Below are positions 1-64,000 of a DNA stretch of 64,000 nucleotides, piece after piece. Where the stretch lies: IMG/VR virus record IMGVR_UViG_3300045789_000880. One strand, 5' to 3'. The translations under genes were made by a program, and so were the position numbers. The DNA comes from an uncultured virus (IMG/VR IMGVR_UViG_3300045789_000880). Lineage: Duplodnaviria > Heunggongvirae > Uroviricota > Caudoviricetes. A model generated the notes under the pieces. It did no database searches, was not told where the DNA came from, and worked only from the letters and a program-made list of their open reading frames with translations. How positions within the stretch are numbered: position 1 is the stretch's first letter; the number at the start of each line of letters is the position of its first letter.

Positions 1-699
1 ATGGACTGGAGACAAATAGAAGTTTCAGATAATAATTCTTTTACTCTTAATGGCGAGCTACTTTTTGGGAAAGTTTATGAAGAAGTATTAAAATTTCACA
101 GTCCAGGAATAGCTCCTGTAAAGGATGAAACTGGATGGTACCATATTAATACAAACGGAGTTGAAATATCAAAGAAGCGTTATCAAAGAGCATTTGGTTA
201 TTACTTTAATAAATCAAGTGTTGTTAACGATAGCTTGTGGTTTCATATTGATACAAAAGGAAATCGTTTTTATACTGAAAATTACTCTTGGACAGGCAAT
301 TATCAAGAGAGTGTGTGCTCCGTAAGAAACTTGAATAATGACTATTTTCATATTGATATTAACGGAAACGAGTTATATAAATCAAAATATGTATTCGTAG
401 GGGACTTTAAGGATGGTTGTGCTTGTGTTAGATTAGTAAATGGATTTTACAAGCACATCAATAAACAAGGAGATTTTATAAACAATAAGGAGTTTTTAGA
501 CTTAGGAGTATTTCATAAAAACTTTGCAATTGCAAAAGATAGAAAAGGTTGGTTCCATATTGATAAATTAGGTAATGAATTATACAAGGAACGATATACT
601 ATGATTGAACCTTTTTACAATGGTTTCGCTATTGTAGATAATCTAAAAAATAAAAAACAGATAATTAATGAAAAAGGAATTGTGATATTAAAAATGTAA
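1..699 (+). CDS. WG/KWG-repeat protein (may be 5'-truncated by the window edge)
   Basis: Repeated GWYHIN, LWFHID, YFHID, GWFHID units about 37 aa apart with F-x-x-G-x-A motifs. Confidence 0.7.
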   Translation: MDWRQIEVSDNNSFTLNGELLFGKVYEEVLKFHSPGIAPVKDETGWYHINTNGVEISKKRYQRAFGYYFNKSSVVNDSLWFHIDTKGNRFYTENYSWTGNYQESVCSVRNLNNDYFHIDINGNELYKSKYVFVGDFKDGCACVRLVNGFYKHINKQGDFINNKEFLDLGVFHKNFAIAKDRKGWFHIDKLGNELYKERYTMIEPFYNGFAIVDNLKNKKQIINEKGIVILKM

Positions 700-718
700 A
701 CTTCTCAGGGTACAATAA

Positions 719-1255
719 TTACACAAAAGGATTAACCTCCGCAGGTGTCCCACTAGGATAGCCCCAAGCAACATATTGGGACTTCATATCATCAGTATCA
801 AGATGCACAAAAGTTTTGCCGACACCAATTCGTTTAAAGCCAACATCACGAGCTACAGAAACTAAGTGATTACGGATAAACGTTGTTTGAGCTTTAATAT
901 CTACAGCTTTACACGTAGGGATTTTATGAGAAGAACTGGAAACACCGCCTACTTTTTTGTTGTGTGATGGACTGCGAGCTCCAGAGTTGATCCATTCAAA
1001 AATGGGATATCCTGTTCTGGCTTCCAGTTGCTGAAGCATAAAGATTAATTGCCTATCCATACAATTGCCAGAGCCAGGAAGATCTGGACTATCAAAAACC
1101 GATAAATCGATAGGTCGTTGATTGATTTGTACCACTCGATTTTTAATTGACTTTGTTTTTGATTTTCTGTAAATAACAAAAGCACCTATCATCAAAATTG
1201 ACAAGGTGCCTAATCCAACATAGATATGTTGATTGTTACTTTTTACCACAGCCAC
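719..1255 (-). CDS. Peptidase M15-family peptidoglycan hydrolase with N-terminal TM anchor
   Basis: INSGARSPSHN..VGG..SSH..AVDI..RIGVGKTFVHLD M15 motifs; hydrophobic N-terminus; GTG start. Confidence 0.85.
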   Translation of the reverse strand: MAVVKSNNQHIYVGLGTLSILMIGAFVIYRKSKTKSIKNRVVQINQRPIDLSVFDSPDLPGSGNCMDRQLIFMLQQLEARTGYPIFEWINSGARSPSHNKKVGGVSSSSHKIPTCKAVDIKAQTTFIRNHLVSVARDVGFKRIGVGKTFVHLDTDDMKSQYVAWGYPSGTPAEVNPFV

Positions 1256-1382
1256 AACCTTTTGCTGTTTCTTTACTTTTCTTGTATCTCAAGAATAAAT
1301 CTGAACTTATTTTTACAGCGCTTAGCAGTATAAACGCCCCAAAAATATAGTTCAATGTGTTATTTCCTTTGTCCACGTTCAT
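1236..1382 (-). CDS. 48-aa membrane peptide ending KGCGCGKK (not in ORF track)
   Basis: Hand translation MNVDKGNNTLNYIFGAFILLSAVKISSDLFLRYKKSKETAKGCGCGKK; fills the gap and overlaps both neighbours. Confidence 0.65.
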   Translation of the reverse strand: MNVDKGNNTLNYIFGAFILLSAVKISSDLFLRYKKSKETAKGCGCGKK

Positions 1383-1701
1383 TGTTTTTTTGTTTGTTAT
1401 ATAATTGAATTTCGGCCTCTAATTGCTCGATGTATCTCTCAAGATCTGTTATACGATCCCTTTGTTTGGTAATCGTTTTATTCATCAGCGTGTTCTTACT
1501 CTCCAGTTGTTTCAACCGCTTCTCCATATTCTCAGACCATAGCTTATAGTTTTCTACTACAAGACTATTTGCCTGAACATTGAGATTACGTATTTCAGCG
1601 CTTTTAAGACGTCTTTGCGTCCCATATTGCAATAGCACTTCAATGAGTTTCCAAAACCCAGTAGCGCCAAGTACAATTGCAAGAATTTTAATTAAGTCCA
1701 T
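1360..1701 (-). CDS. N-terminal TM + coiled-coil protein (holin-like, tentative)
   Basis: Hydrophobic first 25 aa then heptad-rich helix; lies beside the M15 peptidase. Confidence 0.55.
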   Translation of the reverse strand: MDLIKILAIVLGATGFWKLIEVLLQYGTQRRLKSAEIRNLNVQANSLVVENYKLWSENMEKRLKQLESKNTLMNKTITKQRDRITDLERYIEQLEAEIQLYNKQKNNERGQRK

Positions 1702-1741
1702 TAGTTTTTAGATTACGCTTTTGCGAAAGCATCATTAAATT

Positions 1742-2272
1742 TTAAAAGGTGCTTGGCACTCGAGTTCGTCTTACTAAGACTGGCTCAGATTCTTCGATTT
1801 CGTCTTTCTCAATAACATCAGGTGGTAGCACAAATATTCCACCAGAAAACGGTCTGAACTTCAATGGAAGCTCAGCCACATACGGATTCACATTAAAGAT
1901 GATTTCATCTTCTGGATCGTTAAAAATGCCACTTACAAATACACGACCGTCGTCATCTATCGCATAGTAAAACGGTTTTCCTTGACGACTCAACAATGTT
2001 CCTGTATGCTCACCTTGTTGGTTTTTATTGATTGGCGCAGGTAGACTTAATTGCCAGCCAGCAATTTCCTTTCTTCCAGACCTTGAACGCAAACGAATGT
2101 CCTTGCCGATTACGATGTTCTCATTAATCACTGCATAAATGTTGCGCCCAGGAGAGTGCAACATATCTGCATTTAATTGATTAGATGGCACACTCAGCTC
2201 ACGCTGAGTGTTTGCTATTAATCCGCCACCTTGTGCTTTTGGCACATTACTTTGATATCCTACTATACTCAT
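1742..2272 (-). CDS. Hypothetical beta-rich protein
   Basis: ORF coupled to upstream gene by TAATG overlap at 2272. Confidence 0.65.
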   Translation of the reverse strand: MSIVGYQSNVPKAQGGGLIANTQRELSVPSNQLNADMLHSPGRNIYAVINENIVIGKDIRLRSRSGRKEIAGWQLSLPAPINKNQQGEHTGTLLSRQGKPFYYAIDDDGRVFVSGIFNDPEDEIIFNVNPYVAELPLKFRPFSGGIFVLPPDVIEKDEIEESEPVLVRRTRVPSTF

Positions 2273-2691
2273 TACTGTGCTATTATTATTCCGGTTAATA
2301 TGAGTAAACCACCGCCAAAAAACCAGCGCTCCAGCTTACCTCTTTTTATTTGTTTGTGCTGTCTCTTAATGGTCAAGTTCAGCTCTTGAATTTGAGATTC
2401 ATCATTATCCTGAATGACAACAAGATTTTCAACCTTACGCTCCAATTTAAAAATGATGGTATCCTTTTTTTGAGTGAGATACTGCCATCTATAATTGCGT
2501 AATTGCAACGTATCAATAATGCTATCTTGATAAAGACTGAACTCTAATCGCTTTGCTAAATACTTTGATTGTGATAAATCAAAACAGAAATATTTCTTAT
2601 TGTTTAAGTCTTGTACTATCGGCTGTAAATCCTGAGAAATACTCGTATAAGTCCAGAGCAGACATCCTATCAATAGTATTAATTTTTTCAT
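2272..2691 (-). CDS. Signal peptide + coiled coil + C-terminal TM (spanin-like, tentative)
   Basis: MKKLILLIGCLLW leader; C-terminal WFFGGGLLILTGIII; overlaps upstream TM/coiled-coil gene. Confidence 0.55.
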   Translation of the reverse strand: MKKLILLIGCLLWTYTSISQDLQPIVQDLNNKKYFCFDLSQSKYLAKRLEFSLYQDSIIDTLQLRNYRWQYLTQKKDTIIFKLERKVENLVVIQDNDESQIQELNLTIKRQHKQIKRGKLERWFFGGGLLILTGIIIAQ

Positions 2692-2947
2692 CTAATGCGT
2701 TTTGTAAATTTTGAATTGTTTTATGGCTTAAAACTATCCTACCAGTTAAGCTATCAGTTTGCTTTTTAAGCTTTTTTATTTCTTCATCAAGGCTTACGTT
2801 TTTAACAGTAAGCAGTTCGTTTTCCTTTTCAAGTTTTTGAATAGTGTCATTGTTCAAAGCTTCCTCTTGCGGAATGATGTAAAAGATGAGCAAGACAAGA
2901 ATCCCTGCAATCCAAAGCACTAATAAAAAAGGTTTCCAAAACTTCAT
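2597..2947 (-). CDS. N-terminal TM + coiled-coil protein (i-spanin-like, tentative)
   Basis: TM residues about 7-26 followed by a long heptad region. Confidence 0.55.
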   Translation of the reverse strand: MKFWKPFLLVLWIAGILVLLIFYIIPQEEALNNDTIQKLEKENELLTVKNVSLDEEIKKLKKQTDSLTGRIVLSHKTIQNLQNALDEKINTIDRMSALDLYEYFSGFTADSTRLKQ

Positions 2948-3270
2948 TTCTCCTTGGGTTTCGTTTGAAATAGTTTGTTTAAAAATTTCTCTAATAAGAG
3001 TTTATGAAACACCAGCGCAAAAGCAAACGATTGCAACAAACATTCAATCATCTTGATTTGATAACCTCGTATGAAGTACAGAGCGACTCCGTAAATAATG
3101 CCGATGATGAGCACACGATAACGTGTCGCTATTTTAAGCTTAAAAACTTCATAAAAGAAGTTAGTTGAGCGGTAATGGTTGAGACCATAGGCAATGACAA
3201 TGAATGTGAAAATGTAAGCCCAATCCAAGCTGTTTAAATAATTGGAGATGTGTGATAAAATTTCTATCAT
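2944..3270 (-). CDS. Three-TM small membrane protein (holin-like)
   Basis: Three hydrophobic segments and a basic C-tail; ATGA overlaps at both ends. Confidence 0.6.
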   Translation of the reverse strand: MIEILSHISNYLNSLDWAYIFTFIVIAYGLNHYRSTNFFYEVFKLKIATRYRVLIIGIIYGVALYFIRGYQIKMIECLLQSFAFALVFHKLLLEKFLNKLFQTKPKEK

Positions 3271-3515
3271 TTAAATTGTGTTTTTAGGGTTTCTTTTATG
3301 CTTTTAATATCTGTTTGCAGTGCTGCTATTTGATGATTTGGAAATAGATTCTTAGTCAAATGTGCCACGACAATTATAGTTGCTCCCGAAGCTAATAGAG
3401 CGAGAACAATCTTGGTTAATGTCTGATTGGTAAGAGTTACGGTAACTTCCGTCTTGATGCCGTCTTTATCTACCAGACCATCTATTAAATCTTTAATGCT
3501 TCGTTTTTCTGGCAT
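3267..3515 (-). CDS. Small single-TM protein
   Basis: IVLALLASGATIIVVA segment; operon coupling. Confidence 0.65.
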   Translation of the reverse strand: MPEKRSIKDLIDGLVDKDGIKTEVTVTLTNQTLTKIVLALLASGATIIVVAHLTKNLFPNHQIAALQTDIKSIKETLKTQFK

Positions 3516-3996
3516 CCTTATGTTGTTTTTTTATTTTGCCCATATTGCGTTCGTTGAAGAGCTGTTCTGATACTTCTTTTACTTTGTAAAGTCTTAAAAC
3601 ACGTTCTTCAGTAATAGCATCAAATTCATCTGTAATTAAGCCCTTAGCAGCACCGTGATTTTTTAAGAGATACACACGAAGTTGATAAACGCGTTCTCCT
3701 TTACTTCCCATTTTTAATGGAAAATCATCATTGGGTTCTGGCAGTACTTCGGGCTTGATGACGATTGCTTTCTTTTCTTTTTCTAAAGGAACTACAGGCT
3801 TCATTTCAACCACAGAAACTTCTTTTTTCTGCGGAATAGGTTTCTCAACTTTTACAGGTTGAGATTCCTCGACGATTGTAAATTCGGCATCCTCAACCGT
3901 TTCTTCTTTATCTCTAAAGAGGACGTAACCCAACAATCCTAATCCCAAAAGCCCACCAGCTATAAGCAATCCTTTTTGCATTGTTTGTTCGCTCAT
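3493..3996 (-). CDS. TM-anchored protein with peptidoglycan-binding-like domain
   Basis: FPLKMGSKGERVYQLRVYL..DEFDAITE resembles PG_binding_1. Confidence 0.65.
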   Translation of the reverse strand: MSEQTMQKGLLIAGGLLGLGLLGYVLFRDKEETVEDAEFTIVEESQPVKVEKPIPQKKEVSVVEMKPVVPLEKEKKAIVIKPEVLPEPNDDFPLKMGSKGERVYQLRVYLLKNHGAAKGLITDEFDAITEERVLRLYKVKEVSEQLFNERNMGKIKKQHKDARKTKH

Positions 3997-4499
3997 TATT
4001 TCCCAAGACTTGACAGCGCTTTTCGCATTCCTGCGATATCGGCTTGAGTGAATACTGTTTTCTTTAATCGCTTTTGTGCAGCTCTCGAGGTTTTAGGACC
4101 GAATTGCCCATCCACACCATTACGTTTTGGTCCCGTTTTGCCTAAATCTTCTTTGTAGATTTTAAGGTAGCGTTGCAATATTTTTACATCAGGATGACGG
4201 CTTCCGTATTTTATGGGATAGCCCGTTTTTGTGATAACTGGTTTCGTACTTGAACTTGATGATGTTGAAGAGCTCGGAATAAAAGGAGGCGTTTGGTAGC
4301 TGGATGAACTACTTGGAACTGTTGTGATTCCTGATGAAGAAGCGCTCGCTAATTCAGCTTCTTTTTTCTCCTTTTTCTTGGTCATAAAATAATACGCGGT
4401 GGCTGCTCCTGCGAGTACCACTATAACACCACCTACCACTAAAAGGTCTTTGTTCTTAGCCATAAATGACGGATTTGTTGCTGTTGATTTCTGTTTCAT
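3996..4499 (-). CDS. TM-anchored protein, Ser-rich linker, peptidoglycan-binding domain
   Basis: YPIKYGSRHPDVKILQRYL..VDGQFGPKTSRA is a PG_binding_1-type signature. Confidence 0.75.
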   Translation of the reverse strand: MKQKSTATNPSFMAKNKDLLVVGGVIVVLAGAATAYYFMTKKKEKKEAELASASSSGITTVPSSSSSYQTPPFIPSSSTSSSSSTKPVITKTGYPIKYGSRHPDVKILQRYLKIYKEDLGKTGPKRNGVDGQFGPKTSRAAQKRLKKTVFTQADIAGMRKALSSLGK

Positions 4500-4508
4500 T
4501 GGTTCGAT

Positions 4509-5030
4509 TTATGATTGATAATTGGGAAGACGTTGCACATAATTTGAGACGTATTCCTTCATTTCGCTTTGGCTCAAAAAGCTATTCAAGTGTTGCCACA
4601 TATCCTTTTTATAGAGTTGATAGTATGCTTTGGAAAGACTGGCGATTTGCGTTTTATCACGCATTTTTTTACCAAAAACATCTTTGATGGCCTCTTCATC
4701 ATCATTAAAAGTGCCTTTCGCATCCTTAATGATATTAGCCAGTTTCTTAGCCGAGGCATCATCCAATACTTGAATACTTTTTGGCGCTACCCATTTCTGA
4801 ACGTCTGTGAGGTAGTTCATATCAAATGGACTGTTCCAGTTCGGCTCTTGCTTGGTGGTTCCTACATTTCCAGTAGTGACTTGCACGCCAGTTCCAATAG
4901 ATGCGGTTGTTGTAGATTGCATTACTTGTTGCTTTGTACGCTTTCGCGAAAGCGTAACAAAAACACCTATCCCGATAACGCCAAGTCCTGCGCCACCTAT
5001 CATCCACCATCCTGTTTTTGAGATTTCCAT
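4509..5030 (-). CDS. TM-anchored annexin-like domain protein
   Basis: AKGTFNDDEEAIKDVF..KTQIASLSKAYYQLYKKDMWQHL resembles an annexin repeat; paralog of 5032..5520. Confidence 0.6.
   Translation of the reverse strand: MEISKTGWWMIGGAGLGVIGIGVFVTLSRKRTKQQVMQSTTTASIGTGVQVTTGNVGTTKQEPNWNSPFDMNYLTDVQKWVAPKSIQVLDDASAKKLANIIKDAKGTFNDDEEAIKDVFGKKMRDKTQIASLSKAYYQLYKKDMWQHLNSFLSQSEMKEYVSNYVQRLPNYQS
4937..4956. repeat. Longest copy of the dispersed palindrome GCTTTCGCGAAAGC
   Basis: TACGCTTTCGCGAAAGCGTA; other perfect 14-mers at 9270, 11110, 26143, 36356, 48550, 61194. Confidence 0.9.
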
Positions 5031-5031
5031 A

Positions 5032-5520
5032 CTATGCTGTTCTGTAATTAGGTAGCGCCTTCACAATGTTGAGCACTATGGTTATTTCTTCCTTGTCAAA
5101 GCGGTCTTTGAGCGTGTCAATCAGGTTTTTTGAATAGGTTTCTTGGTAGGCTTTTGCTACTTGTGACACCTGAACTTTATCTTTCATCTTGCGGAAGACT
5201 CCGTAGACCTGTTCTTCATCATCGCCACCTTGATACCAGCTTCCCCAAGCTTTGTGAATCTGGTCTGCGTAGCGAGAAGCGGTACTTGTTTTTAGTACCA
5301 ATACTTCGCGATTTACTGTTTGCAACACCTTATTCAAAAAATGAATATCAAAAGCATTTTGTGAGGTCAGTCCGCTTGAAATTGGTTGAATCTGCGCTTG
5401 AATGGCAGTCAGTAATTTGCTGGTGCGTAAGTCACGACTGCGCTTTCTCATTGAGAAAAACGTGGTTCCTATAAATAGTGTTCCTACACTGGCGCCTATG
5501 ATTTTATACGTCATACTCAT
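5032..5520 (-). CDS. TM-anchored annexin-like domain protein
   Basis: GGDDEEQVYGVFRKMKDKVQVSQVAKAYQETYSKNLIDTLKDRF. Confidence 0.6.
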   Translation of the reverse strand: MSMTYKIIGASVGTLFIGTTFFSMRKRSRDLRTSKLLTAIQAQIQPISSGLTSQNAFDIHFLNKVLQTVNREVLVLKTSTASRYADQIHKAWGSWYQGGDDEEQVYGVFRKMKDKVQVSQVAKAYQETYSKNLIDTLKDRFDKEEITIVLNIVKALPNYRTA

Positions 5521-5963
5521 TTGCCCAACAGTTTTAAGCCACGACCTGCAGGTGTGAGCATTGCTAAATCTGATACATCTGCATTTTTTGCTGAATTTTT
5601 AAGAAGTACGATAACACCAACTAACACAACCGCAAGTATCACAGGAACACCAATCGATAATACCTTTGTCAAACTTTTCCCCAAACCAAAAATATTTCCA
5701 CCTATTTCAGATAAATCGGCAATGGTTCTGGTTGCCATATTAGAAACATCAAGGTTGTTTTTATTGAGCCATTTGTTAAAGTTGGGACTTGTCGTACAAG
5801 ATGCCGCACCGTTAGATTTCCAAGTAATGAGCCATATCATTTTTGCATTTTCTTGACCTAATTCGCTTTTTAATTTCGTGAAATAGCTTGTCCAGAAGTC
5901 ACAGGGATCGTCTGCTTCTGGAACCAAAAAAATGCGGTTATCTATGTTTACTTGTATCGCCAT
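5517..5963 (-). CDS. Hypothetical membrane protein
   Basis: TM VLSIGVPVILAVVLVGVIVLL; overlaps both neighbours. Confidence 0.65.
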   Translation of the reverse strand: MAIQVNIDNRIFLVPEADDPCDFWTSYFTKLKSELGQENAKMIWLITWKSNGAASCTTSPNFNKWLNKNNLDVSNMATRTIADLSEIGGNIFGLGKSLTKVLSIGVPVILAVVLVGVIVLLKNSAKNADVSDLAMLTPAGRGLKLLGK

Positions 5964-6151
5964 TAATTGCTTCTGAAAATGGTATTACTGTGTTTTTTAC
6001 TATCGGTTTTACTGAAATCGTTTTGTTCTAAAAATTGCTGAAGGCGAGCTTTGAGTTGCGCTTCTTTTCTCAAGGCGGTACGCTTATCATAATTGATATA
6101 CAGCTGCCTTCCCAACCAAAAACCAACGCCTAATGTCAAAATCGTTTTCAT
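5963..6151 (-). CDS. Small hypothetical protein with hydrophobic N-terminus
   Basis: Abuts 6152 and shares a TAATG overlap at 5963. Confidence 0.6.
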   Translation of the reverse strand: MKTILTLGVGFWLGRQLYINYDKRTALRKEAQLKARLQQFLEQNDFSKTDSKKHSNTIFRSN

Positions 6152-6646
6152 CTACTTTCTCTTGTAAATATTATGTTCAGGAATGTCTAATTCTCTGAGC
6201 CATTCTGCTACTTCAAATCCTGGACTATCTTCATCTGCTTTGGCTGGAATTTCTTTAAAACCTGCAATAATGATATCTGGAAAGCGCAGTATATAGAACT
6301 TTACTATCGCTTCAAGTGCCGCTTTTTGTTCATCGGTACGCGTGTCTTTGTCCCAAGCTTCCTTGAGTGTTCTGCCACCTACATAAGCAATGTGTTTGGC
6401 AATTCCCGTGATACCGTTTTGACCGTGAGAAATACCCCATAAATCAGTAGTTGTTGGGCTGTCCTCACTAATAATGATTTGTAAAAGACCATCCTGAAGC
6501 ACGAGGTAGTCGATACCTGGACGATTCCAACCAAAACCGCCTTTATCTTTTGGTAGCGTGTGCTGATTGATAATGATTTCCTTACCGAAGTCTTTAGCTT
6601 CGCTGGTATCTGTACTTTGTATGATGAGATAATCTACTTTTTGCAT
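6152..6646 (-). CDS. T7-lysozyme-like amidase (Amidase_2 fold), apparently catalytically inactive
   Basis: Fold motifs GW..PG, HIAYVGG, DTRTDEQKAAL kept; Zn-ligand positions read Q, F, S. Confidence 0.75.
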   Translation of the reverse strand: MQKVDYLIIQSTDTSEAKDFGKEIIINQHTLPKDKGGFGWNRPGIDYLVLQDGLLQIIISEDSPTTTDLWGISHGQNGITGIAKHIAYVGGRTLKEAWDKDTRTDEQKAALEAIVKFYILRFPDIIIAGFKEIPAKADEDSPGFEVAEWLRELDIPEHNIYKRK

Positions 6647-6656
6647 CTGTTTTGAT

Positions 6657-7094
6657 TTAAAGGTTTATGGCGGATAAGCGTCTAAAGCCCAATAAGCGAT
6701 AGACAGGATATTTCTTGATGTTGACTTGATTGCTCTGATTACCACCCAAGACGTAGATGTATTTTTTGTCTTCGGAATAGCTAATAAAAAGACCTACGTG
6801 ACCTTTCCAACTGGACTTTTTATGACGCCAGAAGATGACCACATCATTAAGTTTTGGTTTGTTGATTTCGGTACCAACTTGCAGCCAAGAACGCGCAGTA
6901 AGTTTATTACTTCGTTCTACTTTCGTCTTGAGCGCTACCCAATTGATAAAGGCAGAACACCAAGCGGTTTCGTCTGTAGAGACCCAAGTATGACCTATTT
7001 CTTTGAAGTAATTGAGAACAATGGGATTATGTTGATAGCCTACAATTTCGGTTACACCGTATTGGCTTAAGGCTATATTAATAAGTTGTGACAT
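6657..7094 (-). CDS. TIGR02594-family (NlpC/P60/CHAP-like) cell-wall peptidase
   Basis: DETAWCSAFINW, ARSW, GHVG, VLGGNQSNQV. Confidence 0.88.
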   Translation of the reverse strand: MSQLINIALSQYGVTEIVGYQHNPIVLNYFKEIGHTWVSTDETAWCSAFINWVALKTKVERSNKLTARSWLQVGTEINKPKLNDVVIFWRHKKSSWKGHVGLFISYSEDKKYIYVLGGNQSNQVNIKKYPVYRLLGFRRLSAINL

Positions 7095-8667
7095 TGGGTG
7101 ACTCGTCTTTAGGGTTATCGAGCCACGATACTGGAATGCCCTTACTCATTTGGACACCAGTAGATATTCTTGATTTTTCGGGAAGCATATTATACATCTC
7201 GATTTGATTGTAATAAATTAAAAAGCTGACTTGCTGTAATGGATTAATTTTAAAACACCAGGTCACGTGTCCATCTATTAAGTTTCCATCAAAGTCAAAT
7301 ACTTCTGAAACATTTGCAAAGTTTTGAGGACTCTGACTATTACTCAACGAGATGGTTTTACAGATTTCGGTACCAGTGACGGACTTTTCAGTAATCTGTA
7401 GTGCATTGATTCTGTCTTCTCCAGAAGCGACCAGCTTGACGTGACCAACCATCGCAGGATTATGCTGGAAGTCTTCACGGTCTTCATAATATTCTTCGTT
7501 TACTGTTACGGTAGGACCAGATTGTAATCCCGAAATGCTAACCGTATCATCTGCAGAGTTGCTCACGCCTATAATTTCTTCCTTAGAACTAATAGCTAAC
7601 CCAAGTCCAAAACTTTCAGTTTTAATTGTATCTATTATTTGATGCTTTGGACTAATTCTACAAAACGTTTGATCGCCTCGATTCCCCACGTACATTAATC
7701 CATTATGCGGATTATAAGCAATAGCTACAGGATCTTTACCTACGCTTAATTTAGTGATGGCTCCAAATCTTACGGTGTCTAAAACCGAAACAGAATTTGA
7801 ATTATTCAGTACCATATACATATTCTTGGTCACTGGATGGAATTGAAACGAAACAATATCTGCCACTACAGAACCTACGCTTCCTTTTTGATTGCCTTGA
7901 AGATCATACACGTTGATGGCGCCATCCACAATATTGTGAATGTATAAATCACCTGAATCTGTATCAACTCCAAGTGTTCTGGCTCCAGGTACTAAAGGCA
8001 AATTATTTACTCTACGATTGATGCAAATTTTAGAGATTGTTCCCGAAACTAAATTTGCTGTATAATAACATTGATCCACTGGATTATAAACGATATCTAC
8101 TGGACGATTCCCAACAGATTCTCTTCGTAAAATTGTAAAGTCTTGATTTATAAAAACGACTTCATTTGAGACTGAGCAAGCTATCGCAACTACTCCGTAT
8201 TCAACACTATTAGTAGATGTATTTACAGCTAAAGCAACTGGACTAACACTGCCTGGAACGCTAAAAATTGTTGAATTAGAAGCTCTTCTTTCTCCAACTC
8301 CATAACCACTTCCAGCTTGAGAAGTACCTTGTGATAAGTCAATAGTCGTAACAAGTTCTCCTGAAGGGTTAACCACCGAGACAGAATCTCCTAATTGATT
8401 CACTACGTAAAATAAGTCTGTAACAAGATTATAGACCAGCTCTTGTGGTTGCTTATCTACGACTACACTTTTTGTGCCTTCTTCATTTATAAACATAGGA
8501 TCAGTAAGCGGTGTGCAAGCAATTGCACCCCAAAGACATACTTTTCTTATGTCCTTAGTATGGTTTGTAACCGTTACTTGTACAACATCATTCTCTTTTT
8601 GAAGTTGCGCGTAGAAACGTTTTAAACTTGCCTGCTTGTCTAACCAAGTATATGTTGCTCTACTCAT
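7078..8667 (-). CDS. YVTN/YncE-type beta-propeller inserted in a domain homologous to 12033..12944 (candidate spike/penton)
   Basis: VGNRPVDIVYNP and VGKDPVAIAYNP blades; flanking segments align with the candidate capsid (shared SPQNF). Confidence 0.75.
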   Translation of the reverse strand: MSRATYTWLDKQASLKRFYAQLQKENDVVQVTVTNHTKDIRKVCLWGAIACTPLTDPMFINEEGTKSVVVDKQPQELVYNLVTDLFYVVNQLGDSVSVVNPSGELVTTIDLSQGTSQAGSGYGVGERRASNSTIFSVPGSVSPVALAVNTSTNSVEYGVVAIACSVSNEVVFINQDFTILRRESVGNRPVDIVYNPVDQCYYTANLVSGTISKICINRRVNNLPLVPGARTLGVDTDSGDLYIHNIVDGAINVYDLQGNQKGSVGSVVADIVSFQFHPVTKNMYMVLNNSNSVSVLDTVRFGAITKLSVGKDPVAIAYNPHNGLMYVGNRGDQTFCRISPKHQIIDTIKTESFGLGLAISSKEEIIGVSNSADDTVSISGLQSGPTVTVNEEYYEDREDFQHNPAMVGHVKLVASGEDRINALQITEKSVTGTEICKTISLSNSQSPQNFANVSEVFDFDGNLIDGHVTWCFKINPLQQVSFLIYYNQIEMYNMLPEKSRISTGVQMSKGIPVSWLDNPKDESPNVTTY

Positions 8668-9418
8668 TGGCTCTATAATTTTCTATAAAATTGATAACAT
8701 CTTTGGTACGCTCAATTTGGGATGCACCAACCATTTCTGGGTTTTTCCCGAACACTTTTGTTACTGCATACACCGCCTCAATGGTTGGGAAACCATAATC
8801 GAGGTATTGTTTCATTCCGCATAAATCTGCGGTAGTTTGACTGCGTGTATTTAAGAACCAATGACAGCCTTCGTGCGCTAAAATTGCAACGCGAATAGGA
8901 ATGGTGTACGACTTAAACAAACGTTGCGATATTTGAACTCTCGGCATTTTGCGATGCGTTCTCGCTGGTGTAATAAGCTCTGCACCAAAAGGATCAGTTA
9001 TTTTATCTAAATATTGAAACAGAAATTCGTTGTCGGTACTTTCATAAAAACCAGGAGGTACGTAACCTGCTTTTTGCGCAAACTGAATCGCAAATTCTAA
9101 AAAACGATGTTGGTCATCAGTCGCCCAAACTGCCAGCGCTGGCATCTTTTCTATTTTAACATTGACGATTTCAAATGCATCATCATCTACTTCGTTTTTA
9201 TCAAATACTTCCATTTCCAGTACTTCTGGAGAAACTGGCAGTGCGATCACAAATTCTCGTTTTGAGTTCGCTTTCGCGAAAGCGGCTTTTCTTCTAAAAT
9301 AATAGCTATTAGGATGCTCAGGATCATACACACGAATTCCCAACTCAAAAGGCATCAAGGCCTTGATGGTCAGTTTAATCTGAAAGCGTTCTCTATTTGA
9401 TGGAATGGTTGTTATCAC
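8660..9418 (-). CDS. Zincin-like metallopeptidase with beta-rich N-terminal domain
   Basis: ILAHEGCH (HEXXH) followed by QTTAD. Confidence 0.65.
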   Translation of the reverse strand: MITTIPSNRERFQIKLTIKALMPFELGIRVYDPEHPNSYYFRRKAAFAKANSKREFVIALPVSPEVLEMEVFDKNEVDDDAFEIVNVKIEKMPALAVWATDDQHRFLEFAIQFAQKAGYVPPGFYESTDNEFLFQYLDKITDPFGAELITPARTHRKMPRVQISQRLFKSYTIPIRVAILAHEGCHWFLNTRSQTTADLCGMKQYLDYGFPTIEAVYAVTKVFGKNPEMVGASQIERTKDVINFIENYRANE

Positions 9419-9888
9419 TGAGGATATTGTTGGTGTTGCTTATTTTTAGAACTACTCATTACTGCAAGTCCAATGACTCCGACAACTACGACGCCACCTA
9501 AAACATAAACGATGGTAGGAATCCCTTTTTTCTCTTCTTCTGGAACTTCTGGAGCTCCTAAGTCTACAGAGAAGTCCGAAGGCAATTCTGTGTTAGCGCC
9601 ATATCCATCTAAAGGTTTTGGTGTAGTAAACGAATCGATTACTTGACCTATCGCTGTAGCGCCACCAGCTTCTTTATAAATCTGACCTACATCTTTAAAG
9701 AACTTCGTGCGCTTTGCTTTGCGCTCTATTCGTTTTGGAGCAGATCTTCTTATCGTTCTTCTGGCGATACGTTTTGCTTTTCGCTTGGCACGTCTTGCTT
9801 TACGTTTCTTTTTATTTCCAAAAAAGTCATCATAATCGTCATCTTGTAGATGTCGACTTAAAATGCTTTCTGTTTCTCCTAAAATCAT
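9415..9888 (-). CDS. Acidic leader, Arg/Lys-rich tract, C-terminal TM (core-like protein)
   Basis: DDDYDDFFG then KKKRKARRAKRKAKRIARR; TM IVYVLGGVVVVGVIGLAVM. Confidence 0.7.
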   Translation of the reverse strand: MILGETESILSRHLQDDDYDDFFGNKKKRKARRAKRKAKRIARRTIRRSAPKRIERKAKRTKFFKDVGQIYKEAGGATAIGQVIDSFTTPKPLDGYGANTELPSDFSVDLGAPEVPEEEKKGIPTIVYVLGGVVVVGVIGLAVMSSSKNKQHQQYPQ

Positions 9889-9897
9889 AAATGGGAA

Positions 9898-10125
9898 TTA
9901 GATAATTTGCATTATTCTTAAAGTCGAGGCTCCAGGATTGTAGGTAATTTTCTTATAACCTTTACCCACAAAAGGATAGCCCTTTGCTTCGCCAGGAAAT
10001 AAAACCACTCCATTAACCAAAGCTTTTCCTTCTCCCACGTTTTTAATTGAGGCGCTTAAAAAACCATCACTGATTTCTCCTGAGACCGTTGTGTCAATTT
10101 CATTTACTTGTGCTAATATGTCCAT
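9898..10125 (-). CDS. Small beta-strand protein (75 aa; start re-assigned to ATG at 10125)
   Basis: MDILAQVNEI..SASIKNVGEGKALVNGVVLFPGEAKG; ATG preferred over the longer near-cognate start. Confidence 0.6.
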   Translation of the reverse strand: MDILAQVNEIDTTVSGEISDGFLSASIKNVGEGKALVNGVVLFPGEAKGYPFVGKGYKKITYNPGASTLRIMQII

Positions 10126-10660
10126 TTTGTAATTTTTTGTTTTGAATGAATTTATAAATCCCAAACCCTGTTGCACCTACAACTCCCACGACAGCAATTA
10201 CTTTAACCACTTTGCTCACCTTACTGTCAGATTTTATTGCCTTTTTACTGGCTTCTACTTGTGCAGTTTGAAGTTGTCTGACTTCGGCTTTTGCAATAGC
10301 AGATAATGTTGTTTTGACAACCGCTGGATTTGATTTTTTAATCAAGTGACTTATGGGTGTCTTTGTTTTGACTGGTGGTTTTTTAGTCTTGATGACCGCT
10401 TTTTTTGGTTGTACCGTTTTCTTACGAATCACAGGAATACTCTTCACTCGAATAGGCGGTAATTTCATAGGACGACCACGAACGACTCTGGGGCGAATTC
10501 GTACAGGTGGTCTGCTTAATTTTGGTTTAGAAGACCGTCTGCGTTTTAATAGTTTTCGAGTACGACGTTTCTTTCTGCGACGACGACGTATGCCTCCAAA
10601 ATTATCGTAGTCTTCGTCCTGATAAACATCATAATCAGTAAGTGCATAGGTATTTGTCAT
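10100..10660 (-). CDS. Acidic leader, very Arg/Lys-rich, C-terminal TM (core-like protein)
   Basis: QDEDYDNFGG then IRRRRRKKRRTRK; TM VIAVVGVVGATGFGIY. Confidence 0.7.
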   Translation of the reverse strand: MTNTYALTDYDVYQDEDYDNFGGIRRRRRKKRRTRKLLKRRRSSKPKLSRPPVRIRPRVVRGRPMKLPPIRVKSIPVIRKKTVQPKKAVIKTKKPPVKTKTPISHLIKKSNPAVVKTTLSAIAKAEVRQLQTAQVEASKKAIKSDSKVSKVVKVIAVVGVVGATGFGIYKFIQNKKLQNGHISTSK

Positions 10661-10661
10661 T

Positions 10662-11300
10662 TTATCTCGGCATTGGCATCGGTGGCTGTCCGTAAGGCAT
10701 TGGTGGACGTCCCGATTTCATTAATACTACCGCTCCGATACCTAAAACGACCACACCGCCGCCTATCATCAGCATCATATTGGTTTTCTTTTTGGCTGCT
10801 TCGGCTTTCTTCTTTTCTTCCTCACGACGACGCGCTTCCTCTTGTCTGCGTCTTTCTTCTGCCTCACGACGTTTGCGTTCTTGCTCTTCTCGCATACGCT
10901 GCATACGCATTTCCATATCTCTTTTGGCCGCAGCAGCTTGGGCAGATGCTCTTGCTTGTGCAGCTGCTTGAGCTGCGCCACTATTAGATGAACCTCCACG
11001 TTTCTTTTTCTTAAAGAGTCCACCTATAATGCCTACAGCACCTTTGGCAATCGCTCCCCAAAATTGGTCGTTCTCTCGTGATGAAAAGCGAGCGATTAAA
11101 TTTTCTAACGCTTTCGCGAAAGCGTAATCTCCATCTTTTAATAGGTCAACCACTTCATTAACGAGTTGCTCTTTTGATGGTTTACCTTGAAAGAACACAT
11201 TGCTTTTAGCAAGTAATTCTTGAACAGGTTTTGGATAATTGAGAACCAAATAGGTAAGGTTGTCAATCGCCTGATTGTATTGTGATTGTTTATTTGACAT
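10662..11300 (-). CDS. Structural candidate: helical N-domain, NDQFWG motif, charged coil, C-terminal TM
   Basis: N-domain resembles that of 11290..11931; TM MLMIGGGVVVLGIGAVVLM. Confidence 0.7.
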   Translation of the reverse strand: MSNKQSQYNQAIDNLTYLVLNYPKPVQELLAKSNVFFQGKPSKEQLVNEVVDLLKDGDYAFAKALENLIARFSSRENDQFWGAIAKGAVGIIGGLFKKKKRGGSSNSGAAQAAAQARASAQAAAAKRDMEMRMQRMREEQERKRREAEERRRQEEARRREEEKKKAEAAKKKTNMMLMIGGGVVVLGIGAVVLMKSGRPPMPYGQPPMPMPR

Positions 11301-11931
11301 TGCTAAAATTGAATTTTAAACCGTGCCCAACTAAAGCGCCTGCGATGAATACCACTCCAAAAAGTAGGAGTTCATCTTTAGTCACGCTGAAGGTTTTATG
11401 CGGTTGTGGTTTAGGTTCTTCTTCTTTTTTCTTTGCTTCTTTACGAATGCGCACTTCGTTCCAAACCATTTGTACTTCCTGCGCAAGATTCTTGTCATCT
11501 GCTTGAGCGTTAGATCGTTTTACGATGGTCTGGTAATAGCGTTCTAAGTCCTTATCTGAATAACTCTCAAACTGGTTAAGAAAGCTATCTTCATCTCCTG
11601 TCCCTGAATAATTAGAATGTCCACAAGCTTTACAGAAATTACTTTCTGTATTGTAAGAGTCGTTGCTGCAAGCACCACAAAAGTTGTCTTCTTTGGGTTG
11701 ACTGAGCTTTAATATAGCATCCTTATCGGGATGTAATTGTATGAGCTCTTTAATGACTTTACGCCCTTTTTTGCGAGCAAGTTCTTTTATAGCTTCAGCT
11801 AGGTGTTTAGGTTCTTCTGGCGCTTCAAAACCATACTCAAATAACAATTTTGCAACATCATCTGTATTGTGATAGACGATATAATCGATTCTATTTTGAG
11901 CTAGTGAAGGTGTTTGTTTTGAGTTTTTCAT
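11290..11931 (-). CDS. Structural candidate: helical N-domain, CxxC..CxxC, C-terminal TM
   Basis: EDNFCGAC..FCKAC; TM LLLFGVVFIAGALVG. Confidence 0.7.
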   Translation of the reverse strand: MKNSKQTPSLAQNRIDYIVYHNTDDVAKLLFEYGFEAPEEPKHLAEAIKELARKKGRKVIKELIQLHPDKDAILKLSQPKEDNFCGACSNDSYNTESNFCKACGHSNYSGTGDEDSFLNQFESYSDKDLERYYQTIVKRSNAQADDKNLAQEVQMVWNEVRIRKEAKKKEEEPKPQPHKTFSVTKDELLLFGVVFIAGALVGHGLKFNFSNVK

Positions 11932-11947
11932 CTTGTTTTCAATAAGA

Positions 11948-11989
11948 ACAGCCAGAGTGTATGGTTTAGGGGAAACCGACTCTGGCTGT
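11948..11989 (-). terminator. Stem-loop downstream of the candidate capsid gene
   Basis: ACAGCCAGAGT (11948-11958) pairs with ACTCTGGCTGT (11979-11989), inner GGTTT/AAACC; weak U-tract on minus strand. Confidence 0.6.
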
Positions 11990-12032
11990 CTGGTATTAGG
12001 TACAAAGTCTGGACGAGTTCCTTATTACAGGA

Positions 12033-12944
12033 CTATCGTCTACGACGTCTTACCAATCGAGAAACTGGACGTCTCGCCACCGGTTTTCTGACTAGTCTAC
12101 GACGTTTTACAACTCTACGAGTAGGACGTCTCACCACTCTACGTCTAGGACGTACACCTAATGCTGTTGGTCTTTTTCTACGGATTAAATCCAACTGTGG
12201 AAGCCCAGTGGTACGTGGTGCTCTTGAAAGCTCTGCCACGTTGGTACCTTTTAAAAGGTTACCCAGATTGGCTCTCGCTTTAATCGTAAATGTGAATACT
12301 GCCGTTACACCATCTTCTACAGATACACGCAGGGAATCCTGACCTGTAACATCCATCTCGAAGTTATCATCGTCGATGAGTTGTTGGGTAAAGTTTTGAG
12401 GCGAAGTAGCATTACGCGGTTGATACACTCTGGTTGTTTTAGACCCAGAAGCGGTTCTACGGTCAATACGTAACACATTATCAAATTGCAGTGCGTTACT
12501 CACAGAGTATTTCATTCCCGCAATCTTGAACGGATTTGATTTGCTCTCCTCACGTACTTCTTTATGGCTGGACTCTTCAATCTCAACGGTTAGTCCGTTA
12601 GGTTGAGCAGCTTCCGCATTACCACCAAAAATAACTGCCTCTGCACGAGCACCAGACTTGTTAGTCACGACAACCGTAAGGGTTCTATCGTTAGGATCTA
12701 TCTTACCGATGCTCGATTTCGTATAATCATCATAGGCATCATCGTCGTACTCGCCTTCATCAGCGTAGTCGTCGTAATCATCATATTCATCTTCGTACTC
12801 TTCGTCATAGCCGTCTTCTAAACCTTCAAATCCAGGATCGAAGTCGTCTTCTTCATCGTCGTACATCTCGTCGTTATCGTAGTCGTCATACTGATCTTCA
12901 GCAGCTTCCTCGTAACGCATTAATTCGTCGTTATAATCTTTCAT
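12033..12944 (-). CDS. Candidate major capsid/shell protein: acidic N-tail, beta-rich core, Arg-rich C-tail
   Basis: About 75 D/E/Y-rich aa, about 150 aa of alternating beta pattern, about 50 aa R/V/P tail; near the head of the structural operon; fold is inference. Confidence 0.55.
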   Translation of the reverse strand: MKDYNDELMRYEEAAEDQYDDYDNDEMYDDEEDDFDPGFEGLEDGYDEEYEDEYDDYDDYADEGEYDDDAYDDYTKSSIGKIDPNDRTLTVVVTNKSGARAEAVIFGGNAEAAQPNGLTVEIEESSHKEVREESKSNPFKIAGMKYSVSNALQFDNVLRIDRRTASGSKTTRVYQPRNATSPQNFTQQLIDDDNFEMDVTGQDSLRVSVEDGVTAVFTFTIKARANLGNLLKGTNVAELSRAPRTTGLPQLDLIRRKRPTALGVRPRRRVVRRPTRRVVKRRRLVRKPVARRPVSRLVRRRRR

Positions 12945-13017
12945 TTGTTTTCATTGTTTGCCTGTTCAAAAAACAGGATGATACTTTTGTTTTGGTGTCC
13001 AAAAGTGTCTCTAAACA

Positions 13018-13188
13018 CTATTTTTTAGTTGGACTTGCAGTTGCTGGTTTCTTTGCTTCAGCTAATTTTTTAGCTTTCATTTTTTGCATCATCGGAGCAA
13101 TTAAAAATGTTCCTAATGCGATTCCAGCGACGCCTGCTCCCACACAATACAGAATTGGTGTCCAGGCGATGTCGTTCTTGTTTGCCAT
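13018..13188 (-). CDS. 56-aa single-TM protein with basic tail (not in ORF track)
   Basis: Hand translation MANKNDIAWTPILYCVGAGVAGIALGTFLIAPMMQKMKAKKLAEAKKPATASPTKK. Confidence 0.75.
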   Translation of the reverse strand: MANKNDIAWTPILYCVGAGVAGIALGTFLIAPMMQKMKAKKLAEAKKPATASPTKK

Positions 13189-13317
13189 TCGTTTAATTAT
13201 TGATTGATTTCGTTTTGAATTACTTGGCGAGGTCTCTAAACCTTGATTGAGTGCGAAGTTGAGAATGAATGGTAGTTTTTCCGCTGTCGCGAAAGGGACT
13301 TTGGGACGGGATTAAAA

Positions 13318-13356
13318 GTTAAAGGCTCGATATTCTTAGAATATCGAGCCTTTAAC
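13318..13356 (-). terminator. Intrinsic terminator after the SIR2-like gene
   Basis: 19-bp inverted repeat GTTAAAGGCTCGATATTCT/AGAATATCGAGCCTTTAAC followed by TTTTAAT on the minus strand. Confidence 0.8.
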
Positions 13357-13372
13357 AAATTAGCTGAGTAAG

Positions 13373-14500
13373 CTAAATCTTAATTTCTGGTTCCTTTGGA
13401 TTGATGAATTCATCTGGCACAAAAAACTCAGATACAGATTTGTCTTGTACTAAAGATTTGTAATTGATGAAATTTTTAATTTTTTCAAAATCATCCATAG
13501 GGTCTTGATAATAAATGTAGAGAGCCGTATTAGATTTAACAGCATTTAAAATTTGACTATCAATCTTTCTATTGTATTGCGGAAAAGAATAACCAATAAC
13601 GACGAGAATATCTGTTTTATTGGCAATATTCAAAATTTCTGGAGATAGCTCCTTTTCCCAAGAAAATTTAATAGAACTATAATCGTGGTAAGAATTTGAA
13701 CGAACTTTAAATTGGGATAAGTTATCGAACAAGTCTTTCAGATACCTATAAAAGTTAGATTTCAGTACATTTCTTCCAGTTGGATAATACTTTTTATCAT
13801 ACTTGAAGTATCCGTGATGGCCGTTAAGATGATAAAGATTTAGTTCCTCACTATTTTCCTCTAAAAACTTTAATTTAGAATTGACATCATCTAAACACTT
13901 CAAGTTTAAATCTTGATACAAATTGTTAAATGCTAATTGGGTTTGCAAGTCATAATTCCAACTCAATATATTAATATTGGGATTTAAAGAAACTTCACCA
14001 AATTGATCAGATTCAGTAATCATATTTAGCCATTTGATGTATCTAGTATCTATTGGTTGTTTTTTATGAAAGAACTCATTCTCACTTTTTCTAAAAGGCA
14101 TATCATTTTGATAAAACTGCCAAATATCTAGGTAAATACTCAATGTCTTTTTTAATCGATCCAACTCAATAGTATTGTTTCTTTTGAAAAGGATATTTGC
14201 GTAGCTGTCTATAGTATCATTACTTTGAGCTTTTTGAGAGAAGTGTTTTAAATCCGAAATGATTTGATTTAAATATTCAGTTTCTTCAGATGTGAAGCCA
14301 GTGTAATTTGAGTTTTTTAATAATTCTGATGAAAAAATACTAGTTGGATTTTCAATAGCTTGTTTAATGCTATCGGCAACTAACTCCATAGATTTACCTT
14401 GTTCTGACCAGATTGGGACTGAATTATAGCTTGCACCAGCACCTAAAAGATAAGTAACTTTTAAATCCTTTTTTAAATTATATTTTGAGTATTCTATCAT
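13373..14500 (-). CDS. SIR2-like/AbiH-like protein (putative defence NADase)
   Basis: YLLGAGAS, ILSWNYD, LYHLNG, VVIGYSF motifs. Confidence 0.75.
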   Translation of the reverse strand: MIEYSKYNLKKDLKVTYLLGAGASYNSVPIWSEQGKSMELVADSIKQAIENPTSIFSSELLKNSNYTGFTSEETEYLNQIISDLKHFSQKAQSNDTIDSYANILFKRNNTIELDRLKKTLSIYLDIWQFYQNDMPFRKSENEFFHKKQPIDTRYIKWLNMITESDQFGEVSLNPNINILSWNYDLQTQLAFNNLYQDLNLKCLDDVNSKLKFLEENSEELNLYHLNGHHGYFKYDKKYYPTGRNVLKSNFYRYLKDLFDNLSQFKVRSNSYHDYSSIKFSWEKELSPEILNIANKTDILVVIGYSFPQYNRKIDSQILNAVKSNTALYIYYQDPMDDFEKIKNFINYKSLVQDKSVSEFFVPDEFINPKEPEIKI

Positions 14501-14518
14501 ATTTTTTAATCAATATTA

Positions 14519-15997
14519 CTAGTGAATTATCCTCAACACACCCTGATTGCTCTCTTTAAAAGCCTCACTTTGACGCAAAACTTCTTCCATTGCAACCATA
14601 TCATCGCCAAGCAATGTATCACTAAAAGCTTGCGCTCTGTTGAGCATTCGTATGTAAACTGATGGGTCTTGATTTCTGGTTAGCCTGCGTAATCCTCCTA
14701 AATAATCTTCACGATAAACTGTTGGGATAATTATTTTGGTTTGTGATTCAGTAGATAGTTCAGCATTCATCATTACACGTGCAATACGTCCATTACCATC
14801 CAAAAAAGGATGGACTTCACTAATCACAAACATTATGTAAGCTGCTTTTGAAAAAGGATGTGTTAGCGCTTGATAGTAGTCAAAACTTTTATAAAGTGTT
14901 CCTGTAACTAATTCCATTTCGACAAAAGAGGTGTCTCCAGCTCTGTTGTTTTTATCTTTGAACTTACCTGGCTTTTTATCTTCTCGAGCACTCAATAATA
15001 TTTGATGCCTGTATTGAAGTATTTCTACCAATTCTTCTTTAGTGCTTGGAACGATTTTCATTTCGCGTGGGTTAGAAACAATTTGATACGTTCCTAATAC
15101 ATCGTGAGAGTCTTCATTACGTGACGGTAGTGGTTTTTGAGTTTCGATGACACGTTTTGCCTCTTCAATTTCAAAGACAGTACCTTCAATGTAATTGGAA
15201 AAGTAACTTTCATAAAAGGCAAAGTTTCTATAAGCCGCAGTTGTGGTATTTTTTTCTTTTCGATGTTGAAACTCTTGCTGTTTTAAAGCGGTAAACAACG
15301 ATTCAAAAAGTTGAATTCTAGCCGGATCATAAGGCACTCCAAATGCTCTTGCTGATGCTACTGGCGATTTTAATATACTCGATGGTTTTGTAGTGAGTAA
15401 TGCGCTTATGATTTTATTTAGCTTGTTAAACTCTTTAGTCAAGCCCACTTCTTTGGCAATCTTTCTAGCTTTGTCCCTTACCGCATTTAATTCGTCCTCT
15501 CCATTAACACGGATAATTTGTTCCAGCTTTTCTTCAATTTCTGGATAGGTTAATGTTTTAGAATCGGGACCAGGCTTTCGAGAAGATTCCATATTTTCCA
15601 GCAAAGCACGTTCTCTTTGAGATAGGTATAATTCACCAGAAAAGATGGTGTCGCCTTTTATAGGTTTATTGCCAGCCAATAAACGAATTGTTATTCCTGG
15701 TAATTGAGCTTTTCTTGTGTAGGTGTACGTTAAGAATATTTGTCCTGTGGCTGTTGGTGCAAACTCAAACGCAGAACGATGGCTTAATAGTGCACCTGGA
15801 TATAAATGCCCAAGAATATGAAATAGATTGCGTCTTGTTATGTCTTCTGGCGTATCCTCAAGATTAGAAGTGTAAACTCTGTTTGCCAGCTTACGTATCG
15901 TTCCCTCTTTTTCTAACTTCGAGATTTGTTGCGATGTCGCAGAATCGGAAGAGCTAAAAATGATCTCTTGTAGATGAATTGGTATATTTTTTTCCAT
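14519..15997 (-). CDS. Fic-domain protein with N-terminal AbiEi/wHTH-like region
   Basis: Canonical HPFLDGNGRIAR; FSNYIEG. Confidence 0.92.
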   Translation of the reverse strand: MEKNIPIHLQEIIFSSSDSATSQQISKLEKEGTIRKLANRVYTSNLEDTPEDITRRNLFHILGHLYPGALLSHRSAFEFAPTATGQIFLTYTYTRKAQLPGITIRLLAGNKPIKGDTIFSGELYLSQRERALLENMESSRKPGPDSKTLTYPEIEEKLEQIIRVNGEDELNAVRDKARKIAKEVGLTKEFNKLNKIISALLTTKPSSILKSPVASARAFGVPYDPARIQLFESLFTALKQQEFQHRKEKNTTTAAYRNFAFYESYFSNYIEGTVFEIEEAKRVIETQKPLPSRNEDSHDVLGTYQIVSNPREMKIVPSTKEELVEILQYRHQILLSAREDKKPGKFKDKNNRAGDTSFVEMELVTGTLYKSFDYYQALTHPFSKAAYIMFVISEVHPFLDGNGRIARVMMNAELSTESQTKIIIPTVYREDYLGGLRRLTRNQDPSVYIRMLNRAQAFSDTLLGDDMVAMEEVLRQSEAFKESNQGVLRIIH

Positions 15998-16023
15998 TAA
16001 AAAGTGGATTTACGACAAAAATG

Positions 16024-16170
16024 TAAAATAATTTCCACTAAAACGTATTTTTAGTAAAATAATTTCTGTTAATAGAGATTAAATAATTTCTACTAAAATG
16101 TGTTCAACCTGTGAATCACTAAAATTTATTCCACTAAAATGCTATTTCTTTAAAATATATTCTACTATAA
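16024..16170. repeat. Five imperfect ~20-bp direct repeats, consensus TAAAATAATTTCYACTAAAA
   Basis: Copies starting at about 16024, 16055, 16080, 16120, 16151, upstream of the Fic gene. Confidence 0.65.
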
Positions 16171-17094
16171 AGGACTGTTCAACCCATCCTCGTGATAACG
16201 TAACTTATCTGAAATCAATTTTACAATAGCCTCGTTCTTAGTTTTGTAAATGTTATTTCCGTCAAAATCCTGTTCATTTAAAAGCATCTTTACTTTTCTG
16301 CTTTCTTCTTGGTCGATGAACTTTTTGCAAGCTCTGATGAATGCAGCACGACTGCAACCTTTGATGCGTTGCTCTCGCATATTTACATACACGAAAAAAC
16401 TTTTCTGGATTTTATATTCAAGCTCGGTAATCTTACCCATCGCAAAAGCATTAGAACATAGTTCATATTGCTCATCTACAATAAGCTGTCCGATACGTAC
16501 CATTTGATACTTAGGAATACGCTCCCGATAGCGCGTCACATCATCTACTTGGTGGTGCAATCGCAACCACGTACAGTTTTGCCATTCGGATGTTGTGATT
16601 TTTGCAACCGACTGGTGTGTGAGTACAATGTCAATCCCTTTATGACGCACTGTACAAAGTGCACCAATCATAGACTGTCCTTTTGCACCTGTCATATAAT
16701 GGTCGATATCGTCTAAGACTACGAGACCATTTTTATAGTGTTTCATAATCTTGGTAATGACTTCTTTCTTTTCGTCATTATCCATAGGCGAACCATCTGC
16801 ATTAAAAGGACGAATACGTCTTGAAGAGACTTTGGTAAGTGCCTTCAAATGATTTGGGCTTACGGTTCTGAATTGTGGATAATCATCATCATTAGTGTCA
16901 AAAGCCAAAACCTTACGACCTTTCTTTCCCATCACTAAATGATCCATCATATAGTGTTTGATCTCTTGTTTGTTGCGATAGGTTTTACCAACACCAGTTT
17001 CGCCACAAACGAGCATAATCATTGGTTGACGCTCTAAATCTTCTTTCTTATAGCTTATAGGCTTACGACCACGATTAGATGTAGTTCCTGACAT
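16165..17094 (-). CDS. FtsK/HerA-superfamily (A32/P9-like) genome-packaging ATPase
   Basis: Walker A GETGVGKT, Walker B LVVLDD, VRHKG Arg finger followed by IVLTHQ. Confidence 0.75.
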   Translation of the reverse strand: MSGTTSNRGRKPISYKKEDLERQPMIMLVCGETGVGKTYRNKQEIKHYMMDHLVMGKKGRKVLAFDTNDDDYPQFRTVSPNHLKALTKVSSRRIRPFNADGSPMDNDEKKEVITKIMKHYKNGLVVLDDIDHYMTGAKGQSMIGALCTVRHKGIDIVLTHQSVAKITTSEWQNCTWLRLHHQVDDVTRYRERIPKYQMVRIGQLIVDEQYELCSNAFAMGKITELEYKIQKSFFVYVNMREQRIKGCSRAAFIRACKKFIDQEESRKVKMLLNEQDFDGNNIYKTKNEAIVKLISDKLRYHEDGLNSPL

Positions 17095-18068
17095 TACGAA
17101 TTGCTTTGTGGTTCTTCAGCGACATCTATGATGGGAATGTCATCATCGACTTCTTCGACTTCTATATCTTGAATGGTAGGCTCAGGTTTAGTTACTTTAT
17201 CTTTAAGTGGGTTTTGTTCTGGTTCCGATTTGGCGAAAGCGTAATTAGTACTATCTGTAGCGTCCATATTTTCATCCTCCTCAATATCCTCTATTTCAGT
17301 CTCACCTTTTTCCTGACGAACGATGTCGAGAATGCGATTTTCAAGCAGACTATTTTCGGCACGTACTTCCATAACGACTTGTGCCTTTTTCATCAAGATG
17401 GAAATGACTGCACCCATTAATTGCTGTTCTGGCGTGAGTTTTTTAGCCTTCTTACGAAGTACTTGAGCAAGTAATGGTCTAAGTAAAGCTTGATCTTCTT
17501 TGTCAAGCTTTATACGCTCTACATTCTTATCATTCTGCTGATCTACAACTTGAATGATTTCTTCAAACTCATAGAACTCTTGGTGCTTTCTGATTTTTAC
17601 GAAATAACCACCGCCAACTGCAAGCACATTGTTAGACATTCCCAATATCGCATCGGCTGCTTGATTTGCTTGCGCGAGCGGTACTTCAAAATCTTGGTCG
17701 GTTACGGTTTCATCAGCTTCAGTATCAAATCCATTTCCGTTGATTTCTTGTTCGGGAGCATCAAGTGGTTCTTGGGCTTTTTCCTTTTCGACTTTAGCTT
17801 CAACCTTAGTTCTAAAATCGGTTTGAGTATTTCCGCTACGTCCAGGTTCTAGTTCATCAAGGGTTTTATGCTCTTGTTCTGGTTTCCAAACGTTCCAGCT
17901 TTTTTGTTTTTCTTCATCGGTTTCAACAGGACGTTCGCCACCTATGTCTTTTTCAATTACAGGTTGGTTAAGCGGACTACTATCTTCGTTTTGAAGTTGT
18001 TCAAAATTGATTTCTTCTGGAGTTGCGGTAAGGGCATCTTGTACCTCTTGAGCGATTTTGTCTTGCAT
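17094..18068 (-). CDS. Acidic hypothetical protein coupled to the ATPase
   Basis: TAATG overlap at 17094; acidic termini, helical core. Confidence 0.7.
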   Translation of the reverse strand: MQDKIAQEVQDALTATPEEINFEQLQNEDSSPLNQPVIEKDIGGERPVETDEEKQKSWNVWKPEQEHKTLDELEPGRSGNTQTDFRTKVEAKVEKEKAQEPLDAPEQEINGNGFDTEADETVTDQDFEVPLAQANQAADAILGMSNNVLAVGGGYFVKIRKHQEFYEFEEIIQVVDQQNDKNVERIKLDKEDQALLRPLLAQVLRKKAKKLTPEQQLMGAVISILMKKAQVVMEVRAENSLLENRILDIVRQEKGETEIEDIEEDENMDATDSTNYAFAKSEPEQNPLKDKVTKPEPTIQDIEVEEVDDDIPIIDVAEEPQSNS

Positions 18069-18072
18069 AGGC

Positions 18073-18525
18073 TTAGTTCAATTTTGCAATAAAATTGATA
18101 ATGTTGTTTTCGAGGATTTTAAATTTTTCTACAAAAGGCTTGTAGAATTGAGGAATGGAAAGAATCTCATCGCACTTATGGTAATTATATAGTATCGCAC
18201 GTTTGGACTGGCTAAAACTCTCGCCAATCTTGGCATAACTAGAATCTGTATATTTTTTGAGTAAATAATAACAGGACATACGAGCCTCACGATACTCTTG
18301 AACGCTGCTGGTGTAGAAGTTTTCTTCTTTTAAATCAAAGACTTCAATGCTCTGGGAAATAATAAAAACGAGAAGGAGTTTTACTTTCTCTTTATCCTTA
18401 GTGGTAAGTTCCGTATTGCTGGTTAAACTATCAATAACTTCAATGGTTTTTTGAAGTCCAAACTTCCCAATTAAGGAATCTATACTCTGTTGTAAATCGT
18501 GGTAATCGTGTGCTGTCTTTTTCAT
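18073..18525 (-). CDS. DnaA C-terminal-like HTH DNA-binding protein (start re-assigned to ATG 18525)
   Basis: EARMSCYYLLKKYTDSSYAKIGESFSQSKRAILY resembles DnaA domain IV. Confidence 0.6.
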   Translation of the reverse strand: MKKTAHDYHDLQQSIDSLIGKFGLQKTIEVIDSLTSNTELTTKDKEKVKLLLVFIISQSIEVFDLKEENFYTSSVQEYREARMSCYYLLKKYTDSSYAKIGESFSQSKRAILYNYHKCDEILSIPQFYKPFVEKFKILENNIINFIAKLN

Positions 18526-18668
18526 TGGGCAATCGCCGAATTGTTTGACAGGCAAACTACTAAAAGTTGTTTTTCAAAAAGTTTACAAAAGGTTTTTAGA
18601 AGATTTACTTTGGTTTTCACTTGAGTAGGTGTGAATGTTTTTTAACTTGTGGAGTTTACCACTGAATT

Positions 18669-20489
18669 ATGTATTTACAGAATATAAAACTTTGGAATTT
18701 TAGAAAATATGGGAATTCCAATCCATTTGATTTACAACAACCAAGTCTTGATTTGAATTTTTCCAAAGGAGTAAACGTCCTAATAGGTCAAAATGATTCA
18801 GGTAAAACTGCTATAATTGATGCTATTAAATTAGTTCTAAAAACTCATAGTTACGATTGGCTTAAAATTGTAAATGAAGATTTTTATTTAGATTCAGACA
18901 GACTCAGGATAGAACTCATTTTTGATGATTTAGATCCAGAAGAGGCAAAACATTTTACAGAATGGCTGGGATGGAATAAAGAGGCAGGTAAAGAGCCAAA
19001 GTGTTTTTTACGTCTAATTTTTGATGTGAGAAGAAACATTGCGGACAACACGATATTTCCATCAGATGTAAAAGCAGGAGTTGATCCTGTTGGATATCAG
19101 TTAACTGCTGAGGCAAGAGAGTTTATAAAAACGACCTACCTAAAACCTCTTAGAAATGCAAAAGCAGAGCTCGTGCCAAGAAAAAATTCTAGACTAGCTC
19201 AAATTCTACAGGAACACGAAGCATTTAGAGGGAGAAATAAAGATCATTCATTAGTTGGTCTTTTTAACGATTTTAACGTTTCAGTTGAAAAGTACTTTTT
19301 AGGTATTGCAAATAATGACGTCCCTTTACCACCGACTGAACAAAAAGGGAAAGAATTAAAGGACGAAATAGATAGTTATATAAGATCCTTTTATGATAAG
19401 ACAAAGGAATCAGCATTTGGAGTTAAGGATAACAATCTTAAAAATATTTTAGAGAAGTTAGAATTATCTATCAAAGATGAAATCAATCCAGGTTTAGGTA
19501 CTTTAAATCGTTTATTTATGGCATCTGAGTTATTACACTTAAATAAGAAAAACTGGACTGGTATAAGATTAGGTTTGATTGAAGAATTAGAAGCTCACTT
19601 GCATCCGCAAGCACAAATGCAAATCATTGAAGGCCTTCAAAAAGAGAAAAGCATCCAGCTTATTTTAACAACTCACAGTCCAAATTTAGGCTCTAAAATA
19701 AAACTTGAAAACCTAATTTTATGTTCAAATGATAGCGCATTCCCTATGGGCAAAGAATATACTAAGCTCAAAGATGAAGATTATAAGTTTCTTGAAAGAT
19801 TTCTGGATACCACCAAAGCAAATTTATTCTTTGCAAAAGGTATAATTATGGTTGAAGGATGGTCTGAAGAAATAATATTGCCAACCATAGCCCAGAGGTT
19901 GAAAGAACAAAATGTAATTAAAAAGAACTTGACTGAGGCAGGTGTTTCAATAGTCAATGTTGCGAGCACAGCTTTTCAGAGATATGCCAAAATATACTTA
20001 CGCAAAGAACCTGCATCAAAAAAGATTGGAATCCCAGTAGCTGTTATTACAGATGTTGATGTAAGAGCTTATGAAGAAGAAATAAAAGCTGGGGCAGATG
20101 GCAAAAATTATAAATCATATTCAAAAAAGGAAGAAGCAACTGTTATTGCGGAATCTATGAAAGAAGTAGCAAAATTACAGACCGAATACAATAAGGATAA
20201 CGTAAAATGTTTTGTTGCTAAAGACTGGACATTAGAATATGCATTATTAAAATCAACTTCAATCGGAGTGCTTTTTAGTGAAGCATTAATACAGATACAT
20301 CCACAAGTCCACCAAGATACTATTGAAGAAGACCTTAGTAAAAAGCTGATAAACAAATCTCTTCATAAGACCGAACTAGCTTATATATTAGCTGAAAAAA
20401 TAGAAAAAAATATTGTTTTACCAATCCAAGAAGACGATGTGAGCATTTCGTACCTAATCGACGCCATAAAATATGTCTGTAATGATTAG
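18669..20489 (+). CDS. gajA: OLD-family ATP-dependent nuclease (GajA-like)
   Basis: GQNDSGKT, IEELEAHLHP, TTHS, TOPRIM VEGWSE and TDVD. Confidence 0.85.
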   Translation: MYLQNIKLWNFRKYGNSNPFDLQQPSLDLNFSKGVNVLIGQNDSGKTAIIDAIKLVLKTHSYDWLKIVNEDFYLDSDRLRIELIFDDLDPEEAKHFTEWLGWNKEAGKEPKCFLRLIFDVRRNIADNTIFPSDVKAGVDPVGYQLTAEAREFIKTTYLKPLRNAKAELVPRKNSRLAQILQEHEAFRGRNKDHSLVGLFNDFNVSVEKYFLGIANNDVPLPPTEQKGKELKDEIDSYIRSFYDKTKESAFGVKDNNLKNILEKLELSIKDEINPGLGTLNRLFMASELLHLNKKNWTGIRLGLIEELEAHLHPQAQMQIIEGLQKEKSIQLILTTHSPNLGSKIKLENLILCSNDSAFPMGKEYTKLKDEDYKFLERFLDTTKANLFFAKGIIMVEGWSEEIILPTIAQRLKEQNVIKKNLTEAGVSIVNVASTAFQRYAKIYLRKEPASKKIGIPVAVITDVDVRAYEEEIKAGADGKNYKSYSKKEEATVIAESMKEVAKLQTEYNKDNVKCFVAKDWTLEYALLKSTSIGVLFSEALIQIHPQVHQDTIEEDLSKKLINKSLHKTELAYILAEKIEKNIVLPIQEDDVSISYLIDAIKYVCND

Positions 20490-22500
20490 CGTAACGGTTG
20501 AAGATATAGCATATGCAGAATCTATTTTATTAAAATCAGGACAAACATTTGATAAAGAGAGGCTGTCTTTTATAACCAACTTTGAAACATTAGATTTACA
20601 AGCGGTTCCTGGAAGTGGAAAAACAACGGCATTGCTTGCCAAGTTGCTAATTTTAGAAAAGCACTTGCCATTAAAAAAAGACAGAGGTGTTTTGGTTTTA
20701 TCTCACACTAATGCAGCTATAAACGAAATTAAAGATAGAATAGGTCAATATTGCCCTAAACTTTTTTCGCATCCAAATTTTATAGGAACAATTCAGAGCT
20801 TTACTGATATTTTTTTAGCAATTCCGGCATACGGAATTAAATACAAACAGAAACCAGTTAGAATAGATAATGAAATTTATAACGAAACCATTAGTAGAAT
20901 AATTGGGTATAATAAAAATGGCTTTGTAAAGCAAGAGAGAAACAATGCAATCAATTACACTAAGAATTTCAATGTATTGTTTTCTTATAGATTTAAATTT
21001 AACAATGGAACTTTACAGTTAGCTAAATCAATATCGGGAGATGCGTTGGAAATAAAAACACCGAATAGAAGAAAAGAAAAATTTACAAGTATCGAATTAG
21101 ATAGAATAGCCGAGTGGCTATATCTAACAAAACTCAAAGTTCTGGAAGCAGGAATTCTATGTTATGATGATGCTTACCTTTTAGCAGACATAATTCTTAC
21201 GGAAATCCCATCCTACATTTCACACTTGCAAAAACGCTTTAAATTTGTTTTTGTTGATGAAATGCAGGATATGGAAAAGCATCAATTTGACTTACTTGAA
21301 AGGCTATTCATAGGAGAAGGAAGTCTATCGTACTACCAACGATTAGGCGATGTGAATCAATCTATTTATTCAAAGTCAGTAGACTCAAATACAATATGGA
21401 ATCAACGGTCAAAAAAAATATTTATTTCTGGAAGTCATAGACTAAGCAAACCAATAGCCAAAGTAGTTGAGCGATTTGCCTTAACCGCATCGCCTGTAAA
21501 AGGTAGAATGAAAGATTTGGACGGGAATGATATCGAAATCAAGCCGGTCATTATTTCATATGATGTTGAAAAAATAACGGAGGTCATACCCACTTTTGCA
21601 AAACATATAAAATTGCTAATTAATGATGGTGCTATAATACACAATGAAAACAATAAATATGAAGCCATAGGTTGGCGAAAACATCACGAAGACGTAAACA
21701 AAATTTGTATTTCAGATTATTGGCCAAACTTTAGCTCAAGCGAAAAATCTAAAAATATTGATTATGTAGTTCTTGAAGACTATCTGAAATTTTCGGAAAA
21801 GAATAATATTACACTAGCACCTTTAAGAAAATCTATTTTAAATAGTTTTTGTAGAGTGCTTTATATAGAAGGAATAAGAGACGAGTTCACAAGAGTATAT
21901 ACCATTACAAAACTCATAAGATATTTCAGGTCGTTAGACAATGATGAGTATGCAACGCTAAAACTTAACTTATACAACTGGTGTGTTGCATTAAATAATG
22001 ATGAACTTAAGACGGCGCTTTCTCAAATCAGAGCATACATCCCCGAATTTTTAAATTGCTTTGAAAAGCAGATAGACAGATCTGTACAATTTATAAATGA
22101 TTCTTCGGACATTGAAAATATTGATGAAACTGATGAGCAAGATCATACTTATTCAAAAAATGGTATAAATATTAAAATTGGTTCTGTACACTCTGTAAAA
22201 GGACAAACCCACACAGCTACATTATATTTAGAAACATTTTTTAGTAAAGGTGCTGGCAATTACGAATCTGAAAGATTAAGTGAGCAAATAAAGGGGCAAC
22301 CAATAAAGGAATATCTGGACAGTTATAAAGGCGGTAGCGTTGAGAAAATCGTTCAATCTGCAAGAATGGCTTATGTCGGTTTTTCTAGACCTACACATTT
22401 ACTTTGTTTCGCGATAGAAAATTCAAGACTTGAAAAGTTTGCGAATGAGATAGATAAAAACGATTGGGATGTCATTCAAATAAAAAAACAGAAGCAGTAG
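20473..22500 (+). CDS. gajB: UvrD-like helicase (GajB-like)
   Basis: AVPGSGKTT, VDEMQD, GDVNQSIY, VHSVKGQTH, YVGFSR; overlaps the OLD gene. Confidence 0.85.
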   Translation: MSVMISVTVEDIAYAESILLKSGQTFDKERLSFITNFETLDLQAVPGSGKTTALLAKLLILEKHLPLKKDRGVLVLSHTNAAINEIKDRIGQYCPKLFSHPNFIGTIQSFTDIFLAIPAYGIKYKQKPVRIDNEIYNETISRIIGYNKNGFVKQERNNAINYTKNFNVLFSYRFKFNNGTLQLAKSISGDALEIKTPNRRKEKFTSIELDRIAEWLYLTKLKVLEAGILCYDDAYLLADIILTEIPSYISHLQKRFKFVFVDEMQDMEKHQFDLLERLFIGEGSLSYYQRLGDVNQSIYSKSVDSNTIWNQRSKKIFISGSHRLSKPIAKVVERFALTASPVKGRMKDLDGNDIEIKPVIISYDVEKITEVIPTFAKHIKLLINDGAIIHNENNKYEAIGWRKHHEDVNKICISDYWPNFSSSEKSKNIDYVVLEDYLKFSEKNNITLAPLRKSILNSFCRVLYIEGIRDEFTRVYTITKLIRYFRSLDNDEYATLKLNLYNWCVALNNDELKTALSQIRAYIPEFLNCFEKQIDRSVQFINDSSDIENIDETDEQDHTYSKNGINIKIGSVHSVKGQTHTATLYLETFFSKGAGNYESERLSEQIKGQPIKEYLDSYKGGSVEKIVQSARMAYVGFSRPTHLLCFAIENSRLEKFANEIDKNDWDVIQIKKQKQ

Positions 22501-22528
22501 ATAGTTAGTATTATATAAATAGTGTGGT

Positions 22529-23989
22529 GTGACATATATTCAAAAATATTTAAGTAAAAAGGGCGGTATTCTATCTGGGGATTTAGCCAAGTATATTCAG
22601 AAAAGAAAAGGAGTTTCAAATGATGCGGCTCGTAAACAAATTGAGAGGCTTAGAAGTCCTATCCATAAGTTAAGTGGACTTTTTTCAGACAAGAAAGTTT
22701 TTGTTTATCATTCGGACAACTACCAAACAGAGGCATACTATCTTGATTTGTTAGAAGCATTTAGAACAGATGGCAAACGATGTTTTTATCTTCTAAATGC
22801 ATTAAAATATCATCACGGTCTTCTTCCTGTTAAGGAACTTGCGAACTATACTCTGAGTCCTGTAAATGCAATAAAAGGACATATGAAGTTTTCCACACTC
22901 ATAGAGTTACTCAAGAGGCATAATTTAATTTCAGAAACGATAAATGGTGAATATCGACTTAACAGTTCCCTTACAGAGCACCAAAAACCTAATCTAAGGT
23001 ATATACAGGGAATTCAACTATCAAAGAAATTAGTACTTCAGCAATTTGAGATTTGGAGCAAAAACATAGGTATGGTTTCATTTAAAAGTGGAAAGAACAA
23101 TAACATAGTTGGTGGTTTTCAATTTGGTTTTACTGCGCCCTCTTACATAGATGGTCTTGTAGGGTATAAAGACAAGACAAAGAAGCCAGGCTTTTTAGTC
23201 GCTGATATCTTAATTGGAAATACTACAAATGATATTACGATTGGGTTTTTTACTCGAAAAATTGCGGCAATAAAAGCTTCTAATCCATCTTTGAAATTAT
23301 TACCTGTTCTACTCGTAGATGGAATTTCTTCAGAAGGATTAAATCAGCTAAAAAGCAAAGGTGTTTTAGTCGCATCAATTAAAGAGCTATTTGGAAAAGA
23401 TTATAGCGAGTTACTTAAAAACTTAATTAATACTGTTACAAACGCTGGTGCCATCCTTAAAACCGAGCCAGAAAAGTATCTGAACTTAATGAGTAAACTG
23501 ACAAAACTTGTCGATGGTAAAACAAACAATTTACGTGGAGATTTATTTGAATTAGCTGTTGGATTCTATTACAGTAAGTATTCGCAATCTTTGAACATAG
23601 GTAAAAGAATACCAGTAACAGATTCAATTAGAACAAGAGAAATAGACGTTTTTGCCAGTACTGAAAATGAAATATTCATCGTAGAATGCAAAGGGTATAA
23701 TTACCCTATTGATGGTGATTATATAGAGGTTTATATATCCGAGAAGATTAAAGAAATTCGTGGATGGCTCAACTTAAGATTTCCCGAAAAACGACATCGA
23801 TTTGAAATATGGAGTACTGGAGGGTTTACAGATGAAGCTCTGAAAATATTGAAAAAAACTAAGGCGAATGTCAAAAAGTTTGATTTCGATTTTCTAGATC
23901 AAAAAGCTATAATGGGAAAAGCCAACCAGTTGAATGACAAAAAATTCAAAGAAATACTTAGGGACTATTATCTAAAGGAATATGTTTGA
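22529..23989 (+). CDS. Protein with C-terminal PD-(D/E)xK (Mrr-like) nuclease domain
   Basis: GDLFELAV..REIDVFA..IVECKG..STGGFTDEA. Confidence 0.7.
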   Translation: MTYIQKYLSKKGGILSGDLAKYIQKRKGVSNDAARKQIERLRSPIHKLSGLFSDKKVFVYHSDNYQTEAYYLDLLEAFRTDGKRCFYLLNALKYHHGLLPVKELANYTLSPVNAIKGHMKFSTLIELLKRHNLISETINGEYRLNSSLTEHQKPNLRYIQGIQLSKKLVLQQFEIWSKNIGMVSFKSGKNNNIVGGFQFGFTAPSYIDGLVGYKDKTKKPGFLVADILIGNTTNDITIGFFTRKIAAIKASNPSLKLLPVLLVDGISSEGLNQLKSKGVLVASIKELFGKDYSELLKNLINTVTNAGAILKTEPEKYLNLMSKLTKLVDGKTNNLRGDLFELAVGFYYSKYSQSLNIGKRIPVTDSIRTREIDVFASTENEIFIVECKGYNYPIDGDYIEVYISEKIKEIRGWLNLRFPEKRHRFEIWSTGGFTDEALKILKKTKANVKKFDFDFLDQKAIMGKANQLNDKKFKEILRDYYLKEYV

Positions 23990-23992
23990 AAC

Positions 23993-24025
23993 AAAAAGAC
24001 CAAATTAAAATATTTAGTCTTTTTT
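23993..24025. terminator. Probable bidirectional terminator
   Basis: AAAAAGAC..GTCTTTTT stem between convergent genes. Confidence 0.5.
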
Positions 24026-24037
24026 ATCTCGTCGTTA

Positions 24038-24511
24038 TTACTTCTCTAGTCTATACCGATACCTAAAAACACTAGTCCGTACCACACGATATTTTCCAAT
24101 TACAGTATTCCAACCCAACTGTGTTTTTACACCCAAATCTCGAAATGTCGAACCAGCAATATTTCGGACACGTCCCATTCTTACTAACTCCTCTAAAATA
24201 GCTTCGTCATTAGCAGGTTTTACAGCTTCCTTTTTAGGTGCTACTTTTTCAAGTTCTGGTTGTTCTTCTAGTGCATCTTCAATTTCATTGAACTCTAGTT
24301 TATCGGCATACTCTTCATCGATGTCCTCTAAGATTTCTAAATCCAGTTCTTCAAGTTGTTCGTATAAACTTCCTTTTTCACAATCTGAAACCGTTTCAAG
24401 TAGCTTATACATTCTATCAAAGATTTCTATTTTTTCTTGAATAGGTTGCAATAGTAATTTCTTATCCAGTTTGTTATTCTTCAGGAAAACCTGATGTTCT
24501 ATTTTCTTCAT
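24038..24511 (-). CDS. Hypothetical protein
   Basis: ORF in a tightly spaced minus-strand run. Confidence 0.7.
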   Translation of the reverse strand: MKKIEHQVFLKNNKLDKKLLLQPIQEKIEIFDRMYKLLETVSDCEKGSLYEQLEELDLEILEDIDEEYADKLEFNEIEDALEEQPELEKVAPKKEAVKPANDEAILEELVRMGRVRNIAGSTFRDLGVKTQLGWNTVIGKYRVVRTSVFRYRYRLEK

Positions 24512-24515
24512 AATC

Positions 24516-24761
24516 TTATGTTGTTATTGGGATGAGTTCCTGTTTATCTGCAATAGCATTTTCTAAAACATTAGAAAGTGCTGCGGTTGCAAGAGAGGTG
24601 ACGATAATGATACCGGTTGTTTTTAAAAGTTCGGCACCTCTTGGTATTTGTAGTTTGAACTCCTTTGCTGGGTCATTCTTACCTAAATTATAATAGATGA
24701 GCGCTTCGGCAAAACCTATCGCCAGTCCAGCGCCTGTAATGATTAATACTTTTTTATTCAT
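24516..24761 (-). CDS. Small two-TM membrane protein
   Basis: Two hydrophobic segments. Confidence 0.7.
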   Translation of the reverse strand: MNKKVLIITGAGLAIGFAEALIYYNLGKNDPAKEFKLQIPRGAELLKTTGIIIVTSLATAALSNVLENAIADKQELIPITT

Positions 24762-24763
24762 AG

Positions 24764-25384
24764 TTATTTGGTGGCTTTTTCTTCCATTTTATCATACTTC
24801 GCTTTGATGTCTTTTTCGCCAGCTTCAGCACGTACAAAGTTGATTCCGTAGGTATTCATAATACCTCTGTGTGCGCGGAGCAGAATCTTTTCGGCTTCTT
24901 TCTGCATCTTCACATTATCTTTATGCGCTGGCGGAATCAAATTAGCAATCGCGATAAAATGATTCTTGATTTTAGTGTGGCGCATTGGCTTGGGCTTCTT
25001 AGGCTCATTCTTGCGCTTTTCTTCATTAAATCGTTTGATTTTTAACCGACACGCCTTGATGTCTTTACTCAAACTATCCAGTTCTTTCTTAACGGTTTTA
25101 GTAGGTTCTTTGTCCTTTTTTGGAGCATCCTTTTTAGAATCAGATGATTCTTTTTTAGACGTCTCTTTAGGTTCCTTCTTTTCCGCTTTCTCAGCTTTTA
25201 TAGCTTTAGGAGCAAGACGTTCCACTAACAGAAAAACCTTCTCGATATTTTCTTTGGCAATCTCTTCAAAAGCCTTTTTATCGTTAGTTTCTTTGTAGTC
25301 ATCCAGTATGTCCTGCACAGCAGTTTGTAATGCTTCAGGTTGCACATTGCTCATATCGAGCGCTTGTAATTGTTGTATGGTCAT
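24764..25384 (-). CDS. Lys/Glu-rich hypothetical protein
   Basis: ORF, operon spacing. Confidence 0.7.
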   Translation of the reverse strand: MTIQQLQALDMSNVQPEALQTAVQDILDDYKETNDKKAFEEIAKENIEKVFLLVERLAPKAIKAEKAEKKEPKETSKKESSDSKKDAPKKDKEPTKTVKKELDSLSKDIKACRLKIKRFNEEKRKNEPKKPKPMRHTKIKNHFIAIANLIPPAHKDNVKMQKEAEKILLRAHRGIMNTYGINFVRAEAGEKDIKAKYDKMEEKATK

Positions 25385-25393
25385 CGTTTATTT

Positions 25394-25708
25394 TTAAGCT
25401 GCGATTAATAATTCTAGTTCCAGAAGGTCTAACGCTCGGGCACGTTCTTTTTCTTGAAGGCGTATGATTTCTTTAGCATCACTACGTGTATCTTTCTGTT
25501 GCATTTTAGGATGCAACATCTCATATAAAAGTGCATCTGCTTCTTGGGCTTTCACATCAGATTTACTAAAATCTTCAGAAGTTGATTTAATTACTTCCCA
25601 AGCCTTTACAGGATCAAGTTTACTACCTGTGAGATCTACAATTTCATCTTGATTTTTAATCTTCAACGCCTTGAGCGCATCCTTGGTTATATTCTTAGTT
25701 TTATACAT
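25394..25708 (-). CDS. Hypothetical protein
   Basis: ORF ending RARALDLLELELLIAA. Confidence 0.7.
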   Translation of the reverse strand: MYKTKNITKDALKALKIKNQDEIVDLTGSKLDPVKAWEVIKSTSEDFSKSDVKAQEADALLYEMLHPKMQQKDTRSDAKEIIRLQEKERARALDLLELELLIAA

Positions 25709-25711
25709 TTT

Positions 25712-26038
25712 CTATAATTTATGATCTATGGCATATTGTTGATTGTAAAGCGGTTCCAGCGACCAGATAAAATCATTGGCTTCTTCCTGGTCTGCATAAT
25801 GAATAGAACATAGTTGTGACGTTCCATCAGTTTTGAAACATTCGTAGCGGTAGCATTGCACGGGATTGTCAATGTTAGAAATATCAATCGTAGTCCAACG
25901 CAGTATTAATATGTTTTTACGCATAGTAGAAACCATAATCTGAAAATCTCTACATTGGGCTGTACAAGCCTTATTGATGTCAATCGCTCTGTCCATTATC
26001 TTGTAAATGACGCTTTGCTTTAAGGTTTTCTTATCCAT
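25712..26038 (-). CDS. Hypothetical protein (start re-assigned to ATG 26038)
   Basis: MDKKTLKQ start overlaps the stop of the upstream gene. Confidence 0.6.
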   Translation of the reverse strand: MDKKTLKQSVIYKIMDRAIDINKACTAQCRDFQIMVSTMRKNILILRWTTIDISNIDNPVQCYRYECFKTDGTSQLCSIHYADQEEANDFIWSLEPLYNQQYAIDHKL

Positions 26039-27044
26039 TCGGCTGCAACTGATTTTTATAGTTGGTAATGATTTGTGAGATTTCCTTAACTGCCGAATCC
26101 ATCGAATAACTTTGTTCAAACACGAAGCCTTTTGGGTTGATTGCTTTCGCGAAAGCGGTACCCATACTAACCGAAATAGTTCCCAAACCAGAAGGAATCG
26201 TGAGACCGAAATAATTGCTCATCGCCACCAAAGATTTAAACCCACGAAACCTGAAATAACGTGGGTCACTACTCATCAATAGCAATTGGTTTTTATCCAG
26301 TTTATCCTGAAAGCGTTTTACGCGCACACAACCCATCGTAACCTGATTATTGAAAGAAGTTCCCAACATCACATTCACTTCAACCGAAACGCCACGCAGT
26401 TCCATAAACTCCACAAGTTCTGCACAAGCCAGACCTACATAAAGCAAATCATTACCCTTTATGTGGGCATTTGCACCAGCCATTATATATAGTTGAAGCG
26501 ATGGATACGACATTTGCTTGTCCTTGAAATAGGCAAATACGCTCTTTACCGAAGTCAATACTTTCTTGTTACCCAACTCAATATTCATCTGACTTACAGA
26601 GGTGTTGAGTGGCGAAGTCGTATTAATAGGAAACTGTTGATACATTCCCATTGCAGCACGCTCAAAGGAGAACACGCCAAGACCACGATCATTATAAGCC
26701 ATCTTTGGTTTTGGCAATACAGAATCGTTGAGATATTGTAAATAATGTGTGAGTTTCTCTTTGATTTTTGGCTGAATCTTAGCAACTAGAGGCATCCCCA
26801 AAAAGGTACGATGTTCGTTGAGTTCCTTGATGCCTTTTGGTGTTGGTGTACCATACCAATCTGTTCCGCTACGCAGTTGACTATCGGTACTTTCTTCAAT
26901 AAATTCCCAACGCGATTGATTTGCAGATGATAGATTTTTAGTCTCAACATCTACAAAAGCGTTGAAAGCAAAGACACTATCAAATAAAAGATAGTTGTAT
27001 TTGCCATCAGGACTTTTATGGGTATGTTGTTTTGGTGCGCTCAC
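26031..27044 (-). CDS. vWA-like partner of MoxR-type AAA+ ATPase (tentative)
   Basis: Alpha/beta pattern LQLYIMAGAN..LVEFMELRGVSVEV..VRVK..YFRFRGF; GTG start. Confidence 0.55.
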   Translation of the reverse strand: MSAPKQHTHKSPDGKYNYLLFDSVFAFNAFVDVETKNLSSANQSRWEFIEESTDSQLRSGTDWYGTPTPKGIKELNEHRTFLGMPLVAKIQPKIKEKLTHYLQYLNDSVLPKPKMAYNDRGLGVFSFERAAMGMYQQFPINTTSPLNTSVSQMNIELGNKKVLTSVKSVFAYFKDKQMSYPSLQLYIMAGANAHIKGNDLLYVGLACAELVEFMELRGVSVEVNVMLGTSFNNQVTMGCVRVKRFQDKLDKNQLLLMSSDPRYFRFRGFKSLVAMSNYFGLTIPSGLGTISVSMGTAFAKAINPKGFVFEQSYSMDSAVKEISQIITNYKNQLQPNG

Positions 27045-27312
27045 GTATGCTCATAAAAGTAAATTTTGAGGTGGTGTGAATTGCGTAACACATTTGTATT
27101 TAGATACGCTTCATCGAATAATCTGACAATTAATTTAAAAAAAATGAAATTGTTAAAGATTTTATTTATTTTAGAAACGCGAAAAATAATTGCAAGCTCA
27201 ACAGATTTCTCCCTTAGATCTTTTTGACAGAAACAAACCATTTATCAAAATACAATGGCTCAGTTTCTATTGCTTTTAATCAAGAAATTAGCTCAATCGA
27301 AGTAACCAAAGT

Positions 27313-28797
27313 ATGAACATAATTAGTGAGAATCCTTACCGAATTGCAGGCATCTTGTCTAATGTTACTGAAAAAGAACTACAGAAACAAAAAAGCAAAA
27401 TTAAAAGATACGGTGAAGTCGGAAAACAGATTACATCAGATTATGATTTTCATTTTTTAAAAAACGTATCACGCTCTGAAAAATCTATAGAAAAGGCATT
27501 TTCTGATATACAACAGAATCAAGATAAGGTAAGGAAATCACTTTTTTGGTTTATTAATGTTTCCCCATTTGATGAAACAGCAATAAATCATCTAAAAAAT
27601 AATGATCTCGATAAGGCAAAAGAAATTTGGCAAAAAGTTACTATTGGTAAAGAACTAAGTCCAAAAAACTTTTCTTGTTTCAGCAATTTATCGACGCTCA
27701 ATCTAATGAGTACTGATCAAAAAAATCTAAAAGAAGCCATTGAGAGTAAAATTCAATTGATAGAATCAGATTATTTCAAAGATTTTGCACATACGATCTC
27801 TGATGAAACCTTTACCGTTGACCAACAAAGACAAATAGAATATTTTATTGATGACATTCTAAGTGAATTAAACATCGTAAAACGGTTTGATATAAGTTCT
27901 CTTTTTGAAGGAATTAATGGAAGCTCAAAAAAATATCTTTTAAAACAGTTCACAGAAGAACCAATTCATAGTATTGAAAATGCTATTGAATCAACTAAAT
28001 CAAAAAGAAAATTAGATAAATCGAAAGCGTATGAGTTAGGTTCAAAGCTATTTAAGAATACTAAAGAAGATTTAACAAACCTCAAGAATACGCTCGGAGA
28101 AAATGATTTAAAATTCAAAATGCTCTCAGATATCCTTGCTAATGAAATTATGCAATGCGGCATAGACTATTTTAAATCTGAAAAGGACAAAAAAGATCCA
28201 AGCAATGAATGTTTAGAGCTTTTAAATTTTTCTGAATCCATAGCTATAGGTCAAAAGGCTAAGGACCGAATTATAAGTAACAAAGAAGGTATTAATGACT
28301 ACAAAAATCGTGACATTGAAGAGGCTATAAGCCTACTTGATAGTATAGCAAATCTGCATAAAAACTTGAGAACTGATCAAAAGATAGATTCCTACAAAAT
28401 CACCAAATTATTAAGGGAAAATCTTACTTCACAACTAATGACTAAGGTTATTAAATCGAACAAAGAAACAGTGAAGCGTTTCTACGTAAAATTAATAAGT
28501 CTTCAGTTGTGGATTCCCAACAATAGTTTTTTGAAAAAAGTAGAACGTCTATTTTTTGAAGGACTTAAAGATAGTCATCCAGCTAAAGCAGATATTCAAA
28601 AAATTAGAGACTTAAGATTAAAACAAAAAGCAGAAGAAAAGACTGCTAGAAATAAAAAAGTCTTGATAGTAATTGGGGTAATCGCTTTAGCTCTCCTAAT
28701 CATTTATGGAATATGGGGAATGGACGGTCTTGAGACTGTAGGAATAATAGTGTTTATTATAGCCTTTTTCGGGATTGTTGGCTATTTGAGACAATAA
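27313..28797 (+). CDS. Degenerate J-domain-like, helical-repeat protein with C-terminal TM pair
   Basis: NPYRIAGI..KELQKQK..IEKAFSDI; no HPD motif; paralog of the next gene. Confidence 0.6.
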   Translation: MNIISENPYRIAGILSNVTEKELQKQKSKIKRYGEVGKQITSDYDFHFLKNVSRSEKSIEKAFSDIQQNQDKVRKSLFWFINVSPFDETAINHLKNNDLDKAKEIWQKVTIGKELSPKNFSCFSNLSTLNLMSTDQKNLKEAIESKIQLIESDYFKDFAHTISDETFTVDQQRQIEYFIDDILSELNIVKRFDISSLFEGINGSSKKYLLKQFTEEPIHSIENAIESTKSKRKLDKSKAYELGSKLFKNTKEDLTNLKNTLGENDLKFKMLSDILANEIMQCGIDYFKSEKDKKDPSNECLELLNFSESIAIGQKAKDRIISNKEGINDYKNRDIEEAISLLDSIANLHKNLRTDQKIDSYKITKLLRENLTSQLMTKVIKSNKETVKRFYVKLISLQLWIPNNSFLKKVERLFFEGLKDSHPAKADIQKIRDLRLKQKAEEKTARNKKVLIVIGVIALALLIIYGIWGMDGLETVGIIVFIIAFFGIVGYLRQ

Positions 28798-28874
28798 TTT
28801 ACAAAATGAGGAAACCCGTAAATAGTTAAATTAAAAAAAGAATATTTTAACCACCGAACTAACTAAGTAAAAGA

Positions 28875-30647
28875 ATGAAATTAATAAGTCATAATCCTTA
28901 TCGCGTAGCTGGCATCTTATCAAATGTTACGGAAAAAGAATTACAGCGACAAAAGAGTAAAATTAAAAGGTATAGTGAGGTTGGTAAACAAATTACTTCA
29001 GACTATGATTTTAGTTTTCTTGAAAATATTGATAGGTCAGAACAAACTATTGAGTCGGCGTTTTCGAGTATAGAACAAAGCCAAGATAAAGTTAGGAATT
29101 CTTTATTTTGGTTTCTAAATGCAAACACATTTGATAATACAGCACTTGATTATCTCAAGAATGGAGATTTAAAAAAAGCTCGCGAAATTTGGGAAAAGGT
29201 AACGATAGGCAAAGCTGTAACTGATAAAAACTACTCATCGTTCAATAATATCTCCACCCTTAATTTATTAAGTACTCGTGTTGAGGATATTAAAGAAGGA
29301 GTTGAAGGGAAAATACAGCTTTTAGAATCTAATTCTTTTAAGGATTTTGCGCACACTATCTCTGACGAGACTTTTACAGCTGATAGTGATAAGCAGATTG
29401 AATATTTCATTGATGATATTTTAAATCAGCTTAAGACATCCAATAGTCAGCTGGATATAAATGATCTTTTCTCTGGTGTAAATGGAACTGCAAAAAAGTA
29501 TATATCCAAACAATTTACTGAAGAGCCAATACATAATATCGAAAGTGAGGTTGAATCCACAAAAACAAAAAGAAAAACTAACAAGTCAAATGCTTATGAA
29601 TTTGGTTCGAGACTATTCGGTAATTGCAAAGATGATTTAGCTAAGCTCAAGAAAATACTTGGAGCAAATGATTTGAGATATAAAATGCTTTCTGACTCTT
29701 TAGCAGAAGAAGTAATGCAATGTGGTATAGATTATTTCAAAGAATGGAAAGAAACTAAAGATCCAAGTGAAGAAGGCTTAAGATTATTAAAGTATGCAAA
29801 GTCTATTGCGTCAAGTAAAAAAACAAAAGACAGAGCTAATGACAATATAGAGTCGCTGGAAGAATGGTCTAAAAACGCACCTATCCAAGCTGATTTGTCA
29901 TACGTTACCAATCAACTTAAAAGCTTTCAAGATACTCAGGATAGCACAAACAATGCTTTACGTTTAGTAGAAAACTGTAAGCCGAAGCTGACTAATATGG
30001 GTTATACATTAGGTAAGAATGATGAGTTCTATTTAAACGTTAGCAGCGCGGTTGCTAGTAATAGTTTAGGAATGCTTATTTCTGTTGTAAACGAAGCTCA
30101 AGAATCTTTTGGAAATCAGCCACAATTTATGAGAACGATTGAGCCTTTAAAAAGGACAATCAAGGAAGCATTGAGAGTTACTAATATCATCGATCTACTT
30201 GATATGAATGATCAAGCTAGAATCCATTTTAATCAAAATAGAAGCGCTCTCCGAAATATTGAAAGTCAAATCTTTAATGCTACTGCCACCTCTGCTGAAA
30301 AAGCTGGTAGACTGGCTGGTCAAGCAGCCAAAGTAACTGCACGAGCCGGTCGTGCATCCGCAAAAGCCGCAGGCACTTTTGCACAAGAAATGCGCGATAA
30401 AAAGAAAAGTGATGGCGGTGGTTGCTATATAGCTACAATGGCTTACGGCGATTACGACCATCCCCAAGTAATTGAACTCAGAAAATTTAGGGATAACTAT
30501 TTAAGCAAATCATCGCTAGGAAGGCACTTTATTGAATTTTATTACAAAAATTCGCCTAATTGGGTGGAGAAACTTAAAAATAAAACAACCATTAATCAAA
30601 CTATTAGATATTCGTTGAATATGCTGATTTCAATAATTAAGAAATAA
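28875..30647 (+). CDS. Degenerate J-domain-like protein with C-terminal CFI-box-CTERM
   Basis: Same N-terminal ~330 aa as the previous gene; GGGCYIATMAYGDYDHPQVIELRKFRD..FYYKNSP. Confidence 0.75.
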   Translation: MKLISHNPYRVAGILSNVTEKELQRQKSKIKRYSEVGKQITSDYDFSFLENIDRSEQTIESAFSSIEQSQDKVRNSLFWFLNANTFDNTALDYLKNGDLKKAREIWEKVTIGKAVTDKNYSSFNNISTLNLLSTRVEDIKEGVEGKIQLLESNSFKDFAHTISDETFTADSDKQIEYFIDDILNQLKTSNSQLDINDLFSGVNGTAKKYISKQFTEEPIHNIESEVESTKTKRKTNKSNAYEFGSRLFGNCKDDLAKLKKILGANDLRYKMLSDSLAEEVMQCGIDYFKEWKETKDPSEEGLRLLKYAKSIASSKKTKDRANDNIESLEEWSKNAPIQADLSYVTNQLKSFQDTQDSTNNALRLVENCKPKLTNMGYTLGKNDEFYLNVSSAVASNSLGMLISVVNEAQESFGNQPQFMRTIEPLKRTIKEALRVTNIIDLLDMNDQARIHFNQNRSALRNIESQIFNATATSAEKAGRLAGQAAKVTARAGRASAKAAGTFAQEMRDKKKSDGGGCYIATMAYGDYDHPQVIELRKFRDNYLSKSSLGRHFIEFYYKNSPNWVEKLKNKTTINQTIRYSLNMLISIIKK

Positions 30648-31582
30648 TGAGAGATAAAATTATATTACTTTTTTTATTAGCCACTGGGACAATGTTTGCT
30701 CAAGTAAATGATTCCACGTTGGTAAGGGATATTCAAGTCATTCAAAATAGCTTACAACAACAGCAAGCTGAATATAATGGCTTGTCGAGTAGACTCAACA
30801 ATCAGCAATATGTGATTAACAAGCAACGTAATTTATTAGATGACTTTGAAAAGAATTCAAAAGCCCAGAAAAAAACGATTGATAGTCTTTTACAGCTAAT
30901 CAATACCAATGGTCAAAATATTAAAACGAATTCTCAAGAGTTAGGAACAAAAATCCAAACTGCCAAAAAGGAAACCAATACAAAACTATCTCAAATAGAT
31001 GATACTATTGATAGTAATCAACTTTATTGGATTTTAGGAACAGCGGGTACGATTCTTTTAGGAGGACTTATGTATTTCTTCTTAGGCAAAAGAATTAAAA
31101 CAAGTAAGAGCGACGTTGAAGTACAAATTAGAAACACGAAGAAAGCCCTTGAAGAAGAAAGTGTCAAGCTAGATAGTAAGCTAGTTGAAGTTTTAGACAC
31201 CCAATTGAAGTTGAAAAGCGAAGAAGTTAAGATTTCTTCTAAGTCACCTGAAACTACGGATCATTCTTTAGCTCTCAAAGTTGCTGATGAAATTATCAGA
31301 ATACAGAAAAACCTGAGCAGAATGGACGATTCTACTAAGGGACTCAAGCAATTAAATTCTTCCGTAAAACGAATACAAGACAACTTTGCGGCAAACGGCT
31401 ATGAATTAGTTGAGATGCTTGGAAAAGAATTTAATGAGGGATTGAAGGTTACAGCGAATTTTGTCCCAAGTGAAGACCTAGAGACAGGCAAACAAGTTAT
31501 ATCAAGAATAATCAAACCACAAGTGAATTATAAGAATAAGATGATTCAAGCAGCTCAAATAGAAGTTAGTGTTGGTGAATAA
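30647..31582 (+). CDS. Membrane-anchored GrpE-like protein
   Basis: Signal peptide, coiled coil, TM, then GYELVEMLGKEFNEG..ISRIIKPQVNYKNKMIQAAQIEV GrpE-like head. Confidence 0.65.
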   Translation: MRDKIILLFLLATGTMFAQVNDSTLVRDIQVIQNSLQQQQAEYNGLSSRLNNQQYVINKQRNLLDDFEKNSKAQKKTIDSLLQLINTNGQNIKTNSQELGTKIQTAKKETNTKLSQIDDTIDSNQLYWILGTAGTILLGGLMYFFLGKRIKTSKSDVEVQIRNTKKALEEESVKLDSKLVEVLDTQLKLKSEEVKISSKSPETTDHSLALKVADEIIRIQKNLSRMDDSTKGLKQLNSSVKRIQDNFAANGYELVEMLGKEFNEGLKVTANFVPSEDLETGKQVISRIIKPQVNYKNKMIQAAQIEVSVGE

Positions 31583-31592
31583 AATAAAAAAA

Positions 31593-34115
31593 ATGACAAG
31601 AACAAAAATAGATTACGGAATAGATTTAGGTACAACTAATTCAGCCATATCAAGAATGGAAAATGGTGAACCTACTATTAAAAAGACTGATACGTTAAAA
31701 GATACTATGCCTTCTTGTGTATATATTAACAAGAAGAAATCAATTCAAGTTGGGGATAGCGCTTACAATGCTTTAAAAAGAGATAAGCTTAAAGCAATGG
31801 GAACTTGGAATAGCGAAAATGATAATTCTTTCATTGAGTTTAAAAGAACAATGGGTACTGATAAAAAGTACTCAAGTAAAAATTTAGGAAAAGAACAATC
31901 ATCTGAAGAATTATCGGCTGAAGTTCTTAAGACTCTTAAATCTTTTATTAAAGATGAGAATGTAAATTCCATTGTAGTCACCGTACCAGCAGCTTTTAAG
32001 AACAATCAAATTGATGCAACAAGAAGAGCTGGTAAATTGGCTGGCTTCGACCATATAGAGATACTCCAAGAACCTGTGGCCGCATCAATGGCTTATGGAC
32101 TTGAAAATAATAAGAAAGATGGATTCTGGTTAGTTTTTGATTTTGGAGGAGGAACTTTTGATTCTGCTCTTTTAAAAGTTGAAGACGGTATTATGAAAGT
32201 TATAGATACTGAAGGAGATAATTATTTAGGAGGTAAAAATTTAGACTTTGCTATTGTAGATGAAATCATTCTTCCTTACTTAGAGAATAATTTCTCCATC
32301 AATTCTATTTTAGAAGATGACGATAAAAAGCAAATTTTAAGAAATGCGATGAAATTCTATGCCGAAGAAACCAAAATCAAACTTTCTTTTAATGAAACAC
32401 ATAATATACTATCCGATTTAGGAGATATTCCTGGAGAAGATGATGAAGGTGAAGAATTTGAGCTTGATATAACAGTTACTCAAGAGGATATAACTAGAGC
32501 TTTAGCTCCTGTCTTTCAAAAAGCAATTGATACTTCAACACAGTTATTGGAAAGAAATAATCTCAAAGGAAATTCATTAGAGTCACTTATACTTGTTGGT
32601 GGGCCTACTTTCTCACCTGTGTTAAGGAAAATGTTGGAAAAACAAATTTGTAAACCTGACACAAGCGCAGATCCTATGACGGTAGTTTCCAAAGGAGCTG
32701 CTCTTTATGCATCTACAGTATCGATATCAGATGAGGTAAGAGAACAAACTAGAGATAAAACCAAAATTCAAATAGAGATTGGACACGAAGCGTCTACAGT
32801 AGAAATTGAGGAATTTGTTACACTAAAAATATTAGAGGAGAAAACAGATGGAGAAATACCCGATGCCGTTTTTGCAGAGATAACCAGAGGCGATAAAGCT
32901 TGGTCTAGTGGTAAAGTAGAAATCAACGCTATTGGTGAGGTTATAGATACCCAACTCAATGAAGGGAAAACCAATATTTTTGAAGTACTATTATATGATG
33001 GTAAAGGAAACTTATTAGAGAGTGAACCTAGTTCATTTAGTATCATTCAAGGGTCAAAAATAGGTAGTGCAACATTACCTTATAATATCGGAATAGAACT
33101 TAAACAAAAGGCATCAGGTAAAATTGTTTTCACAACTGTTAAAGGCTTAGAGAAGAATCAATCCCTTTCTGCAACAGGGATTTTAAACGGACTTAAAACT
33201 CAAAAGCAAATTCGTCCAGGAATGGATTCAGATTTTATCAAGATTCCTATTTATCAAGGAGAACACGATTCTGAAGGGACAAGAGCAATCTATAACGAAC
33301 ACGTTTATGATATAATTATAAGCGGTGCTGATCTTCCTGCATTATTACCAGAGAACAACGATGTTGATTTGACAATAAATGTCGACAAATCTCAGAAATT
33401 ATCAGTGCAAGCTTATTTCCCATACTTAGATCATACTGCAGAAATAGATGTTCCTACAGATAATGTTCAATCTGTTGAAACGAGTTGGTTACAGAATGAG
33501 ATTAGAAAAGCAAAAGGCAGTCTTGAAGAATTACAACAAGAGGGAAGCAATCCTAAACTTGATAAAATCAGTAAGGATTTGGAAACTTTAGAGCAATCTT
33601 TCAATAACAACAAGAATGATTTAGATGGAAAACAAGAGGTTCTTACTAATCTTAGAAGATCATTAAAAGTTATAGATGAACTAGGTAATCAAACAGAGTG
33701 GCCTAAACTTGAAGAATCACTCAAAGAAGAGTTCTACAGATTAGAGAAAATAAATGGCGAGCTAGGTAATGATAAATCTACCGAACAAGTCAACGAATAT
33801 AGAGGCCAGTTAGATGATGTAATTAGATCTAAAGATGTAAAATTAGGGAATCAACTGCACGAAGAAATTCACAGCTTCTTTTTCCAGTTGACATTTATCT
33901 ATCAACTCATAGGATTTATTCAGCAGCACGATGAACATTTTGGCTCATTCAATTGGAGAGATAGTAATAAAGCAAGAACTCTATTAAATAGAGGAAAGCA
34001 AATTATTAGTGAAAATCCAGACGTAGATGATTTACATCCAGTGATTATTTCACTTATTGATCTTTTACCTATGGACGAGAGACCTAGTGGTGATGATTCT
34101 GTTTTGGTAGGTTAA
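31593..34115 (+). CDS. Specialised Hsp70-family protein (about 840 aa; start re-assigned to ATG 31593)
   Basis: GIDLGTTNS, TVPAAF, EPVAA, FDFGGGTFD, LGGKNLD, LVGGPT; extended non-DnaK C-terminus. Confidence 0.92.
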   Translation: MTRTKIDYGIDLGTTNSAISRMENGEPTIKKTDTLKDTMPSCVYINKKKSIQVGDSAYNALKRDKLKAMGTWNSENDNSFIEFKRTMGTDKKYSSKNLGKEQSSEELSAEVLKTLKSFIKDENVNSIVVTVPAAFKNNQIDATRRAGKLAGFDHIEILQEPVAASMAYGLENNKKDGFWLVFDFGGGTFDSALLKVEDGIMKVIDTEGDNYLGGKNLDFAIVDEIILPYLENNFSINSILEDDDKKQILRNAMKFYAEETKIKLSFNETHNILSDLGDIPGEDDEGEEFELDITVTQEDITRALAPVFQKAIDTSTQLLERNNLKGNSLESLILVGGPTFSPVLRKMLEKQICKPDTSADPMTVVSKGAALYASTVSISDEVREQTRDKTKIQIEIGHEASTVEIEEFVTLKILEEKTDGEIPDAVFAEITRGDKAWSSGKVEINAIGEVIDTQLNEGKTNIFEVLLYDGKGNLLESEPSSFSIIQGSKIGSATLPYNIGIELKQKASGKIVFTTVKGLEKNQSLSATGILNGLKTQKQIRPGMDSDFIKIPIYQGEHDSEGTRAIYNEHVYDIIISGADLPALLPENNDVDLTINVDKSQKLSVQAYFPYLDHTAEIDVPTDNVQSVETSWLQNEIRKAKGSLEELQQEGSNPKLDKISKDLETLEQSFNNNKNDLDGKQEVLTNLRRSLKVIDELGNQTEWPKLEESLKEEFYRLEKINGELGNDKSTEQVNEYRGQLDDVIRSKDVKLGNQLHEEIHSFFFQLTFIYQLIGFIQQHDEHFGSFNWRDSNKARTLLNRGKQIISENPDVDDLHPVIISLIDLLPMDERPSGDDSVLVG

Positions 34116-34126
34116 ACATTAGAACT

Positions 34127-34819
34127 ATGATTAAAAAATTAATTTTTCCTTTTATACTCATACTACTTGTATGTTCAAGTTGTGAATCTGAAGCTGAGAG
34201 ATCCCAAAGACTAGTTAAAGAAGAAAAGCAGCGCATTGAATTAAAAGAACAAGTAGAACAAAAAGAAAGAGAACGTCAATTTCAAATAGAACAAGAACGT
34301 GTAGCGAAAGAGGAAAGAGATGAACTAGAAAGAGTTCGCCGAGCGAAACTAGAGGAGGAAGAAAGAAAAAGGAAGGAAATTTTTGATAAGTATATTAATA
34401 ATTCACTTAGAAATGGGGCAACTCCTTATTCATATTGTTTTGGAGGAAATAAATCTTGTTCGGACTACGGCTGTTCTCAAATAAAAGTCAAAACGCCTTT
34501 CAATTCGGACGTTATGGTTACGATTAAGAAGAATGATGAAGTTTACAGGCACGCTTTCATAAAAGCTGGAAGTAGATATACATTTGAATTTCCTAACGGC
34601 ACCTATCAAGCCTTCTTTTATTACGGTAAAGGGTGGAATCCTAGTAAAGTAATGAAACAAGTAAGTTGTGGCAGTTTGAAAGGTGGTTTTATTACTGATG
34701 AATTGTTTAGTAAAGACAATCCACAAAGTTTAAATAATAATATACTGGAATATGAATTGGTTTTACAGCAAAACGGAAATTTCAGCACAAAGCCAAGTAA
34801 TTTGGATGAGGCATTTTAG
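34127..34819 (+). CDS. Putative lipoprotein/exported protein with coiled coil and beta domain
   Basis: MIKKLIFPFILILLVCSSC leader. Confidence 0.65.
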   Translation: MIKKLIFPFILILLVCSSCESEAERSQRLVKEEKQRIELKEQVEQKERERQFQIEQERVAKEERDELERVRRAKLEEEERKRKEIFDKYINNSLRNGATPYSYCFGGNKSCSDYGCSQIKVKTPFNSDVMVTIKKNDEVYRHAFIKAGSRYTFEFPNGTYQAFFYYGKGWNPSKVMKQVSCGSLKGGFITDELFSKDNPQSLNNNILEYELVLQQNGNFSTKPSNLDEAF

Positions 34820-36595
34820 ATGAAAAAAAATCAATACATATTACCTAAAGGACATCAAGTTGATGAGAAATACACTGTTACTTTCTCACTGAAGAAAGGG
34901 AGTTATGCCGAAGCCTATAGGGTTAAAGATCTGGAAGGAAAGACAAAATTTCTAAAACTATTTCTACATACGAAACTAGATAGAACCCAGTATGATAAAG
35001 AAGGGAATGTTCTAGAGGTTAAAATACTCTCCACATTGAGCCATCCTAATATCGTAAATTATGTAGATAGCGGTTCATTGATTTTTGAAAATCAAAAATT
35101 AGATTTTGTGGTATTAGACTTCGTAAGTGGCGAGACCATTGCAGATAAAATGAAGCGAGACTCGTCCTTGAGTATATATGAAGCAAAGGATATAATATCA
35201 GGAGTACTAAATGGGCTGAATCATCTTCATAATTTAGATAGTCCAATTATCCATAACGATGTAACCAACCTTAATGTAATGGTTGACCTCTCTGGAAAAA
35301 TACATATTCCGAAACTTATCGATTTTGGGTATGCAAGATATGAGAAGCAGTCAAATAAAGATTTTTTAAAAGATGGACTCAATGTATTTTATACCGCTGA
35401 GGAGTCTTTTAATAAGGTTTTTACCGTCCAGACGGATGTGTTTTCGGTCGGCGCTTTGTATTACCATATGCTCATTGGTCTTCCGCCTTGGTTTTTTGAA
35501 ATATCTAAGTATAAAGCTGATAAGGATAAATTAGAAGATCTTGTTATTGAGGAAAGAAAAAAGCCTTTGCAGTTTGATAACAAGAACGTCAAAATTGATG
35601 CGTTAACCAAAAATGTAATTATAAAAGCTTTACAGCCTGAAGCTGAGAATCGTTTCAAAAATATAAAAGAGTTTATTCAGGCTATTAATGGTGAACTTGA
35701 GTTAGATGAAATTCAAGCTAAAAAGGAGACTATAAAAGTTAAACCAAAGAAATTAAAGGCTGGTCAAGGCTTTAAATCTATCGCAGGAATGCAAGATTTA
35801 AAAGACACGATTAGAGTAGATGTCATAGATGCCTTAAACGAGAAAGAACGCTATGCAGAGTATGGACTTACAATACCAAATGGGATGCTCTTATATGGAC
35901 CACCTGGTTGCGGTAAGACGTTTTTTGCAGAAAGAATGGCAGAAGAAATCGGATTTAATTTTTATCAAATTAAACCATCAGACATTCAGAGTAAATGGGT
36001 CAACGCTTCTCAAGAAAATATTAACAAACTTTTTTCAGAAGCAAAAGAACACGCCCCAAGTATCATTTTTATAGACGAATTAGATGCTTTAGTTCCTAAT
36101 AGAGACAATAATAGCGTCAATCATATGAACACTAGCGCTGTAAATGAGTTTCTCGCTCAAATGAATAATTGCGGAGAAGATGGCGTTTTCATAATCGGTG
36201 CGACTAATAGACCTAACGCCATAGATCCTGCAATGCTGCGTGCAGGAAGACTCGATAAGATGATTTATCTACCACCTCCAGATTTAGAGGCTAGAGAATT
36301 AATGTTTAAGATGTATTTAGACAAAAGACCCAGAGAGTTAGGATTAGATTATTCCGCTTTCGCGAAAGCGACAGAAAACTATGTGTCCAGTGATATTAAA
36401 TTTTTGTGCGATGAAGCATCCCGCACAGCTCTGAAAACGAAATCAAGAATCTCTAAAGAGATACTTCTCAAGACCATCAAAAATAACAGACCATCAATTT
36501 CACTAGCTGAGCTTAATAGCTATATAAAAATAAAGGCTAAAATGGAAGGCTTATCAGAATCTAATAATAACAGACCTAGTATAGGTTTTAAATAA
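34820..36595 (+). CDS. Ser/Thr kinase - AAA+ ATPase fusion
   Basis: KGSYAEAY, IIHNDVTNLN, IDFG, DVFSVG; GPPGCGKT, IFIDELD, GATNRP, RAGRLD; ends RPSIGFK. Confidence 0.92.
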   Translation: MKKNQYILPKGHQVDEKYTVTFSLKKGSYAEAYRVKDLEGKTKFLKLFLHTKLDRTQYDKEGNVLEVKILSTLSHPNIVNYVDSGSLIFENQKLDFVVLDFVSGETIADKMKRDSSLSIYEAKDIISGVLNGLNHLHNLDSPIIHNDVTNLNVMVDLSGKIHIPKLIDFGYARYEKQSNKDFLKDGLNVFYTAEESFNKVFTVQTDVFSVGALYYHMLIGLPPWFFEISKYKADKDKLEDLVIEERKKPLQFDNKNVKIDALTKNVIIKALQPEAENRFKNIKEFIQAINGELELDEIQAKKETIKVKPKKLKAGQGFKSIAGMQDLKDTIRVDVIDALNEKERYAEYGLTIPNGMLLYGPPGCGKTFFAERMAEEIGFNFYQIKPSDIQSKWVNASQENINKLFSEAKEHAPSIIFIDELDALVPNRDNNSVNHMNTSAVNEFLAQMNNCGEDGVFIIGATNRPNAIDPAMLRAGRLDKMIYLPPPDLEARELMFKMYLDKRPRELGLDYSAFAKATENYVSSDIKFLCDEASRTALKTKSRISKEILLKTIKNNRPSISLAELNSYIKIKAKMEGLSESNNNRPSIGFK

Positions 36596-36602
36596 TATAA
36601 AA

Positions 36603-37127
36603 ATGGAATCAACACATTTAGATAAATTACTGTTAAGAACAGCATTTTCCTGTATGGCCTGTGATGGCGATATAGATGATAGTGAAATAAAACTGATTAA
36701 AGAATTGCATAAATCCCAAAAAACATTTGGAGATGTAAACATTGATGAAGAGTTAAACGCTCTCCTTTCTAAAATTAACAGTGAAGGAGCTTCCTTCTTG
36801 AAAGACTACTTCACACTATTAGCTCAGTCTCAACTAACAACCTCAGACGAGTTGAAATTAATAGAAGTGGCTATTGATACGATTAAAGCAGATGATAAGG
36901 TAGAATATAGTGAGATTAAATTCTTTAAAGTGATTCGATCTAAACTAAATATAGACAATGAAGCTATATTAGATGTACATCCAGATTTTGAAGAATATTT
37001 AGAAGAAGATATCATTAGTGATTCGTATCTGGCTAGACTTCAAGATGATTTTTTTAAGGACCAGGAGCTACCTCAGTTCGATTTGCTTATTAATGTAAAC
37101 GATTCAAACACTAAAAGTGATAGCTAA
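36603..37127 (+). CDS. TerB-family protein
   Basis: MACDGDIDDSEI and IKADDKVEYSEI duplicated TerB motifs. Confidence 0.8.
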   Translation: MESTHLDKLLLRTAFSCMACDGDIDDSEIKLIKELHKSQKTFGDVNIDEELNALLSKINSEGASFLKDYFTLLAQSQLTTSDELKLIEVAIDTIKADDKVEYSEIKFFKVIRSKLNIDNEAILDVHPDFEEYLEEDIISDSYLARLQDDFFKDQELPQFDLLINVNDSNTKSDS

Positions 37128-37422
37128 ATTTTTAAAATTTGGTCTTGCAATACTCCTGTTGCTGTGCCTCTTAGATATGCCTTATGGTTTCTATCAGTTA
37201 GTACGATTTATAGCTTTAGCAGTTTTTGGTTTTTTAGCTTACGATGCAAATCAAAGAAAACAAAACGCGCTTGTTGTTATTTACGGTGTTTTAGCATTGT
37301 TGTTTCAGCCTTTTTTTAAAGTTGCGCTTGGAAGAGATTTGTGGAATATGGTTGATGTTGTCGTTGCGGTATTTCTAATAGGAAGTCTATTGCTCCCATT
37401 CCAAAACAAAGATGAAAGATAA
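37117..37422 (+). CDS. Small multi-TM protein (DUF6804-like)
   Basis: MPYGFYQLVRF..LFQPFFKVALGRDLWNMVDV. Confidence 0.7.
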   Translation: MIAKFLKFGLAILLLLCLLDMPYGFYQLVRFIALAVFGFLAYDANQRKQNALVVIYGVLALLFQPFFKVALGRDLWNMVDVVVAVFLIGSLLLPFQNKDER

Positions 37423-38308
37423 AATAATACAGGATTACATAAAAATGATTTCAAGCTACGGTTCTCTTATATACAAAGAGGCAGAAAATAGCTGGAAAGG
37501 AATTAGTAAGGTACATCCTGAACCCAAAATAGTCCAAGACTATTTGCTATCTCAAGGAAAAGGAGTCGATTATTTAAATCATACTGTTTCAAAAAAAATA
37601 CTTGATGAAACCAGATATGAAATGAAATTTGCATCAGTTTATTGCCATAAAAAACCAACAATTCAAAGAACAGTTGATTCTAAGAAAAACTGCAAAGGAA
37701 GCAGTCCAGGTTGTGAACTTGGAGATCTTATGATTGTATTTGTTTTATTAGACAAGAATAAATCTATAGTGCATTCTACAGCCAAAATAATGCAGGCAAA
37801 AAAACACGACAAGTTAGACTCAGAATCGCAAAAGTGTTTATACGAATCTGATTTAGACTTTGAAATGCCCAATAATTTGGTATCACATTCTACTAATAAA
37901 AATAAGTTGAGGGTTTTACCCAATTTCAATGAAAATAGGCATAATGCGTTGTCGTATTTAATCATTAGACCACGATCTATTAAAACTGTTGCAATTCCTT
38001 ATCACTCTAATGTTCAAAACCAATGGGGATCTGAACTAAAAAATATAATGGAACTTAAAACAGGACTGAGTTTTAATCCTCCGAGAGACATTACAAGCAA
38101 TAACTGGGATTGTATTATCAATGATCTTTTAAATATTGGCAGAGGCTTAGTTAAAAGCTCCACAAAGCGTGGATACGGATTGGATTATTTTAAGGATAGA
38201 TTTAATTTTTTCTTATTTTTTCCTGAGTACAAGCAAGAAAATGAGTCAGAAGGAATGTCTCAACTGTTTGTTTTTTGTAAGGATACAGAGCTGTCTGTAA
38301 ATAATTGA
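37412..38308 (+). CDS. Putative restriction-endonuclease-fold protein
   Basis: CELGDLMIVF..KIMQAKK resembles a PD-(D/E/Q)xK active site. Confidence 0.5.
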   Translation: MKDKIIQDYIKMISSYGSLIYKEAENSWKGISKVHPEPKIVQDYLLSQGKGVDYLNHTVSKKILDETRYEMKFASVYCHKKPTIQRTVDSKKNCKGSSPGCELGDLMIVFVLLDKNKSIVHSTAKIMQAKKHDKLDSESQKCLYESDLDFEMPNNLVSHSTNKNKLRVLPNFNENRHNALSYLIIRPRSIKTVAIPYHSNVQNQWGSELKNIMELKTGLSFNPPRDITSNNWDCIINDLLNIGRGLVKSSTKRGYGLDYFKDRFNFFLFFPEYKQENESEGMSQLFVFCKDTELSVNN

Positions 38309-38454
38309 AATAATTGTACTTCACAATTAGTATAGTGTTTGCATACCAAAAAGCTATCTTTCTTCTTTCCAAAAAAATTACATTTAAATACTCAAATAAT
38401 GAGATATGTAATAACAATTTTTATCTTTAGAAATTGCAAATCAAAATTTCCATT

Positions 38455-38658
38455 ATGAACCGAATTAAAGAGGTTTTAGAGAAAAAAGGAATTAAACAAA
38501 AATGGTTAGCCCAGCAGCTAGGCAAAAGCTATAATATGGTTAACGCCTATGCGCAAAACAGACAGCAACCTAGGTTAGAGATTTTAAATAAAATCGCTGT
38601 TATCCTAAATGTTGACGTCAGAGAATTAATCGTACCGAACAAAATAACGAATGACTAA
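38455..38658 (+). CDS. XRE-family HTH regulator (R-M controller-like)
   Basis: MNRIKEVL..KQKWLAQQLGKSYNMVNAYAQNRQQP; overlaps hsdM. Confidence 0.85.
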   Translation: MNRIKEVLEKKGIKQKWLAQQLGKSYNMVNAYAQNRQQPRLEILNKIAVILNVDVRELIVPNKITND

Positions 38659-40807
38659 CGAACAATTAAAAGACCTAGAAGATAAGTTATGGGACAGTGC
38701 AAACGCACTACGTGCTTATGGTGGCCTTAAGGCAGCAGACTATGCAGTACCAGTACTGGGACTCATTTTTCTCAAGTTTGCAGATAATAAATATAGCCAG
38801 CACGAAACCCAAATCAATAAAATCTTAGCCGACGAAAAAGGCACGCGTGTAGAACGTAGTATCGATAAAGTAGCCATTGCAACCTGTGGTTTTTATTTAC
38901 CAGAAGAAGCCCGTTTTGACTACTTGCTCAACCTACCTGGAGACACTAGTCTGGCAACTGCCCTGCGTAAGGCAATGGAAGGCATAGAAAAATACCAAGA
39001 CGCAAAATTTCAAGACGTACTGCCTACCGAAGCATACTTTGAAATAGAAAAAAAGAAAGCAGATATACTACCGCAACTGCTCAAAAGCTTTAGTGACATT
39101 CCTAAAGATGCCTCTGGCGATGTTTTTGGGAAAATCTATGAATATTTCTTAGGAAAATTTGCTCTGAGCGAAGGACAAAAAGGTGGTGAGTTCTTTACAC
39201 CTACCTCTGTGGTGCGATTTATTGTAGAAGTCATAGAACCCTACAAAGGTAAAATATACGACCCAGCCTGCGGTTCTGGTGGGATGTTTGTACAATCTGC
39301 CACGTTTATAAGAGAAGCAAACCACGACCTAAACGATATTTACGTTTGCGGTCAGGAATATATGGGCGAGACCGTACGACTGGCAAAAATGAACTTACTG
39401 GTAAACAACCTACGTGGGCAAATTTATGAGACCAACTCCTATGAAAACGACCCACATAACAGTTATGGTAGTTTTGATTATGTAATGGCAAATCCACCAT
39501 TTAATGTCAAGTCTGTAAAGGAAAGCACCGTTAAAAATGATAAGCGATTTTACGAGTACGGCTTACCCAAAAATAAAGGCAAAAAAGATGATAAAATAAG
39601 TGATGCCAACTATTTATGGATTTCGCTATTTGCTACCTCATTAAACGCCACAGGTCGTGCAGGCTTTGTAATGCCTAACAGTGCCAGCGATGCCCGCAAC
39701 TCAGAGTATGAAATACGCAAGAAAATAGTAGATAGCGGCATTGTAGACTGTATGGTCAGTATGCCGTCTAATATGTTTTTTACCGTAACGCTGCCGGCTA
39801 CGCTTTGGTTTTTTGATAAGGCAAAAGTACAGACCGACCGTAAGGATAAAATCCTTTTTATAGATGCCCGCAATGTTTATAAACAGATAGACCGCGCGCA
39901 CCGTGAGTGGACAGAAGAAAACCAACTTAACCTTGCTGCCATCGTACGTCTGTATCGTGGCGAGCAAGAGCGTTACCTGTCATTAATTAATCAGTACATC
40001 ACAAAAGCACGCACCGCAAGTGAAGCTGTGCTACCACATAAAGAAGGCCTAGAAAAAGAATTAAAAAAGCTGGTAGATAACCTTACCGCTTACGCGAAAA
40101 CGTCTAAAGAAGAAAAACGCACGCCAGCAAAAAAGAAAGCGCTAGCCGAAACAGACTTTTACAACACGCTAGAAAATTACAAGCGCACACAGCCTGAAGC
40201 TAACGAAACACTCATTGAGGCTTCAATGTTTACCTCTGGGGAAGTACCTGTACTGAGCGGAGTCGACGTACCGCTAGATAACGAAGCACAAAAACAAGCA
40301 ACACCACATTTGCAGTGGAACGTTACCCAAAACAGTAATGACTCAGCTGCGATTAAAAAAGATATTAAAGCGATAACCGATTTATATAAAATAGCCGATA
40401 AAAACCTAAAGCTCAAAAGTGACAAACTATGGTCCAGTCACCACCTCTCACGAGCAGATAAACCGCTAGAAGAAGCGTTACAAGTCTACATAGAAGCGAT
40501 AGAGCAAGAAGCCTATTGGGTAGCACAGATTAGCTGGCTACAAGACCGTTTTCCAGATGCGGAATATAAAGATGTAGTGGGATTATGTAAGTTGGCAGAT
40601 AAAGTGGAGTATGTAGAGGAACAGGATTATTCTTTGAATGCAGGGCGTTATGTTGGCGTCGATATGGAATTATCAGACATTTCTGAAGAAGATTTTAATA
40701 CTAAAATGAATGAAAATGTCAATCTATTAAAGCACTTAACAAATTCATCCGTGGTTATTGAGAAACGCATTTTCAAAAACTTGAATACCTTGATTTATAA
40801 TGATTGA
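38651..40807 (+). CDS. hsdM: Type I R-M methyltransferase subunit
   Basis: GEFFTP, YDPACGSGG, ANPPFN, DYSLNAGRYVG. Confidence 0.95.
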   Translation: MTNEQLKDLEDKLWDSANALRAYGGLKAADYAVPVLGLIFLKFADNKYSQHETQINKILADEKGTRVERSIDKVAIATCGFYLPEEARFDYLLNLPGDTSLATALRKAMEGIEKYQDAKFQDVLPTEAYFEIEKKKADILPQLLKSFSDIPKDASGDVFGKIYEYFLGKFALSEGQKGGEFFTPTSVVRFIVEVIEPYKGKIYDPACGSGGMFVQSATFIREANHDLNDIYVCGQEYMGETVRLAKMNLLVNNLRGQIYETNSYENDPHNSYGSFDYVMANPPFNVKSVKESTVKNDKRFYEYGLPKNKGKKDDKISDANYLWISLFATSLNATGRAGFVMPNSASDARNSEYEIRKKIVDSGIVDCMVSMPSNMFFTVTLPATLWFFDKAKVQTDRKDKILFIDARNVYKQIDRAHREWTEENQLNLAAIVRLYRGEQERYLSLINQYITKARTASEAVLPHKEGLEKELKKLVDNLTAYAKTSKEEKRTPAKKKALAETDFYNTLENYKRTQPEANETLIEASMFTSGEVPVLSGVDVPLDNEAQKQATPHLQWNVTQNSNDSAAIKKDIKAITDLYKIADKNLKLKSDKLWSSHHLSRADKPLEEALQVYIEAIEQEAYWVAQISWLQDRFPDAEYKDVVGLCKLADKVEYVEEQDYSLNAGRYVGVDMELSDISEEDFNTKMNENVNLLKHLTNSSVVIEKRIFKNLNTLIYND

Positions 40808-42152
40808 CCTTAAACCAATTCCGATAACTGATCTTATAAGAGAAAAGAAGATATATATAGGTGATGGTTATAGAGCGAAAAATTCAGAACTGTCAGAAGA
40901 AGGTTTTCCTTTTGCACGTGCAGGAAATTTAAATGATGGTTTTCTTTTTGAAAATGCTGATTGTATTCCCTATTCAGAAATTGATAAAGTTGGTAATAAA
41001 ATTAGCGAAGTTGGTGACATCGCCTTTACCTCAAAGGGAACAATTGGAAGATTTGGTTTTGTAAAAGAAACCACGCCACAATTTGTATACTCGCCGCAAA
41101 TTTGTTTTTGGCGTTCCTTAGATAATAAGGTTATTCAACGAAAATACCTTTATTATTGGATGAATAGCTACCTTTTTCTGAATCAAGTATCAGCTGTATC
41201 AGGACAAACAGATATGGCTGCCTATGTTAATTTAAGAGACCAAAGGAAAATGACTCTTCATTTACCAGAACTTATAACCCAACAAAAAATAGCCTCAATC
41301 CTTTCTGATTACGACGAACTCATAGAAAACAACAATCAGCGCATCCAGCTATTAGAAGAGATGGCAAGCGAAATCTATAAAGAATGGTTTGTACGCTTAC
41401 GTTTTCCTGGGTATGAAAATGGTGTTTTTAAAGATAAAGATGGAAAGGTAGTAGATAGAGAAAGTGACGGAGCGTTGCCTGATGGATGGAATTTAAGACA
41501 GATAAATGATTTTGGAAAGGTCATTACAGGAAAAACACCATCAAAAAAAGTAGAAGATTATTTCGGCTCTAATGTTCCATTTATCAAAACACCTGATATG
41601 AGTCAAGGTTTATATTTTATCAAAACAGATGAAGCACTGTCTCATAAAGGTGCAAACAGTCAGAAAAATCAATATATTCCAAAAAATTCTATTTGTATTA
41701 GTTGTATTGGTACAGTTGGTAAAATAGGTGTTACAGTAGAACAAAGTCAAACAAATCAACAAATTAATAGCCTCATTCCTGATCAACCAGAATATTTAGA
41801 ATATTTATATTTTACTTTAATAAGAATGAAGCCTGTGATAGAAAGCTATGCGGCTACAGGTGCTACTATGGCAAATTTAAGCAAGAGTAAGTTTGAAAAT
41901 TTAAGGTTAGTTCATCCTGCTAAAAAATTTGTAAGTCAATTTCATAACATCGTAAATCCATTTTTTGAGGAAATTAAAATACTCCTTCAAAAAAACCAAG
42001 TCCTTCAAGAAACCAGAGATTTACTATTGCCACGCTTAATAAGTGGTAAACTATCTGTCGAGCATTTGCTTAATGAGACCTATGAGCATAAAGAAGCGAT
42101 AAGAACTGCTGCAGAGCCAGCTGCGGTGTATGAAACAAAAAGTATCAAATAG
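40800..42152 (+). CDS. hsdS: Type I R-M specificity subunit
   Basis: Two TRDs, QQKIASILS..IENN spacer, RDLLLPRLISG. Confidence 0.95.
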   Translation: MIDLKPIPITDLIREKKIYIGDGYRAKNSELSEEGFPFARAGNLNDGFLFENADCIPYSEIDKVGNKISEVGDIAFTSKGTIGRFGFVKETTPQFVYSPQICFWRSLDNKVIQRKYLYYWMNSYLFLNQVSAVSGQTDMAAYVNLRDQRKMTLHLPELITQQKIASILSDYDELIENNNQRIQLLEEMASEIYKEWFVRLRFPGYENGVFKDKDGKVVDRESDGALPDGWNLRQINDFGKVITGKTPSKKVEDYFGSNVPFIKTPDMSQGLYFIKTDEALSHKGANSQKNQYIPKNSICISCIGTVGKIGVTVEQSQTNQQINSLIPDQPEYLEYLYFTLIRMKPVIESYAATGATMANLSKSKFENLRLVHPAKKFVSQFHNIVNPFFEEIKILLQKNQVLQETRDLLLPRLISGKLSVEHLLNETYEHKEAIRTAAEPAAVYETKSIK

Positions 42153-42155
42153 TAA

Positions 42156-42178
42156 TTGTCCCTCATTTTGGGGGACAA
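42156..42178. repeat. Short hairpin between hsdS and the yhcG-like gene
   Basis: TTGTCCCTCA-TTT-TGGGGGACAA. Confidence 0.5.
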
Positions 42179-42193
42179 ATCAAAATACAGCAA

Positions 42194-43252
42194 ATGAAAT
42201 ATAATAAAGAAATGGAGTTGTCTTATACAGCTTGGTATAAAGAAGTTCACGAACATATTGCTACTGCGCGCTTACAAACCAGTTTAACGGTAAATGCTGC
42301 ATTACTACAATTGTATTTTGATATAGGTAAAAATATACTCGATGTGCAAGAGCGATTAGGCTGGGGCGCTCAAATAATAGATAAACTTGCGAGATACATA
42401 AAAGCGCAAGAACCAGATGCAAAAGGCTTTTCTGTTCGTAATCTTAAGTATATGCGCTCTTTTGCTGCGGCATATCCTCATTTTCCAAATGTGCAAGCAC
42501 CACTTGCACAAAACCAAAAATCAGTTGTGCAAGTGCCACTTGCACAAATTCCGTGGTACCATCATATCAGTTTGCTTACCAAAGTAAAAGACGAGACAGA
42601 GCGATTGTTTTACATCAGAGAAACCATAAAAAATGGCTGGAGTAGAAACCAGATGTTATTACAAATTAAATCTCAATTACACGAGCGACAAGGCACAGCG
42701 ATTTCAAACTTTAAAGACACGTTGCCAGCAACACAGTCAGACCTCGTGCAACAAACCATAAAAGACCCTTATGTGTTTGATTTCTTAACGCTAGATGCAA
42801 AAACAAGAGAGCTAGATATAGAAAATCAGCTCGTAGATAATGTGTCTAAGTTTTTGCTAGAACTCGGTAAAGGCTTTGCATTTATAGGCAGGCAATACCA
42901 TCTAGAAGTAGCGCAACAAGACTATTACCTAGACTTATTATTCTACCACGTAACCTTAAAATGTTACGTGGTTATAGAATTAAAAAACACCAAGTTTATT
43001 CCAGAATATGCAGGTAAACTCAACTTTTACCTTTCTGCGGTAGATGATACTTTAAAGCAAGACAGCGACCAGCCATCCATAGGGATATTATTGTGCAGAG
43101 ATAAGAATAACCTTGAAGTAGAATTCTCCCTACGTGGTATGAGCCAGCCCATAGGCGTTAGCGAGTTTAACCTTACTGACGTATTACCAGAAGAACTAAA
43201 AAGCAGCTTACCTACCATAGAAGAATTAGAAAACGAATTAGAGCAGGAATAA
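42194..43252 (+). CDS. YhcG/DUF1016 PD-(D/E)xK nuclease-domain protein
   Basis: GFSVRNLKYMR, KDPYVFDFL, ELGKGFAFIGRQ, DLLFYH..VIELK. Confidence 0.92.
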   Translation: MKYNKEMELSYTAWYKEVHEHIATARLQTSLTVNAALLQLYFDIGKNILDVQERLGWGAQIIDKLARYIKAQEPDAKGFSVRNLKYMRSFAAAYPHFPNVQAPLAQNQKSVVQVPLAQIPWYHHISLLTKVKDETERLFYIRETIKNGWSRNQMLLQIKSQLHERQGTAISNFKDTLPATQSDLVQQTIKDPYVFDFLTLDAKTRELDIENQLVDNVSKFLLELGKGFAFIGRQYHLEVAQQDYYLDLLFYHVTLKCYVVIELKNTKFIPEYAGKLNFYLSAVDDTLKQDSDQPSIGILLCRDKNNLEVEFSLRGMSQPIGVSEFNLTDVLPEELKSSLPTIEELENELEQE

Positions 43253-43256
43253 TATA

Positions 43257-45089
43257 ATGAGCAGTACAACCGCATTTATAGAATTATTTGGAAAAAACTT
43301 TGTGATACCTCATTATCAAAGAGGATATCGCTGGGAAGAACAAGAGGTAAGAGAATTACTAGATGACATATGGTATTTCTCGAAAAAAGCAAACAATGGT
43401 GAGTTTTACTGTCTACAACCTATAGTTGTTCAGAAAACAAAAGACGGTGAAGACTCTTATAATGTTCTTGATGGACAGCAAAGACTTACAACGCTTTTTC
43501 TCATAATCACTTATTTAGAAGAACGAAGGTTTGAAGATGGATACAATCAAGAACTTTTTACACTCAATTATGAGACTAGACCAGAAAGTGAAAGTTATCT
43601 AAAAAAAGGCCAATTCAGAGATGAAATTAACGATTCTAATATTGATTTTTATCATATCTCTAATAGCTACGATTATATAAAAAAGTGGTTTTCAAGTCAC
43701 GCAGGAGCAAAAAATAAATTAATTCCTATTCTTCTGGACGATACTGATATAGGCAACAAAAACATACGCTTTATATGGTATGAAGTAGCAGCGACTACAA
43801 ACCCGATAGACGTGTTCATTCGCCTTAATGTTGGTAAGATACCGCTTACAGACGCAGAGCTAATTAAAGCCTTATTATTACAAAGTGATAAATACACTGA
43901 AGAGGAATTGCCTTTTAATAAAATGAGATTGTTTCAGATTGCTTCAGAATGGGACAATATAGAATACACCTTGCAGAATGAAGAGTTTTGGTTCTTTTTA
44001 AATAATTCTGGAAATACAAAAGCGACACATATTGAATTTATTTTTGATGCCATTGCGAACAAGATTTTGAAGGAAAGAAAATACTTTGATTCTAAAAACT
44101 TTAAGCACGCAACGTTTTTAATATTATCAGAATACTTAGACGATATTATTACGAATGAAGATTACTCAAGAATAGATGCGATAAAACATATTTGGGAAAA
44201 AGTTATTGAATACTTTGAGTATTATAAAGAGTGGTTTAATAATCGAAAACTATACCATTACATAGGTTACTTAATTGAAGTAAAAGGCACATCAATAATT
44301 GACGTATTGATCACTCAATCAAAGAGTCTAACAAAAAATGACTTTGAAAATTACTTAATAGAAGAGATAGGAAAAATTATTCGTGTTTCAAAAGTCAGGA
44401 AGAACAAGAACGGTGAAGAAATTAAAGTAGGCTTAAAAGATTTAGGTTATGAAAATGAAGATAGTAGTAATGATAAGCCATTAATAACTAGCATTCTTCT
44501 ACTCCATAATGTAGTAAGCACTCTAAACTCAGAAAAGGAAAAAGCTAAATTTCCATTTCATTTATACAAGAAAACGACTGGAAATGAAAAATGGAGCTTA
44601 GAGCACATTCACGCTCAGAACGCAAATTCAATATCAAACGCTGACCATCAAAACACTTGGCTAAGTGACCATATCAAATCTTTAAAAAATCTTGGTAAGC
44701 CCATTTATAAAGAGCTCTTAAAGCAGATGAAAAATGCACTTAAAAATGAAGATTTAGAAAAAGAATCATTTGAGGCTATTTATAGTGAAGTTTATAAATT
44801 AATGAATAAAGAATCTGGTCTTGATGAGGCTAACACGCATCTCATAGAAAATCTGTGTTTGATAGATAAAAACACCAATAGTCAATTAAATAATTCGGTA
44901 TTTGATGTAAAACGAGAAAAAATAAAAAAGAGAGAGCTTCAAGGATTTTATATACCTATCTGCTCCAGAAACGTTTTTCTTAAAGCGTATACAGATTATC
45001 CAAAAAATAATGCCTACTGGTCAAAGCAAGACCGCAAAGGATATTTAAAAAGTATAAAGAAAACGTACAAAACCTTTGTAAAAGAATAA
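43257..45089 (+). CDS. DUF262 + HNH (DUF1524-like) GmrSD-like protein
   Basis: IPHYQRGYRW, DGQQRLTT, FIRLNVG; LEHIHAQN..NLCL..NSQLNN. Confidence 0.88.
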   Translation: MSSTTAFIELFGKNFVIPHYQRGYRWEEQEVRELLDDIWYFSKKANNGEFYCLQPIVVQKTKDGEDSYNVLDGQQRLTTLFLIITYLEERRFEDGYNQELFTLNYETRPESESYLKKGQFRDEINDSNIDFYHISNSYDYIKKWFSSHAGAKNKLIPILLDDTDIGNKNIRFIWYEVAATTNPIDVFIRLNVGKIPLTDAELIKALLLQSDKYTEEELPFNKMRLFQIASEWDNIEYTLQNEEFWFFLNNSGNTKATHIEFIFDAIANKILKERKYFDSKNFKHATFLILSEYLDDIITNEDYSRIDAIKHIWEKVIEYFEYYKEWFNNRKLYHYIGYLIEVKGTSIIDVLITQSKSLTKNDFENYLIEEIGKIIRVSKVRKNKNGEEIKVGLKDLGYENEDSSNDKPLITSILLLHNVVSTLNSEKEKAKFPFHLYKKTTGNEKWSLEHIHAQNANSISNADHQNTWLSDHIKSLKNLGKPIYKELLKQMKNALKNEDLEKESFEAIYSEVYKLMNKESGLDEANTHLIENLCLIDKNTNSQLNNSVFDVKREKIKKRELQGFYIPICSRNVFLKAYTDYPKNNAYWSKQDRKGYLKSIKKTYKTFVKE

Positions 45090-45093
45090 ATCT

Positions 45094-47418
45094 ATGACTT
45101 ACACTTTATATCAATTATTAGAAAATAATACGGTCAAGATTCCACTGATTCAAAGAGATTATGCTCAAGGTAGAACTTCAGTGAGAGATTTACGAAACAG
45201 CTTCATTGAGAAGATTAAAAAAGTTATCAATAACGAAGATGAAAAATTAAATCTTGACTTTGTCTACGGCTATACAGCTAAAAGCGAAAAGGATAAAACC
45301 GATTTTATACCGTTAGATGGACAACAACGCCTTTCCACCTTATGGTTATTGCATTGGTATTTTGCCTGTAGAGAAGTAGCTGTATCCACGACTAAAGAAA
45401 ATACAATCCCTAGCATACTTTCAAAATTTACATACGAGACAAGAATATCATCGACTCGTTTTTGTGAAAAACTGGTGTCAAACCCTATAAATATTGAGGA
45501 AATTAATGGCTCTCTTAGAGATAGTATAGTCAATATGCCCTGGTTTATGTCGTCCTGGAAGAATGACCCAACCATAATGGCAATGCTTATAATGCTTGAC
45601 ACAATACATGAGAAGTTAAAGGATTGTGATAACGGTTGGTATAAATTGACCAATCAAAATGTCATAACATTTGATTATATCGATATCAAATCAAACGAGT
45701 TTAAGCTTACTGACGAGTTATATATCAAAATGAATTCAAGAGGAAAACCACTTACTCCTTTTGAAAATTTTAAGGCTATATTCTCACAGCTTTTAAGTGA
45801 AAAAGGGACTGATTATTACAATGAAAAATTATCTTATGAAAATAGCAAAGTTTCTTACCAACAATATTTTGCTTTTCTCGTAGATGGTAAATGGACAGAT
45901 TTATTTTGGGATTATAGAGAGATGACTGAAAGTTCTTTAGATAGTAATTTTCTTAATTTCTTTTATTATGTGGCAGAAATGCTCCACTATTCACAGAATA
46001 AAGAAAGTAGTTTTGAAAGAAATTTTGAGTCTCTAAAAAAAACCTACTCAAAGAAATCTAATGTTGATTTTTTATTCAATTCTCTCAATTTTTTATCTGA
46101 GTTGGATGATATTCAGGATTTCTTTAATTCCATTTTTAGTACAAATTCTTATCAAGAAAATAAGGTTTTACTTTTTGATGAAAACAAAACAGATTTATTC
46201 TTAAAATCATTTTCAAATAGCTCATTTGATGTTCAGCAACGTGTGTTGCTATTTGGGATATTACATTTATGCATAGAAATTAGCGCAACCACTGGAGATT
46301 TTAGAATTACTGATTTCACTCGGATATTAAGGAACCTTTTATTGAGAGTTCGACAGCCAAATGCATCTAAAAGGATAGAAATAATGTCAAATCTTAGATT
46401 GCCTAGTTTCTTCGACTATTCCAAATTTGTCTTCGAATACATTAATAAAATTAAAGAAAATTCTTCAGAAAATGTGTTTAAAACGTTTATTGACAAATCT
46501 TACAAAGGTTTTACGAAAGATGCGATTGCATCAGAACAAAGCAAAATAAGATTAATATTAGATAATCCTCTTTCTAAAAAAGCCATACTCAAATTAGATG
46601 ATCATAAGTACATTCAAGGTATTCCAGATGTCTTCAATCTTGAAGTTGCTGACATCACAGCGTATGTTGAGGCTTTCTATACTTTATGGAGTTTAGATGA
46701 AATAAATAACTCGCAATTAGTGAGAGCTTTACTAACTAAAGGAAACTTTTCGGTACAAACTCATTACTATTCTAGTTTAGGAGCTATAAGGTATTTTGGA
46801 GCTGATGGTTACTGGAATCGGGTTTTAGCGCCTCTTGATAAAGATGAATTAATTCAAAATAAATTAACTATTAATGCATTTCTAAAAGATTACATTTCCT
46901 CAAAAAAGACAACAGTAAAAGAAAAGATATCTGAAATAATCAGTAATTATTCGTTAAAAGAAAAAGATTGGAGATACTATTTCATTAATTACAGCCAGAT
47001 AACATCAAGTCATTATGATAGATTCAATCTATTCACTTGGGGTGACAATGATGGTTTTAATATTAATAGTTTAGGTAATTCGGGAAAACAACCGTTGGCC
47101 TCTTATCATATTAATCCATATTTAATATCCATTGAAAAAAAACTGCTCGAACAAGGAATTAAATCACAGAAAGTTAAAATCTGGTCTGGTAGATATACAG
47201 ATGACATAAGTTGTTTAGCCTTACCTAGCAAAGTTCAATTTTATGCAAGCTATGGTTGTTATGAAATTTATAATCTCAAGAATCACAAGGGTTTTGAAAC
47301 TTTGAAAAAAGAATTCAATTTAGAAGGCGAAGATTCTTTTCACATTCTTCGAGAGACAGAGGAAAAAGATAAAATTGAAATTGCAGTCGATTTCTGCAAA
47401 CGATTAATAGAATTATAA
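45094..47418 (+). CDS. DUF262 protein
   Basis: IPLIQRDYAQGR, DGQQRLSTL, YIKMNSRGKPLT. Confidence 0.88.
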   Translation: MTYTLYQLLENNTVKIPLIQRDYAQGRTSVRDLRNSFIEKIKKVINNEDEKLNLDFVYGYTAKSEKDKTDFIPLDGQQRLSTLWLLHWYFACREVAVSTTKENTIPSILSKFTYETRISSTRFCEKLVSNPINIEEINGSLRDSIVNMPWFMSSWKNDPTIMAMLIMLDTIHEKLKDCDNGWYKLTNQNVITFDYIDIKSNEFKLTDELYIKMNSRGKPLTPFENFKAIFSQLLSEKGTDYYNEKLSYENSKVSYQQYFAFLVDGKWTDLFWDYREMTESSLDSNFLNFFYYVAEMLHYSQNKESSFERNFESLKKTYSKKSNVDFLFNSLNFLSELDDIQDFFNSIFSTNSYQENKVLLFDENKTDLFLKSFSNSSFDVQQRVLLFGILHLCIEISATTGDFRITDFTRILRNLLLRVRQPNASKRIEIMSNLRLPSFFDYSKFVFEYINKIKENSSENVFKTFIDKSYKGFTKDAIASEQSKIRLILDNPLSKKAILKLDDHKYIQGIPDVFNLEVADITAYVEAFYTLWSLDEINNSQLVRALLTKGNFSVQTHYYSSLGAIRYFGADGYWNRVLAPLDKDELIQNKLTINAFLKDYISSKKTTVKEKISEIISNYSLKEKDWRYYFINYSQITSSHYDRFNLFTWGDNDGFNINSLGNSGKQPLASYHINPYLISIEKKLLEQGIKSQKVKIWSGRYTDDISCLALPSKVQFYASYGCYEIYNLKNHKGFETLKKEFNLEGEDSFHILRETEEKDKIEIAVDFCKRLIEL

Positions 47419-47422
47419 GTAA

Positions 47423-50400
47423 ATGGCATTTTTAAACGAATCACATATAGAAGAAGCAGACATCAAGTTCTTTTTAGATAATTTGAATTATGATGAGCAT
47501 ATAGATGCTTGGGATAAACAACTCGTAGGTAGGGACAGTCTTAAAGATGTTGTGCTACGCGACCGCTTAAAAAGAAAGCTCAATGACCTTAATCCTAATC
47601 TGCCATTTGAAGCCATAGATGAAGCCGTACACGAACTTTGCAAAAGCAGAGCGATGATGACGCCTACATTAGCTAATAAGGAAGTGTATGAGCTTATAAA
47701 AACGGGCGTTCCGGTTACCATAAAAAATCACGAAAACAGAGAAGAAAACACCTATGTAAAAGTCATTGACTTTGAAAATGCAGCAAATAATGACTTTGTA
47801 GTAATGAGTCAGTTGTCTATCCTGTATCAGTCCATAGGCACAGAGTATGACCAACCTACTAGACGTCCAGATTTACTATTATATGTAAACGGTTTACCAC
47901 TGGTAATGATTGAGCTCAAAAACGCTACTGAGAAAATTAAATCTGGATATGATGTAAATCTAAGACGTTACAAACGAGATATTCCACAGCTATTCTGGTA
48001 CAATTGTTTTGTATGTATTTCTAATGGTATTCAAACACGCGTGGGTGCTTTTAATGCACCTTGGGAACATTTCTTTTCTTGGGTAAAACTACAAGATACT
48101 GCCATAACTCACGACCAGCTGAATCGTATGGAAGTAGAAGCAGAAAGCAAAAACACTAAAAACAGATTAAGTTTAAAACTCTTTGGAGAAGGACTATGCT
48201 CAAAAAATAACTTCATAGACTACTTTGAAAACTTTGTATTATATCACAAAAACAAAGTCAAAATTATTGCTAAAAACCATCAATATCTTGGTGTGAATAA
48301 CGCGATTGTTTCTTTAGAAAACAAGGAAGATAAAGAAGGAAAGTTGGGTGTGTTTTGGCATACCCAAGGTTCGGGAAAATCGTACTCAATGATTTTCTTT
48401 TCACGTAAAGTGCAACGCAAAGTCACTGGGAATTGGTCCTTTATGATTGTAACAGACCGTAAAGATTTGGACGACCAGATTTACAGAAACTTTGTAGAAA
48501 CTGAAACCATAACAGAGACTAAAGAGCAAACGGCAAATTATTATAGACCGCTTTCGCGAAAGCAATTACGGGAATACCTCCAGTCTAACAGAACATTTCT
48601 ATTCTCATTAATACATAAATTTGGTATAGAAAAAGGAAAAACCTATCCAAAACTAACAGACAGAGATAATTGGATTGTAATTGTAGACGAAGCACATAGA
48701 ACGCAGTACAAAGGTTACGGAGAAAATATGCGTATTGCTATGCCTAATGGCCAGTACATTGCCTTTACAGGAACACCTTTATTGCGCAGTGAATTAACTA
48801 AAGACTGGTTTGGAGATTATGTATCAGAGTACAATTTTGCTCAAAGTATAGAAGACGGAGCAACCGTACCGCTCTATTATAAAAAGAGCGTACCACGAGT
48901 AGAGCAAGTCAATGAAGACTTAATAGGCGATGCGGCACAAATTTTAGAGGATGAGCATTTAACCGATGAACAAAAAAAGAAGTTAGACCGAGAGTATTCT
49001 ACACTTTTGCAAGTCGTGCGTCGTGAAGATAGACTGCAAGAAATTGCTAAACATATCGTACAGCATTACCCCTATCGTTTAGATGTAGAAGATGATGAGA
49101 AAAACCGCAGGCCTATGAAGGCTATGGTAGTTTGCATCGATAAGTTTACAGCGGTACGGATGTATGAATTTGTACAAGCAGCACAAAAAGAAGAAATAAA
49201 AGAGCTGCGTAAAAAAATAGCTAAATCTCGAAATCCTGAAGAGATAGAACGCTACAAACGTGCTATCGCTTTTATGGATGAGACGCGTATGAGCGCCGTA
49301 ATAAGTCTGGAAGGAACTGAAACGGAAGAGAAGCTAAAGTTTGAAAAGGAAGGTCTCAATATTTCGCCCCATCGCAAGTTGATGGAGTATCCAGATGAAG
49401 ATGGACGTAATATTGAAGATTATTTTAAAGACCCAAATAGTACGTATAGAATTGTATTTGTAACTGCAATGTGGCTTACAGGTTTTGATGCGCCATCAGT
49501 CTCTACTTTATATCTAGATAAGCCACTTCAAAATCATACGCTAATGCAAACCATTGCGCGGGCAAATCGTGTTTTGCCAGGCAAAAAGAATGGATTAGTC
49601 ATTGATTACTTTGGCGTATTTAGAAACCTTAGAAAAGCACTTGCAGCTTATGCAGAAGGAACCAAAGGAAAAGACAATGGAGATGATGATGAATTCCCTG
49701 TTAAAGAGTTTGAAGAACTACTGGAACTATTAGAACAAGGGATTGCAGAGGCTAAAGCATATTGTATATCACTTGGAGCGGATATAGATGCTATTTTAAA
49801 CTTAGGAGAGCGTGGTTTTAAAGAAGTAGAACTATTTCAGGAGTATGCAGATAAAATCTTAGAAAAAGATGAGTACAGAAAACAACTAGGTCTGTTTGTT
49901 AATACCATAGTTGGCTTATACGATTCAGCAAAACCTGAAATATATAGCTATCCTAAAATCAAAAAAGAACGAGACGTTCTTGAGTACCTAAAAAAAGTAG
50001 TGGACCGCAATGTAGATGCAGATGAGGCTATAGAACGTGCTAAAGAAAAATTAAATACCTTATTGGATTCGAGCGTTTTAGGTAAGGGTGATTTACGTGA
50101 AGCCTCAGAACGATATATCATAGATACTTCTAAGCAAGTCGATTTAAGTAAGCTAGATTTTGCCAGATTGCGTGAAGACTTCCCAGAAAAGAAACACAAA
50201 AACATAGCTTTTGCAGATTTGCGAGAATTAATGGAAATCAAGCTTAAACAAATGCTTGCTCAAAACAATACCAGAGGCTCTTTTTTAGAGCGATTTGATA
50301 AAATAATTGAAGATTATAACGCAGGCAGCTTATCTATAGAAGAAGCTTACGAGGAATTGGTAAAACAAGCTAAAGACTTATCTGAAGAACAAGAGCGTGC

Positions 50401-50722
50401 TGCTAAAAATGGAATGACAGAGGAAGAGCTAGAACTCTTTGATTTGTTGAAAAAGGAAAAGTTAACTAAGGATGAAGAGAAAAAGGTAAAGTTAGCAGCT
50501 TCACATTTATTACAAATTCTATTTGATTCCAATAATAAGATTCTTATTCAAGAATGGCATAAGGAGAAAACAACACAAGAAATTGTACGACAAGAAATAA
50601 GTAAAATCCTAAATAAAGACTTGCCCGATAGTTATGACCGTGACATCTTCTCACAAAAGACAGATGTGGTGTTTCAGCACTTCTATCAGTTGGCAGAGAT
50701 TGGTAAAGGGTTTGCGGCTTAA
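47423..50722 (+). CDS. hsdR: Type I R-M restriction subunit
   Basis: RPD..IELK, HTQGSGKS, DEAHRTQ, FTGTP, TGFDAP, QTIARANR. Confidence 0.95.
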   Translation: MAFLNESHIEEADIKFFLDNLNYDEHIDAWDKQLVGRDSLKDVVLRDRLKRKLNDLNPNLPFEAIDEAVHELCKSRAMMTPTLANKEVYELIKTGVPVTIKNHENREENTYVKVIDFENAANNDFVVMSQLSILYQSIGTEYDQPTRRPDLLLYVNGLPLVMIELKNATEKIKSGYDVNLRRYKRDIPQLFWYNCFVCISNGIQTRVGAFNAPWEHFFSWVKLQDTAITHDQLNRMEVEAESKNTKNRLSLKLFGEGLCSKNNFIDYFENFVLYHKNKVKIIAKNHQYLGVNNAIVSLENKEDKEGKLGVFWHTQGSGKSYSMIFFSRKVQRKVTGNWSFMIVTDRKDLDDQIYRNFVETETITETKEQTANYYRPLSRKQLREYLQSNRTFLFSLIHKFGIEKGKTYPKLTDRDNWIVIVDEAHRTQYKGYGENMRIAMPNGQYIAFTGTPLLRSELTKDWFGDYVSEYNFAQSIEDGATVPLYYKKSVPRVEQVNEDLIGDAAQILEDEHLTDEQKKKLDREYSTLLQVVRREDRLQEIAKHIVQHYPYRLDVEDDEKNRRPMKAMVVCIDKFTAVRMYEFVQAAQKEEIKELRKKIAKSRNPEEIERYKRAIAFMDETRMSAVISLEGTETEEKLKFEKEGLNISPHRKLMEYPDEDGRNIEDYFKDPNSTYRIVFVTAMWLTGFDAPSVSTLYLDKPLQNHTLMQTIARANRVLPGKKNGLVIDYFGVFRNLRKALAAYAEGTKGKDNGDDDEFPVKEFEELLELLEQGIAEAKAYCISLGADIDAILNLGERGFKEVELFQEYADKILEKDEYRKQLGLFVNTIVGLYDSAKPEIYSYPKIKKERDVLEYLKKVVDRNVDADEAIERAKEKLNTLLDSSVLGKGDLREASERYIIDTSKQVDLSKLDFARLREDFPEKKHKNIAFADLRELMEIKLKQMLAQNNTRGSFLERFDKIIEDYNAGSLSIEEAYEELVKQAKDLSEEQERAAKNGMTEEELELFDLLKKEKLTKDEEKKVKLAASHLLQILFDSNNKILIQEWHKEKTTQEIVRQEISKILNKDLPDSYDRDIFSQKTDVVFQHFYQLAEIGKGFAA

Positions 50723-50737
50723 AATAACACTCAAAAA

Positions 50738-51418
50738 ATGACAAAAAAAGTAACCGAAGAAAATAATGCTCCAGCTGATTACTTGAGTAAAAGTTTTCTG
50801 GAAGAATTAAATTATAAGATGTGGTCAACAAAAGGGGCTAGATTTAATTGTGACAAAAGATTAAGGATAAAAGGAAACGCCTCAAATGTTGGATTATCAG
50901 TAATATCAGCATACCTAATCATTGCCAGTTTAATAACAGTTTTCAAATTAGATCTTGGAATAGCGCAAGGAGTATTGAATTTTACTATAACGGCATTGTC
51001 TATTCTAGTGCTTGTATTTACACAATTTGAAAATGCTCAGAAATACGATTTAAAAGCAAAAACGCATCACGATAGTGGTTTGAAAATTTCAGAACTTTAT
51101 AATGAGTTGAGGATATTTAAAACTCTTGTTAAGAACCCAAGTGATTTAGAGATACTAAATTTCTCTAAAGACTTGGTTAGAAGATATGAAAGTGTTTTAA
51201 GTACAACCGGCAATCACTCCAGAATTGATTATGATAGATTTTTGATGACCAATTTAGAGTGGATGAAAAAGAATGAACCTGATAAAATTAAAAACTTAAA
51301 TAAAAATTGGATTAGGGTTAAGTATTATTGGAATGTATATGGATGGTATTTCTTATTGATTATAATACCGCCTATTGCATTTTTTCTACTAGTCAACATT
51401 ACCCAATCCGCCTCTTAA
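50738..51418 (+). CDS. SLATT-domain membrane effector
   Basis: TKGARFN, two TM segments, C-terminal TM; defence context. Confidence 0.75.
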   Translation: MTKKVTEENNAPADYLSKSFLEELNYKMWSTKGARFNCDKRLRIKGNASNVGLSVISAYLIIASLITVFKLDLGIAQGVLNFTITALSILVLVFTQFENAQKYDLKAKTHHDSGLKISELYNELRIFKTLVKNPSDLEILNFSKDLVRRYESVLSTTGNHSRIDYDRFLMTNLEWMKKNEPDKIKNLNKNWIRVKYYWNVYGWYFLLIIIPPIAFFLLVNITQSAS

Positions 51419-52349
51419 ATTCAACAATAAAAGCCTGCTTCATACCACTACTTTTATAAGAATTTAAAAAGCCTTCTAAGTTGATTTCAGTCTTGATATG
51501 TTCTGCTTTTTCTTTAGTCATTGCAATAAAGTAGCTGTGTAGAGAATCTTTCAAGGTTTTACCATTAGGCATTTTGCGATAGGTCTTACCAAACTCATCT
51601 TTCATTCCTGTTTCACGCTTCATTTCAAGCTCGTATGCTCGTTCAAAGTTGAGCATTGTGCGAAGTGTCATAATATCTTCAGTATCGTCGTCACCAGCTT
51701 CTTTACCTTCATATTTCAAAATAGATTTACGAATGGTTAAACAGATATCTACTACTGCAGGATAAACAAGTTGTCTTTCTAAGGTTTCATTAAACCCAAT
51801 GCGATAAATACAACCGCTAAATCGGTCAAGCAAAGAGGCATCTTGTTTGTTGTTCCCAACATAGTTTCCACTTGCACCTTTTCCAATAACATTTCCTGTG
51901 GCAATACAACCAAAGTTTCGGTGTTTCTTAATAGGTTCATTATTTCCATTGAAAATAATAGCATCTTCACGAGCACTTTTTGCTAAGGCATCATTTAATA
52001 AACCAGCGGTATTGGCATCAAGCTTTGGCATTTCATCCAAGATCAAAACCTTTCCGTCACGCCAAGCTTCAATAAGAGCACCTTCTTTGTAACCTGAAAT
52101 CGTTTGCCCACCTTTAATGTCAATAGGCGAAGTCCATTGGTTGCAGTTTACAATGGTAAATGGTAATTCCTGCCCATCATTTTCTGCTCGTCCTTTTATG
52201 GCATACGCAATTTTTTCGCCTATGGTCGTTTTTCCTGTTCCGGCACTTCCTACTAAGTAGGGATTGTTTCCAACACTTAAATCATCCATAATTTTCATAA
52301 ACTGTGGAATTTGCTGTACTTCGGGAATGTCTAATTTTCTGTTGTTCAT
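51399..52349 (-). CDS. MoxR/CbbQ-like AAA+ ATPase
   Basis: GSAGTGKT, LILDEM, IATGN, DASLLDRF. Confidence 0.85.
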   Translation of the reverse strand: MNNRKLDIPEVQQIPQFMKIMDDLSVGNNPYLVGSAGTGKTTIGEKIAYAIKGRAENDGQELPFTIVNCNQWTSPIDIKGGQTISGYKEGALIEAWRDGKVLILDEMPKLDANTAGLLNDALAKSAREDAIIFNGNNEPIKKHRNFGCIATGNVIGKGASGNYVGNNKQDASLLDRFSGCIYRIGFNETLERQLVYPAVVDICLTIRKSILKYEGKEAGDDDTEDIMTLRTMLNFERAYELEMKRETGMKDEFGKTYRKMPNGKTLKDSLHSYFIAMTKEKAEHIKTEINLEGFLNSYKSSGMKQAFIVEFKRRIG

Positions 52350-52351
52350 TC

Positions 52352-52564
52352 TTAATTTCTTTTTGCTTTTTTGAAGAGCTTATCTGCAGCTTCGTTGGCT
52401 TCTTTTTTGGTTGTGTAGATACCATCGATTACATCTGCATCCATACCACGCCTAAATTTATTCTTGAGTTCTTGCATCGTTGTCGATTGACCATCAAATA
52501 TGGATTTTCGAGTTCTGTAAAATGGTGTGTACACGATGTACATTTTGTTAGGATTCACTTTCAT
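52352..52564 (-). CDS. Small hypothetical protein
   Basis: Exactly fills the gap between helicase and AAA genes. Confidence 0.65.
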   Translation of the reverse strand: MKVNPNKMYIVYTPFYRTRKSIFDGQSTTMQELKNKFRRGMDADVIDGIYTTKKEANEAADKLFKKAKRN

Positions 52565-55500
52565 CTATTTCAAAGCAATTTGTAGTTGATTAATTAATTC
52601 ATCGATAGACGCGATTTGAGCGATGGTATCTTCATAGAAAACACGACCTAAATCTTGAGCGGTGTACTTTCCGAATACAAATTCTGCATTCCCATCTTCG
52701 TGTAGATTATTCAACATAAAATAACCCATTGCCTCAATTGCTTCGTGCAATGGTTGATCTCTCACTTCTTCAATAATGGCATTAAAATCATCTTTAATTC
52801 CTGTCTGAAGTATAGTTGTTTTCCAATCTTGATAAGGCTCTTCTACGTTCTTAAAAATGGGAATCAAAGAGTAATTATATTTTTCCTTATCCGTTAAGGG
52901 ACGGTTGTAAATCACAAGACCAAACTCATACTCAGCAGTTGGTTCTTCATAGCTTACAAAACCAATCGTAGGATTGCTACCCTGGCCATACGGACGACCT
53001 AATTGGTACTTAAAGTTTCCTTTTTTCTGTTTGGTCTGTGCTTTCCAATCGGTTTCATTTTCAATTTCCCAATCTTCCAACTCACGCGCTTTGCCCATAT
53101 ACTGCACTTGAAAAGCATCCAATCGATTTAGAAACGGTTGCAAGTTTTCCAAATGTAATGCGCCAGTCATATCGCCAGCATTTTGCACAAAGTCTGGCAA
53201 TTCATCTTGTGATTGACCAGGTTCTCGCCTTAATAACGAACGTAGCTTTTCGTCAATTACCGCTGGGTATAAATCCTTTTTGTCTAAATAGACTTGATAG
53301 TAATTATCACTTATTCGCTTTGCGCGAAAACTTAGCTTGTGATCCGCAAAGAAGTCGTCTAAATCCAATTTGCTGATAATTGGATACGCTTCAGAAACTG
53401 GAAGCAATGCCGAATCTGCTTCGCCTTCTTTACCAAAGTCTCTATGCAATAGAATACCATTCTTGATGGTTCCTTCTTTCGTATTATATTTTATAAGCTT
53501 GTTTTGTGTCCCAATCTGACCTGAAGCACCTACAATGTTTTCGGTTAAAATATGACGACGTTCGCGTTTTGAAGATGCTTTTTTAATGAGTTCGTTCCAT
53601 TCCAAATTAACCATCTGCACATCAGCATCAGTAATGACGCGACTCTCGGTAAACACTTGGCTAATGAAACTTTGTTCGGCAGGCTGTAAACTGTAGGTTA
53701 AAATCTTACGGGAATCCGTAACACCAAATTTTAAACTGATATTACTCAACGTATATGGGTTCTTTCCAGACTTCCCAACGCTCACACCTAAGAAGATTCC
53801 CCAAGATGGCTTGATCGTTGTTCCAATAAATGGAACACGAATCACATCGCCAATATTCCACATATTGATATACCGCAGTATAATACTTTGAATATTTTCT
53901 AAACCAGCAATATAAGTAGCCAATTGAGAAGTTTTCTGAGTGATAAGAGCTTCGAGCTTGTTCCAATCCGAAAGAATCTTCTCATTCTCTTCTTCAGTTT
54001 CTCCGCTACCTCGCTGTGGTAATACTTCGCGATCTTCCTTTAGCTTTTCAATGACTTTAAAGCGCTTTGCTTTTCGGTCTTCAAGCAATTTTGGATAGGC
54101 TTCATTGATTTGATCTTCTAATTTCAAACGTACTTGAACTGGCTTTTCGCCATCGAGTGCATCTTGAATACGCTCATCAATATCCTGTTTTGTAAAGGGT
54201 CGTTTCAGATTATTGACGATGGTAATGTCTCGAACGGTATCTTTTCCAAAAGGCGTGCGCCCGCCTTGACCTTTTTGAAACAGGAAACGCTTTTTTACTT
54301 CGGCATCAAGTGGTAAGAATTCAGTTTCCAGGTCATACGTTCCTTGTTGTTTTTCTAATTTAATTTGATGGTCATATCGTTCTAATAAATCATCGTACAA
54401 CGCGTCTTGATCTTCCACTTTTAATAGTCCAGCTCTTCCTGTCAATTGACGGATAGCACCTTCTTTAAAACCATTACGCTCATAAGAAATGAAGCCTCGT
54501 TTATCGGTTTTCTTTTGATAGGTAGGATAACCCAATTGTTCCATCATCTCTTGGTTTTCATCCACCCAATTCCAAGCAGCGATGTCTCCGTATTTATTTA
54601 GAAAGTCGGCACTTTTTAAAGTGTCATCATTGGTCTTTTGTGAGCCTGTGGTATTGGCATCCAGCGATTTTAATTTCGCTTTAAGCATTGTCATTAAACG
54701 CTTTTCGGTCGGAATATCACTTGTGATGTAATAATACTCTGGTAAGTTCACTTGACCAGTACGATTGATACGACCTCGTTTTTGAACTTCCGTATTGATA
54801 TCCAATTCAAACTGATGCACTATCATTGCACGCTGACGTTGATCTTTAAAATCTTTACTGGCGTGCGCAGAAGATCCTGTACTACCACTTTGATTAATAA
54901 GCAGCACATCATAATCACCACTATTAAACATTCTAAAAGAGCGTTCTGTATTACTTCGGAAAGATTCTACAACCGCTTCATCGTCTGTTAAATCAATACG
55001 TTGATTACGACCTGTGACTTCGGCTACTTTAAAGAACATATCGGAATGACCGCCTAAATGTTTGGGTTTCTTCTCGGTTTGTAATAAATGGATTAACTCG
55101 TCAATAGGCGAAATAGAAAGTCCAGAACTTTCTAATAACATTCGTTTTTTGATGTCGTTGTATTTCTCAATTCCATTTTGAGGCAGTTCTTCCAACTGGA
55201 TGCGTTCTCTGGTTTTTTCGCCATCAATCGCCACATAGTTATAGTTGAAGATTCCGTCGAGTCCTTTAACCAAAGTTCTAACAAAGTCCAGTTGTTCTTT
55301 AGGAATGACATCGCCACTAACCAAATTCAAATCCTTTAGAAACGCACCCATTGTGGACTTGAATGCGATGACTACTTTTTTGTCTTCCTTCAGTAATTTG
55401 ATAGTATGTTTAACTACATCTTTCACCTTTAACGCAAATAACATTTGGTCAATGATGTTAAACACACGAGAGAAGTATGGCGATTGTTTTACGCCAAGTC

Positions 55501-56824
55501 CTCTTGGTTTAGAAGACATATGCTCACCTTGCGCTTTCGCGGAAGCGTGAACATCTGCCAATAGTGGCGCAACAAATTCCTGCTCAAAAGCCACCACATC
55601 ATTCATTAAACTAATGATGCGATTGACGCTCTCACGACTTTTACTGCGTTGTGGTTCGGCATCCAGTGTTATGTAATCTACATTGATACCTTCGTTGGAA
55701 CGCTGTCGTCTGATGAGCTGACCGCTTTCTGAAAGATTTGAAGCTACAATTTCTTGTAGCGCCAATCCACCACTGGTCATTGAACCTACAAAATTCGAGT
55801 CGGTCAATCCAGTTTCGGCAATGGCGGTTTTCTTTGCGTAGAAAGGCATCACTTCTGGATATTTGGCAAAGGTGGCACTCAAAAAGCAACAGGCTTTAGT
55901 TTGCGGTAAGACTTCGCGCATCCAGGTACCGATGATGGAATCGAAACCACCAGCCATATGCGACTCGTCGAGAATGAAGATGAGCTTCTTGTATTTCTTA
56001 CTTCCGTCGATTCCATTGTTTACCATTTTCTCAATCCACATTCGTTTGTAGGGATGTGCAGATTGCACTTGAGAATAGGTCGCAAAAATCATATCATAAC
56101 CCAACGGTAAATGGTCGAGTGTCAATGGAATTTTAATCGTTGGTGTTTTGTCAGGATCAGGTAGTTTCTTCCCAATCTTCTTGTGATATTCAATAGATTC
56201 TGGACTCTCGGTTGGGAATTCAATTTCGTTTGAAATCAAATCAGCTTGAGCAGAACTACTGAGTGGACTAAACACCACATTACCATCTGCATCTTTGATT
56301 TTAGCATTGGTATCTGTGTTGACTATAAATGGCCTGATATTTTCAAAACCTATTGCTTTTAAATCACGATACATATCGGTAAACAAGTCCGGTTTTTTGG
56401 TAAAAAAGACAGGAATATAATCGTTCATAACTGCGTGTCGTATCACCGCAGCAGCCTGCCGACCTTTGCCTATTCCTGTCTGATCTGCTATAATTATGCC
56501 TTGCTCATTCTCAAATTGCTTGAGATACAAACCAACCGCATCCACTTGTTCTGCACCCAATCCACTCCACAGTTGCTTGGTGGATTTATACTTTAATTGA
56601 TTGCGGACATAGTTGTCAATATTGCCTTTTGACTTCACAATACTATTGAGGGACTTTTGAACCTCAAAAGCCATATTACGAGGAATAAGCGTATTCATTC
56701 GGTATGGTGCTTTTGACTTTGGGACGTATTCCACTAAAGCACTTTCTTGCGTGGCAAGTTTTGCGACCTCTTCGGCATCTTGCTTAAAATCTGCCTGTTC
56801 TATTTCTAATTCTTGATTACTCAT
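52565..56824 (-). CDS. Strawberry-notch-like SF2 helicase with DarA-C-like C-terminal domain
   Basis: ADQTGIGKGR, ILDESH, LSATFAK, SGSTGSSAHA, QKRGRINRTGQ; GLVIYNRPLTDKEKYNYSL. Confidence 0.85.
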   Translation of the reverse strand: MSNQELEIEQADFKQDAEEVAKLATQESALVEYVPKSKAPYRMNTLIPRNMAFEVQKSLNSIVKSKGNIDNYVRNQLKYKSTKQLWSGLGAEQVDAVGLYLKQFENEQGIIIADQTGIGKGRQAAAVIRHAVMNDYIPVFFTKKPDLFTDMYRDLKAIGFENIRPFIVNTDTNAKIKDADGNVVFSPLSSSAQADLISNEIEFPTESPESIEYHKKIGKKLPDPDKTPTIKIPLTLDHLPLGYDMIFATYSQVQSAHPYKRMWIEKMVNNGIDGSKKYKKLIFILDESHMAGGFDSIIGTWMREVLPQTKACCFLSATFAKYPEVMPFYAKKTAIAETGLTDSNFVGSMTSGGLALQEIVASNLSESGQLIRRQRSNEGINVDYITLDAEPQRSKSRESVNRIISLMNDVVAFEQEFVAPLLADVHASAKAQGEHMSSKPRGLGVKQSPYFSRVFNIIDQMLFALKVKDVVKHTIKLLKEDKKVVIAFKSTMGAFLKDLNLVSGDVIPKEQLDFVRTLVKGLDGIFNYNYVAIDGEKTRERIQLEELPQNGIEKYNDIKKRMLLESSGLSISPIDELIHLLQTEKKPKHLGGHSDMFFKVAEVTGRNQRIDLTDDEAVVESFRSNTERSFRMFNSGDYDVLLINQSGSTGSSAHASKDFKDQRQRAMIVHQFELDINTEVQKRGRINRTGQVNLPEYYYITSDIPTEKRLMTMLKAKLKSLDANTTGSQKTNDDTLKSADFLNKYGDIAAWNWVDENQEMMEQLGYPTYQKKTDKRGFISYERNGFKEGAIRQLTGRAGLLKVEDQDALYDDLLERYDHQIKLEKQQGTYDLETEFLPLDAEVKKRFLFQKGQGGRTPFGKDTVRDITIVNNLKRPFTKQDIDERIQDALDGEKPVQVRLKLEDQINEAYPKLLEDRKAKRFKVIEKLKEDREVLPQRGSGETEEENEKILSDWNKLEALITQKTSQLATYIAGLENIQSIILRYINMWNIGDVIRVPFIGTTIKPSWGIFLGVSVGKSGKNPYTLSNISLKFGVTDSRKILTYSLQPAEQSFISQVFTESRVITDADVQMVNLEWNELIKKASSKRERRHILTENIVGASGQIGTQNKLIKYNTKEGTIKNGILLHRDFGKEGEADSALLPVSEAYPIISKLDLDDFFADHKLSFRAKRISDNYYQVYLDKKDLYPAVIDEKLRSLLRREPGQSQDELPDFVQNAGDMTGALHLENLQPFLNRLDAFQVQYMGKARELEDWEIENETDWKAQTKQKKGNFKYQLGRPYGQGSNPTIGFVSYEEPTAEYEFGLVIYNRPLTDKEKYNYSLIPIFKNVEEPYQDWKTTILQTGIKDDFNAIIEEVRDQPLHEAIEAMGYFMLNNLHEDGNAEFVFGKYTAQDLGRVFYEDTIAQIASIDELINQLQIALK

Positions 56825-57242
56825 TCTTGTGTTGTGCTAAAGCCTCTAAATAGGTTCGTAGTGTAATTTCAGAATACAACTGAATGGCTTCTTCTTTATC
56901 CATTCCGCTTCCATAAAGCAATGAATCTTGAGGTGCAGTTTCATCCAGTTTATCCCAACTTTCTTTGAGTGTCCAAAGTGCGAGTTGCATCTTGTCTGTA
57001 TTGGCAAGAAAGTCTGCGATTTCTGCTACCGATTTCCCTTCGGTATAGACCAACTCAAGATAATCCTCAATAAGAGCAATTGGGTTTTCACCTTTCGCGA
57101 AAGCGTGTTCCACAAGTTGATGTAATTGAATGTAAAGCGCTGCTTCGTGATCTTCATAGCGTTCAAAAGGTTTTGTATTTGTGACCATAAAGAGTTTTGT
57201 ACTCGTGTCGTTAGGCATTAATTGATTATTGAAATAGATCAT
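56817..57242 (-). CDS. Hypothetical protein
   Basis: Overlaps both neighbours. Confidence 0.7.
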   Translation of the reverse strand: MIYFNNQLMPNDTSTKLFMVTNTKPFERYEDHEAALYIQLHQLVEHAFAKGENPIALIEDYLELVYTEGKSVAEIADFLANTDKMQLALWTLKESWDKLDETAPQDSLLYGSGMDKEEAIQLYSEITLRTYLEALAQHKNE

Positions 57243-59983
57243 TTTGTTCGTGCAGTTTGAAGCTGTTTTATAATGGTTTCGATATTTGGTTTGATGTGCG
57301 ATTTGGTTTGTTTCCAGAGATCTTCAAAGGTTTCTACCATATTTTCTAAATGTGGTTGTTCGCTCTTATTTGGTGCTACTCCAGAAGGTTTCGATTTACG
57401 ACCACCAATGAGAATGAGCATCGTTTTTGTAACAGCACCTTGCTTGTTGTAGAGCTTGTAACTGTTCATATTGATAACATCGTCCACTTTGTAATGACGA
57501 TACAACCAATTAAAAAACGGACGGTATTTTGCAAAGAGACCATCGTCTCCAAAATAGACGTGACCCATTATGATGATTGCTGCCTTGCCATCATCTTTCA
57601 TCGTGTAAAGCGCCAATCCAGCCATCAAGTGCTCCAAGCGAATATGGTTTGCCAATCCACGATGCTTATTAAAATATTTCTGAATGATGCGCTCTTTATC
57701 AAACTTAGAATCCTCCCAACTCGCAAAAGGCGGATTGGTCACAACCACATCGTGAACTTTGTGCATCATTTCTGGAAAAGGTTGTGCTGCGTTATCTGAT
57801 GTAATACGACCAAAACCTTGATGCTCTAAAGATTGCTTTCGGCTTTTGTCAATCTCGTTGACGTGTGTGATTCTTGGATTTGCTCCTACGAGTAGCAAAC
57901 CATTTCCAGCACTCGGTTCAAAAATGAACTCGGCTTTATCCATTTTGGTGTATTGAGCGATGATCGCTCCGATGGGACAAGGCGTGGAATACTGTTTGTA
58001 GAGTTCTTTACTACTATCAGAATACGCATAAGTAGGTTGTACTTTATTCCAAAACAATACCATCTTTTTGAGTCGTGCTTCAAAAGGGATAGGTTCTCTA
58101 TAGAGCATTTTATACCACAATAACCAGCTCAATTCCACTGCTTCCCAAAGTGCGCCCATTGTAGGTGCATTGGTTTCTGCTCTAAGCTTTTCAATCTTCT
58201 TTTTTGATAGGCGTTCCGCTTTCGCGAAAGAGGTATGCATAATAGCGATGACCTTATCTAAATAGTCGTTGGGTTCTTGATGTTTTTCTTTTTTAGGTTT
58301 GGGTTCTGGACGTGATTCTTCAATCTCTAAATCCTTGTTCATATAATCCTGAATGACCAGTTTGGATCTTTCCAATCGGCTGATTTCCCATTCAATATCA
58401 TTGAAAGCTTCTTTGGATTGCTTATCGGTTTTTGGTTTTTTAGTTTTTGGGTTGACTAATTCTAATTTCTTTTCAACCAATTCCATTAATAAGGAATCCA
58501 TAATCACAATTCCCTTTGCCAAATCTGCAATGGGTCTGGAATGTTCCACCGCAGACCACCATTGATGCCTGTCGTCGTAAGCACCTATTTGAGAAGCCAA
58601 AGTTGAGACGCTTTTGTAGCCAGTGTGAACGTTCACATAGGGATAATCTAAATCTGTCGGATAGCCAATTTCCTCAAACGCCTCACGACCGCGACTTTCC
58701 CACTCACGAAGTACGGTTGAACGATTTACATTAATTCCATAATCATTAGGATGAGCCATTTGTGAGAGGCGGAATAAATCTAATCCAGAAGCTTCCTCAA
58801 TAGTCTCATCTGTGATGTTGTAGAGTCGCTTAAACTTCATTCTCATAAAGTTGGCGTCACTCAAATTAAGTCCGCCAGACTGAAATGGTTCGCCAGCTTT
58901 GGTTGGGACTAAAACATTAGGAACGATATGATCGCGATTAAAAATATCTTTTGAAACGGATAAAGTTTCAGCAACCTCTTCTTTGAGATGGAATAGAGGT
59001 AAGTCGAGCGATTGATTCAAGCGATTGATTTCCATTAACGCCATTGTTCGCGATGAGAAAGTCAAATCAAAAATCCAATCCTTAAAGTTTTGTAGGGCTT
59101 TTAAAAGTTCGTTTTTAAAACGTAGGTTACTGGATTGTTCCTGCGCATCCTCTAAATCTAAAATGGTAGTGGATATAATAGTTTCATCTTCGCCTTGAAG
59201 AGTCTCTTCTAAAGTCACAAGTTTGCTAATCACTTCTCTTAAAATCTCACGAGTAGAAATCTTCCGTTCTTTATCAGTTTTGTAACCAGACTCATTTTCT
59301 GTAGCAACTTCCTCAAGAGGTTCTTCGATTTTAGTTTTGCTATCTTCTATAGGGAGTTCGTTTTCTATTTTAACTTGCTCTTCTCTATTTGTTGTCTCAA
59401 CAGTTGTTTCGTCTTGAGTTTTGCTATCCTCTATAGGAAGGTCGTTTTCTACTTCCTTAGCAAGTTCGTTGTCTATTTCCGTTTTCTCATCGACTTTAAA
59501 ACGATTTATGATTTGCCCTTTGTCATATATAATGCGGGCTTTGCGCTTATAGTTTCTGGGAGACACTTCGACGTTTTGCAAATCGTCTCCATATTTGGTA
59601 ATGGCATATCGAGTGGCAATTTGCATAGCGACCTTCTTATAGGGATCGAATAACACATACTCGTCCTTCTCGGCTTTTTCTTTGCCTCGATAGGAAATCG
59701 TTACAAAACTGAATTTGCTTTTATCAATGTTTTCTAAGGAAGGTTGAAACGATGGATACATCGAAACCGTTTTCCAATCGCCGCCACGAGAAAACGCATC
59801 TCTTAAGGAAGTAGCAAAACTTTTGTAGGCTGGATGCGCATCTGCATACCAGGTATTTTTCTTCTTTAAAACCTCGCGAAAGCCCAATTCTAATAGGAAG
59901 GTCGAAAACTCATTGGGTAGGTTTTCACTGAATAGCAATTCTATTGCGTTTTTCTCTTCGTTCTCTGTAATCGTTACCTGCAT
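57239..59983 (-). CDS. Large polyvalent protein with C-terminal N6-adenine DNA methyltransferase (DarB-like)
   Basis: QYSTPCPIG, FEPSAGNG, VNEID, VTNPPF. Confidence 0.85.
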   Translation of the reverse strand: MQVTITENEEKNAIELLFSENLPNEFSTFLLELGFREVLKKKNTWYADAHPAYKSFATSLRDAFSRGGDWKTVSMYPSFQPSLENIDKSKFSFVTISYRGKEKAEKDEYVLFDPYKKVAMQIATRYAITKYGDDLQNVEVSPRNYKRKARIIYDKGQIINRFKVDEKTEIDNELAKEVENDLPIEDSKTQDETTVETTNREEQVKIENELPIEDSKTKIEEPLEEVATENESGYKTDKERKISTREILREVISKLVTLEETLQGEDETIISTTILDLEDAQEQSSNLRFKNELLKALQNFKDWIFDLTFSSRTMALMEINRLNQSLDLPLFHLKEEVAETLSVSKDIFNRDHIVPNVLVPTKAGEPFQSGGLNLSDANFMRMKFKRLYNITDETIEEASGLDLFRLSQMAHPNDYGINVNRSTVLREWESRGREAFEEIGYPTDLDYPYVNVHTGYKSVSTLASQIGAYDDRHQWWSAVEHSRPIADLAKGIVIMDSLLMELVEKKLELVNPKTKKPKTDKQSKEAFNDIEWEISRLERSKLVIQDYMNKDLEIEESRPEPKPKKEKHQEPNDYLDKVIAIMHTSFAKAERLSKKKIEKLRAETNAPTMGALWEAVELSWLLWYKMLYREPIPFEARLKKMVLFWNKVQPTYAYSDSSKELYKQYSTPCPIGAIIAQYTKMDKAEFIFEPSAGNGLLLVGANPRITHVNEIDKSRKQSLEHQGFGRITSDNAAQPFPEMMHKVHDVVVTNPPFASWEDSKFDKERIIQKYFNKHRGLANHIRLEHLMAGLALYTMKDDGKAAIIIMGHVYFGDDGLFAKYRPFFNWLYRHYKVDDVINMNSYKLYNKQGAVTKTMLILIGGRKSKPSGVAPNKSEQPHLENMVETFEDLWKQTKSHIKPNIETIIKQLQTARTK

Positions 59984-60310
59984 CTTTATCGGGAATAGAA
60001 AAACTCATCGCTATAGGAAGCTCGTTTTCTCTTTGATTTAGGATAAATATAGATTTGAGAGGCGGGCGATTGACCTTACGGAAATGTACTTCGGTACGTT
60101 GGGATTATTTTGAAATTACGCTGAAATGGGTAATCCTAGGAAAGGCAAGGGTTCTGAATTTATGGGTGGGATAAATTAGTAAGATTATAGCGGTACTTGA
60201 TGGAATTCCTTATTAGAAATTGTTGATAAGGGTTGATAAGTCCTAGTGATAAGCTTTTGAGCAAAATTGAATTTTGGCTATTTTTAGAATGAATAATAAA
60301 CTAGATAGTT

Positions 60311-60442
60311 ATGGGCATTAAAACAGGACCTAAAAGAATCGCAAAATCTACTGGAAAACCAGATAGACGACAAAGAGACAATAAAAGCACACCAGGAAAC
60401 ACTCCTTCCTTAAAACCACATAAGCATAAGAAAGGAGATTAA
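60311..60442 (+). CDS. 43-aa basic peptide (not in ORF track)
   Basis: Hand translation MGIKTGPKRIAKSTGKPDRRQRDNKSTPGNTPSLKPHKHKKGD; lies in an intergenic gap, convergent with the glycosyltransferase. Confidence 0.5.
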   Translation: MGIKTGPKRIAKSTGKPDRRQRDNKSTPGNTPSLKPHKHKKGD

Positions 60443-60453
60443 TTCTGTAATCA

Positions 60454-61608
60454 TTAAATGAATGCTTCTTGAGAGTAACTAAGCTTCTTTTGAGTCCAGC
60501 TATCTTTAATCCAAACCGATTTGATTGCATTCTTCCCAATTCGGTTAATTAGTGTTTTATCCTTAATTTGGAGGTTAATTATATCCAACCACTCAGGAAC
60601 CTCACTCGCCACAAATCCATTCTCACCATCACTAATTAGTTTTGAAGTAGGATGGTAAATAGAAGCTACTATTGGAATACCGAAAACGGAAAGCTCCAAT
60701 AATAATTGGTTGTTTTGGTTTCTGGTAAACAGCCCTTCCTTGGCAGGTAGTAAAACGACATCCAGTTGCAGACTATTCAGTTTTTCAAAATAGTCCAAGA
60801 AGGAAACAGAATCGTGTATTTCACAATCTATTTCTTTGAGGATTAAATCTCCTTCCAGAGAAGAATGGGGCTTGCTGAGACATACAAATTGAATTTTCTC
60901 TCCAAAAGTTTTTCTCATTTTAAAAAGGACTTCCTTAAGAGATAGCAAATCTTCTTCATTTGGTTTTATTAAGCCTACTCGTAATTTCTCTGAAGTGTTT
61001 CTTGTAAGTGGTGGCATTTCTTCATAGCCATATCTCGAGACTAAACTTGGAAGGTATTGTACAAACGTATGTGCATTTTCCAAACGGTTATCAATGAATC
61101 GCTGCAAGAACTTTTGAAAAGCTTCATTTGCAACAGTCACGATATCCATTAGACCCAAATTTTTTTTTAGGCACTTTAGTTTGTCATTAGTTAGCTTTCG
61201 CGAAAGCGGAATAGAAACAGGTACCGCAAAATAATTCCTATCTAAATCCATTACCAATTGAACCGAAGGATTAAGCGTTTTGATGGCCTGCATCAAATAG
61301 CTAACATCACTAAACAGCGCAGGAAAAATGATGTAATCTGCCCAGGTAATTAAACGCTCATCCAGCTGATTTACAAAATCAGAAAGTTTCCTCGAGAAGT
61401 CATTAGTCTCGATACTAGTAATAATAGCCTTGTGCGTATCTGTTTTATTGATTTCTAATGCAGGTGTTATCATTCTGTAATAACCTGTCGCATTGAGTTT
61501 AGGACTCACATAAAGCAGATGAATTTTATCATCTGCCTCTATGTTATATCGCTGGTCAAAACTGTTTTTAGGATTGAGTCTGGCTTGTAATTCTTTGATT
61601 GTCCTCAT
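60454..61608 (-). CDS. GT-B/GT4-like glycosyltransferase
   Basis: TGYYRMITP, MDLD, DIVTVAN, LLELSVFGIPIVAS, ISDGENGFVA. Confidence 0.75.
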   Translation of the reverse strand: MRTIKELQARLNPKNSFDQRYNIEADDKIHLLYVSPKLNATGYYRMITPALEINKTDTHKAIITSIETNDFSRKLSDFVNQLDERLITWADYIIFPALFSDVSYLMQAIKTLNPSVQLVMDLDRNYFAVPVSIPLSRKLTNDKLKCLKKNLGLMDIVTVANEAFQKFLQRFIDNRLENAHTFVQYLPSLVSRYGYEEMPPLTRNTSEKLRVGLIKPNEEDLLSLKEVLFKMRKTFGEKIQFVCLSKPHSSLEGDLILKEIDCEIHDSVSFLDYFEKLNSLQLDVVLLPAKEGLFTRNQNNQLLLELSVFGIPIVASIYHPTSKLISDGENGFVASEVPEWLDIINLQIKDKTLINRIGKNAIKSVWIKDSWTQKKLSYSQEAFI

Positions 61609-61880
61609 TATGTAGTTTCAAGTGATTTCTCAATGCCTTCATAAAATTTTGCGATCCGCTGTCCGGTTGCTTTGTCATAAATCTCAATGGTACCAGCTAG
61701 CGGACCATATTGTTTTATCTTTTTTCTGAAACGTTCCATTCCAGTTTCTATGCTGCGTGTTCTTGACAATTTATGCTTCCAATCTATTGAATACATTGTT
61801 CTTACGTTACCGTCTTTAAACCAGACTATCATTTTTGTAAATGAATCTTGTCCTAGTTTCCATCCTTTGCTTTGTGCCAT
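61608..61880 (-). CDS. Hypothetical protein
   Basis: TAATG overlaps at both ends. Confidence 0.7.
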   Translation of the reverse strand: MAQSKGWKLGQDSFTKMIVWFKDGNVRTMYSIDWKHKLSRTRSIETGMERFRKKIKQYGPLAGTIEIYDKATGQRIAKFYEGIEKSLETT

Positions 61881-62365
61881 TATTTGAAATATTTAATTAG
61901 TGAATTAAGTGGGATTTGTTTTATAAACTCTTCATTTTGAAAAGCTCTAACCTGGACTTTATCGTCCTTGAGATGAATCCAAATACGGACGCTTTCTTCA
62001 TCAATACGATTGGCTTCTGCAAACTCTTTGAGGTATTGTTTGATGCTGAAGGCAACTTTATTTTGTACGTTATCCAATTGTGCCAATTGCTCTTCCATAA
62101 AGAAATAAGTGAGTTCTTGAGTAGGTATGGCGCTCACAGGTTTACTCTGATTGTATAGAAATGAGCGTATGATGTGATCTTTTTGAAAAATCCTTATGTA
62201 GAGTCGATCCTTTGGGATTTGAAGTCTGTTGGAAATGTAGTTGGTGCGGTTAGTGATATTCTTGGTTACCATCTTTTCGTAACCAAAAATATCAACCGTC
62301 AAATCGGTTAATGCACCTTTGAGTTTTTTACTCAAAGACGCATCATTTTTTTTAAATGGGTTCAT
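61880..62365 (-). CDS. Hypothetical protein with internal duplication
   Basis: LYIRIFQKD..RSFLYN..IPTQELTYFF resembles VRIWIHLKD..RAFQN..IPLNSLIKYF. Confidence 0.7.
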   Translation of the reverse strand: MNPFKKNDASLSKKLKGALTDLTVDIFGYEKMVTKNITNRTNYISNRLQIPKDRLYIRIFQKDHIIRSFLYNQSKPVSAIPTQELTYFFMEEQLAQLDNVQNKVAFSIKQYLKEFAEANRIDEESVRIWIHLKDDKVQVRAFQNEEFIKQIPLNSLIKYFK

Positions 62366-62368
62366 TTT

Positions 62369-63610
62369 TTAAGTATTAAGTTGTAAATATTTGTGTGTAG
62401 AATGATTCAAAACAGAAGCGTGAAAGGTGTTCAACAATTCTGGCTGACCTAATTTGCTGATTCTGGTTTCGCAAGATCTAAATAGCTCAAGACGAGGTTT
62501 TTGTTTTGCAGTTTCTTTTTTCTCATTGTTGAGAAAGCGACGAATTTGTGCTTGTAAAATCAGTTTTAACCGAACCTCGTATTCTCTTTTCTTCTGCTTT
62601 TGGTACCAGATTCTGGTTCCAGTAAAACCTGATGGATTTTTTGGGTCAAAGTATTTATCTGGCAGCTGGACATATCGTTTTGTTGGGTCTTTGGCAATGT
62701 ATTTTTGTACAATTCCTAAGCGACTTACGTAAACTTCGTGAACGTTTTGCAGTTGTTTGTCAGAGACAGGCTCGTACCAGAGTTGAAGCAGTTTTAGCGC
62801 CATTTCCTCTTGACTTTGAGTAAGATAATGGTCTTTGTAGATGGTATTTCGCGCCAGTTTCCAAAAGGACTTGACGTAAAATGATAGGGAAGCGGAACGA
62901 GCCTGATCGACGCCTGAAATTTCGGCGCCAGTTTGATCTGTGGCTCGTGATTTCCGCTCTATTTCCCCTGCATCATTGTTTTTTTTGGGGTCTATTTTTC
63001 CTGTGTATCCTGTAAAAGTGTTACTAGTTGCGTTGCGTGACTCATAACCGTTTGTGAGTGGTAACGAACTCGCTTTAGTCTTCAACTTATCAACGCCTAT
63101 TATTATATTATTTATGTAACCATTGTTACTAGTATCTGTATGAGGACAAGTTGTCGTTTTAGAATTTTTAAAAAACTGATTATCAGTAGATTTTGATTTT
63201 TCAGTTTGAAGCTCACTTTTAGGCTTATTAACGGCTTTTACACCACCTATTAACAAGATGTTTGGGTTGATAAAAAGCTCGTATCCAGAGTTGGAACCGT
63301 GCCATATTTTTTTAGTGATGATATTGGCTTCTATAAGGCGTTTGAGGTGGCGCTGGATGGTTCTTGTGCTTGCTTTGGCACGTTTTGCCAATTGCACGTT
63401 ATTCGTCTTTAATGGAGGTAAGTTCTGTAAATCTATCGCAGCTATACTGTTTGCCTTCAGTAAGGATATAGAATAAATCTTAATGATCTCTTGAGTGGTT
63501 AAGATCATTGCCTGTCTTATATGCGAAGAAAGGTCTTTAGTGCTTGCATTATGCTGGTTAACGTAACCTTCTAAAGCATTAAATGCGGTTGAGTATTGTA
63601 TGATGGCCAT
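62369..63610 (-). CDS. wHTH replication-initiator-like protein
   Basis: NVQLAKRAKASTRTIQRHLKRLIEANII HTH, low-complexity linker, helical C-domain. Confidence 0.55.
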   Translation of the reverse strand: MAIIQYSTAFNALEGYVNQHNASTKDLSSHIRQAMILTTQEIIKIYSISLLKANSIAAIDLQNLPPLKTNNVQLAKRAKASTRTIQRHLKRLIEANIITKKIWHGSNSGYELFINPNILLIGGVKAVNKPKSELQTEKSKSTDNQFFKNSKTTTCPHTDTSNNGYINNIIIGVDKLKTKASSLPLTNGYESRNATSNTFTGYTGKIDPKKNNDAGEIERKSRATDQTGAEISGVDQARSASLSFYVKSFWKLARNTIYKDHYLTQSQEEMALKLLQLWYEPVSDKQLQNVHEVYVSRLGIVQKYIAKDPTKRYVQLPDKYFDPKNPSGFTGTRIWYQKQKKREYEVRLKLILQAQIRRFLNNEKKETAKQKPRLELFRSCETRISKLGQPELLNTFHASVLNHSTHKYLQLNT

Positions 63611-63693
63611 TGTTGAGACAATAGCCAGTAATCAGCTTTTTTGCTGTCTGTACTGGTAATTTGAGTGAAGTGCCCGTTTGAGCATCTTAATTT

Positions 63694-63942
63694 TTAAGCC
63701 TCGTTGAATAGTATCTCTGTTCGTTTCTTAATAGAAGATCGCTTTTCTTCTTTTTCTTCAATAAGATCAAGACACAATTCATAAATAATTTCTACACTAC
63801 TGGGTCTGATAGATTGTAGTCTAAAAAACTTGGTAATCGTGGGACGTGATAATTGTGTTTTGCTCTTTATGACGTTCACGGGACTATCATAGAGCTTCTC
63901 CATCCTGAGAACCACCTTTTTAATATCTTCTGTTAGGTACAT
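63694..63942 (-). CDS. Small HTH-like regulator
   Basis: IKSKTQLSRPTITKFF. Confidence 0.55.
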   Translation of the reverse strand: MYLTEDIKKVVLRMEKLYDSPVNVIKSKTQLSRPTITKFFRLQSIRPSSVEIIYELCLDLIEEKEEKRSSIKKRTEILFNEA

Positions 63943-64000
63943 TAATTAAATGTTTAGTAAATTAATTGACAACATATCGTAAATAAAATACAAATAAAAC

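Follow-up and report, generated by a model that had tools for sequence, protein, structure and literature searches.

ORF529, a 529-residue protein encoded within the 64,000-nucleotide stretch of DNA analysed here (the window), raises the question of how a protein that looks like a beta-propeller comes to share its two ends with another protein of the same locus, ORF303, and of what so composite a protein might do. The initial annotation had proposed that ORF529, a paralog of the candidate capsid protein ORF303, has a loop interrupted by a propeller, and had read it as a minor capsid or vertex protein. These are separate claims, and they have fared differently. The features on which the argument turns are as follows.

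7078..8667, minus strand: ORF529 (529 aa), a jelly-roll base split by a seven-bladed beta-propeller
8593..8646, minus strand: ORF529 aa 8-25, N-terminal helix (DSSP of the model)
8512..8610, minus strand: ORF529 aa 20-52, N-terminal base piece, matching ORF303 aa 80-112 (hhalign without the propeller; model strands)
7519..8493, minus strand: ORF529 aa 59-383, inserted seven-bladed YVTN/YncE-like propeller, an exchangeable cassette
7186..7518, minus strand: ORF529 aa 384-494, C-terminal base piece, matching ORF303 aa 117-231 (BLASTP, hhalign)
7081..7185, minus strand: ORF529 aa 495-529, low-confidence tail (pLDDT below 50)
12033..12944, minus strand: ORF303 (303 aa)
12714..12944, minus strand: ORF303 aa 1-77, acidic, tyrosine-rich tail (40 D/E, 3 K/R, 13 Y; low pLDDT)
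12180..12713, minus strand: ORF303 aa 78-255, unsplit jelly-roll core (pLDDT 95-98 over aa 80-250)
12036..12179, minus strand: ORF303 aa 256-303, arginine-rich tail (25 K/R, 0 D/E)

A jelly-roll base split by a propeller

Direct comparison by BLASTP returned a C-terminal match only (ORF529 384-450 against ORF303 117-185; 29% identity, E 5e-6), and residues 1-60 of ORF529 gave no alignment to ORF303; on the sequences compared, the N-terminal match is detectable at profile level only. With hhalign the whole ORF529 family matched the ORF303 family over 107 columns (probability 81.8%, E 1.1e-5). A profile from which the propeller had been removed, keeping residues 1-52 and 384-529, matched the close ORF303 family (A1) with a probability of 96.2% (E 2.5e-9) and the wide family (A3) with a probability of 98.6% (E 1e-15) over 148 columns. 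The alignment is collinear – residues 20-52 and 384-499 of ORF529 fall onto residues 80-235 of ORF303 – and places both sides of the insert in the ORF303 superfamily. The C part alone gave an E-value of 1.5e-12 and the N part alone one of 1.3e-4 (probability 53%, placed at ORF303 80-113); addition of the N piece raised the hhalign score from 81.4 to 105.6. As a control for chance, the A3 HMM was run over all stop-to-stop ORFs of at least 50 aa in the window: it matched ORF303 (1.4e-91) and ORF529 (1.8e-10) only, the next E-value being 0.64. Finally, the DSSP classes of the independent AlphaFold models of the two proteins, used as a proxy for three-dimensional superposition of the ORF529 base on ORF303, agree at 120 of the 148 aligned positions (81%), compared with 28-39% in six shifted registers. 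Alignment and model agreement together confirm that the two proteins are paralogs and that in ORF529 a loop carries the inserted propeller; the four short word matches first noticed between the proteins all fit the hhalign register.

No other protein of the module is as well conserved as ORF303, which belongs to an unnamed superfamily with 239 representative relatives at E <1e-3; the acidic tail is missing in distant relatives. Structure searches with its core returned generic jelly-roll folds: the top neighbour is the PR772 penton protein, and PM2 P1, the STIV turret and plant-virus capsids are also among the matches, as are nucleoplasmin cores and Ena pilus subunits, which match as well as the capsid proteins do.

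In the AF2 model of ORF529 (mean pLDDT 81.6) the N-terminal base piece forms two strands (27-35 and 41-45), with matching strands in both models, and the C-terminal piece a helix (392-402) and six strands; segment identities limit conservation of the tail to close relatives. The inserted propeller is about 327 aa long, with 27 strands within residues 59-385. Foldseek matches to the model include WDR5, an archaeal S-layer YVTN propeller (1l0q; E 7.8e-15, TM by target 0.60) and E. coli YncE (3vgz; E 2.6e-14, TM by target 0.75), and strands and matches together identify the insert as a seven-bladed YVTN/YncE fold. The TIGR02276 YVTN repeat matched once, at residues 283-319, with 26.4 bits (E 5.1e-6), slightly short of the 27.85 that its cut-off demands.

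Exchange of the propeller among relatives

ORF529 homologues were found in 66 of the 80 related loci, and comparison of these showed the propeller to be the part that varies. Compared with the window, two relatives (L004 and L005) show 87-99% identity in the neighbouring proteins and 73-95% in the ORF529 base, as against 18% in the propeller; their DNA ceases to be similar from 7515-7517 to 8519-8525, which corresponds to about residue 50 to about residue 385 of ORF529. The exchange runs from domain border to domain border. Six further loci show base identities of 52-60% against 17-18% for the propeller. Such variability of the insert would be expected of a binding head.

The distant metagenomic locus L091 repeats the arrangement with other material. 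Its gene order is ATPase, ORF303-like gene, HExxH gene and then a 543-aa protein that carries a different repeat propeller at the same site; in the C part of this protein, similarity to the superfamily sets in where it does in ORF529 (probability 97.1%, E 6.7e-11). In a further relative, P0297, a stretch of about 330 aa that resembles a propeller is inserted elsewhere, in the loop between HMM positions 115 and 119. With the strands read as a standard jelly roll, the insertion sites of ORF529 and P0297 are BC- and DE-type loops, which, judging from the order of elements, would lie opposite the N and C termini.

Exactly two jelly-roll matches to the A3 HMM were found in 65 of 83 loci; one distant member has five single jelly-roll paralogs, and another relative has two fused in tandem. 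The ORF529 homologue is missing from at least four loci in which the flanking genes are kept (L055, L059, L080 and L074), and ORF529 is therefore not an obligate shell component. We considered whether an unsplit base might occupy the site in such loci and rejected this: in L055 the ORF at that position is an amidase, and the following ORFs match no profile.

The element and its genes

Both ORF529 and ORF303 lie within a conserved, widespread integrative element of marine Bacteroidota. Its left end falls at 720-723: similarity to a related element (G002) starts at 720, and contigs of three runs start matching at 723 with different flanks. The core measures about 42 kb in one relative, and with defence cargo the element exceeds 63 kb here, far more than the initial annotation had assumed. 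At its far end G002 has a large serine recombinase; the element also carries a Sbno-like helicase, a large methylase and several slots for defence cargo. The element is mobile. ORF303 is 100% identical across records named for four genera, and carriers include strains of Patiriisocius marinus and Kordia algicida; Kordia has 3-4 copies. The ORF303 relatives retained come from 80 loci in genomes of Bacteroidota, and DNA almost identical to that of the window occurs in runs of 13 studies (Logan contigs). Matching contigs of 13-31 kb also came from RNA libraries and may be DNA; the RNA-library runs lack cover at 13341-14674 and 18677-20000, which are cargo regions and uninformative.

The genes around ORF529 include the following.

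8660..9418, minus strand: 252-aa protein with a HExxH motif, its end overlapping the start of ORF529 by 8 bases
9415..11931, minus strand: five genes after ORF303 (translations, hydropathy scan)
16165..17094, minus strand: P-loop ATPase of Zot / A32 / HerA-FtsK type (weak Pfam scores: Zot 3.3e-6, Pox_A32 4.9e-5)
6657..7094 and 6152..6646, minus strand: CHAP/NlpC-like hydrolase and amidase, directly downstream of ORF529 (phrog_1259 3.8e-32, phrog_822 5.9e-16)
719..1255, minus strand: membrane-anchored M15 peptidase, last gene of the element (Pfam 5.1e-12)

This context is conserved. In related loci, too, the HExxH gene immediately precedes that of the ORF529 homologue, a 30% identical homologue occupies the same position in L091, and the motif is present in all 72 homologues that cover its region. 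Four of the five genes at 9415..11931 encode C-terminally anchored single-pass proteins, three of them with strongly basic or charged soluble parts, and over the module as a whole the hydropathy scan found one membrane-helix-like segment in 14 of 23 proteins. The ATPase lies upstream of the jelly-roll genes in the same orientation. In relatives that lack the cargo insert its gene adjoins that of ORF303: by tblastn the matches in L003 start at 8310 (ATPase) and 10001 (ORF303), the ATPase being the next mapped gene upstream, and in L091 the ORFs lie at 8791..9654 and 9992..10660. A jelly-roll gene thus stands beside an A32/FtsK-HerA-type ATPase in both, the ATPase being so assigned on weak Pfam scores; in the window a 2.8-kb cargo insert separates the two. 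The nearest Atlas clusters to the ATPase (score 0.98; Zot/DUF87) carry labels that are 85-100% viral, phrog_2666 ('terminase large subunit') matched its P-loop weakly (1.4e-6), and a PDB sequence search returned chance-level cytochrome b5 rows only. With three peptidoglycan hydrolases in the element, Pfam, PHROGs, the hydropathy scan and the Atlas clusters bear out the proposed setting of viral-type ATPase, membrane proteins and lysins.

Collections of known viruses gave a different picture. Scans of IMG/VR found no relative (queries A1, P0225, P0213 and P0250). A tblastn search of 50,697 phage records found no relative of ORF303, the ORF529 base, the ATPase, the DUF7192 protein or P0368, and the only match of ORF529 itself was to a propeller stretch of one unannotated record. 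For the ORFs scanned in the window and at the G002 end, many of them family-less, Pfam and PHROGs reported, apart from the weak phrog_2666 match of the ATPase, no terminase, portal, HK97-fold capsid or tail gene, nor any major capsid protein of known type. Full-text searches of the literature listed no paper on this element, nor any on a shell protein whose jelly roll contains a propeller.

The role of ORF529

What, then, might ORF529 be? We give slightly better than even credence to a vertex, spike or tower subunit, made of a jelly-roll assembly base and an exchangeable propeller head, in the particle of a virus-like element. The base is a small jelly-roll beta-sandwich, diverged from ORF303 and encoded in two pieces (aa 20-52 and 384-494), the propeller having been spliced into the loop after the second strand, equivalent to ORF303 aa 105-117. 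As an assembly module the base may oligomerise into a jelly-roll lattice or ring, either by itself or jointly with ORF303. The insertion loop would be exposed, and the propeller would stand out from the sandwich, at its loop end, as a binding head for a receptor, to be retargeted when recombination swaps the cassette. The putative particle would be made by a virus-like element of marine Bacteroidota that is temperate, has no tail and probably contains a membrane. The interpretation in the initial annotation is partly upheld: split paralogy, an exchangeable insert and viral-type context speak for it, while the large size of the element, the loss of ORF529 from at least four intact loci and the failure to find relatives in viral collections speak against. 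Complex prediction of ORF529 (A2) with the ORF303 core (A3, aa 76-260) scored 0.00 in two runs without controls and says nothing either way. A bolder suggestion, which we advance tentatively and think less likely than not to hold, is that the element is the integrated form of temperate viruses of marine Bacteroidota that lack a tail, contain a membrane and constitute an undescribed lineage, with a shell of single-jelly-roll paralogs, a packaging ATPase of Zot/HerA type, a propeller host-range cassette on a vertex or spike subunit, and slots by which defence islands would be carried between genera.

A critical issue is whether there is a particle at all. The same locus could belong to an ICE-like integrative element that is no virus, its membrane module an envelope apparatus for DNA transfer or adhesion, ORF529 a surface or periplasmic adhesin with a jelly-roll oligomerisation domain, and ORF303 a nucleoplasmin-like, charge-balancing DNA chaperone. 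We think this unlikely, though deserving of serious attention. The Sbno-like helicase and large methylase fit an ICE-like element as well and count against the virus; the serine recombinase, the defence-cargo slots and the core of some 42 kb would also suit this alternative, as would the empty searches of viral collections, the acidic tract and basic tail of ORF303, and its equal likeness to nucleoplasmin cores and Ena pilus subunits. In 16 of the 66 ORF529 homologues (the window's being one of the 66) a hydropathy scan of the homologues, aligned in A2, found a hydrophobic, membrane-helix-like segment near the N-terminus in place of the helix, which would also fit a cell-envelope protein. Yet the hydropathy scan of the module found no signal-peptide-like or membrane segment in ORF303 or in the window's ORF529; Pfam, PHROGs and NCBIfam gave no match to conjugation (Tra/T4SS), relaxase or pilus-assembly families; the clusters nearest the ATPase are 85-100% viral by label; and the lysins with which the module ends (amidase, CHAP and M15) resemble phage lysis or entry enzymes.

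If a virion is granted, ORF529 need not sit at its vertices: ORF303 and ORF529 could be small and large major capsid proteins with single vertical jelly rolls, as in Sphaerolipoviridae, and the propeller a capsomer tower. The prevalence of exactly two jelly-roll matches per locus, the position and orientation of the ATPase and the conservation of ORF303 accord with this. We nevertheless judge it improbable, as two such proteins should always occur together and side by side: ORF529 is missing from otherwise intact loci, its gene lies 3.4 kb from that of ORF303, PHROGs and the phage records give no sequence link to known sphaerolipovirus proteins, and towers 18% identical on near-identical shells would have to be tolerated in hundreds of lattice copies. 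Scarcely credible is the reading that ORF529 is an ordinary host YncE-family protein whose flanks resemble ORF303 by chance. Public records do label its homologues 'YncE family protein' or 'YVTN family beta-propeller protein', and the propeller superposes on YncE; but the flanks form one domain homologous to ORF303, as both the split homology and the A3 HMM control attest, the gene holds a fixed place in a mobile element, and the NCBIfam YncE equivalog (NF052280), which requires 400 bits, reached 17.9 (E 0.001) and aligned to residues 278-369 only.

Should the vertex, spike or tower reading of ORF529 be true, it would offer a clean natural case of domain insertion for display – a whole seven-bladed propeller in a jelly-roll loop, replaced by recombination exactly at the domain borders and recurring at two loops of one fold – and the base-plus-loop design could scaffold the display of folded domains. 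The relative with two fused jelly rolls and the locus with several paralogs are relevant to the origin of double jelly-roll capsid proteins from single ones. The elements would form a family of integrated elements missed by viral catalogues and, given the large defence islands they carry, may be of consequence to how genes move and phages are resisted among marine Flavobacteriia.

Several known systems invite comparison. At the vertex of PRD1 and PR772 the penton protein P31 is joined in a heteropentamer by the base of the spike protein P5. PM2 P1 and PhiCjT23 P13 unite penton base and external spike in one protein, with an N-terminal base and a C-terminal spike, whereas the head of ORF529 is a loop insertion; moreover, those viruses have genomes of 9-10 kb and double jelly-roll capsid proteins, in contrast to an element of about 42 kb in which no double jelly-roll protein was found. 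The crown of the adenovirus penton is built from jelly-roll loop insertions. It is not a propeller, its host is eukaryotic and it bears no sequence relation to ORF529; the likeness lies in the pairing of a jelly-roll multimerisation domain with a distal receptor-binding domain, the 'crown', the two domains named for the penton base in the abstract of PMC7616808. Sphaerolipoviridae (P23-77 with VP16/VP17, SH1, HHIV-2) have two single jelly-roll capsid proteins, one bearing a tower; the likeness here is in paralogous single jelly rolls beside a packaging ATPase, one with an extra upper domain, but there both are obligate and their genes adjacent, while ORF529 is dispensable in some elements. Finally, E. 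coli YncE and the archaeal S-layer YVTN propeller share the seven-bladed fold of the insert; theirs, however, are free-standing or N-terminal, whereas that of ORF529 is embedded in the loop of another domain and swapped as a cassette.

Split jelly-roll domain of ORF529

The initial annotation placed a propeller within ORF529 (7078..8667, minus strand, 529 aa), inside a paralog of the candidate capsid protein ORF303 (12033..12944, minus strand, 303 aa), and had the match to ORF303 resume beyond the propeller. Both genes belong to a densely packed run of mostly small genes on the minus strand (719..18555), which includes:

8660-9418 (-): HExxH protein, 252 aa, directly upstream of ORF529 with an 8-base overlap
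9415-11931 (-): four consecutive tail-anchored proteins, three with soluble parts of low complexity that are extremely basic or charged (R and K runs)
12714-12944 (-): N-terminal tail of ORF303, strongly acidic (40 D/E and 13 Y in 77 aa)
17094-18068 (-): strongly acidic 324-aa protein adjoining the ATPase

By BLASTP only residues 384-450 of ORF529 and 117-185 of ORF303 aligned (29% identity, E 5e-6), and no pairwise alignment with ORF303 was found for the first 60 residues of ORF529. Family alignments comprised 26 ORF303 relatives (A1), 28 ORF529 relatives (A2) and 71 rows that also include distant members found by exhaustive profile searching (A3). When the whole families were compared profile to profile, ORF529 matched ORF303 C-terminal to the propeller and nowhere else (probability 81.8%, E 1.1e-5). 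After excision of the propeller columns by script, residues 20-52 and 384-499 of ORF529 aligned collinearly with 80-235 of ORF303 in A3 (148 columns, probability 98.6%, E 1e-15); against A1 the values were 96.2% and 2.5e-9. The C-terminal piece alone scored 81.4 (E 1.5e-12), the N-terminal piece alone 28.6 (E 1.3e-4, placed at ORF303 80-113), and the two combined 105.6. The match does, then, resume across the propeller, and in the register originally proposed. An A3 HMM run over all ORFs of the window matched ORF303 and ORF529, with no third match below E 0.6.

The ORF529 model (A2 input, mean pLDDT 81.6) comprises a helix (8-25) and two strands (27-35, 41-45), a propeller of 27 strands between 59 and 385, and a C-terminal part – a short strand, a helix (392-402) and six strands up to 488 – followed by a disordered tail. 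In the ORF303 model (A3 input) the core (aa 80-250, pLDDT 95-98) has its elements in an order identical to that of the ORF529 base, while its acidic N-terminal and basic C-terminal tails are of low confidence. As a stand-in for three-dimensional superposition we compared DSSP classes, which were equal at 120 of 148 profile-aligned positions, against 28-39% agreement in six shifted registers. The ORF529 insert resembles seven-bladed propellers (WDR5, the YVTN S-layer domain 1l0q, YncE 3vgz). The ORF303 core is predicted to be a jelly roll with no specific nearest neighbour: its VIA matches (Z from 5.9, for PR772 chain O, down to 4.5) span penton and turret proteins, plant-virus capsids, nucleoplasmin cores and Ena pilus subunits; Foldseek against the PDB returned no match at E <= 1e-3, and against BFVD three, mostly capsid-like.

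Recurrence and exchange of the propeller

Homologues of both proteins are numerous in marine Bacteroidota: 353 clusters for ORF303 at E <= 1e-3 (62-99% identity among the 120 matches listed) and 83 for ORF529, with source names 'YncE family' or 'YVTN family beta-propeller protein'; one ORF529 homologue is on record from Tenacibaculum maritimum. The exhaustive profile search, over 1.84 billion representatives, returned 239 ORF303 relatives at E <= 1e-3, mostly of 200-280 aa; distant ones have neither the acidic nor the basic tail. From the ORF303-relative set we kept 80 loci of Bacteroidota genomes. An ORF529 homologue was found by tblastn in 66, invariably between the HExxH gene and a CHAP gene; a contig border ends several of the other 14. 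Four of these (L055, L059, L080 and L074) keep the genes flanking the usual site and lack the homologue, so that loss of ORF529 is possible.

Across 65 aligned ORF529 homologues (that of L052, cut to 359 aa by a contig end, was left out), mean identity to the window protein was 48% for the N base, 35% for the propeller, 55% for the C base and 36% for the tail. Insert variability among relatives, named as a check in the initial annotation, is borne out by loci L004 and L005, where the propeller is 18% identical beside an N base of 73-76%, a C base of 91-95% and a tail of 91-97%; their ORF303, HExxH and CHAP proteins are 87-99% identical to those of the window. In L004 DNA-level similarity is lost at 7515 and regained from 8519, corresponding to residues ~385 and ~50 – the domain borders – and the breakpoints of L005 fall in the same places. 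Six further loci combine bases of 52-60% identity with propellers of 17-18%. The ORF529 propeller is a cassette.

The design recurs in a distant metagenomic locus (L091), where genes for an ATPase (35% identical), an ORF303-like protein (37%) and an HExxH protein (30%) are followed by that for a 543-aa protein, P0369. Its seven 'VWEY'-type repeats can be read by eye as a putative propeller, and similarity to A3 covers the last 100 residues, beginning at position 125 of that alignment (probability 97.1%, E 6.7e-11); from the single sequence, no match of its N piece to A3 was detectable. The 20.6 kb of this contig hold five A3 HMM matches, paralogs of the ORF303 domain of 439, 229, 227, 550 and 192 aa. 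These paralogs share the locus with the ATPase and HExxH genes, in the order seen in the window.

Another relative, P0297 (603 aa), carries an insert of ~330 aa between HMM positions 115 and 119; that of ORF529 lies between 73 and 81. If the modelled ORF303 elements correspond to strands B-I of the canonical jelly roll, the two sites would be the BC and DE loops, which would share one end with FG and HI, opposite the termini. Tandem domain copies occur in the metagenomic ORF303 relative P0310 (336 aa; HMM 50-198 at aa 32-175, HMM 51-186 at aa 194-324), a possible natural intermediate between single and double jelly rolls.

The mobile element and its cargo

The window is collinear with G002, the genome that contains locus L003, in five blocks (720-13323, 16167-18650, 24053-27088, 51397-60177 and 60584-64000). 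The gaps between blocks are cargo, which in three variable slots differs between near-identical elements; these slots and a stretch of the conserved core are:

13323-16167: slot 1, a 375-aa ORF and a Fic protein
18650-24053: slot 2, OLD-type ATPase, UvrD and NERD proteins, in our reading Gabija-like
27088-51397: slot 3, a 24-kb island with Hsp70-like, kinase-AAA and TerB genes, and further with type I restriction-modification, YhcG nuclease, two GmrSD and SLATT
52565-59983 (-): conserved core, Sbno-like helicase (1419 aa) and N6-methylase-domain protein (914 aa)

The two core proteins match PHROG 14770, a very large family with no assigned function, and the helicase is linked to ORF303 in all five genomes tested. 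At the far end in G002 a 549-aa serine recombinase precedes sulfur-metabolism genes, which puts the element at ~42 kb. Kordia has 3-4 copies. In three runs contigs start matching the window at 723, with flanks that differ among them, and part of the stretch is present in 20 of the 24 runs listed, from 13 studies. ORF303 is 100% identical in five loci (L001-L003, L006, L007) whose records are named Patiriisocius, Ulvibacter, Winogradskyella, Nonlabens and Algibacter, pointing to a recent spread across genera.

The window holds a 14-base perfect palindrome, GCTTTCGCGAAAGC, in 7 exact copies and 4 with one mismatch (0.02 expected). It is intragenic and read in no fewer than two frames (AFAKA and LSRKR), and many unrelated metagenome contigs stack on three of its sites (4940, 9270 and 11110); it appears to be a motif at DNA level that is widespread among these bacteria. 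The exact sites are:

4940-4953, 9270-9283, 11110-11123, 26143-26156, 36356-36369, 48550-48563, 61194-61207

A probable particle and its parallels

We consider a virus or virus-derived particle probable. In favour are the ATPase adjoining the jelly-roll gene, with Pfam matches to Zot (3.3e-6) and Pox_A32 (4.9e-5) and nearest named Atlas clusters (score 0.98, Zot/DUF87 domains) labelled 85-100% viral; membrane proteins of a single segment (a membrane-helix-like segment, one each, in 14 of 23 module proteins), several of them tail-anchored and very basic, together with the Arg-rich tail of ORF303 (25 K/R in 48 aa); the encoded amidase, CHAP and M15 hydrolases; and 'viral metagenome' as the recorded source of one distant ORF303 relative. 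Against it count the failure to find relatives in IMG/VR scans or among 50,697 phage records, and the absence of known capsid, portal, terminase and tail families from the ORFs scanned with Pfam and PHROGs. The helicase and methylase are compatible with an ICE too. Within a viral or virus-derived particle we lean, with some reserve overall, towards ORF529 being a vertex, spike or tower subunit. The basic tail-anchored proteins and the Arg-rich tail look, from their composition, like DNA- or lipid-neutralising parts. All 72 homologues that cover the HExxH motif preserve it, yet the protein has no family match in Pfam, PHROGs or NCBIfam; we regard it as a candidate zinc peptidase linked to ORF529.

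At sequence level the element differs from the described viruses. Its split protein has parallels. In the adenovirus penton base the distal domain is built by loop insertion. PM2 P1 and PhiCjT23 P13 are reported to unite a shell-integral base and an external host-binding part within one protein, and PRD1/PR772 to place a paralog pair in one common ring (PMC9719478); the penton base is described as a jelly-roll domain for multimerisation that bears a distal domain (PMC7616808). ORF529 differs from these systems in a head that comprises a complete propeller inside a loop and is exchanged at domain borders; a further difference is insertion at two different loops in the superfamily.

Follow-up and report, generated by a model that had tools for sequence, protein, structure and literature searches.

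What does the open reading frame at positions 12033–12944 encode, and why should its product carry a strongly acidic arm at one end and an arginine-rich arm at the other? The window, the whole 64,000-nucleotide stretch analysed here, is the opening 64 kb of a record 72.5 kb long. The product is most likely the shell protein of a tailless virus, so far undescribed, that is integrated in marine bacteria; a short tag repeated in its acidic arm probably marks the site at which a virus-encoded protease cuts. This tag, shared with neighbouring proteins, together with an adjacent protease-like gene, is a more telling feature than the bipolar charge.

The gene lies on the minus strand, starts with ATG and encodes 303 residues, with a predicted jelly-roll core between two charged arms. 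The N-arm (aa 1–75; 12720–12944) includes a short N-terminal helix (aa 4–18) and holds 40 D/E, 13 Y and 2 K/R, for a net charge of −38. The core and its C-terminal helical extension, as delimited by the model and structural alignments, span aa 76–254 (12183–12719), with residues 76–230 carrying a net charge of −1. The C-arm (aa 255–303; 12033–12182 including the stop codon) contains 26 K/R, 23 of them arginine, and no D/E, has a net charge of +26 and ends in RRRRR. These counts bear out the charge-bipolar tails described in the earlier note, and both arms are kept, at net charges of −15 or lower (N) and +10 or higher (C), in 118 of 120 homologues, the closest among those listed.

Homologues of this protein account for 350 of 591 candidates. 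Across 77 loci in named Bacteroidota genomes, with one record titled Akkermansia, the core is 66–100% identical, and its complete identity in six loci titled as five genera implies recent transfer. The gene is second in conservation within its block (median 81% versus 88% for the ATPase); codon bias is weak, and by a codon index the gene ranks first in just 19 of 68 loci. Among 401 sampled genomes of the phylum of genome G002, two have a match, one of them G002 itself. The wider family comprises 181 representatives at E ≤ 0.001 (50% clustering), with members mostly 200–300 aa long. Bipolar arms occur in 5 of the 134 representatives with a full core (150 listed, 16 dropped for partial core coverage), and the median N-arm of the family is about 40 aa and neutral. 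The long bipolar arms are thus an elaboration of the query lineage, and the fold needs none. Among variants, P0227 (336 aa) has two core-like stretches and looks like a tandem jelly-roll duplication, and the family representative P0261 (603 aa) has a long insertion after the first strands.

The family has no match in PHROGs, NCBIfam or Pfam (the last also tried with 150 family members), so elements of this kind would escape marker-based prophage searches. The protein itself has no match among PDB sequences, including by profile search, or among the plasmids searched, and its best match in cultured phages has E 0.4. An Atlas search returned unnamed clusters only (0.88–0.90), and scans of IMG/VR by exact short patterns gave no confirmed relative, which does not establish absence.

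The charges of the two arms vary together. Among 70 distinct complete proteins, the N-arm ranges from −18 to −53 and the C-arm from +12 to +37 (Spearman −0.83), and on a tree of 62 loci the contrasts in arm charge correlate with r −0.77, with opposite sign in 34 of 39 non-zero contrasts. Whole-protein net charge remains within a narrow band, −2 to −17. In distant representatives, arm charges are uncorrelated (rho 0.004, n 129). The co-variation fits with mutual screening of the arms, and joint arm lengthening could be part of its cause. The partner of the arginine-rich arm could be DNA, or anionic lipid if a membrane separates shell and genome.

An AlphaFold2 model of the protein, built on a 150-sequence alignment, features nine main strands between residues 88 and 225, a helix after the third strand and short C-terminal helices. 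Its ten-residue-block pLDDT is 89–98 over residues 81–250, and both arms are modelled at low confidence (pLDDT mostly 48–74). In VIA-align, residues ~79–230 are covered by jelly-roll proteins throughout, with a best Z of 6.1 and none of 48,161 chains reaching Z 8. Foldseek returned no PDB match at E ≤ 0.001, its top rows being plant-virus capsids and nucleoplasmins, and three unnamed entries below E 0.001 from a viral library. Jelly-roll matches throughout, all of them weak, point to one domain of jelly-roll type that lies close to none of the solved proteins, and the modelled core is almost certainly a single jelly roll. The earlier note had argued for a single rather than a double jelly roll, and this reading is supported; a double jelly roll is rejected on size (one ~150-residue domain) and by the model. 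The structural search proposed in that note recovered a jelly-roll-type sandwich, but no solved capsid stands out. The fold by itself reveals no function.

The surrounding genes form a minus-strand backbone of 66.3 kb, from 719 to 67018, in the order lysis, small membrane proteins, structural block, ATPase, MoxR-like AAA, Strawberry-notch helicase, methylase and HTH protein. Contigs of four runs place the left edge of the element near 723. The lysis and small membrane block (719–7094, minus strand) contains M15 peptidase, spanin-like, amidase, CHAP/lysozyme-type and peptidoglycan-binding genes, and the early backbone (51399–63610, minus strand) contains the MoxR-like AAA, the Strawberry-notch/DarA_C helicase, the methylase, a glycosyltransferase and an HTH replication-type protein. 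Past the window end (64126–67018 of the contig, minus strand) lie repressor-like and recombinase-like ORFs; we assign the labels repressor, recombinase and replication initiator from motifs, presumptively. In the structural and lysis block (719–13188), 12 of the 22 ORFs contain a hydrophobic 19-mer.

The 77 loci share one gene order near the capsid candidate: the adjacent membrane gene is present in 75, the HExxH gene described below in 69, the capsid-core paralog in 65 and the ATPase, within 10 kb, in 45, with many of the misses attributable to short contigs or cargo insertions. Cultured strains have multiple intact copies, three in Kordia algicida OT-1 and four in Dokdonia ponticola, and Patiriisocius marinus KCTC 32322 is a further cultured carrier. 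Two of the Kordia copies lie in tandem, one of ~51 kb and one of 64 kb or more; their backbones are ~97% identical and their cargo differs. Element sizes of about 51 to 66 kb are an awkward fit to one rigid shell. The same module, HExxH ORF included, occurs in a ~21-kb element of genome G044, and a 135-kb metagenome contig (L095) has the same gene order with a capsid core 36% identical. L095 carries four further capsid-core paralogues (at 2149–4081, 16339–17970 and 18991–19560, with a long one at the spike position).

The record is classified in Caudoviricetes, yet the hallmarks of that class are not found in the element: HK97 capsid, portal and tail families are absent from Pfam matches to 60 ORFs and PHROGs matches to 36 + 24 ORFs. 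Stray tailed-phage labels comprise a tail-lysozyme domain, a partial terminase match on the ATPase and a coiled-coil scaffold match on a cargo gene. A conjugative element was considered and rejected, as Pfam revealed neither a relaxase nor a type IV secretion family in the 60 ORFs. No attachment-site repeats were found between the contig ends.

Upstream of the capsid candidate, a 309-aa P-loop protein of A32/FtsK-HerA type (16165–17094, minus strand) is a candidate packaging motor. Its match to Pfam Pox_A32 is weak (E 4.9e-5, 23.4 bits versus a cut-off of 22.8), a match to Zot (E 3.3e-6) lies above the cut-off, and Walker A/B and an RH..HQ motif are present, the latter taken by us as a mark of this ATPase family. 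Its best PHROG match is partial and labelled terminase large subunit, and PDB searches gave generic P-loop matches and no packaging ATPase.

Toward the other end of the structural block, a 529-aa protein (7078–8667, minus strand) is paralogous to the capsid core, its sequence being interrupted after the second strand by a beta-propeller. The core aligns with the last ~120 residues (hhalign 97.4%, E 1.3e-11), an N-terminal piece weakly matches the first two core strands, and the propeller (E 3.5e-51) fills the middle. A binding domain inserted in a jelly roll suits a role at the vertex, and the paralog is likely the vertex spike. A profile search of the whole contig found no other capsid-core paralog, a search that a very divergent second copy could escape. 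With the ATPase upstream, the propeller-inserted paralog, the membrane block and no competing candidate, gene context supports the earlier note's assignment of the 12033–12944 product as a candidate major capsid protein, and it is most likely the sole one. The rank of the gene in conservation and the RNA hairpin conserved behind it also speak for this role.

A clue to the acidic arm comes from a four-residue motif that it repeats. The N-arm contains [YFWE]-D-x-[FY] seven times, the core-proximal copy being YDDY at aa 71–74 (12723–12734), a predicted processing site. Capsid homologues average 5.6 copies, versus 1.2 after shuffling in 20-residue blocks, with up to nine copies per N-arm, and 69 of 72 have a [YF]-D-x-[YF] copy at a constant spacing ahead of the core. 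The tag recurs in a series of membrane-anchored proteins encoded next to the capsid candidate, all on the minus strand. The product of 11290–11931, membrane-anchored by hydropathy and with a Cys cluster, has EDNF and EDSF mid-protein, at aa 81 and 114; in its family, the tag flanks the Cys cluster and occurs in 81% of 73 homologues versus 9% when block-shuffled. In the product of 10662–11300, a tag-like NDQF site, EDxF in homologues, directly precedes an amphipathic Gly-rich segment (hydrophobic moment 0.38) and then a coiled coil, with the tag in 52% of 61 homologues versus 4% shuffled. The very basic protein of 10100–10660 (net +42) has YDNF before an Arg/Lys tract, with the tag in 91% of 22 homologues versus 5% shuffled, and the basic protein of 9415–9888 has YDDF before an Arg/Lys tract, with the tag in 95% of 58 versus 6%. 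For the propeller-inserted paralog, the figures are 45% versus 13%. The small soluble beta-rich ORF at 9898–10176 (minus strand), present in 58 of 77 loci within the membrane block, is without the tag; its product is possibly a turret or cement protein.

The same test gave 0–8% in 16 other families. Within the window, 11 copies fall in four of the six block ORFs versus 1.44 expected, and one falls in the 32 other backbone ORFs versus 2.64 expected. The tag patterns were derived from the tested sequences and homologues are not independent, each family counting as about one observation. A partly independent test comes from a second pattern, [FY]-x-N-[AFYM]-x?-G, which occurs in 46 of 129 distant capsid N-arms versus 3.0 expected and was fixed before loci L093–L095 were examined; it was found in the L095 capsid and four downstream ORFs. 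A narrower [FY]-x-N-A, chosen after inspection of L095, has eight copies spread over 6 of the 12 block ORFs (0.84 expected) and two in 17 others (1.39 expected), and lies at the equivalent place, ahead of an amphipathic segment. The two versions do not cross: the query type is absent from the L095 block and the distant type from the window. In G044, YDDF precedes the core of the capsid homologue, but no clear tag is seen in the neighbouring proteins. That the tag is a real shared signal is highly probable, and its concerted shift across non-homologous proteins of one element argues that it is read by an element-encoded factor.

A candidate for this factor adjoins the tagged block. The protein encoded at 8660–9418 (minus strand) resembles zinc metalloproteases of the HExxH type, with the motif kept in 68 of 69 homologues and H182, E183 and H186 invariant in 52 aligned sequences. 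SprT-like matches to the family lie below the cut-off (E 0.018–0.12; 26 of 52 members), as do metallopeptidase-type look-alikes in the Atlas (0.78–0.86), and a PDB search gave no match. An orthologue is present in L095 (99.8%). On the strength of its motif, this protein is a candidate maturation protease, and it is reasonably probable that the tag is its cut site. The earlier note had suggested that the acidic tail acts as a built-in chaperone or scaffold. The co-varying arm charges lend this indirect support, but the arm is not merely acidic: it repeats a tag common to other particle proteins, which suggests a removable pro-arm.

The best overall explanation, to which we give slightly better than even credence, is that the protein is the sole capsid protein, made as a precursor from which the arm is removed at the tag by the HExxH protease. 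The virus would be temperate, tailless and probably membrane-containing, with dsDNA, in marine Bacteroidota. Its jelly-roll core would form the shell, and the propeller-inserted paralog would occupy the vertices or form receptor spikes. In the precursor, the acidic arm would screen the arginine-rich arm and prevent early sticking to DNA or membrane. During maturation, the metalloprotease would cleave at the [YFE]-D-x-[FY] tag and free the acidic arm; a cut after residue ~74 would shift the net charge from −12 to +26 and the mass from 34.8 to about 25.7 kDa. The same step may unmask the basic or amphipathic segments of the four neighbouring membrane proteins.

Alternatively, the capsid protein may retain its arm as a permanent internal scaffold or charge balance, with the tag as a docking or sorting signal that recruits particle proteins. 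Here the reader of the tag might be the ATPase, an acidic membrane protein encoded at 17094–18068, or the HExxH protein as an inactive protease serving as adaptor. All evidence for the capsid role applies equally to such a retained arm; tags placed mid-protein and up to nine copies per arm suit multivalent binding, and a whole-protein net charge that stays between −2 and −17 also fits. However, the tag repeatedly lies between an acidic leader and a segment that is basic or amphipathic, which is the layout of a pro-piece, and an intact HExxH gene lies beside the block in the near loci, in G044 and in L095. We therefore consider a retained arm possible but rather unlikely.

Nucleoplasmins pair a jelly roll with acidic and basic tracts, and the best structural neighbours of the core are nucleoplasmin cores (Z 5.2–6.1; best 1xe0_F, Z 6.1, rmsd 3.7, 101 aligned) together with a 124-residue PR772 virion chain (Z 5.9). 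The protein might then lie outside the shell, as a nucleoplasmin- or penton-type pentameric jelly roll: a chaperone of basic proteins with a DNA-binding Arg tail, or a minor vertex or core protein. Yet these Z values are typical of a common arrangement, and the nucleoplasmin/nucleophosmin core has ~100 residues versus ~150 here, where the context is that of a bacterial virus. The charged tracts are missing in most family members, and no member of 150 matches the nucleoplasmin family in Pfam. Pfam, PHROGs and profile searches found no other capsid candidate in the element, and the vertex role already fits the propeller-inserted paralog. We regard this alternative as improbable. That there is no icosahedral virion at all, with the jelly roll polymerising as a fibre or coating a pleomorphic, DNA-carrying membrane vesicle, is very improbable: Ena endospore-appendage subunits score near the top of the structural search (Z 5.8–5.9; at 5.9, rmsd 4.1, 109 aligned), element size varies and over half of the structural and lysis ORFs (12/22) have a hydrophobic segment, but the structural similarity is weak, jelly-roll capsids are reported to go with A32/FtsK-like packaging ATPases in the accessible part of one study (PMC4158269), and lysis genes suit particle release.

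A precursor matured at a shared tag invites comparison with known systems. The Halopanivirales/Singelaviria (P23-77, IN93, SH1, HHIV-2) combine single jelly-roll capsids, an FtsK-like ATPase, an internal membrane and temperate members, and the accessible text of two sources mentions no maturation protease for them (PMC8812541; PMC6356626). The likeness to our element lies in one beta-sandwich (aa ~81–230), at the level of general fold, and in the A32/FtsK-HerA-type ATPase, with its weak match and partial terminase label. For an icosahedral virion with an internal membrane and upright capsomers, as theirs, the hydrophobic segments in 12 of 22 block ORFs are an indirect sign. These viruses have two capsid proteins, whereas one plain copy and a propeller-inserted paralog were found here, in an element of 51–66 kb. 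Halopanivirales capsid chains are absent among the structural matches listed, which still leaves room for kinship; those listed include a phiCjT23 chain at Z 5.4 and an SPV1 chain (6oj0_Z; Z 4.5, rmsd 3.5, 109 residues) at rank 45, within background. The element would work like a Singelaviria-type virus, but with capsid matches at background level and no second plain capsid gene found by profile search of the contig, we do not file it among the Singelaviria.

A printed precedent for one jelly-roll gene with an ATPase is the integrated ArcVen-P3 provirus of Archaeoglobus veneficus, with a Dehalococcoides relative, in which one VP16-like gene lies downstream of an FtsK-like ATPase and no second capsid gene was detected, according to the available portion of the report (PMC4158269). 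Compared by description, ArcVen-P3 is 9.5 kb, VP16-like and from an archaeal or Chloroflexi host, and that portion mentions no protease, tag or charged arms (PMC4158269). Sulfolobus polyhedral virus 1 (Portogloboviridae) has one single jelly-roll capsid protein, proposed as an ancestral state (PMC8812541); its host is archaeal and it is without a packaging ATPase, in contrast to the element here with its ATPase at 16165–17094. SSIP-1 resembles our element in being large (43.8 kb), tailless and membrane-containing and in having many small structural proteins with membrane anchors (PMC6260650, in part), but it has two capsid types (PMC6356626, in part). It was rejected as a direct relative, with gp44, gp45 and gp46 at hhalign ≤ 0.1% and a best HMM E of 0.57 among 24 ORFs. 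By eye, several ORFs in the structural region of SSIP-1 (L092, 21296–39777) have G-[ML]-G or RENP-like motifs before distinct segments.

In eukaryotic jelly-roll viruses, several particle proteins share a motif at which a single viral protease cuts them. If the cleavage reading holds, the element would work alike, with the difference that those viruses use a double jelly roll and a Ulp1-like cysteine protease, whereas here there is one ~150-residue domain, unlike the Varidnaviria double jelly roll, and a candidate HExxH metalloprotease in a bacterial element. In adenovirus, polintoviruses, virophages and large DNA viruses, the protease is part of the morphogenetic module, and the Ulp1-like enzyme, gained in the eukaryotic host, is described as the key difference from tectiviruses in the accessible text (PMC4405056). 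One study gives 7–18 kb for prokaryotic double jelly-roll genomes and nowhere uses the word 'protease' (PMC5894146); the 4.6-kb elements of another, as far as its text was available, are unrelated (bioRxiv 2025.08.03.668216), and 'Shyamaviridae' occurs by name only in the text available. No published description of the family, tag or protease was found in the accessible literature, which included PMC12934983 and bioRxiv 2025.02.15.638363 and has most subscription papers and supplements outside it.

Taken jointly, these features permit a broader reading that we hold tentatively, as possible and somewhat doubtful: a large new lineage of bacterial viruses, whose capsid shares no ancestry with those of Halopanivirales, with a shell of one single jelly-roll protein, a spike derived from the same gene plus a propeller, and an independent, adenovirus-style maturation by zinc metalloprotease. 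Within this reading, the protease would recognise a code of four residues, peculiar to the lineage, both in the capsid arm and in several core proteins anchored in the membrane, and all of these would be switched from acidic to basic or membrane-active. If true, it would make this a new lineage of capsids and establish protease maturation in a tailless virus of prokaryotes, one that could be induced from cultured marine Flavobacteriaceae. In the accessible parts of reviews, the maturation protease is treated as a gain that jelly-roll viruses made in eukaryotes alone (PMC4405056), and the two-protein Singelaviria are placed after a state with a single capsid protein (PMC8812541). Both views are touched by a widespread bacterial element that combines one jelly-roll capsid gene with a packaging ATPase and a processing code of its own.

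Such elements also carry large defence cargo between genera. In the window, this cargo sits on the plus strand, inserted into the backbone. A complete Gabija pair (GajA, GajB) lies at 18669–22500, and the same site in other loci holds different OLD/UvrD pairs or unrelated cargo. A 24-kb block at 27313–51418 begins with two tandem genes of no known family (27313–30647), ~70% identical, and continues with HSP70-like, kinase-AAA fusion, TerB-like and type I restriction-modification genes, two GmrSD-domain genes and a SLATT_5 gene. Between the ATPase and the capsid gene, a variable slot (13373–15997, minus strand) bordered by an inverted repeat (13318–13356) contains a 375-aa ORF without a family match and a Fic-domain gene. 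In the tandem copies (G001:C1:1500001-1640000; L083–L089), the first has type II secretion-like genes and long repeat proteins, labelled by reading, and the second a polymerase-V-like gene.

Within the backbone, the Strawberry-notch helicase, which has a weak DarA_C match, lies beside the large methylase (52565–59983, minus strand), and both are kept in the Kordia copies; we take the pair to resemble the head-packaged anti-restriction proteins of phage P1. The DUF7192 gene (26031–27044) and the MoxR-like AAA gene (51399–52349), both on the minus strand, are adjacent in related elements and split here by cargo; by analogy, they are possibly an assembly chaperone pair. Directly 3′ of the capsid gene lies a stable RNA hairpin (11933–12005, minus strand; z −4.9). 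A hairpin with z < −2 follows the capsid gene in 63 of 69 distinct loci, the same test behind four control genes giving 2/22, 5/20, 0/22 and 0/21, and it is possibly an attenuator or an mRNA stabiliser.

Follow-up and report, generated by a model that had tools for sequence, protein, structure and literature searches.

A removable nine-gene insert in a provirus-like element

The nine co-oriented, mostly abutting genes of a preliminary description are all real ORFs, lying on the + strand at 27313-38308 of the window (the whole analysed stretch of 64,000 nucleotides) and spaced by 77, -1, 10, 11, 0, 7, -11 and -11 nt. They occupy a cargo insert of ~11.3 kb (27099..38379, no strand assigned) with a GC content of 33%, against 38-40% in the backbone of the element. 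The insert is absent in the nearest genome, G001, which was used for comparison and where the flanks join across 17 bp; this empty site (27090 joined to 38380) also occurs in contigs of two read studies, which bears out the proposed location on a mobile element. The insert is thus a single removable cargo unit of a provirus-like element. No terminal repeats were found at the two insert ends, and promoter and terminator counts for the insert were at chance level. Type I restriction-modification (R-M) genes follow the nine genes, as originally noted, and both alleles of each of the two neighbouring variable sites of the element carry defence genes: at the first, Gabija in one allele and a Ppl-like PHP-ATPase in the other; at the second, type I R-M with GmrSD and SLATT in one and a different type I R-M with McrBC in the other. 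The virus-like element resides in a marine-type bacterium.

The J-like proteins

J-like protein 1 (494 aa; 27313..28797, + strand) combines an HPD-less J-like N-terminus with a TPR-like helical solenoid and two C-terminal TM helices (at 445 and 466). J-like protein 2 (590 aa; 28875..30647, + strand), a core component, has the same N-terminal 330 aa and a CFI-box-CTERM end (NF041770, E 1e-22). The two are sisters in the tree (support 99) with 66% identity over 326 columns, and J-like 1 is a local duplication (paralogue) of J-like 2. A J-like gene is present in 58/59 loci. The pair of J genes was considered as a feature of the system and rejected: none of 54 other loci has a second full-length J-like gene, the second piece in locus L002 being only 205 aa long.

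The J-like and GrpE-like labels are based on profile-profile comparison, both proteins being without a Pfam match. The J-like profile matches DnaJ domains with E 5e-5 over 18 columns (three control profiles, E 0.3-0.8), and an AlphaFold model of the J-like protein has the J-type helix order at residues 8-76; the model of J-like 2 is all-helical with a pLDDT of 89.6. HPD is found in 0/62 J-like proteins, so the HPD-less J-like label given earlier holds on the strength of the DnaJ profile match and the helix order. A PDB sequence search with the J profile gave no J-domain match, and fold searches with the J-like model, which bore little on the N-terminal J-like part, returned only generic TPR/helical-repeat matches. 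An ESM Atlas search gave the Ftn2/ARC6 ARM domain as a lead only (score 0.77).

The tails of the J-like proteins are membrane anchors in some cases and periplasmic domains in others, with free exchange between the two; the domain of the lipoprotein described below is among those found fused. On a tree of 59 rows the tail type switches 24 times, compared with 28.1 +/- 2.3 changes for shuffled labels. FGE-sulfatase domains, considered likely direct binders of invader molecules in the available text of Kaur et al. 2020 (PMC7159879), were found in the tails of 4 of the 18 long J-like homologues scanned.

The GrpE-like protein and the Hsp70

The core GrpE-like protein (311 aa; 30647..31582, + strand), whose gene is present in 63/64 loci, has a signal-like N-terminus, a coiled coil, a TM helix near 128-146 and a GrpE-like C-terminus. 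In hhalign comparisons it matches GrpE with E 2e-4 (probability 45, 94 columns; control profiles E 0.3-0.8) and a proteobacterial mini-GrpE with a probability of 86.5, in line with the membrane-anchored GrpE-like protein first described.

The core Hsp70 (PF00012; 31593..34115, + strand) has a long helical tail and is 840 aa long from ATG 31593 (848 aa from GTG 31569, the start chosen by the ORF caller). Its ATPase motifs (the phosphate loops and the equivalents of Lys70, Glu171 and Thr199) are intact, and D11, K84, E160 and T188 are invariant in 28 homologues. The hydrophobic linker is replaced by an insert of ~110 aa that matches neither the DnaK linker nor the substrate-binding domain (SBD). 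The substrate-binding beta domain, from about residue 495, is divergent; the SBD call is a pairwise profile match (E 0.0014), and PDB sequence searches with the Hsp70 C-terminus gave no SBD match. The Arg167 site is occupied by Glu156, and a Glu is found in all 66 (of 71) sequences in which the motif was found, whereas the four canonical DnaKs shown have Arg. HPD, Arg167 and the linker, which are lost together here, are named as the J-docking contacts by Mayer 2021 (PMC8215388). With HPD missing from the J protein, and both the HPD-contacting Arg167 and the hydrophobic linker missing from its partner, this Hsp70 looks insulated from the housekeeping DnaJ. All five carriers tested also encode a canonical DnaK.

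Complex prediction for the J-like protein with the Hsp70 scored 0.57 (best control, 0.00), with runs agreeing in at least 79% of contacts and a partner pLDDT of at least 85. This lends weak support to binding: 116 out of 157 solved pairs attain the mark, as do 2 out of 215 mismatched ones, but among the mark-passing pairs at or below 0.60 there are only 18 solved pairs together with both mismatches, and the pass may reflect likeness, because the DnaK-DnaJ complex is already solved.

Lipoprotein, kinase-AAA, TerB and DUF6804

The accessory lipoprotein (230 aa; 34127..34819, + strand) has a coiled-coil stalk and a beta-rich domain, its lipoprotein status being read from a hydrophobic N-terminus followed by Ser-Ser-Cys. 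It is present in 23/54 loci. The beta-rich domain belongs to no named family (DUF6759 reached only 0.77) and recurs, behind a TM helix, in fusions to J-like proteins (L047, E 7e-17; P0072; P0166; P0175). Elsewhere this variable slot holds secreted SH3 proteins, or KilA-N or Bro-N genes; the remaining secreted slot proteins are not recognised by the profile of the lipoprotein domain.

The next core component (591 aa; 34820..36595, + strand; 63/63 loci) is a Ser/Thr kinase (PF00069) fused to a Cdc48/FtsH-type AAA+ domain (PF00004) with an Ile-Gly-Phe end. Across homologues, K366, E420, N463 and R477 of the AAA domain are invariant and the pore-loop aromatic is present in 65/65, while the catalytic D147 of the kinase is kept in 56/65 and missing in 9/65; in the present copy K46, D147, N152 and DFG are all intact. 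Because the AAA domain is invariant and the kinase sometimes dead, the AAA motor is the likelier output, and the earlier idea of signalling through the kinase is weakened.

The near-core TerB-family protein (PF05099, 174 aa; 36603..37127, + strand) is encoded in 49/54 loci, with D21, E28 and E104 invariant in 58/58 sequences. The small TM protein that follows (101 aa; 37117..37422, + strand) is DUF6804 (PF20619, E 8e-34), a frequent accessory found on the cassette strand in 31/54 loci. The Hsp70, kinase-AAA fusion and TerB labels, all originally assigned from the letters, agree with the Pfam families.

The nuclease-like passenger

The last gene (37412..38308, + strand) encodes a putative PD-(D/E)xK-type nuclease. 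Its residues E37, E102, D105 and Q128-A-K130 are invariant among 21 aligned homologues and may represent the PD-(D/E)xK catalytic motif; no library or PDB match was found, and the single-sequence model (pLDDT 37) is too low for use. The QAK-type nuclease-like label can be kept as a putative one, but not a role in the conserved unit: the nuclease was tried as the effector of the pathway, as had been suggested, and rejected, being found in 0/49 cassette loci with enough flank, while 0/27 homologous nuclease loci carry the cassette. Its homologues reside near type I R-M, BREX and Kiwa genes, and it is most probably an unrelated defence-island passenger. A near-identical contig from run X3 tracks the window from 32115 to 37376 and continues for ~680 letters outside the match. 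Read cover over the nuclease was low in runs X3 and X5, and was not counted as evidence.

The conserved unit and its distribution

The order J-like, membrane GrpE-like, 840-aa Hsp70, variable slot, kinase-AAA and TerB, often with DUF6804 added, is conserved across Bacteroidota. The nine genes do not amount to one nine-gene system; what survives of that claim, and of the gene-order conservation proposed as a check on it, is the Hsp70 triad with kinase-AAA and TerB, the nuclease and the second J-like gene falling outside. A private, membrane-linked Hsp70 triad travelling with kinase-AAA and TerB as mobile cargo is supported. The family comprises 1,039 clusters at 50% identity (E up to 1e-30), and a second, degenerate Hsp70 is present in 7/73 loci. 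In proteobacterial relatives the triad occurs without a kinase, or together with an AAA in which no kinase domain is detectable; their partner proteins are called J-like from position and an N-terminal NPF motif, because the Bacteroidota J profile fails to detect them. Among GenBank phages there was no J-like match, and Hsp70 matches were at NBD level only. Two cassette copies sit on IMG/VR contigs, and the five-gene core is found on a Haliscomenobacter plasmid, flanked by a SIR2 gene and BREX.

The cassette is rare, enriched near defence genes, yet often standing alone. Full-length matches number 6 in 401 phylum genomes, spread over 6 families, and 3/301 family genomes carry it. Strict defence genes (R-M, GmrSD, BREX, Cas9, MksE, NB-ARC, AbiEii) make up 22/274 flanking ORFs within 2.5 kb, in 18/66 loci, versus 0/85 control ORFs (Fisher p 0.003, overstated because genes are not independent). 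This accords with the defence-island enrichment that had been anticipated, but it may show mobility only, because the genes were counted by hand and the small control, 10 arbitrary stretches of 9 genomes, is unmatched for mobile DNA. No strict defence gene lies within 2.5 kb in 48/66 loci, and 2 of the 5 complete copies of the unbiased phylum sample stand among housekeeping genes.

Proposed function

We propose, giving it an even chance of being right, that the cassette acts as a mobile module against phage, or in conflict more widely, in the form of a membrane-tethered capture-and-unfold device built on an insulated inner-membrane Hsp70 cycle. The defence reading is supported by the defence cargo of the neighbouring variable sites, the patchy range, the defence genes in the flanks, the plasmid and IMG/VR copies, the changes of J tail, the joint loss of HPD, Arg167 and linker, and, weakly, the complex prediction; against it count the lack of a conserved toxic effector, the many loci with no defence gene nearby or among housekeeping genes, and PADLOC matches limited to a generic kinase/AAA. 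Tethered to the membrane through a TM helix, CFI-box or coiled-coil tail, the J-like protein would recognise a foreign or mislocalised protein at the envelope, helped by a periplasmic domain that is part of the same chain or comes as a separate lipoprotein. It would load this target onto its dedicated Hsp70 by an interface that is non-canonical and independent of HPD, the membrane-bound GrpE-like protein resetting the cycle, and the AAA+ hexamer would then thread, unfold or extract the captured protein, with the fused kinase and TerB tuning the unfolding step rather than killing. Both the nature of this target and its transfer from the Hsp70 to the AAA are purely inferred. More tentatively, and at less than an even chance, the cassette may be a new class of bacterial immunity directed at proteins, in which an orthogonal HPD-independent inner-membrane Hsp70 cycle takes up incoming or assembling phage proteins by way of swappable trans-envelope receptors and passes them to a Cdc48-like unfoldase, as a bacterial counterpart of ER-associated extraction.

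The strongest competitor, which is less likely, is an accessory module for envelope proteostasis, analogous in bacteria to ER-associated degradation. It would reside in islands only through its mobility and, under stress, pull out membrane and periplasm-bound proteins that are damaged or mis-sorted, like HscC-DjlB/DjlC or DjlA-DnaK. HscC confers Cd2+ and UV resistance (PMC8215388, in the part available), five of the nine genes are membrane or periplasm linked, secreted SH3 proteins also occupy the slot, TerB-J fusions of DjlA type occur in the same phylum and many copies stand among housekeeping genes. However, a prevalence of ~1-2% scattered over families, and a provirus-like carrier beside defence cargo, speak against it, and rapid J tail swapping and KilA-N/Bro-N in the slot fit an arms race better than constant stress.

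Another reading is an abortive-infection switch of the kind seen in Stk2- or PD-T4-6-like kinase defence, with a toxic kinase that the Hsp70 triad and the AAA would restrain until infection frees it. The kinase domain scores against the PADLOC PD-T4-6, MADS6 and Mokosh kinases and has the intact residues given above, but these matches are generic, the catalytic Asp is lost in some homologues and proteobacterial relatives do without a detectable kinase, which makes such a switch improbable. One pathway of all nine genes ending in the nuclease is very hard to credit: although the genes are co-oriented in one insert and the nuclease overlaps the preceding gene by 11 nt, nuclease and cassette are missing from each other's loci and the X3 contig follows the window to 37376 before running on.

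According to Mayer 2021 (PMC8215388), all systems tested need HPD for the stimulation of Hsp70 by the J-domain. A large family in which HPD, Arg167 and linker are jointly missing would represent an orthogonal Hsp70 machine made by nature, of value to studies of chaperone mechanism and to the engineering of insulated chaperones; bacterial DnaK derivatives are called unexplored 'dark matter' in the accessible part of a 2026 review (PMC13580251). Should it confer phage protection, the cassette would count as a dedicated immune system of the chaperone-unfoldase type, without a conserved nuclease or pore. Because the window holds an intact copy with a mapped empty site, a direct test is possible.

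Comparison with known systems

The gene set looks widespread and undescribed. With PADLOC v2, 8/9 proteins had no match, the kinase-AAA matched single domains only, and none of Shango, Bunzi, MADS, PD-T4-6, ietAS and Mokosh was matched as a system, which agrees with the initial view that this is not a named system. The kinase-AAA lies below the NCBIfam cut-offs for MAD6 and IteA. The cassette was nowhere described in the literature searched (supplementary files and most subscription papers lying outside its scope).

The cassette resembles DnaK-DnaJ-GrpE in that its Hsp70 keeps the nucleotide-binding motifs intact, has a substrate-binding beta domain that can still be recognised, and shares one operon with J-like and GrpE-like partners. 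It differs in the length of the Hsp70, the 110-aa insert instead of the VLLL linker, the Glu at the Arg167 site, the HPD-less J partner and the membrane anchor of the GrpE-like protein; the Hsp70 scores 218 bits against a dnaK cut-off of 822, and it is additional to the housekeeping DnaK. In E. coli, DjlB and DjlC are membrane-anchored and form the two-J arrangement of HscC. HscC likewise is a specialised Hsp70 with private J proteins, but it has 550-580 aa and is without a GrpE signature (PMC8215388, available text), whereas the cassette combines a longer Hsp70 with a nearly universal GrpE-like gene, HPD-less J proteins and, downstream, kinase-AAA and TerB.

The GAP1-N2 GTPase systems, predicted to act in conflict, have a private HSP70, a GrpE and an FNIII-DnaJ/TPR partner, and sometimes a second, reduced HSP70 (Kaur et al. 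2020, PMC7159879, in the part consulted), comparable to the triad and the occasional degenerate Hsp70 of the cassette. The cassette differs from them in being mostly found in Bacteroidota, not actinobacteria/firmicutes, and in having kinase-AAA and TerB; no GAP1-N2 GTPase or FNIII recurred in flank clusters or in 274/600 flank ORFs, in a scan without a GAP1-N2 profile. Shango, Bunzi and Dionysus, for which membrane surveillance is proposed, also pair TerB with membrane-associated partners, but the Shango and Bunzi models match neither the cassette TerB nor any other component, and Dionysus, as far as the accessible text goes, has no chaperone and uses a pore-forming effector (bioRxiv 10.1101/2025.09.30.679545). 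Hsp70 folds are also recruited to defence loci in EACC1-protease-DnaK-like fusions and CoCoNuT; in the excerpts available (PMC12642450, PMC11090510) the domains concerned lack the lid or are degenerate, and they are fused to proteases or to parts of McrBC, whereas the Hsp70 of the cassette is full and has dedicated co-chaperones.

Composition of the cassette

The nine ORFs called between 27313 and 38308 (in order, two J-like genes, GrpE-like, Hsp70, lipoprotein, kinase-AAA, TerB, DUF6804 and a nuclease-like gene) all lie in one orientation and, as the preliminary description had it, mostly abut, with successive intergenic gaps of 77, -1, 10, 11, 0, 7, -11 and -11 nt. Pfam recognises the Hsp70, the Ser/Thr kinase fused to an AAA+ domain, TerB and DUF6804; NCBIfam places a CFI-box-CTERM domain at the C-terminus of the gene 2 product and gives CDC48 and FtsH as the top matches for the AAA of gene 6, and genes 1, 3, 5 and 9 match no named family in either. 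The J-like and GrpE-like labels derive from profile comparisons (E 5e-5 across 18 columns and E 2e-4 across 94 columns, respectively; three control profiles gave E 0.3-0.8). The AlphaFold model of gene 2 (pLDDT 89.6, pTM 0.58, 55 sequences) places helices at 8-11, 20-36, 56-65 and 69-76, arranged as in a J domain, ahead of a helical solenoid, and fold searches with it returned generic repeats only. Given this short profile match, helix order and generic fold matches, we assign gene 2 as a J-like protein with moderate confidence, short of proof.

A scan of GTDB genomes gave 73 homologous loci, nearly all from Bacteroidota, from the best 80 of 109 confirmed matches. Among loci with sufficient flank, kinase-AAA is present in 63/63, GrpE-like in 63/64, J-like in 58/59, TerB in 49/54, DUF6804 in 31/54 and the lipoprotein in 23/54, and the genes always run J-like, GrpE-like, Hsp70, kinase-AAA, TerB. 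What lies between Hsp70 and kinase-AAA varies: this slot holds the lipoprotein, secreted SH3, KilA-N or Bro-N proteins, DUF6804 or a second Hsp70. KilA-N and Bro-N genes enter it repeatedly (L001:12570-13400 and other slot positions). The second Hsp70, with degenerate nucleotide motifs, occupies the slot of 7/73 loci (L007:13243-15858, L019:13085-15130, L049, L050, L058, L063 and L016), directly before kinase-AAA and often with a shortened tail; it is possibly a decoy or an Hsp110-like co-factor. The two J-like proteins, proposed as a trait of the system, are peculiar to the window: a pair of full J-like genes occurs in 0/54 other loci with sufficient flank, and the two are sisters in the tree, so that they stem from a local duplication, one copy being TM-anchored and the other carrying a CFI-box.

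A probable insulated Hsp70 cycle

Mayer 2021 (PMC8215388) reports that DnaJ His33 forms a bond with the DnaK linker and Asp35 one with Arg167, and that every system tested requires HPD. The J-like proteins are HPD-less as described: the motif is missing in 62/62, a conserved Val-Gly-Lys standing in its place. The motif around the Arg167 position was located in 66 of 71 Hsp70s, and each of these has Glu156 there (five proteobacterial relatives have Val, Ser or Ala); in place of the linker there is an insert of ~110 aa, past which a divergent substrate-binding domain aligns to DnaK (111 columns, E 0.0014). The ATPase residues are intact. The joint loss of the three docking elements is the strongest mechanistic clue, and from it we infer a private, non-canonical J-Hsp70 interface. 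Complex prediction for J-like and Hsp70 supports it weakly (0.57 against 0.00 for the best control; at least 79% of contacts shared between runs, partner pLDDT 85 or higher): the benchmark mark was reached by 116/157 solved and 2/215 mismatched pairs, those that reached it with 0.60 or less being just 18 of the solved pairs and the two mismatched ones, and the structure of a similar complex is already solved.

Envelope-facing domains

The J-like protein begins with a constant part of 330 aa. Of the tails that follow, 17 are TM helices, 21 are CFI-boxes and 21 are coiled coils, many of these with a beta domain; one tail is unassigned. On a 59-row tree built from the constant part, tail type switches 24 times, close to the 28.1 +/- 2.3 obtained with shuffled labels (30/500 shuffles were this low; two gappy rows excluded). 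In L047, a homologous locus, and in three of 150 J-like representatives, the domain of the lipoprotein follows the TM helix within one fused protein, and this fusion links the lipoprotein with the J-like protein; at that position four representatives have instead an FGE-sulfatase domain, regarded as a direct binder of invader molecules in the available part of Kaur et al. 2020 (PMC7159879). These tails agree with the description of the triad as envelope-linked. At window 30420-30640 and in 21 related loci the CFI-box-CTERM, a term not found in our literature search, can stand in for a C-terminal TM helix, the rest of the protein being cytoplasmic, and this interchangeability suggests that the CFI-box anchors the protein in the membrane. 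In the same phylum, DjlA-type proteins combine TerB with J domains, and a role for TerB in membrane surveillance has been proposed for Bunzi, Shango and Dionysus (10.1101/2025.09.30.679545, available text).

Long Hsp70 homologues (27-30% identity over the full length) are found on Pseudomonas, Sinorhizobium, Aminobacter and Vibrio plasmids. In the five regions viewed, a mini-GrpE of 114-118 aa precedes the Hsp70 (5/5; match probability 86.5 with the window GrpE-like domain) and a large helical partner adjoins it; restriction, Gabija-like and toxin-antitoxin genes are among the neighbours. Partners at L157:6097-8622 and L158:14475-15326 have a TM helix and periplasmic, apparently peptidoglycan-binding domains, which point again to the envelope. 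An envelope proteostasis module is a less likely alternative to an anti-phage or wider conflict role.

Mobility and neighbourhood

G001, the nearest comparison genome, has the element too (91-93% identical) but lacks window 27099-38379, its flanks joining over 17 bp. The empty joint (27090 to 38380) recurs in contigs from two read studies, and contigs of two studies bridge the flank and both J-like genes. GC is 33% in the insert and 38-40% in the backbone, which encodes endolysin-like proteins, a methylase, A32/Zot-like and AAA_5 ATPases and a large helicase whose C-terminal domain is DarA, and looks like a provirus. Two adjacent variable sites hold defence cargo in both alleles: at 18669-23989, Gabija (GajA, GajB) and a 486-aa protein with a weak NERD match (in G001, a Ppl-like PHP-ATPase and a 243-aa unknown gene); at 38651-51418, YhcG, a SLATT_5 gene and a type I R-M set whose hsdS and hsdR flank two inserted GmrSD-domain genes (in G001, a different type I R-M set with McrBC). 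The array thus lies, as claimed, on a mobile element next to R-M genes. In the provirus-like regions (700-18600, 24050-27100 and 51400-64000) no capsid or tail genes are recognisable; the endolysin-like genes number several, the AAA_5 ATPase comes with DUF7192, and the helicase with the DarA domain is a strawberry-notch helicase. Most of their genes lack a Pfam/PHROG match, and the element may represent an undescribed Bacteroidota virus group.

A full-length J-like gene occurs in 3/301 family and 6/401 phylum genomes (three weaker phylum matches were dropped, one shown to be a fragment), and its family comprises 1,039 clusters at E up to 1e-30. In five of the six phylum carriers the genes follow one another as J-like, GrpE-like, Hsp70 and kinase-AAA; in the sixth a contig edge cuts the locus short. 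A Haliscomenobacter plasmid bears a five-gene core between a SIR2 gene and BREX, and IMG/VR contigs hold two copies.

Among the nearest 274 of 600 flanking ORFs (up to 2.5 kb, 66 loci), 22 from 18 loci are, by hand count, R-M, GmrSD, BREX, Cas9, MksE, NB-ARC or AbiEii genes, against 0/85 in 10 arbitrary stretches of 9 family genomes (Fisher p 0.003, overstated since genes are non-independent and the control is small and unmatched for mobile DNA). Three complete copies of the unbiased phylum sample lie beside HsdM and TIR, MmeI and integrase, or NACHT-FGE genes, and two among housekeeping genes. At L213:7531-10533 a NACHT-FGE-sulfatase gene is directly upstream of a cassette; FGE is fused to J-like in other homologues. 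Of the 66 loci, 48 have no strict defence neighbour within 2.5 kb, which counts against a defence reading.

Putative output and mechanism

AAA residues K366, E420, N463 and R477 are invariant in 65/65 homologues, and the pore-loop position is aromatic in all 65/65, as in protein-threading motors, while the kinase catalytic Asp is retained in only 56/65; the AAA motor, over kinase or nuclease, is therefore the likeliest output. The C-terminal Ile-Gly-Phe of kinase-AAA, which recurs identically on an extra AAA of the Vibrio copy, may resemble the ClpX loop docking on ClpP. A guarded toxic kinase is unlikely given the lost Asp. A nine-gene pathway ending in a nuclease effector, suggested by the contiguous array, is very improbable: the nuclease is in 0/49 cassette loci with sufficient flank and the cassette in 0/27 nuclease loci. 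The proposed signalling through the kinase is weakened by the Asp loss. The nuclease family is independent of the cassette and occurs next to type I R-M, BREX and Kiwa genes, among others. This unannotated QAK-motif family (window 37412-38308, L174, L175, L177, L183 and L185) inserts alone into such loci and is a candidate stand-alone defence gene.

Gene content, mobility, residue changes and domain swaps are direct observations; for target, hand-over and phenotype, we infer that a membrane-tethered J-like receptor would capture a foreign protein, which would be loaded on the private Hsp70 and unfolded by the AAA+. Our favoured reading, to which we give an even chance, is that such a capture-load-unfold cassette serves anti-phage or wider conflict defence. 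Host DnaJ participates in phage sensing by bNACHT25 (PMC12169576, available text), which makes chaperone-based sensing plausible, yet is no evidence for the cassette.

Comparison with known systems

The cassette fits no PADLOC system. Our literature search of main texts did not find it described, nor is it in the available parts of PMC11019930, PMC13069673, PMC13580251 or bioRxiv 10.64898/2026.10.19.760177. It is set apart from DnaK-DnaJ-GrpE by the loss of HPD, Arg167 and linker and by an Hsp70 extra to canonical DnaK (additionally present in 5/5 carriers tested), and from HscC-DjlB/C by the length of its Hsp70 (840 aa against 550-580 aa) and its core GrpE-like gene. Since Hsp70s in predicted or shown conflict loci are already described (PMC7159879, PMC11090510 and PMC12642450, in their available text), we place the cassette among specialised Hsp70 machines, with a real chance that it is a new class of immunity.
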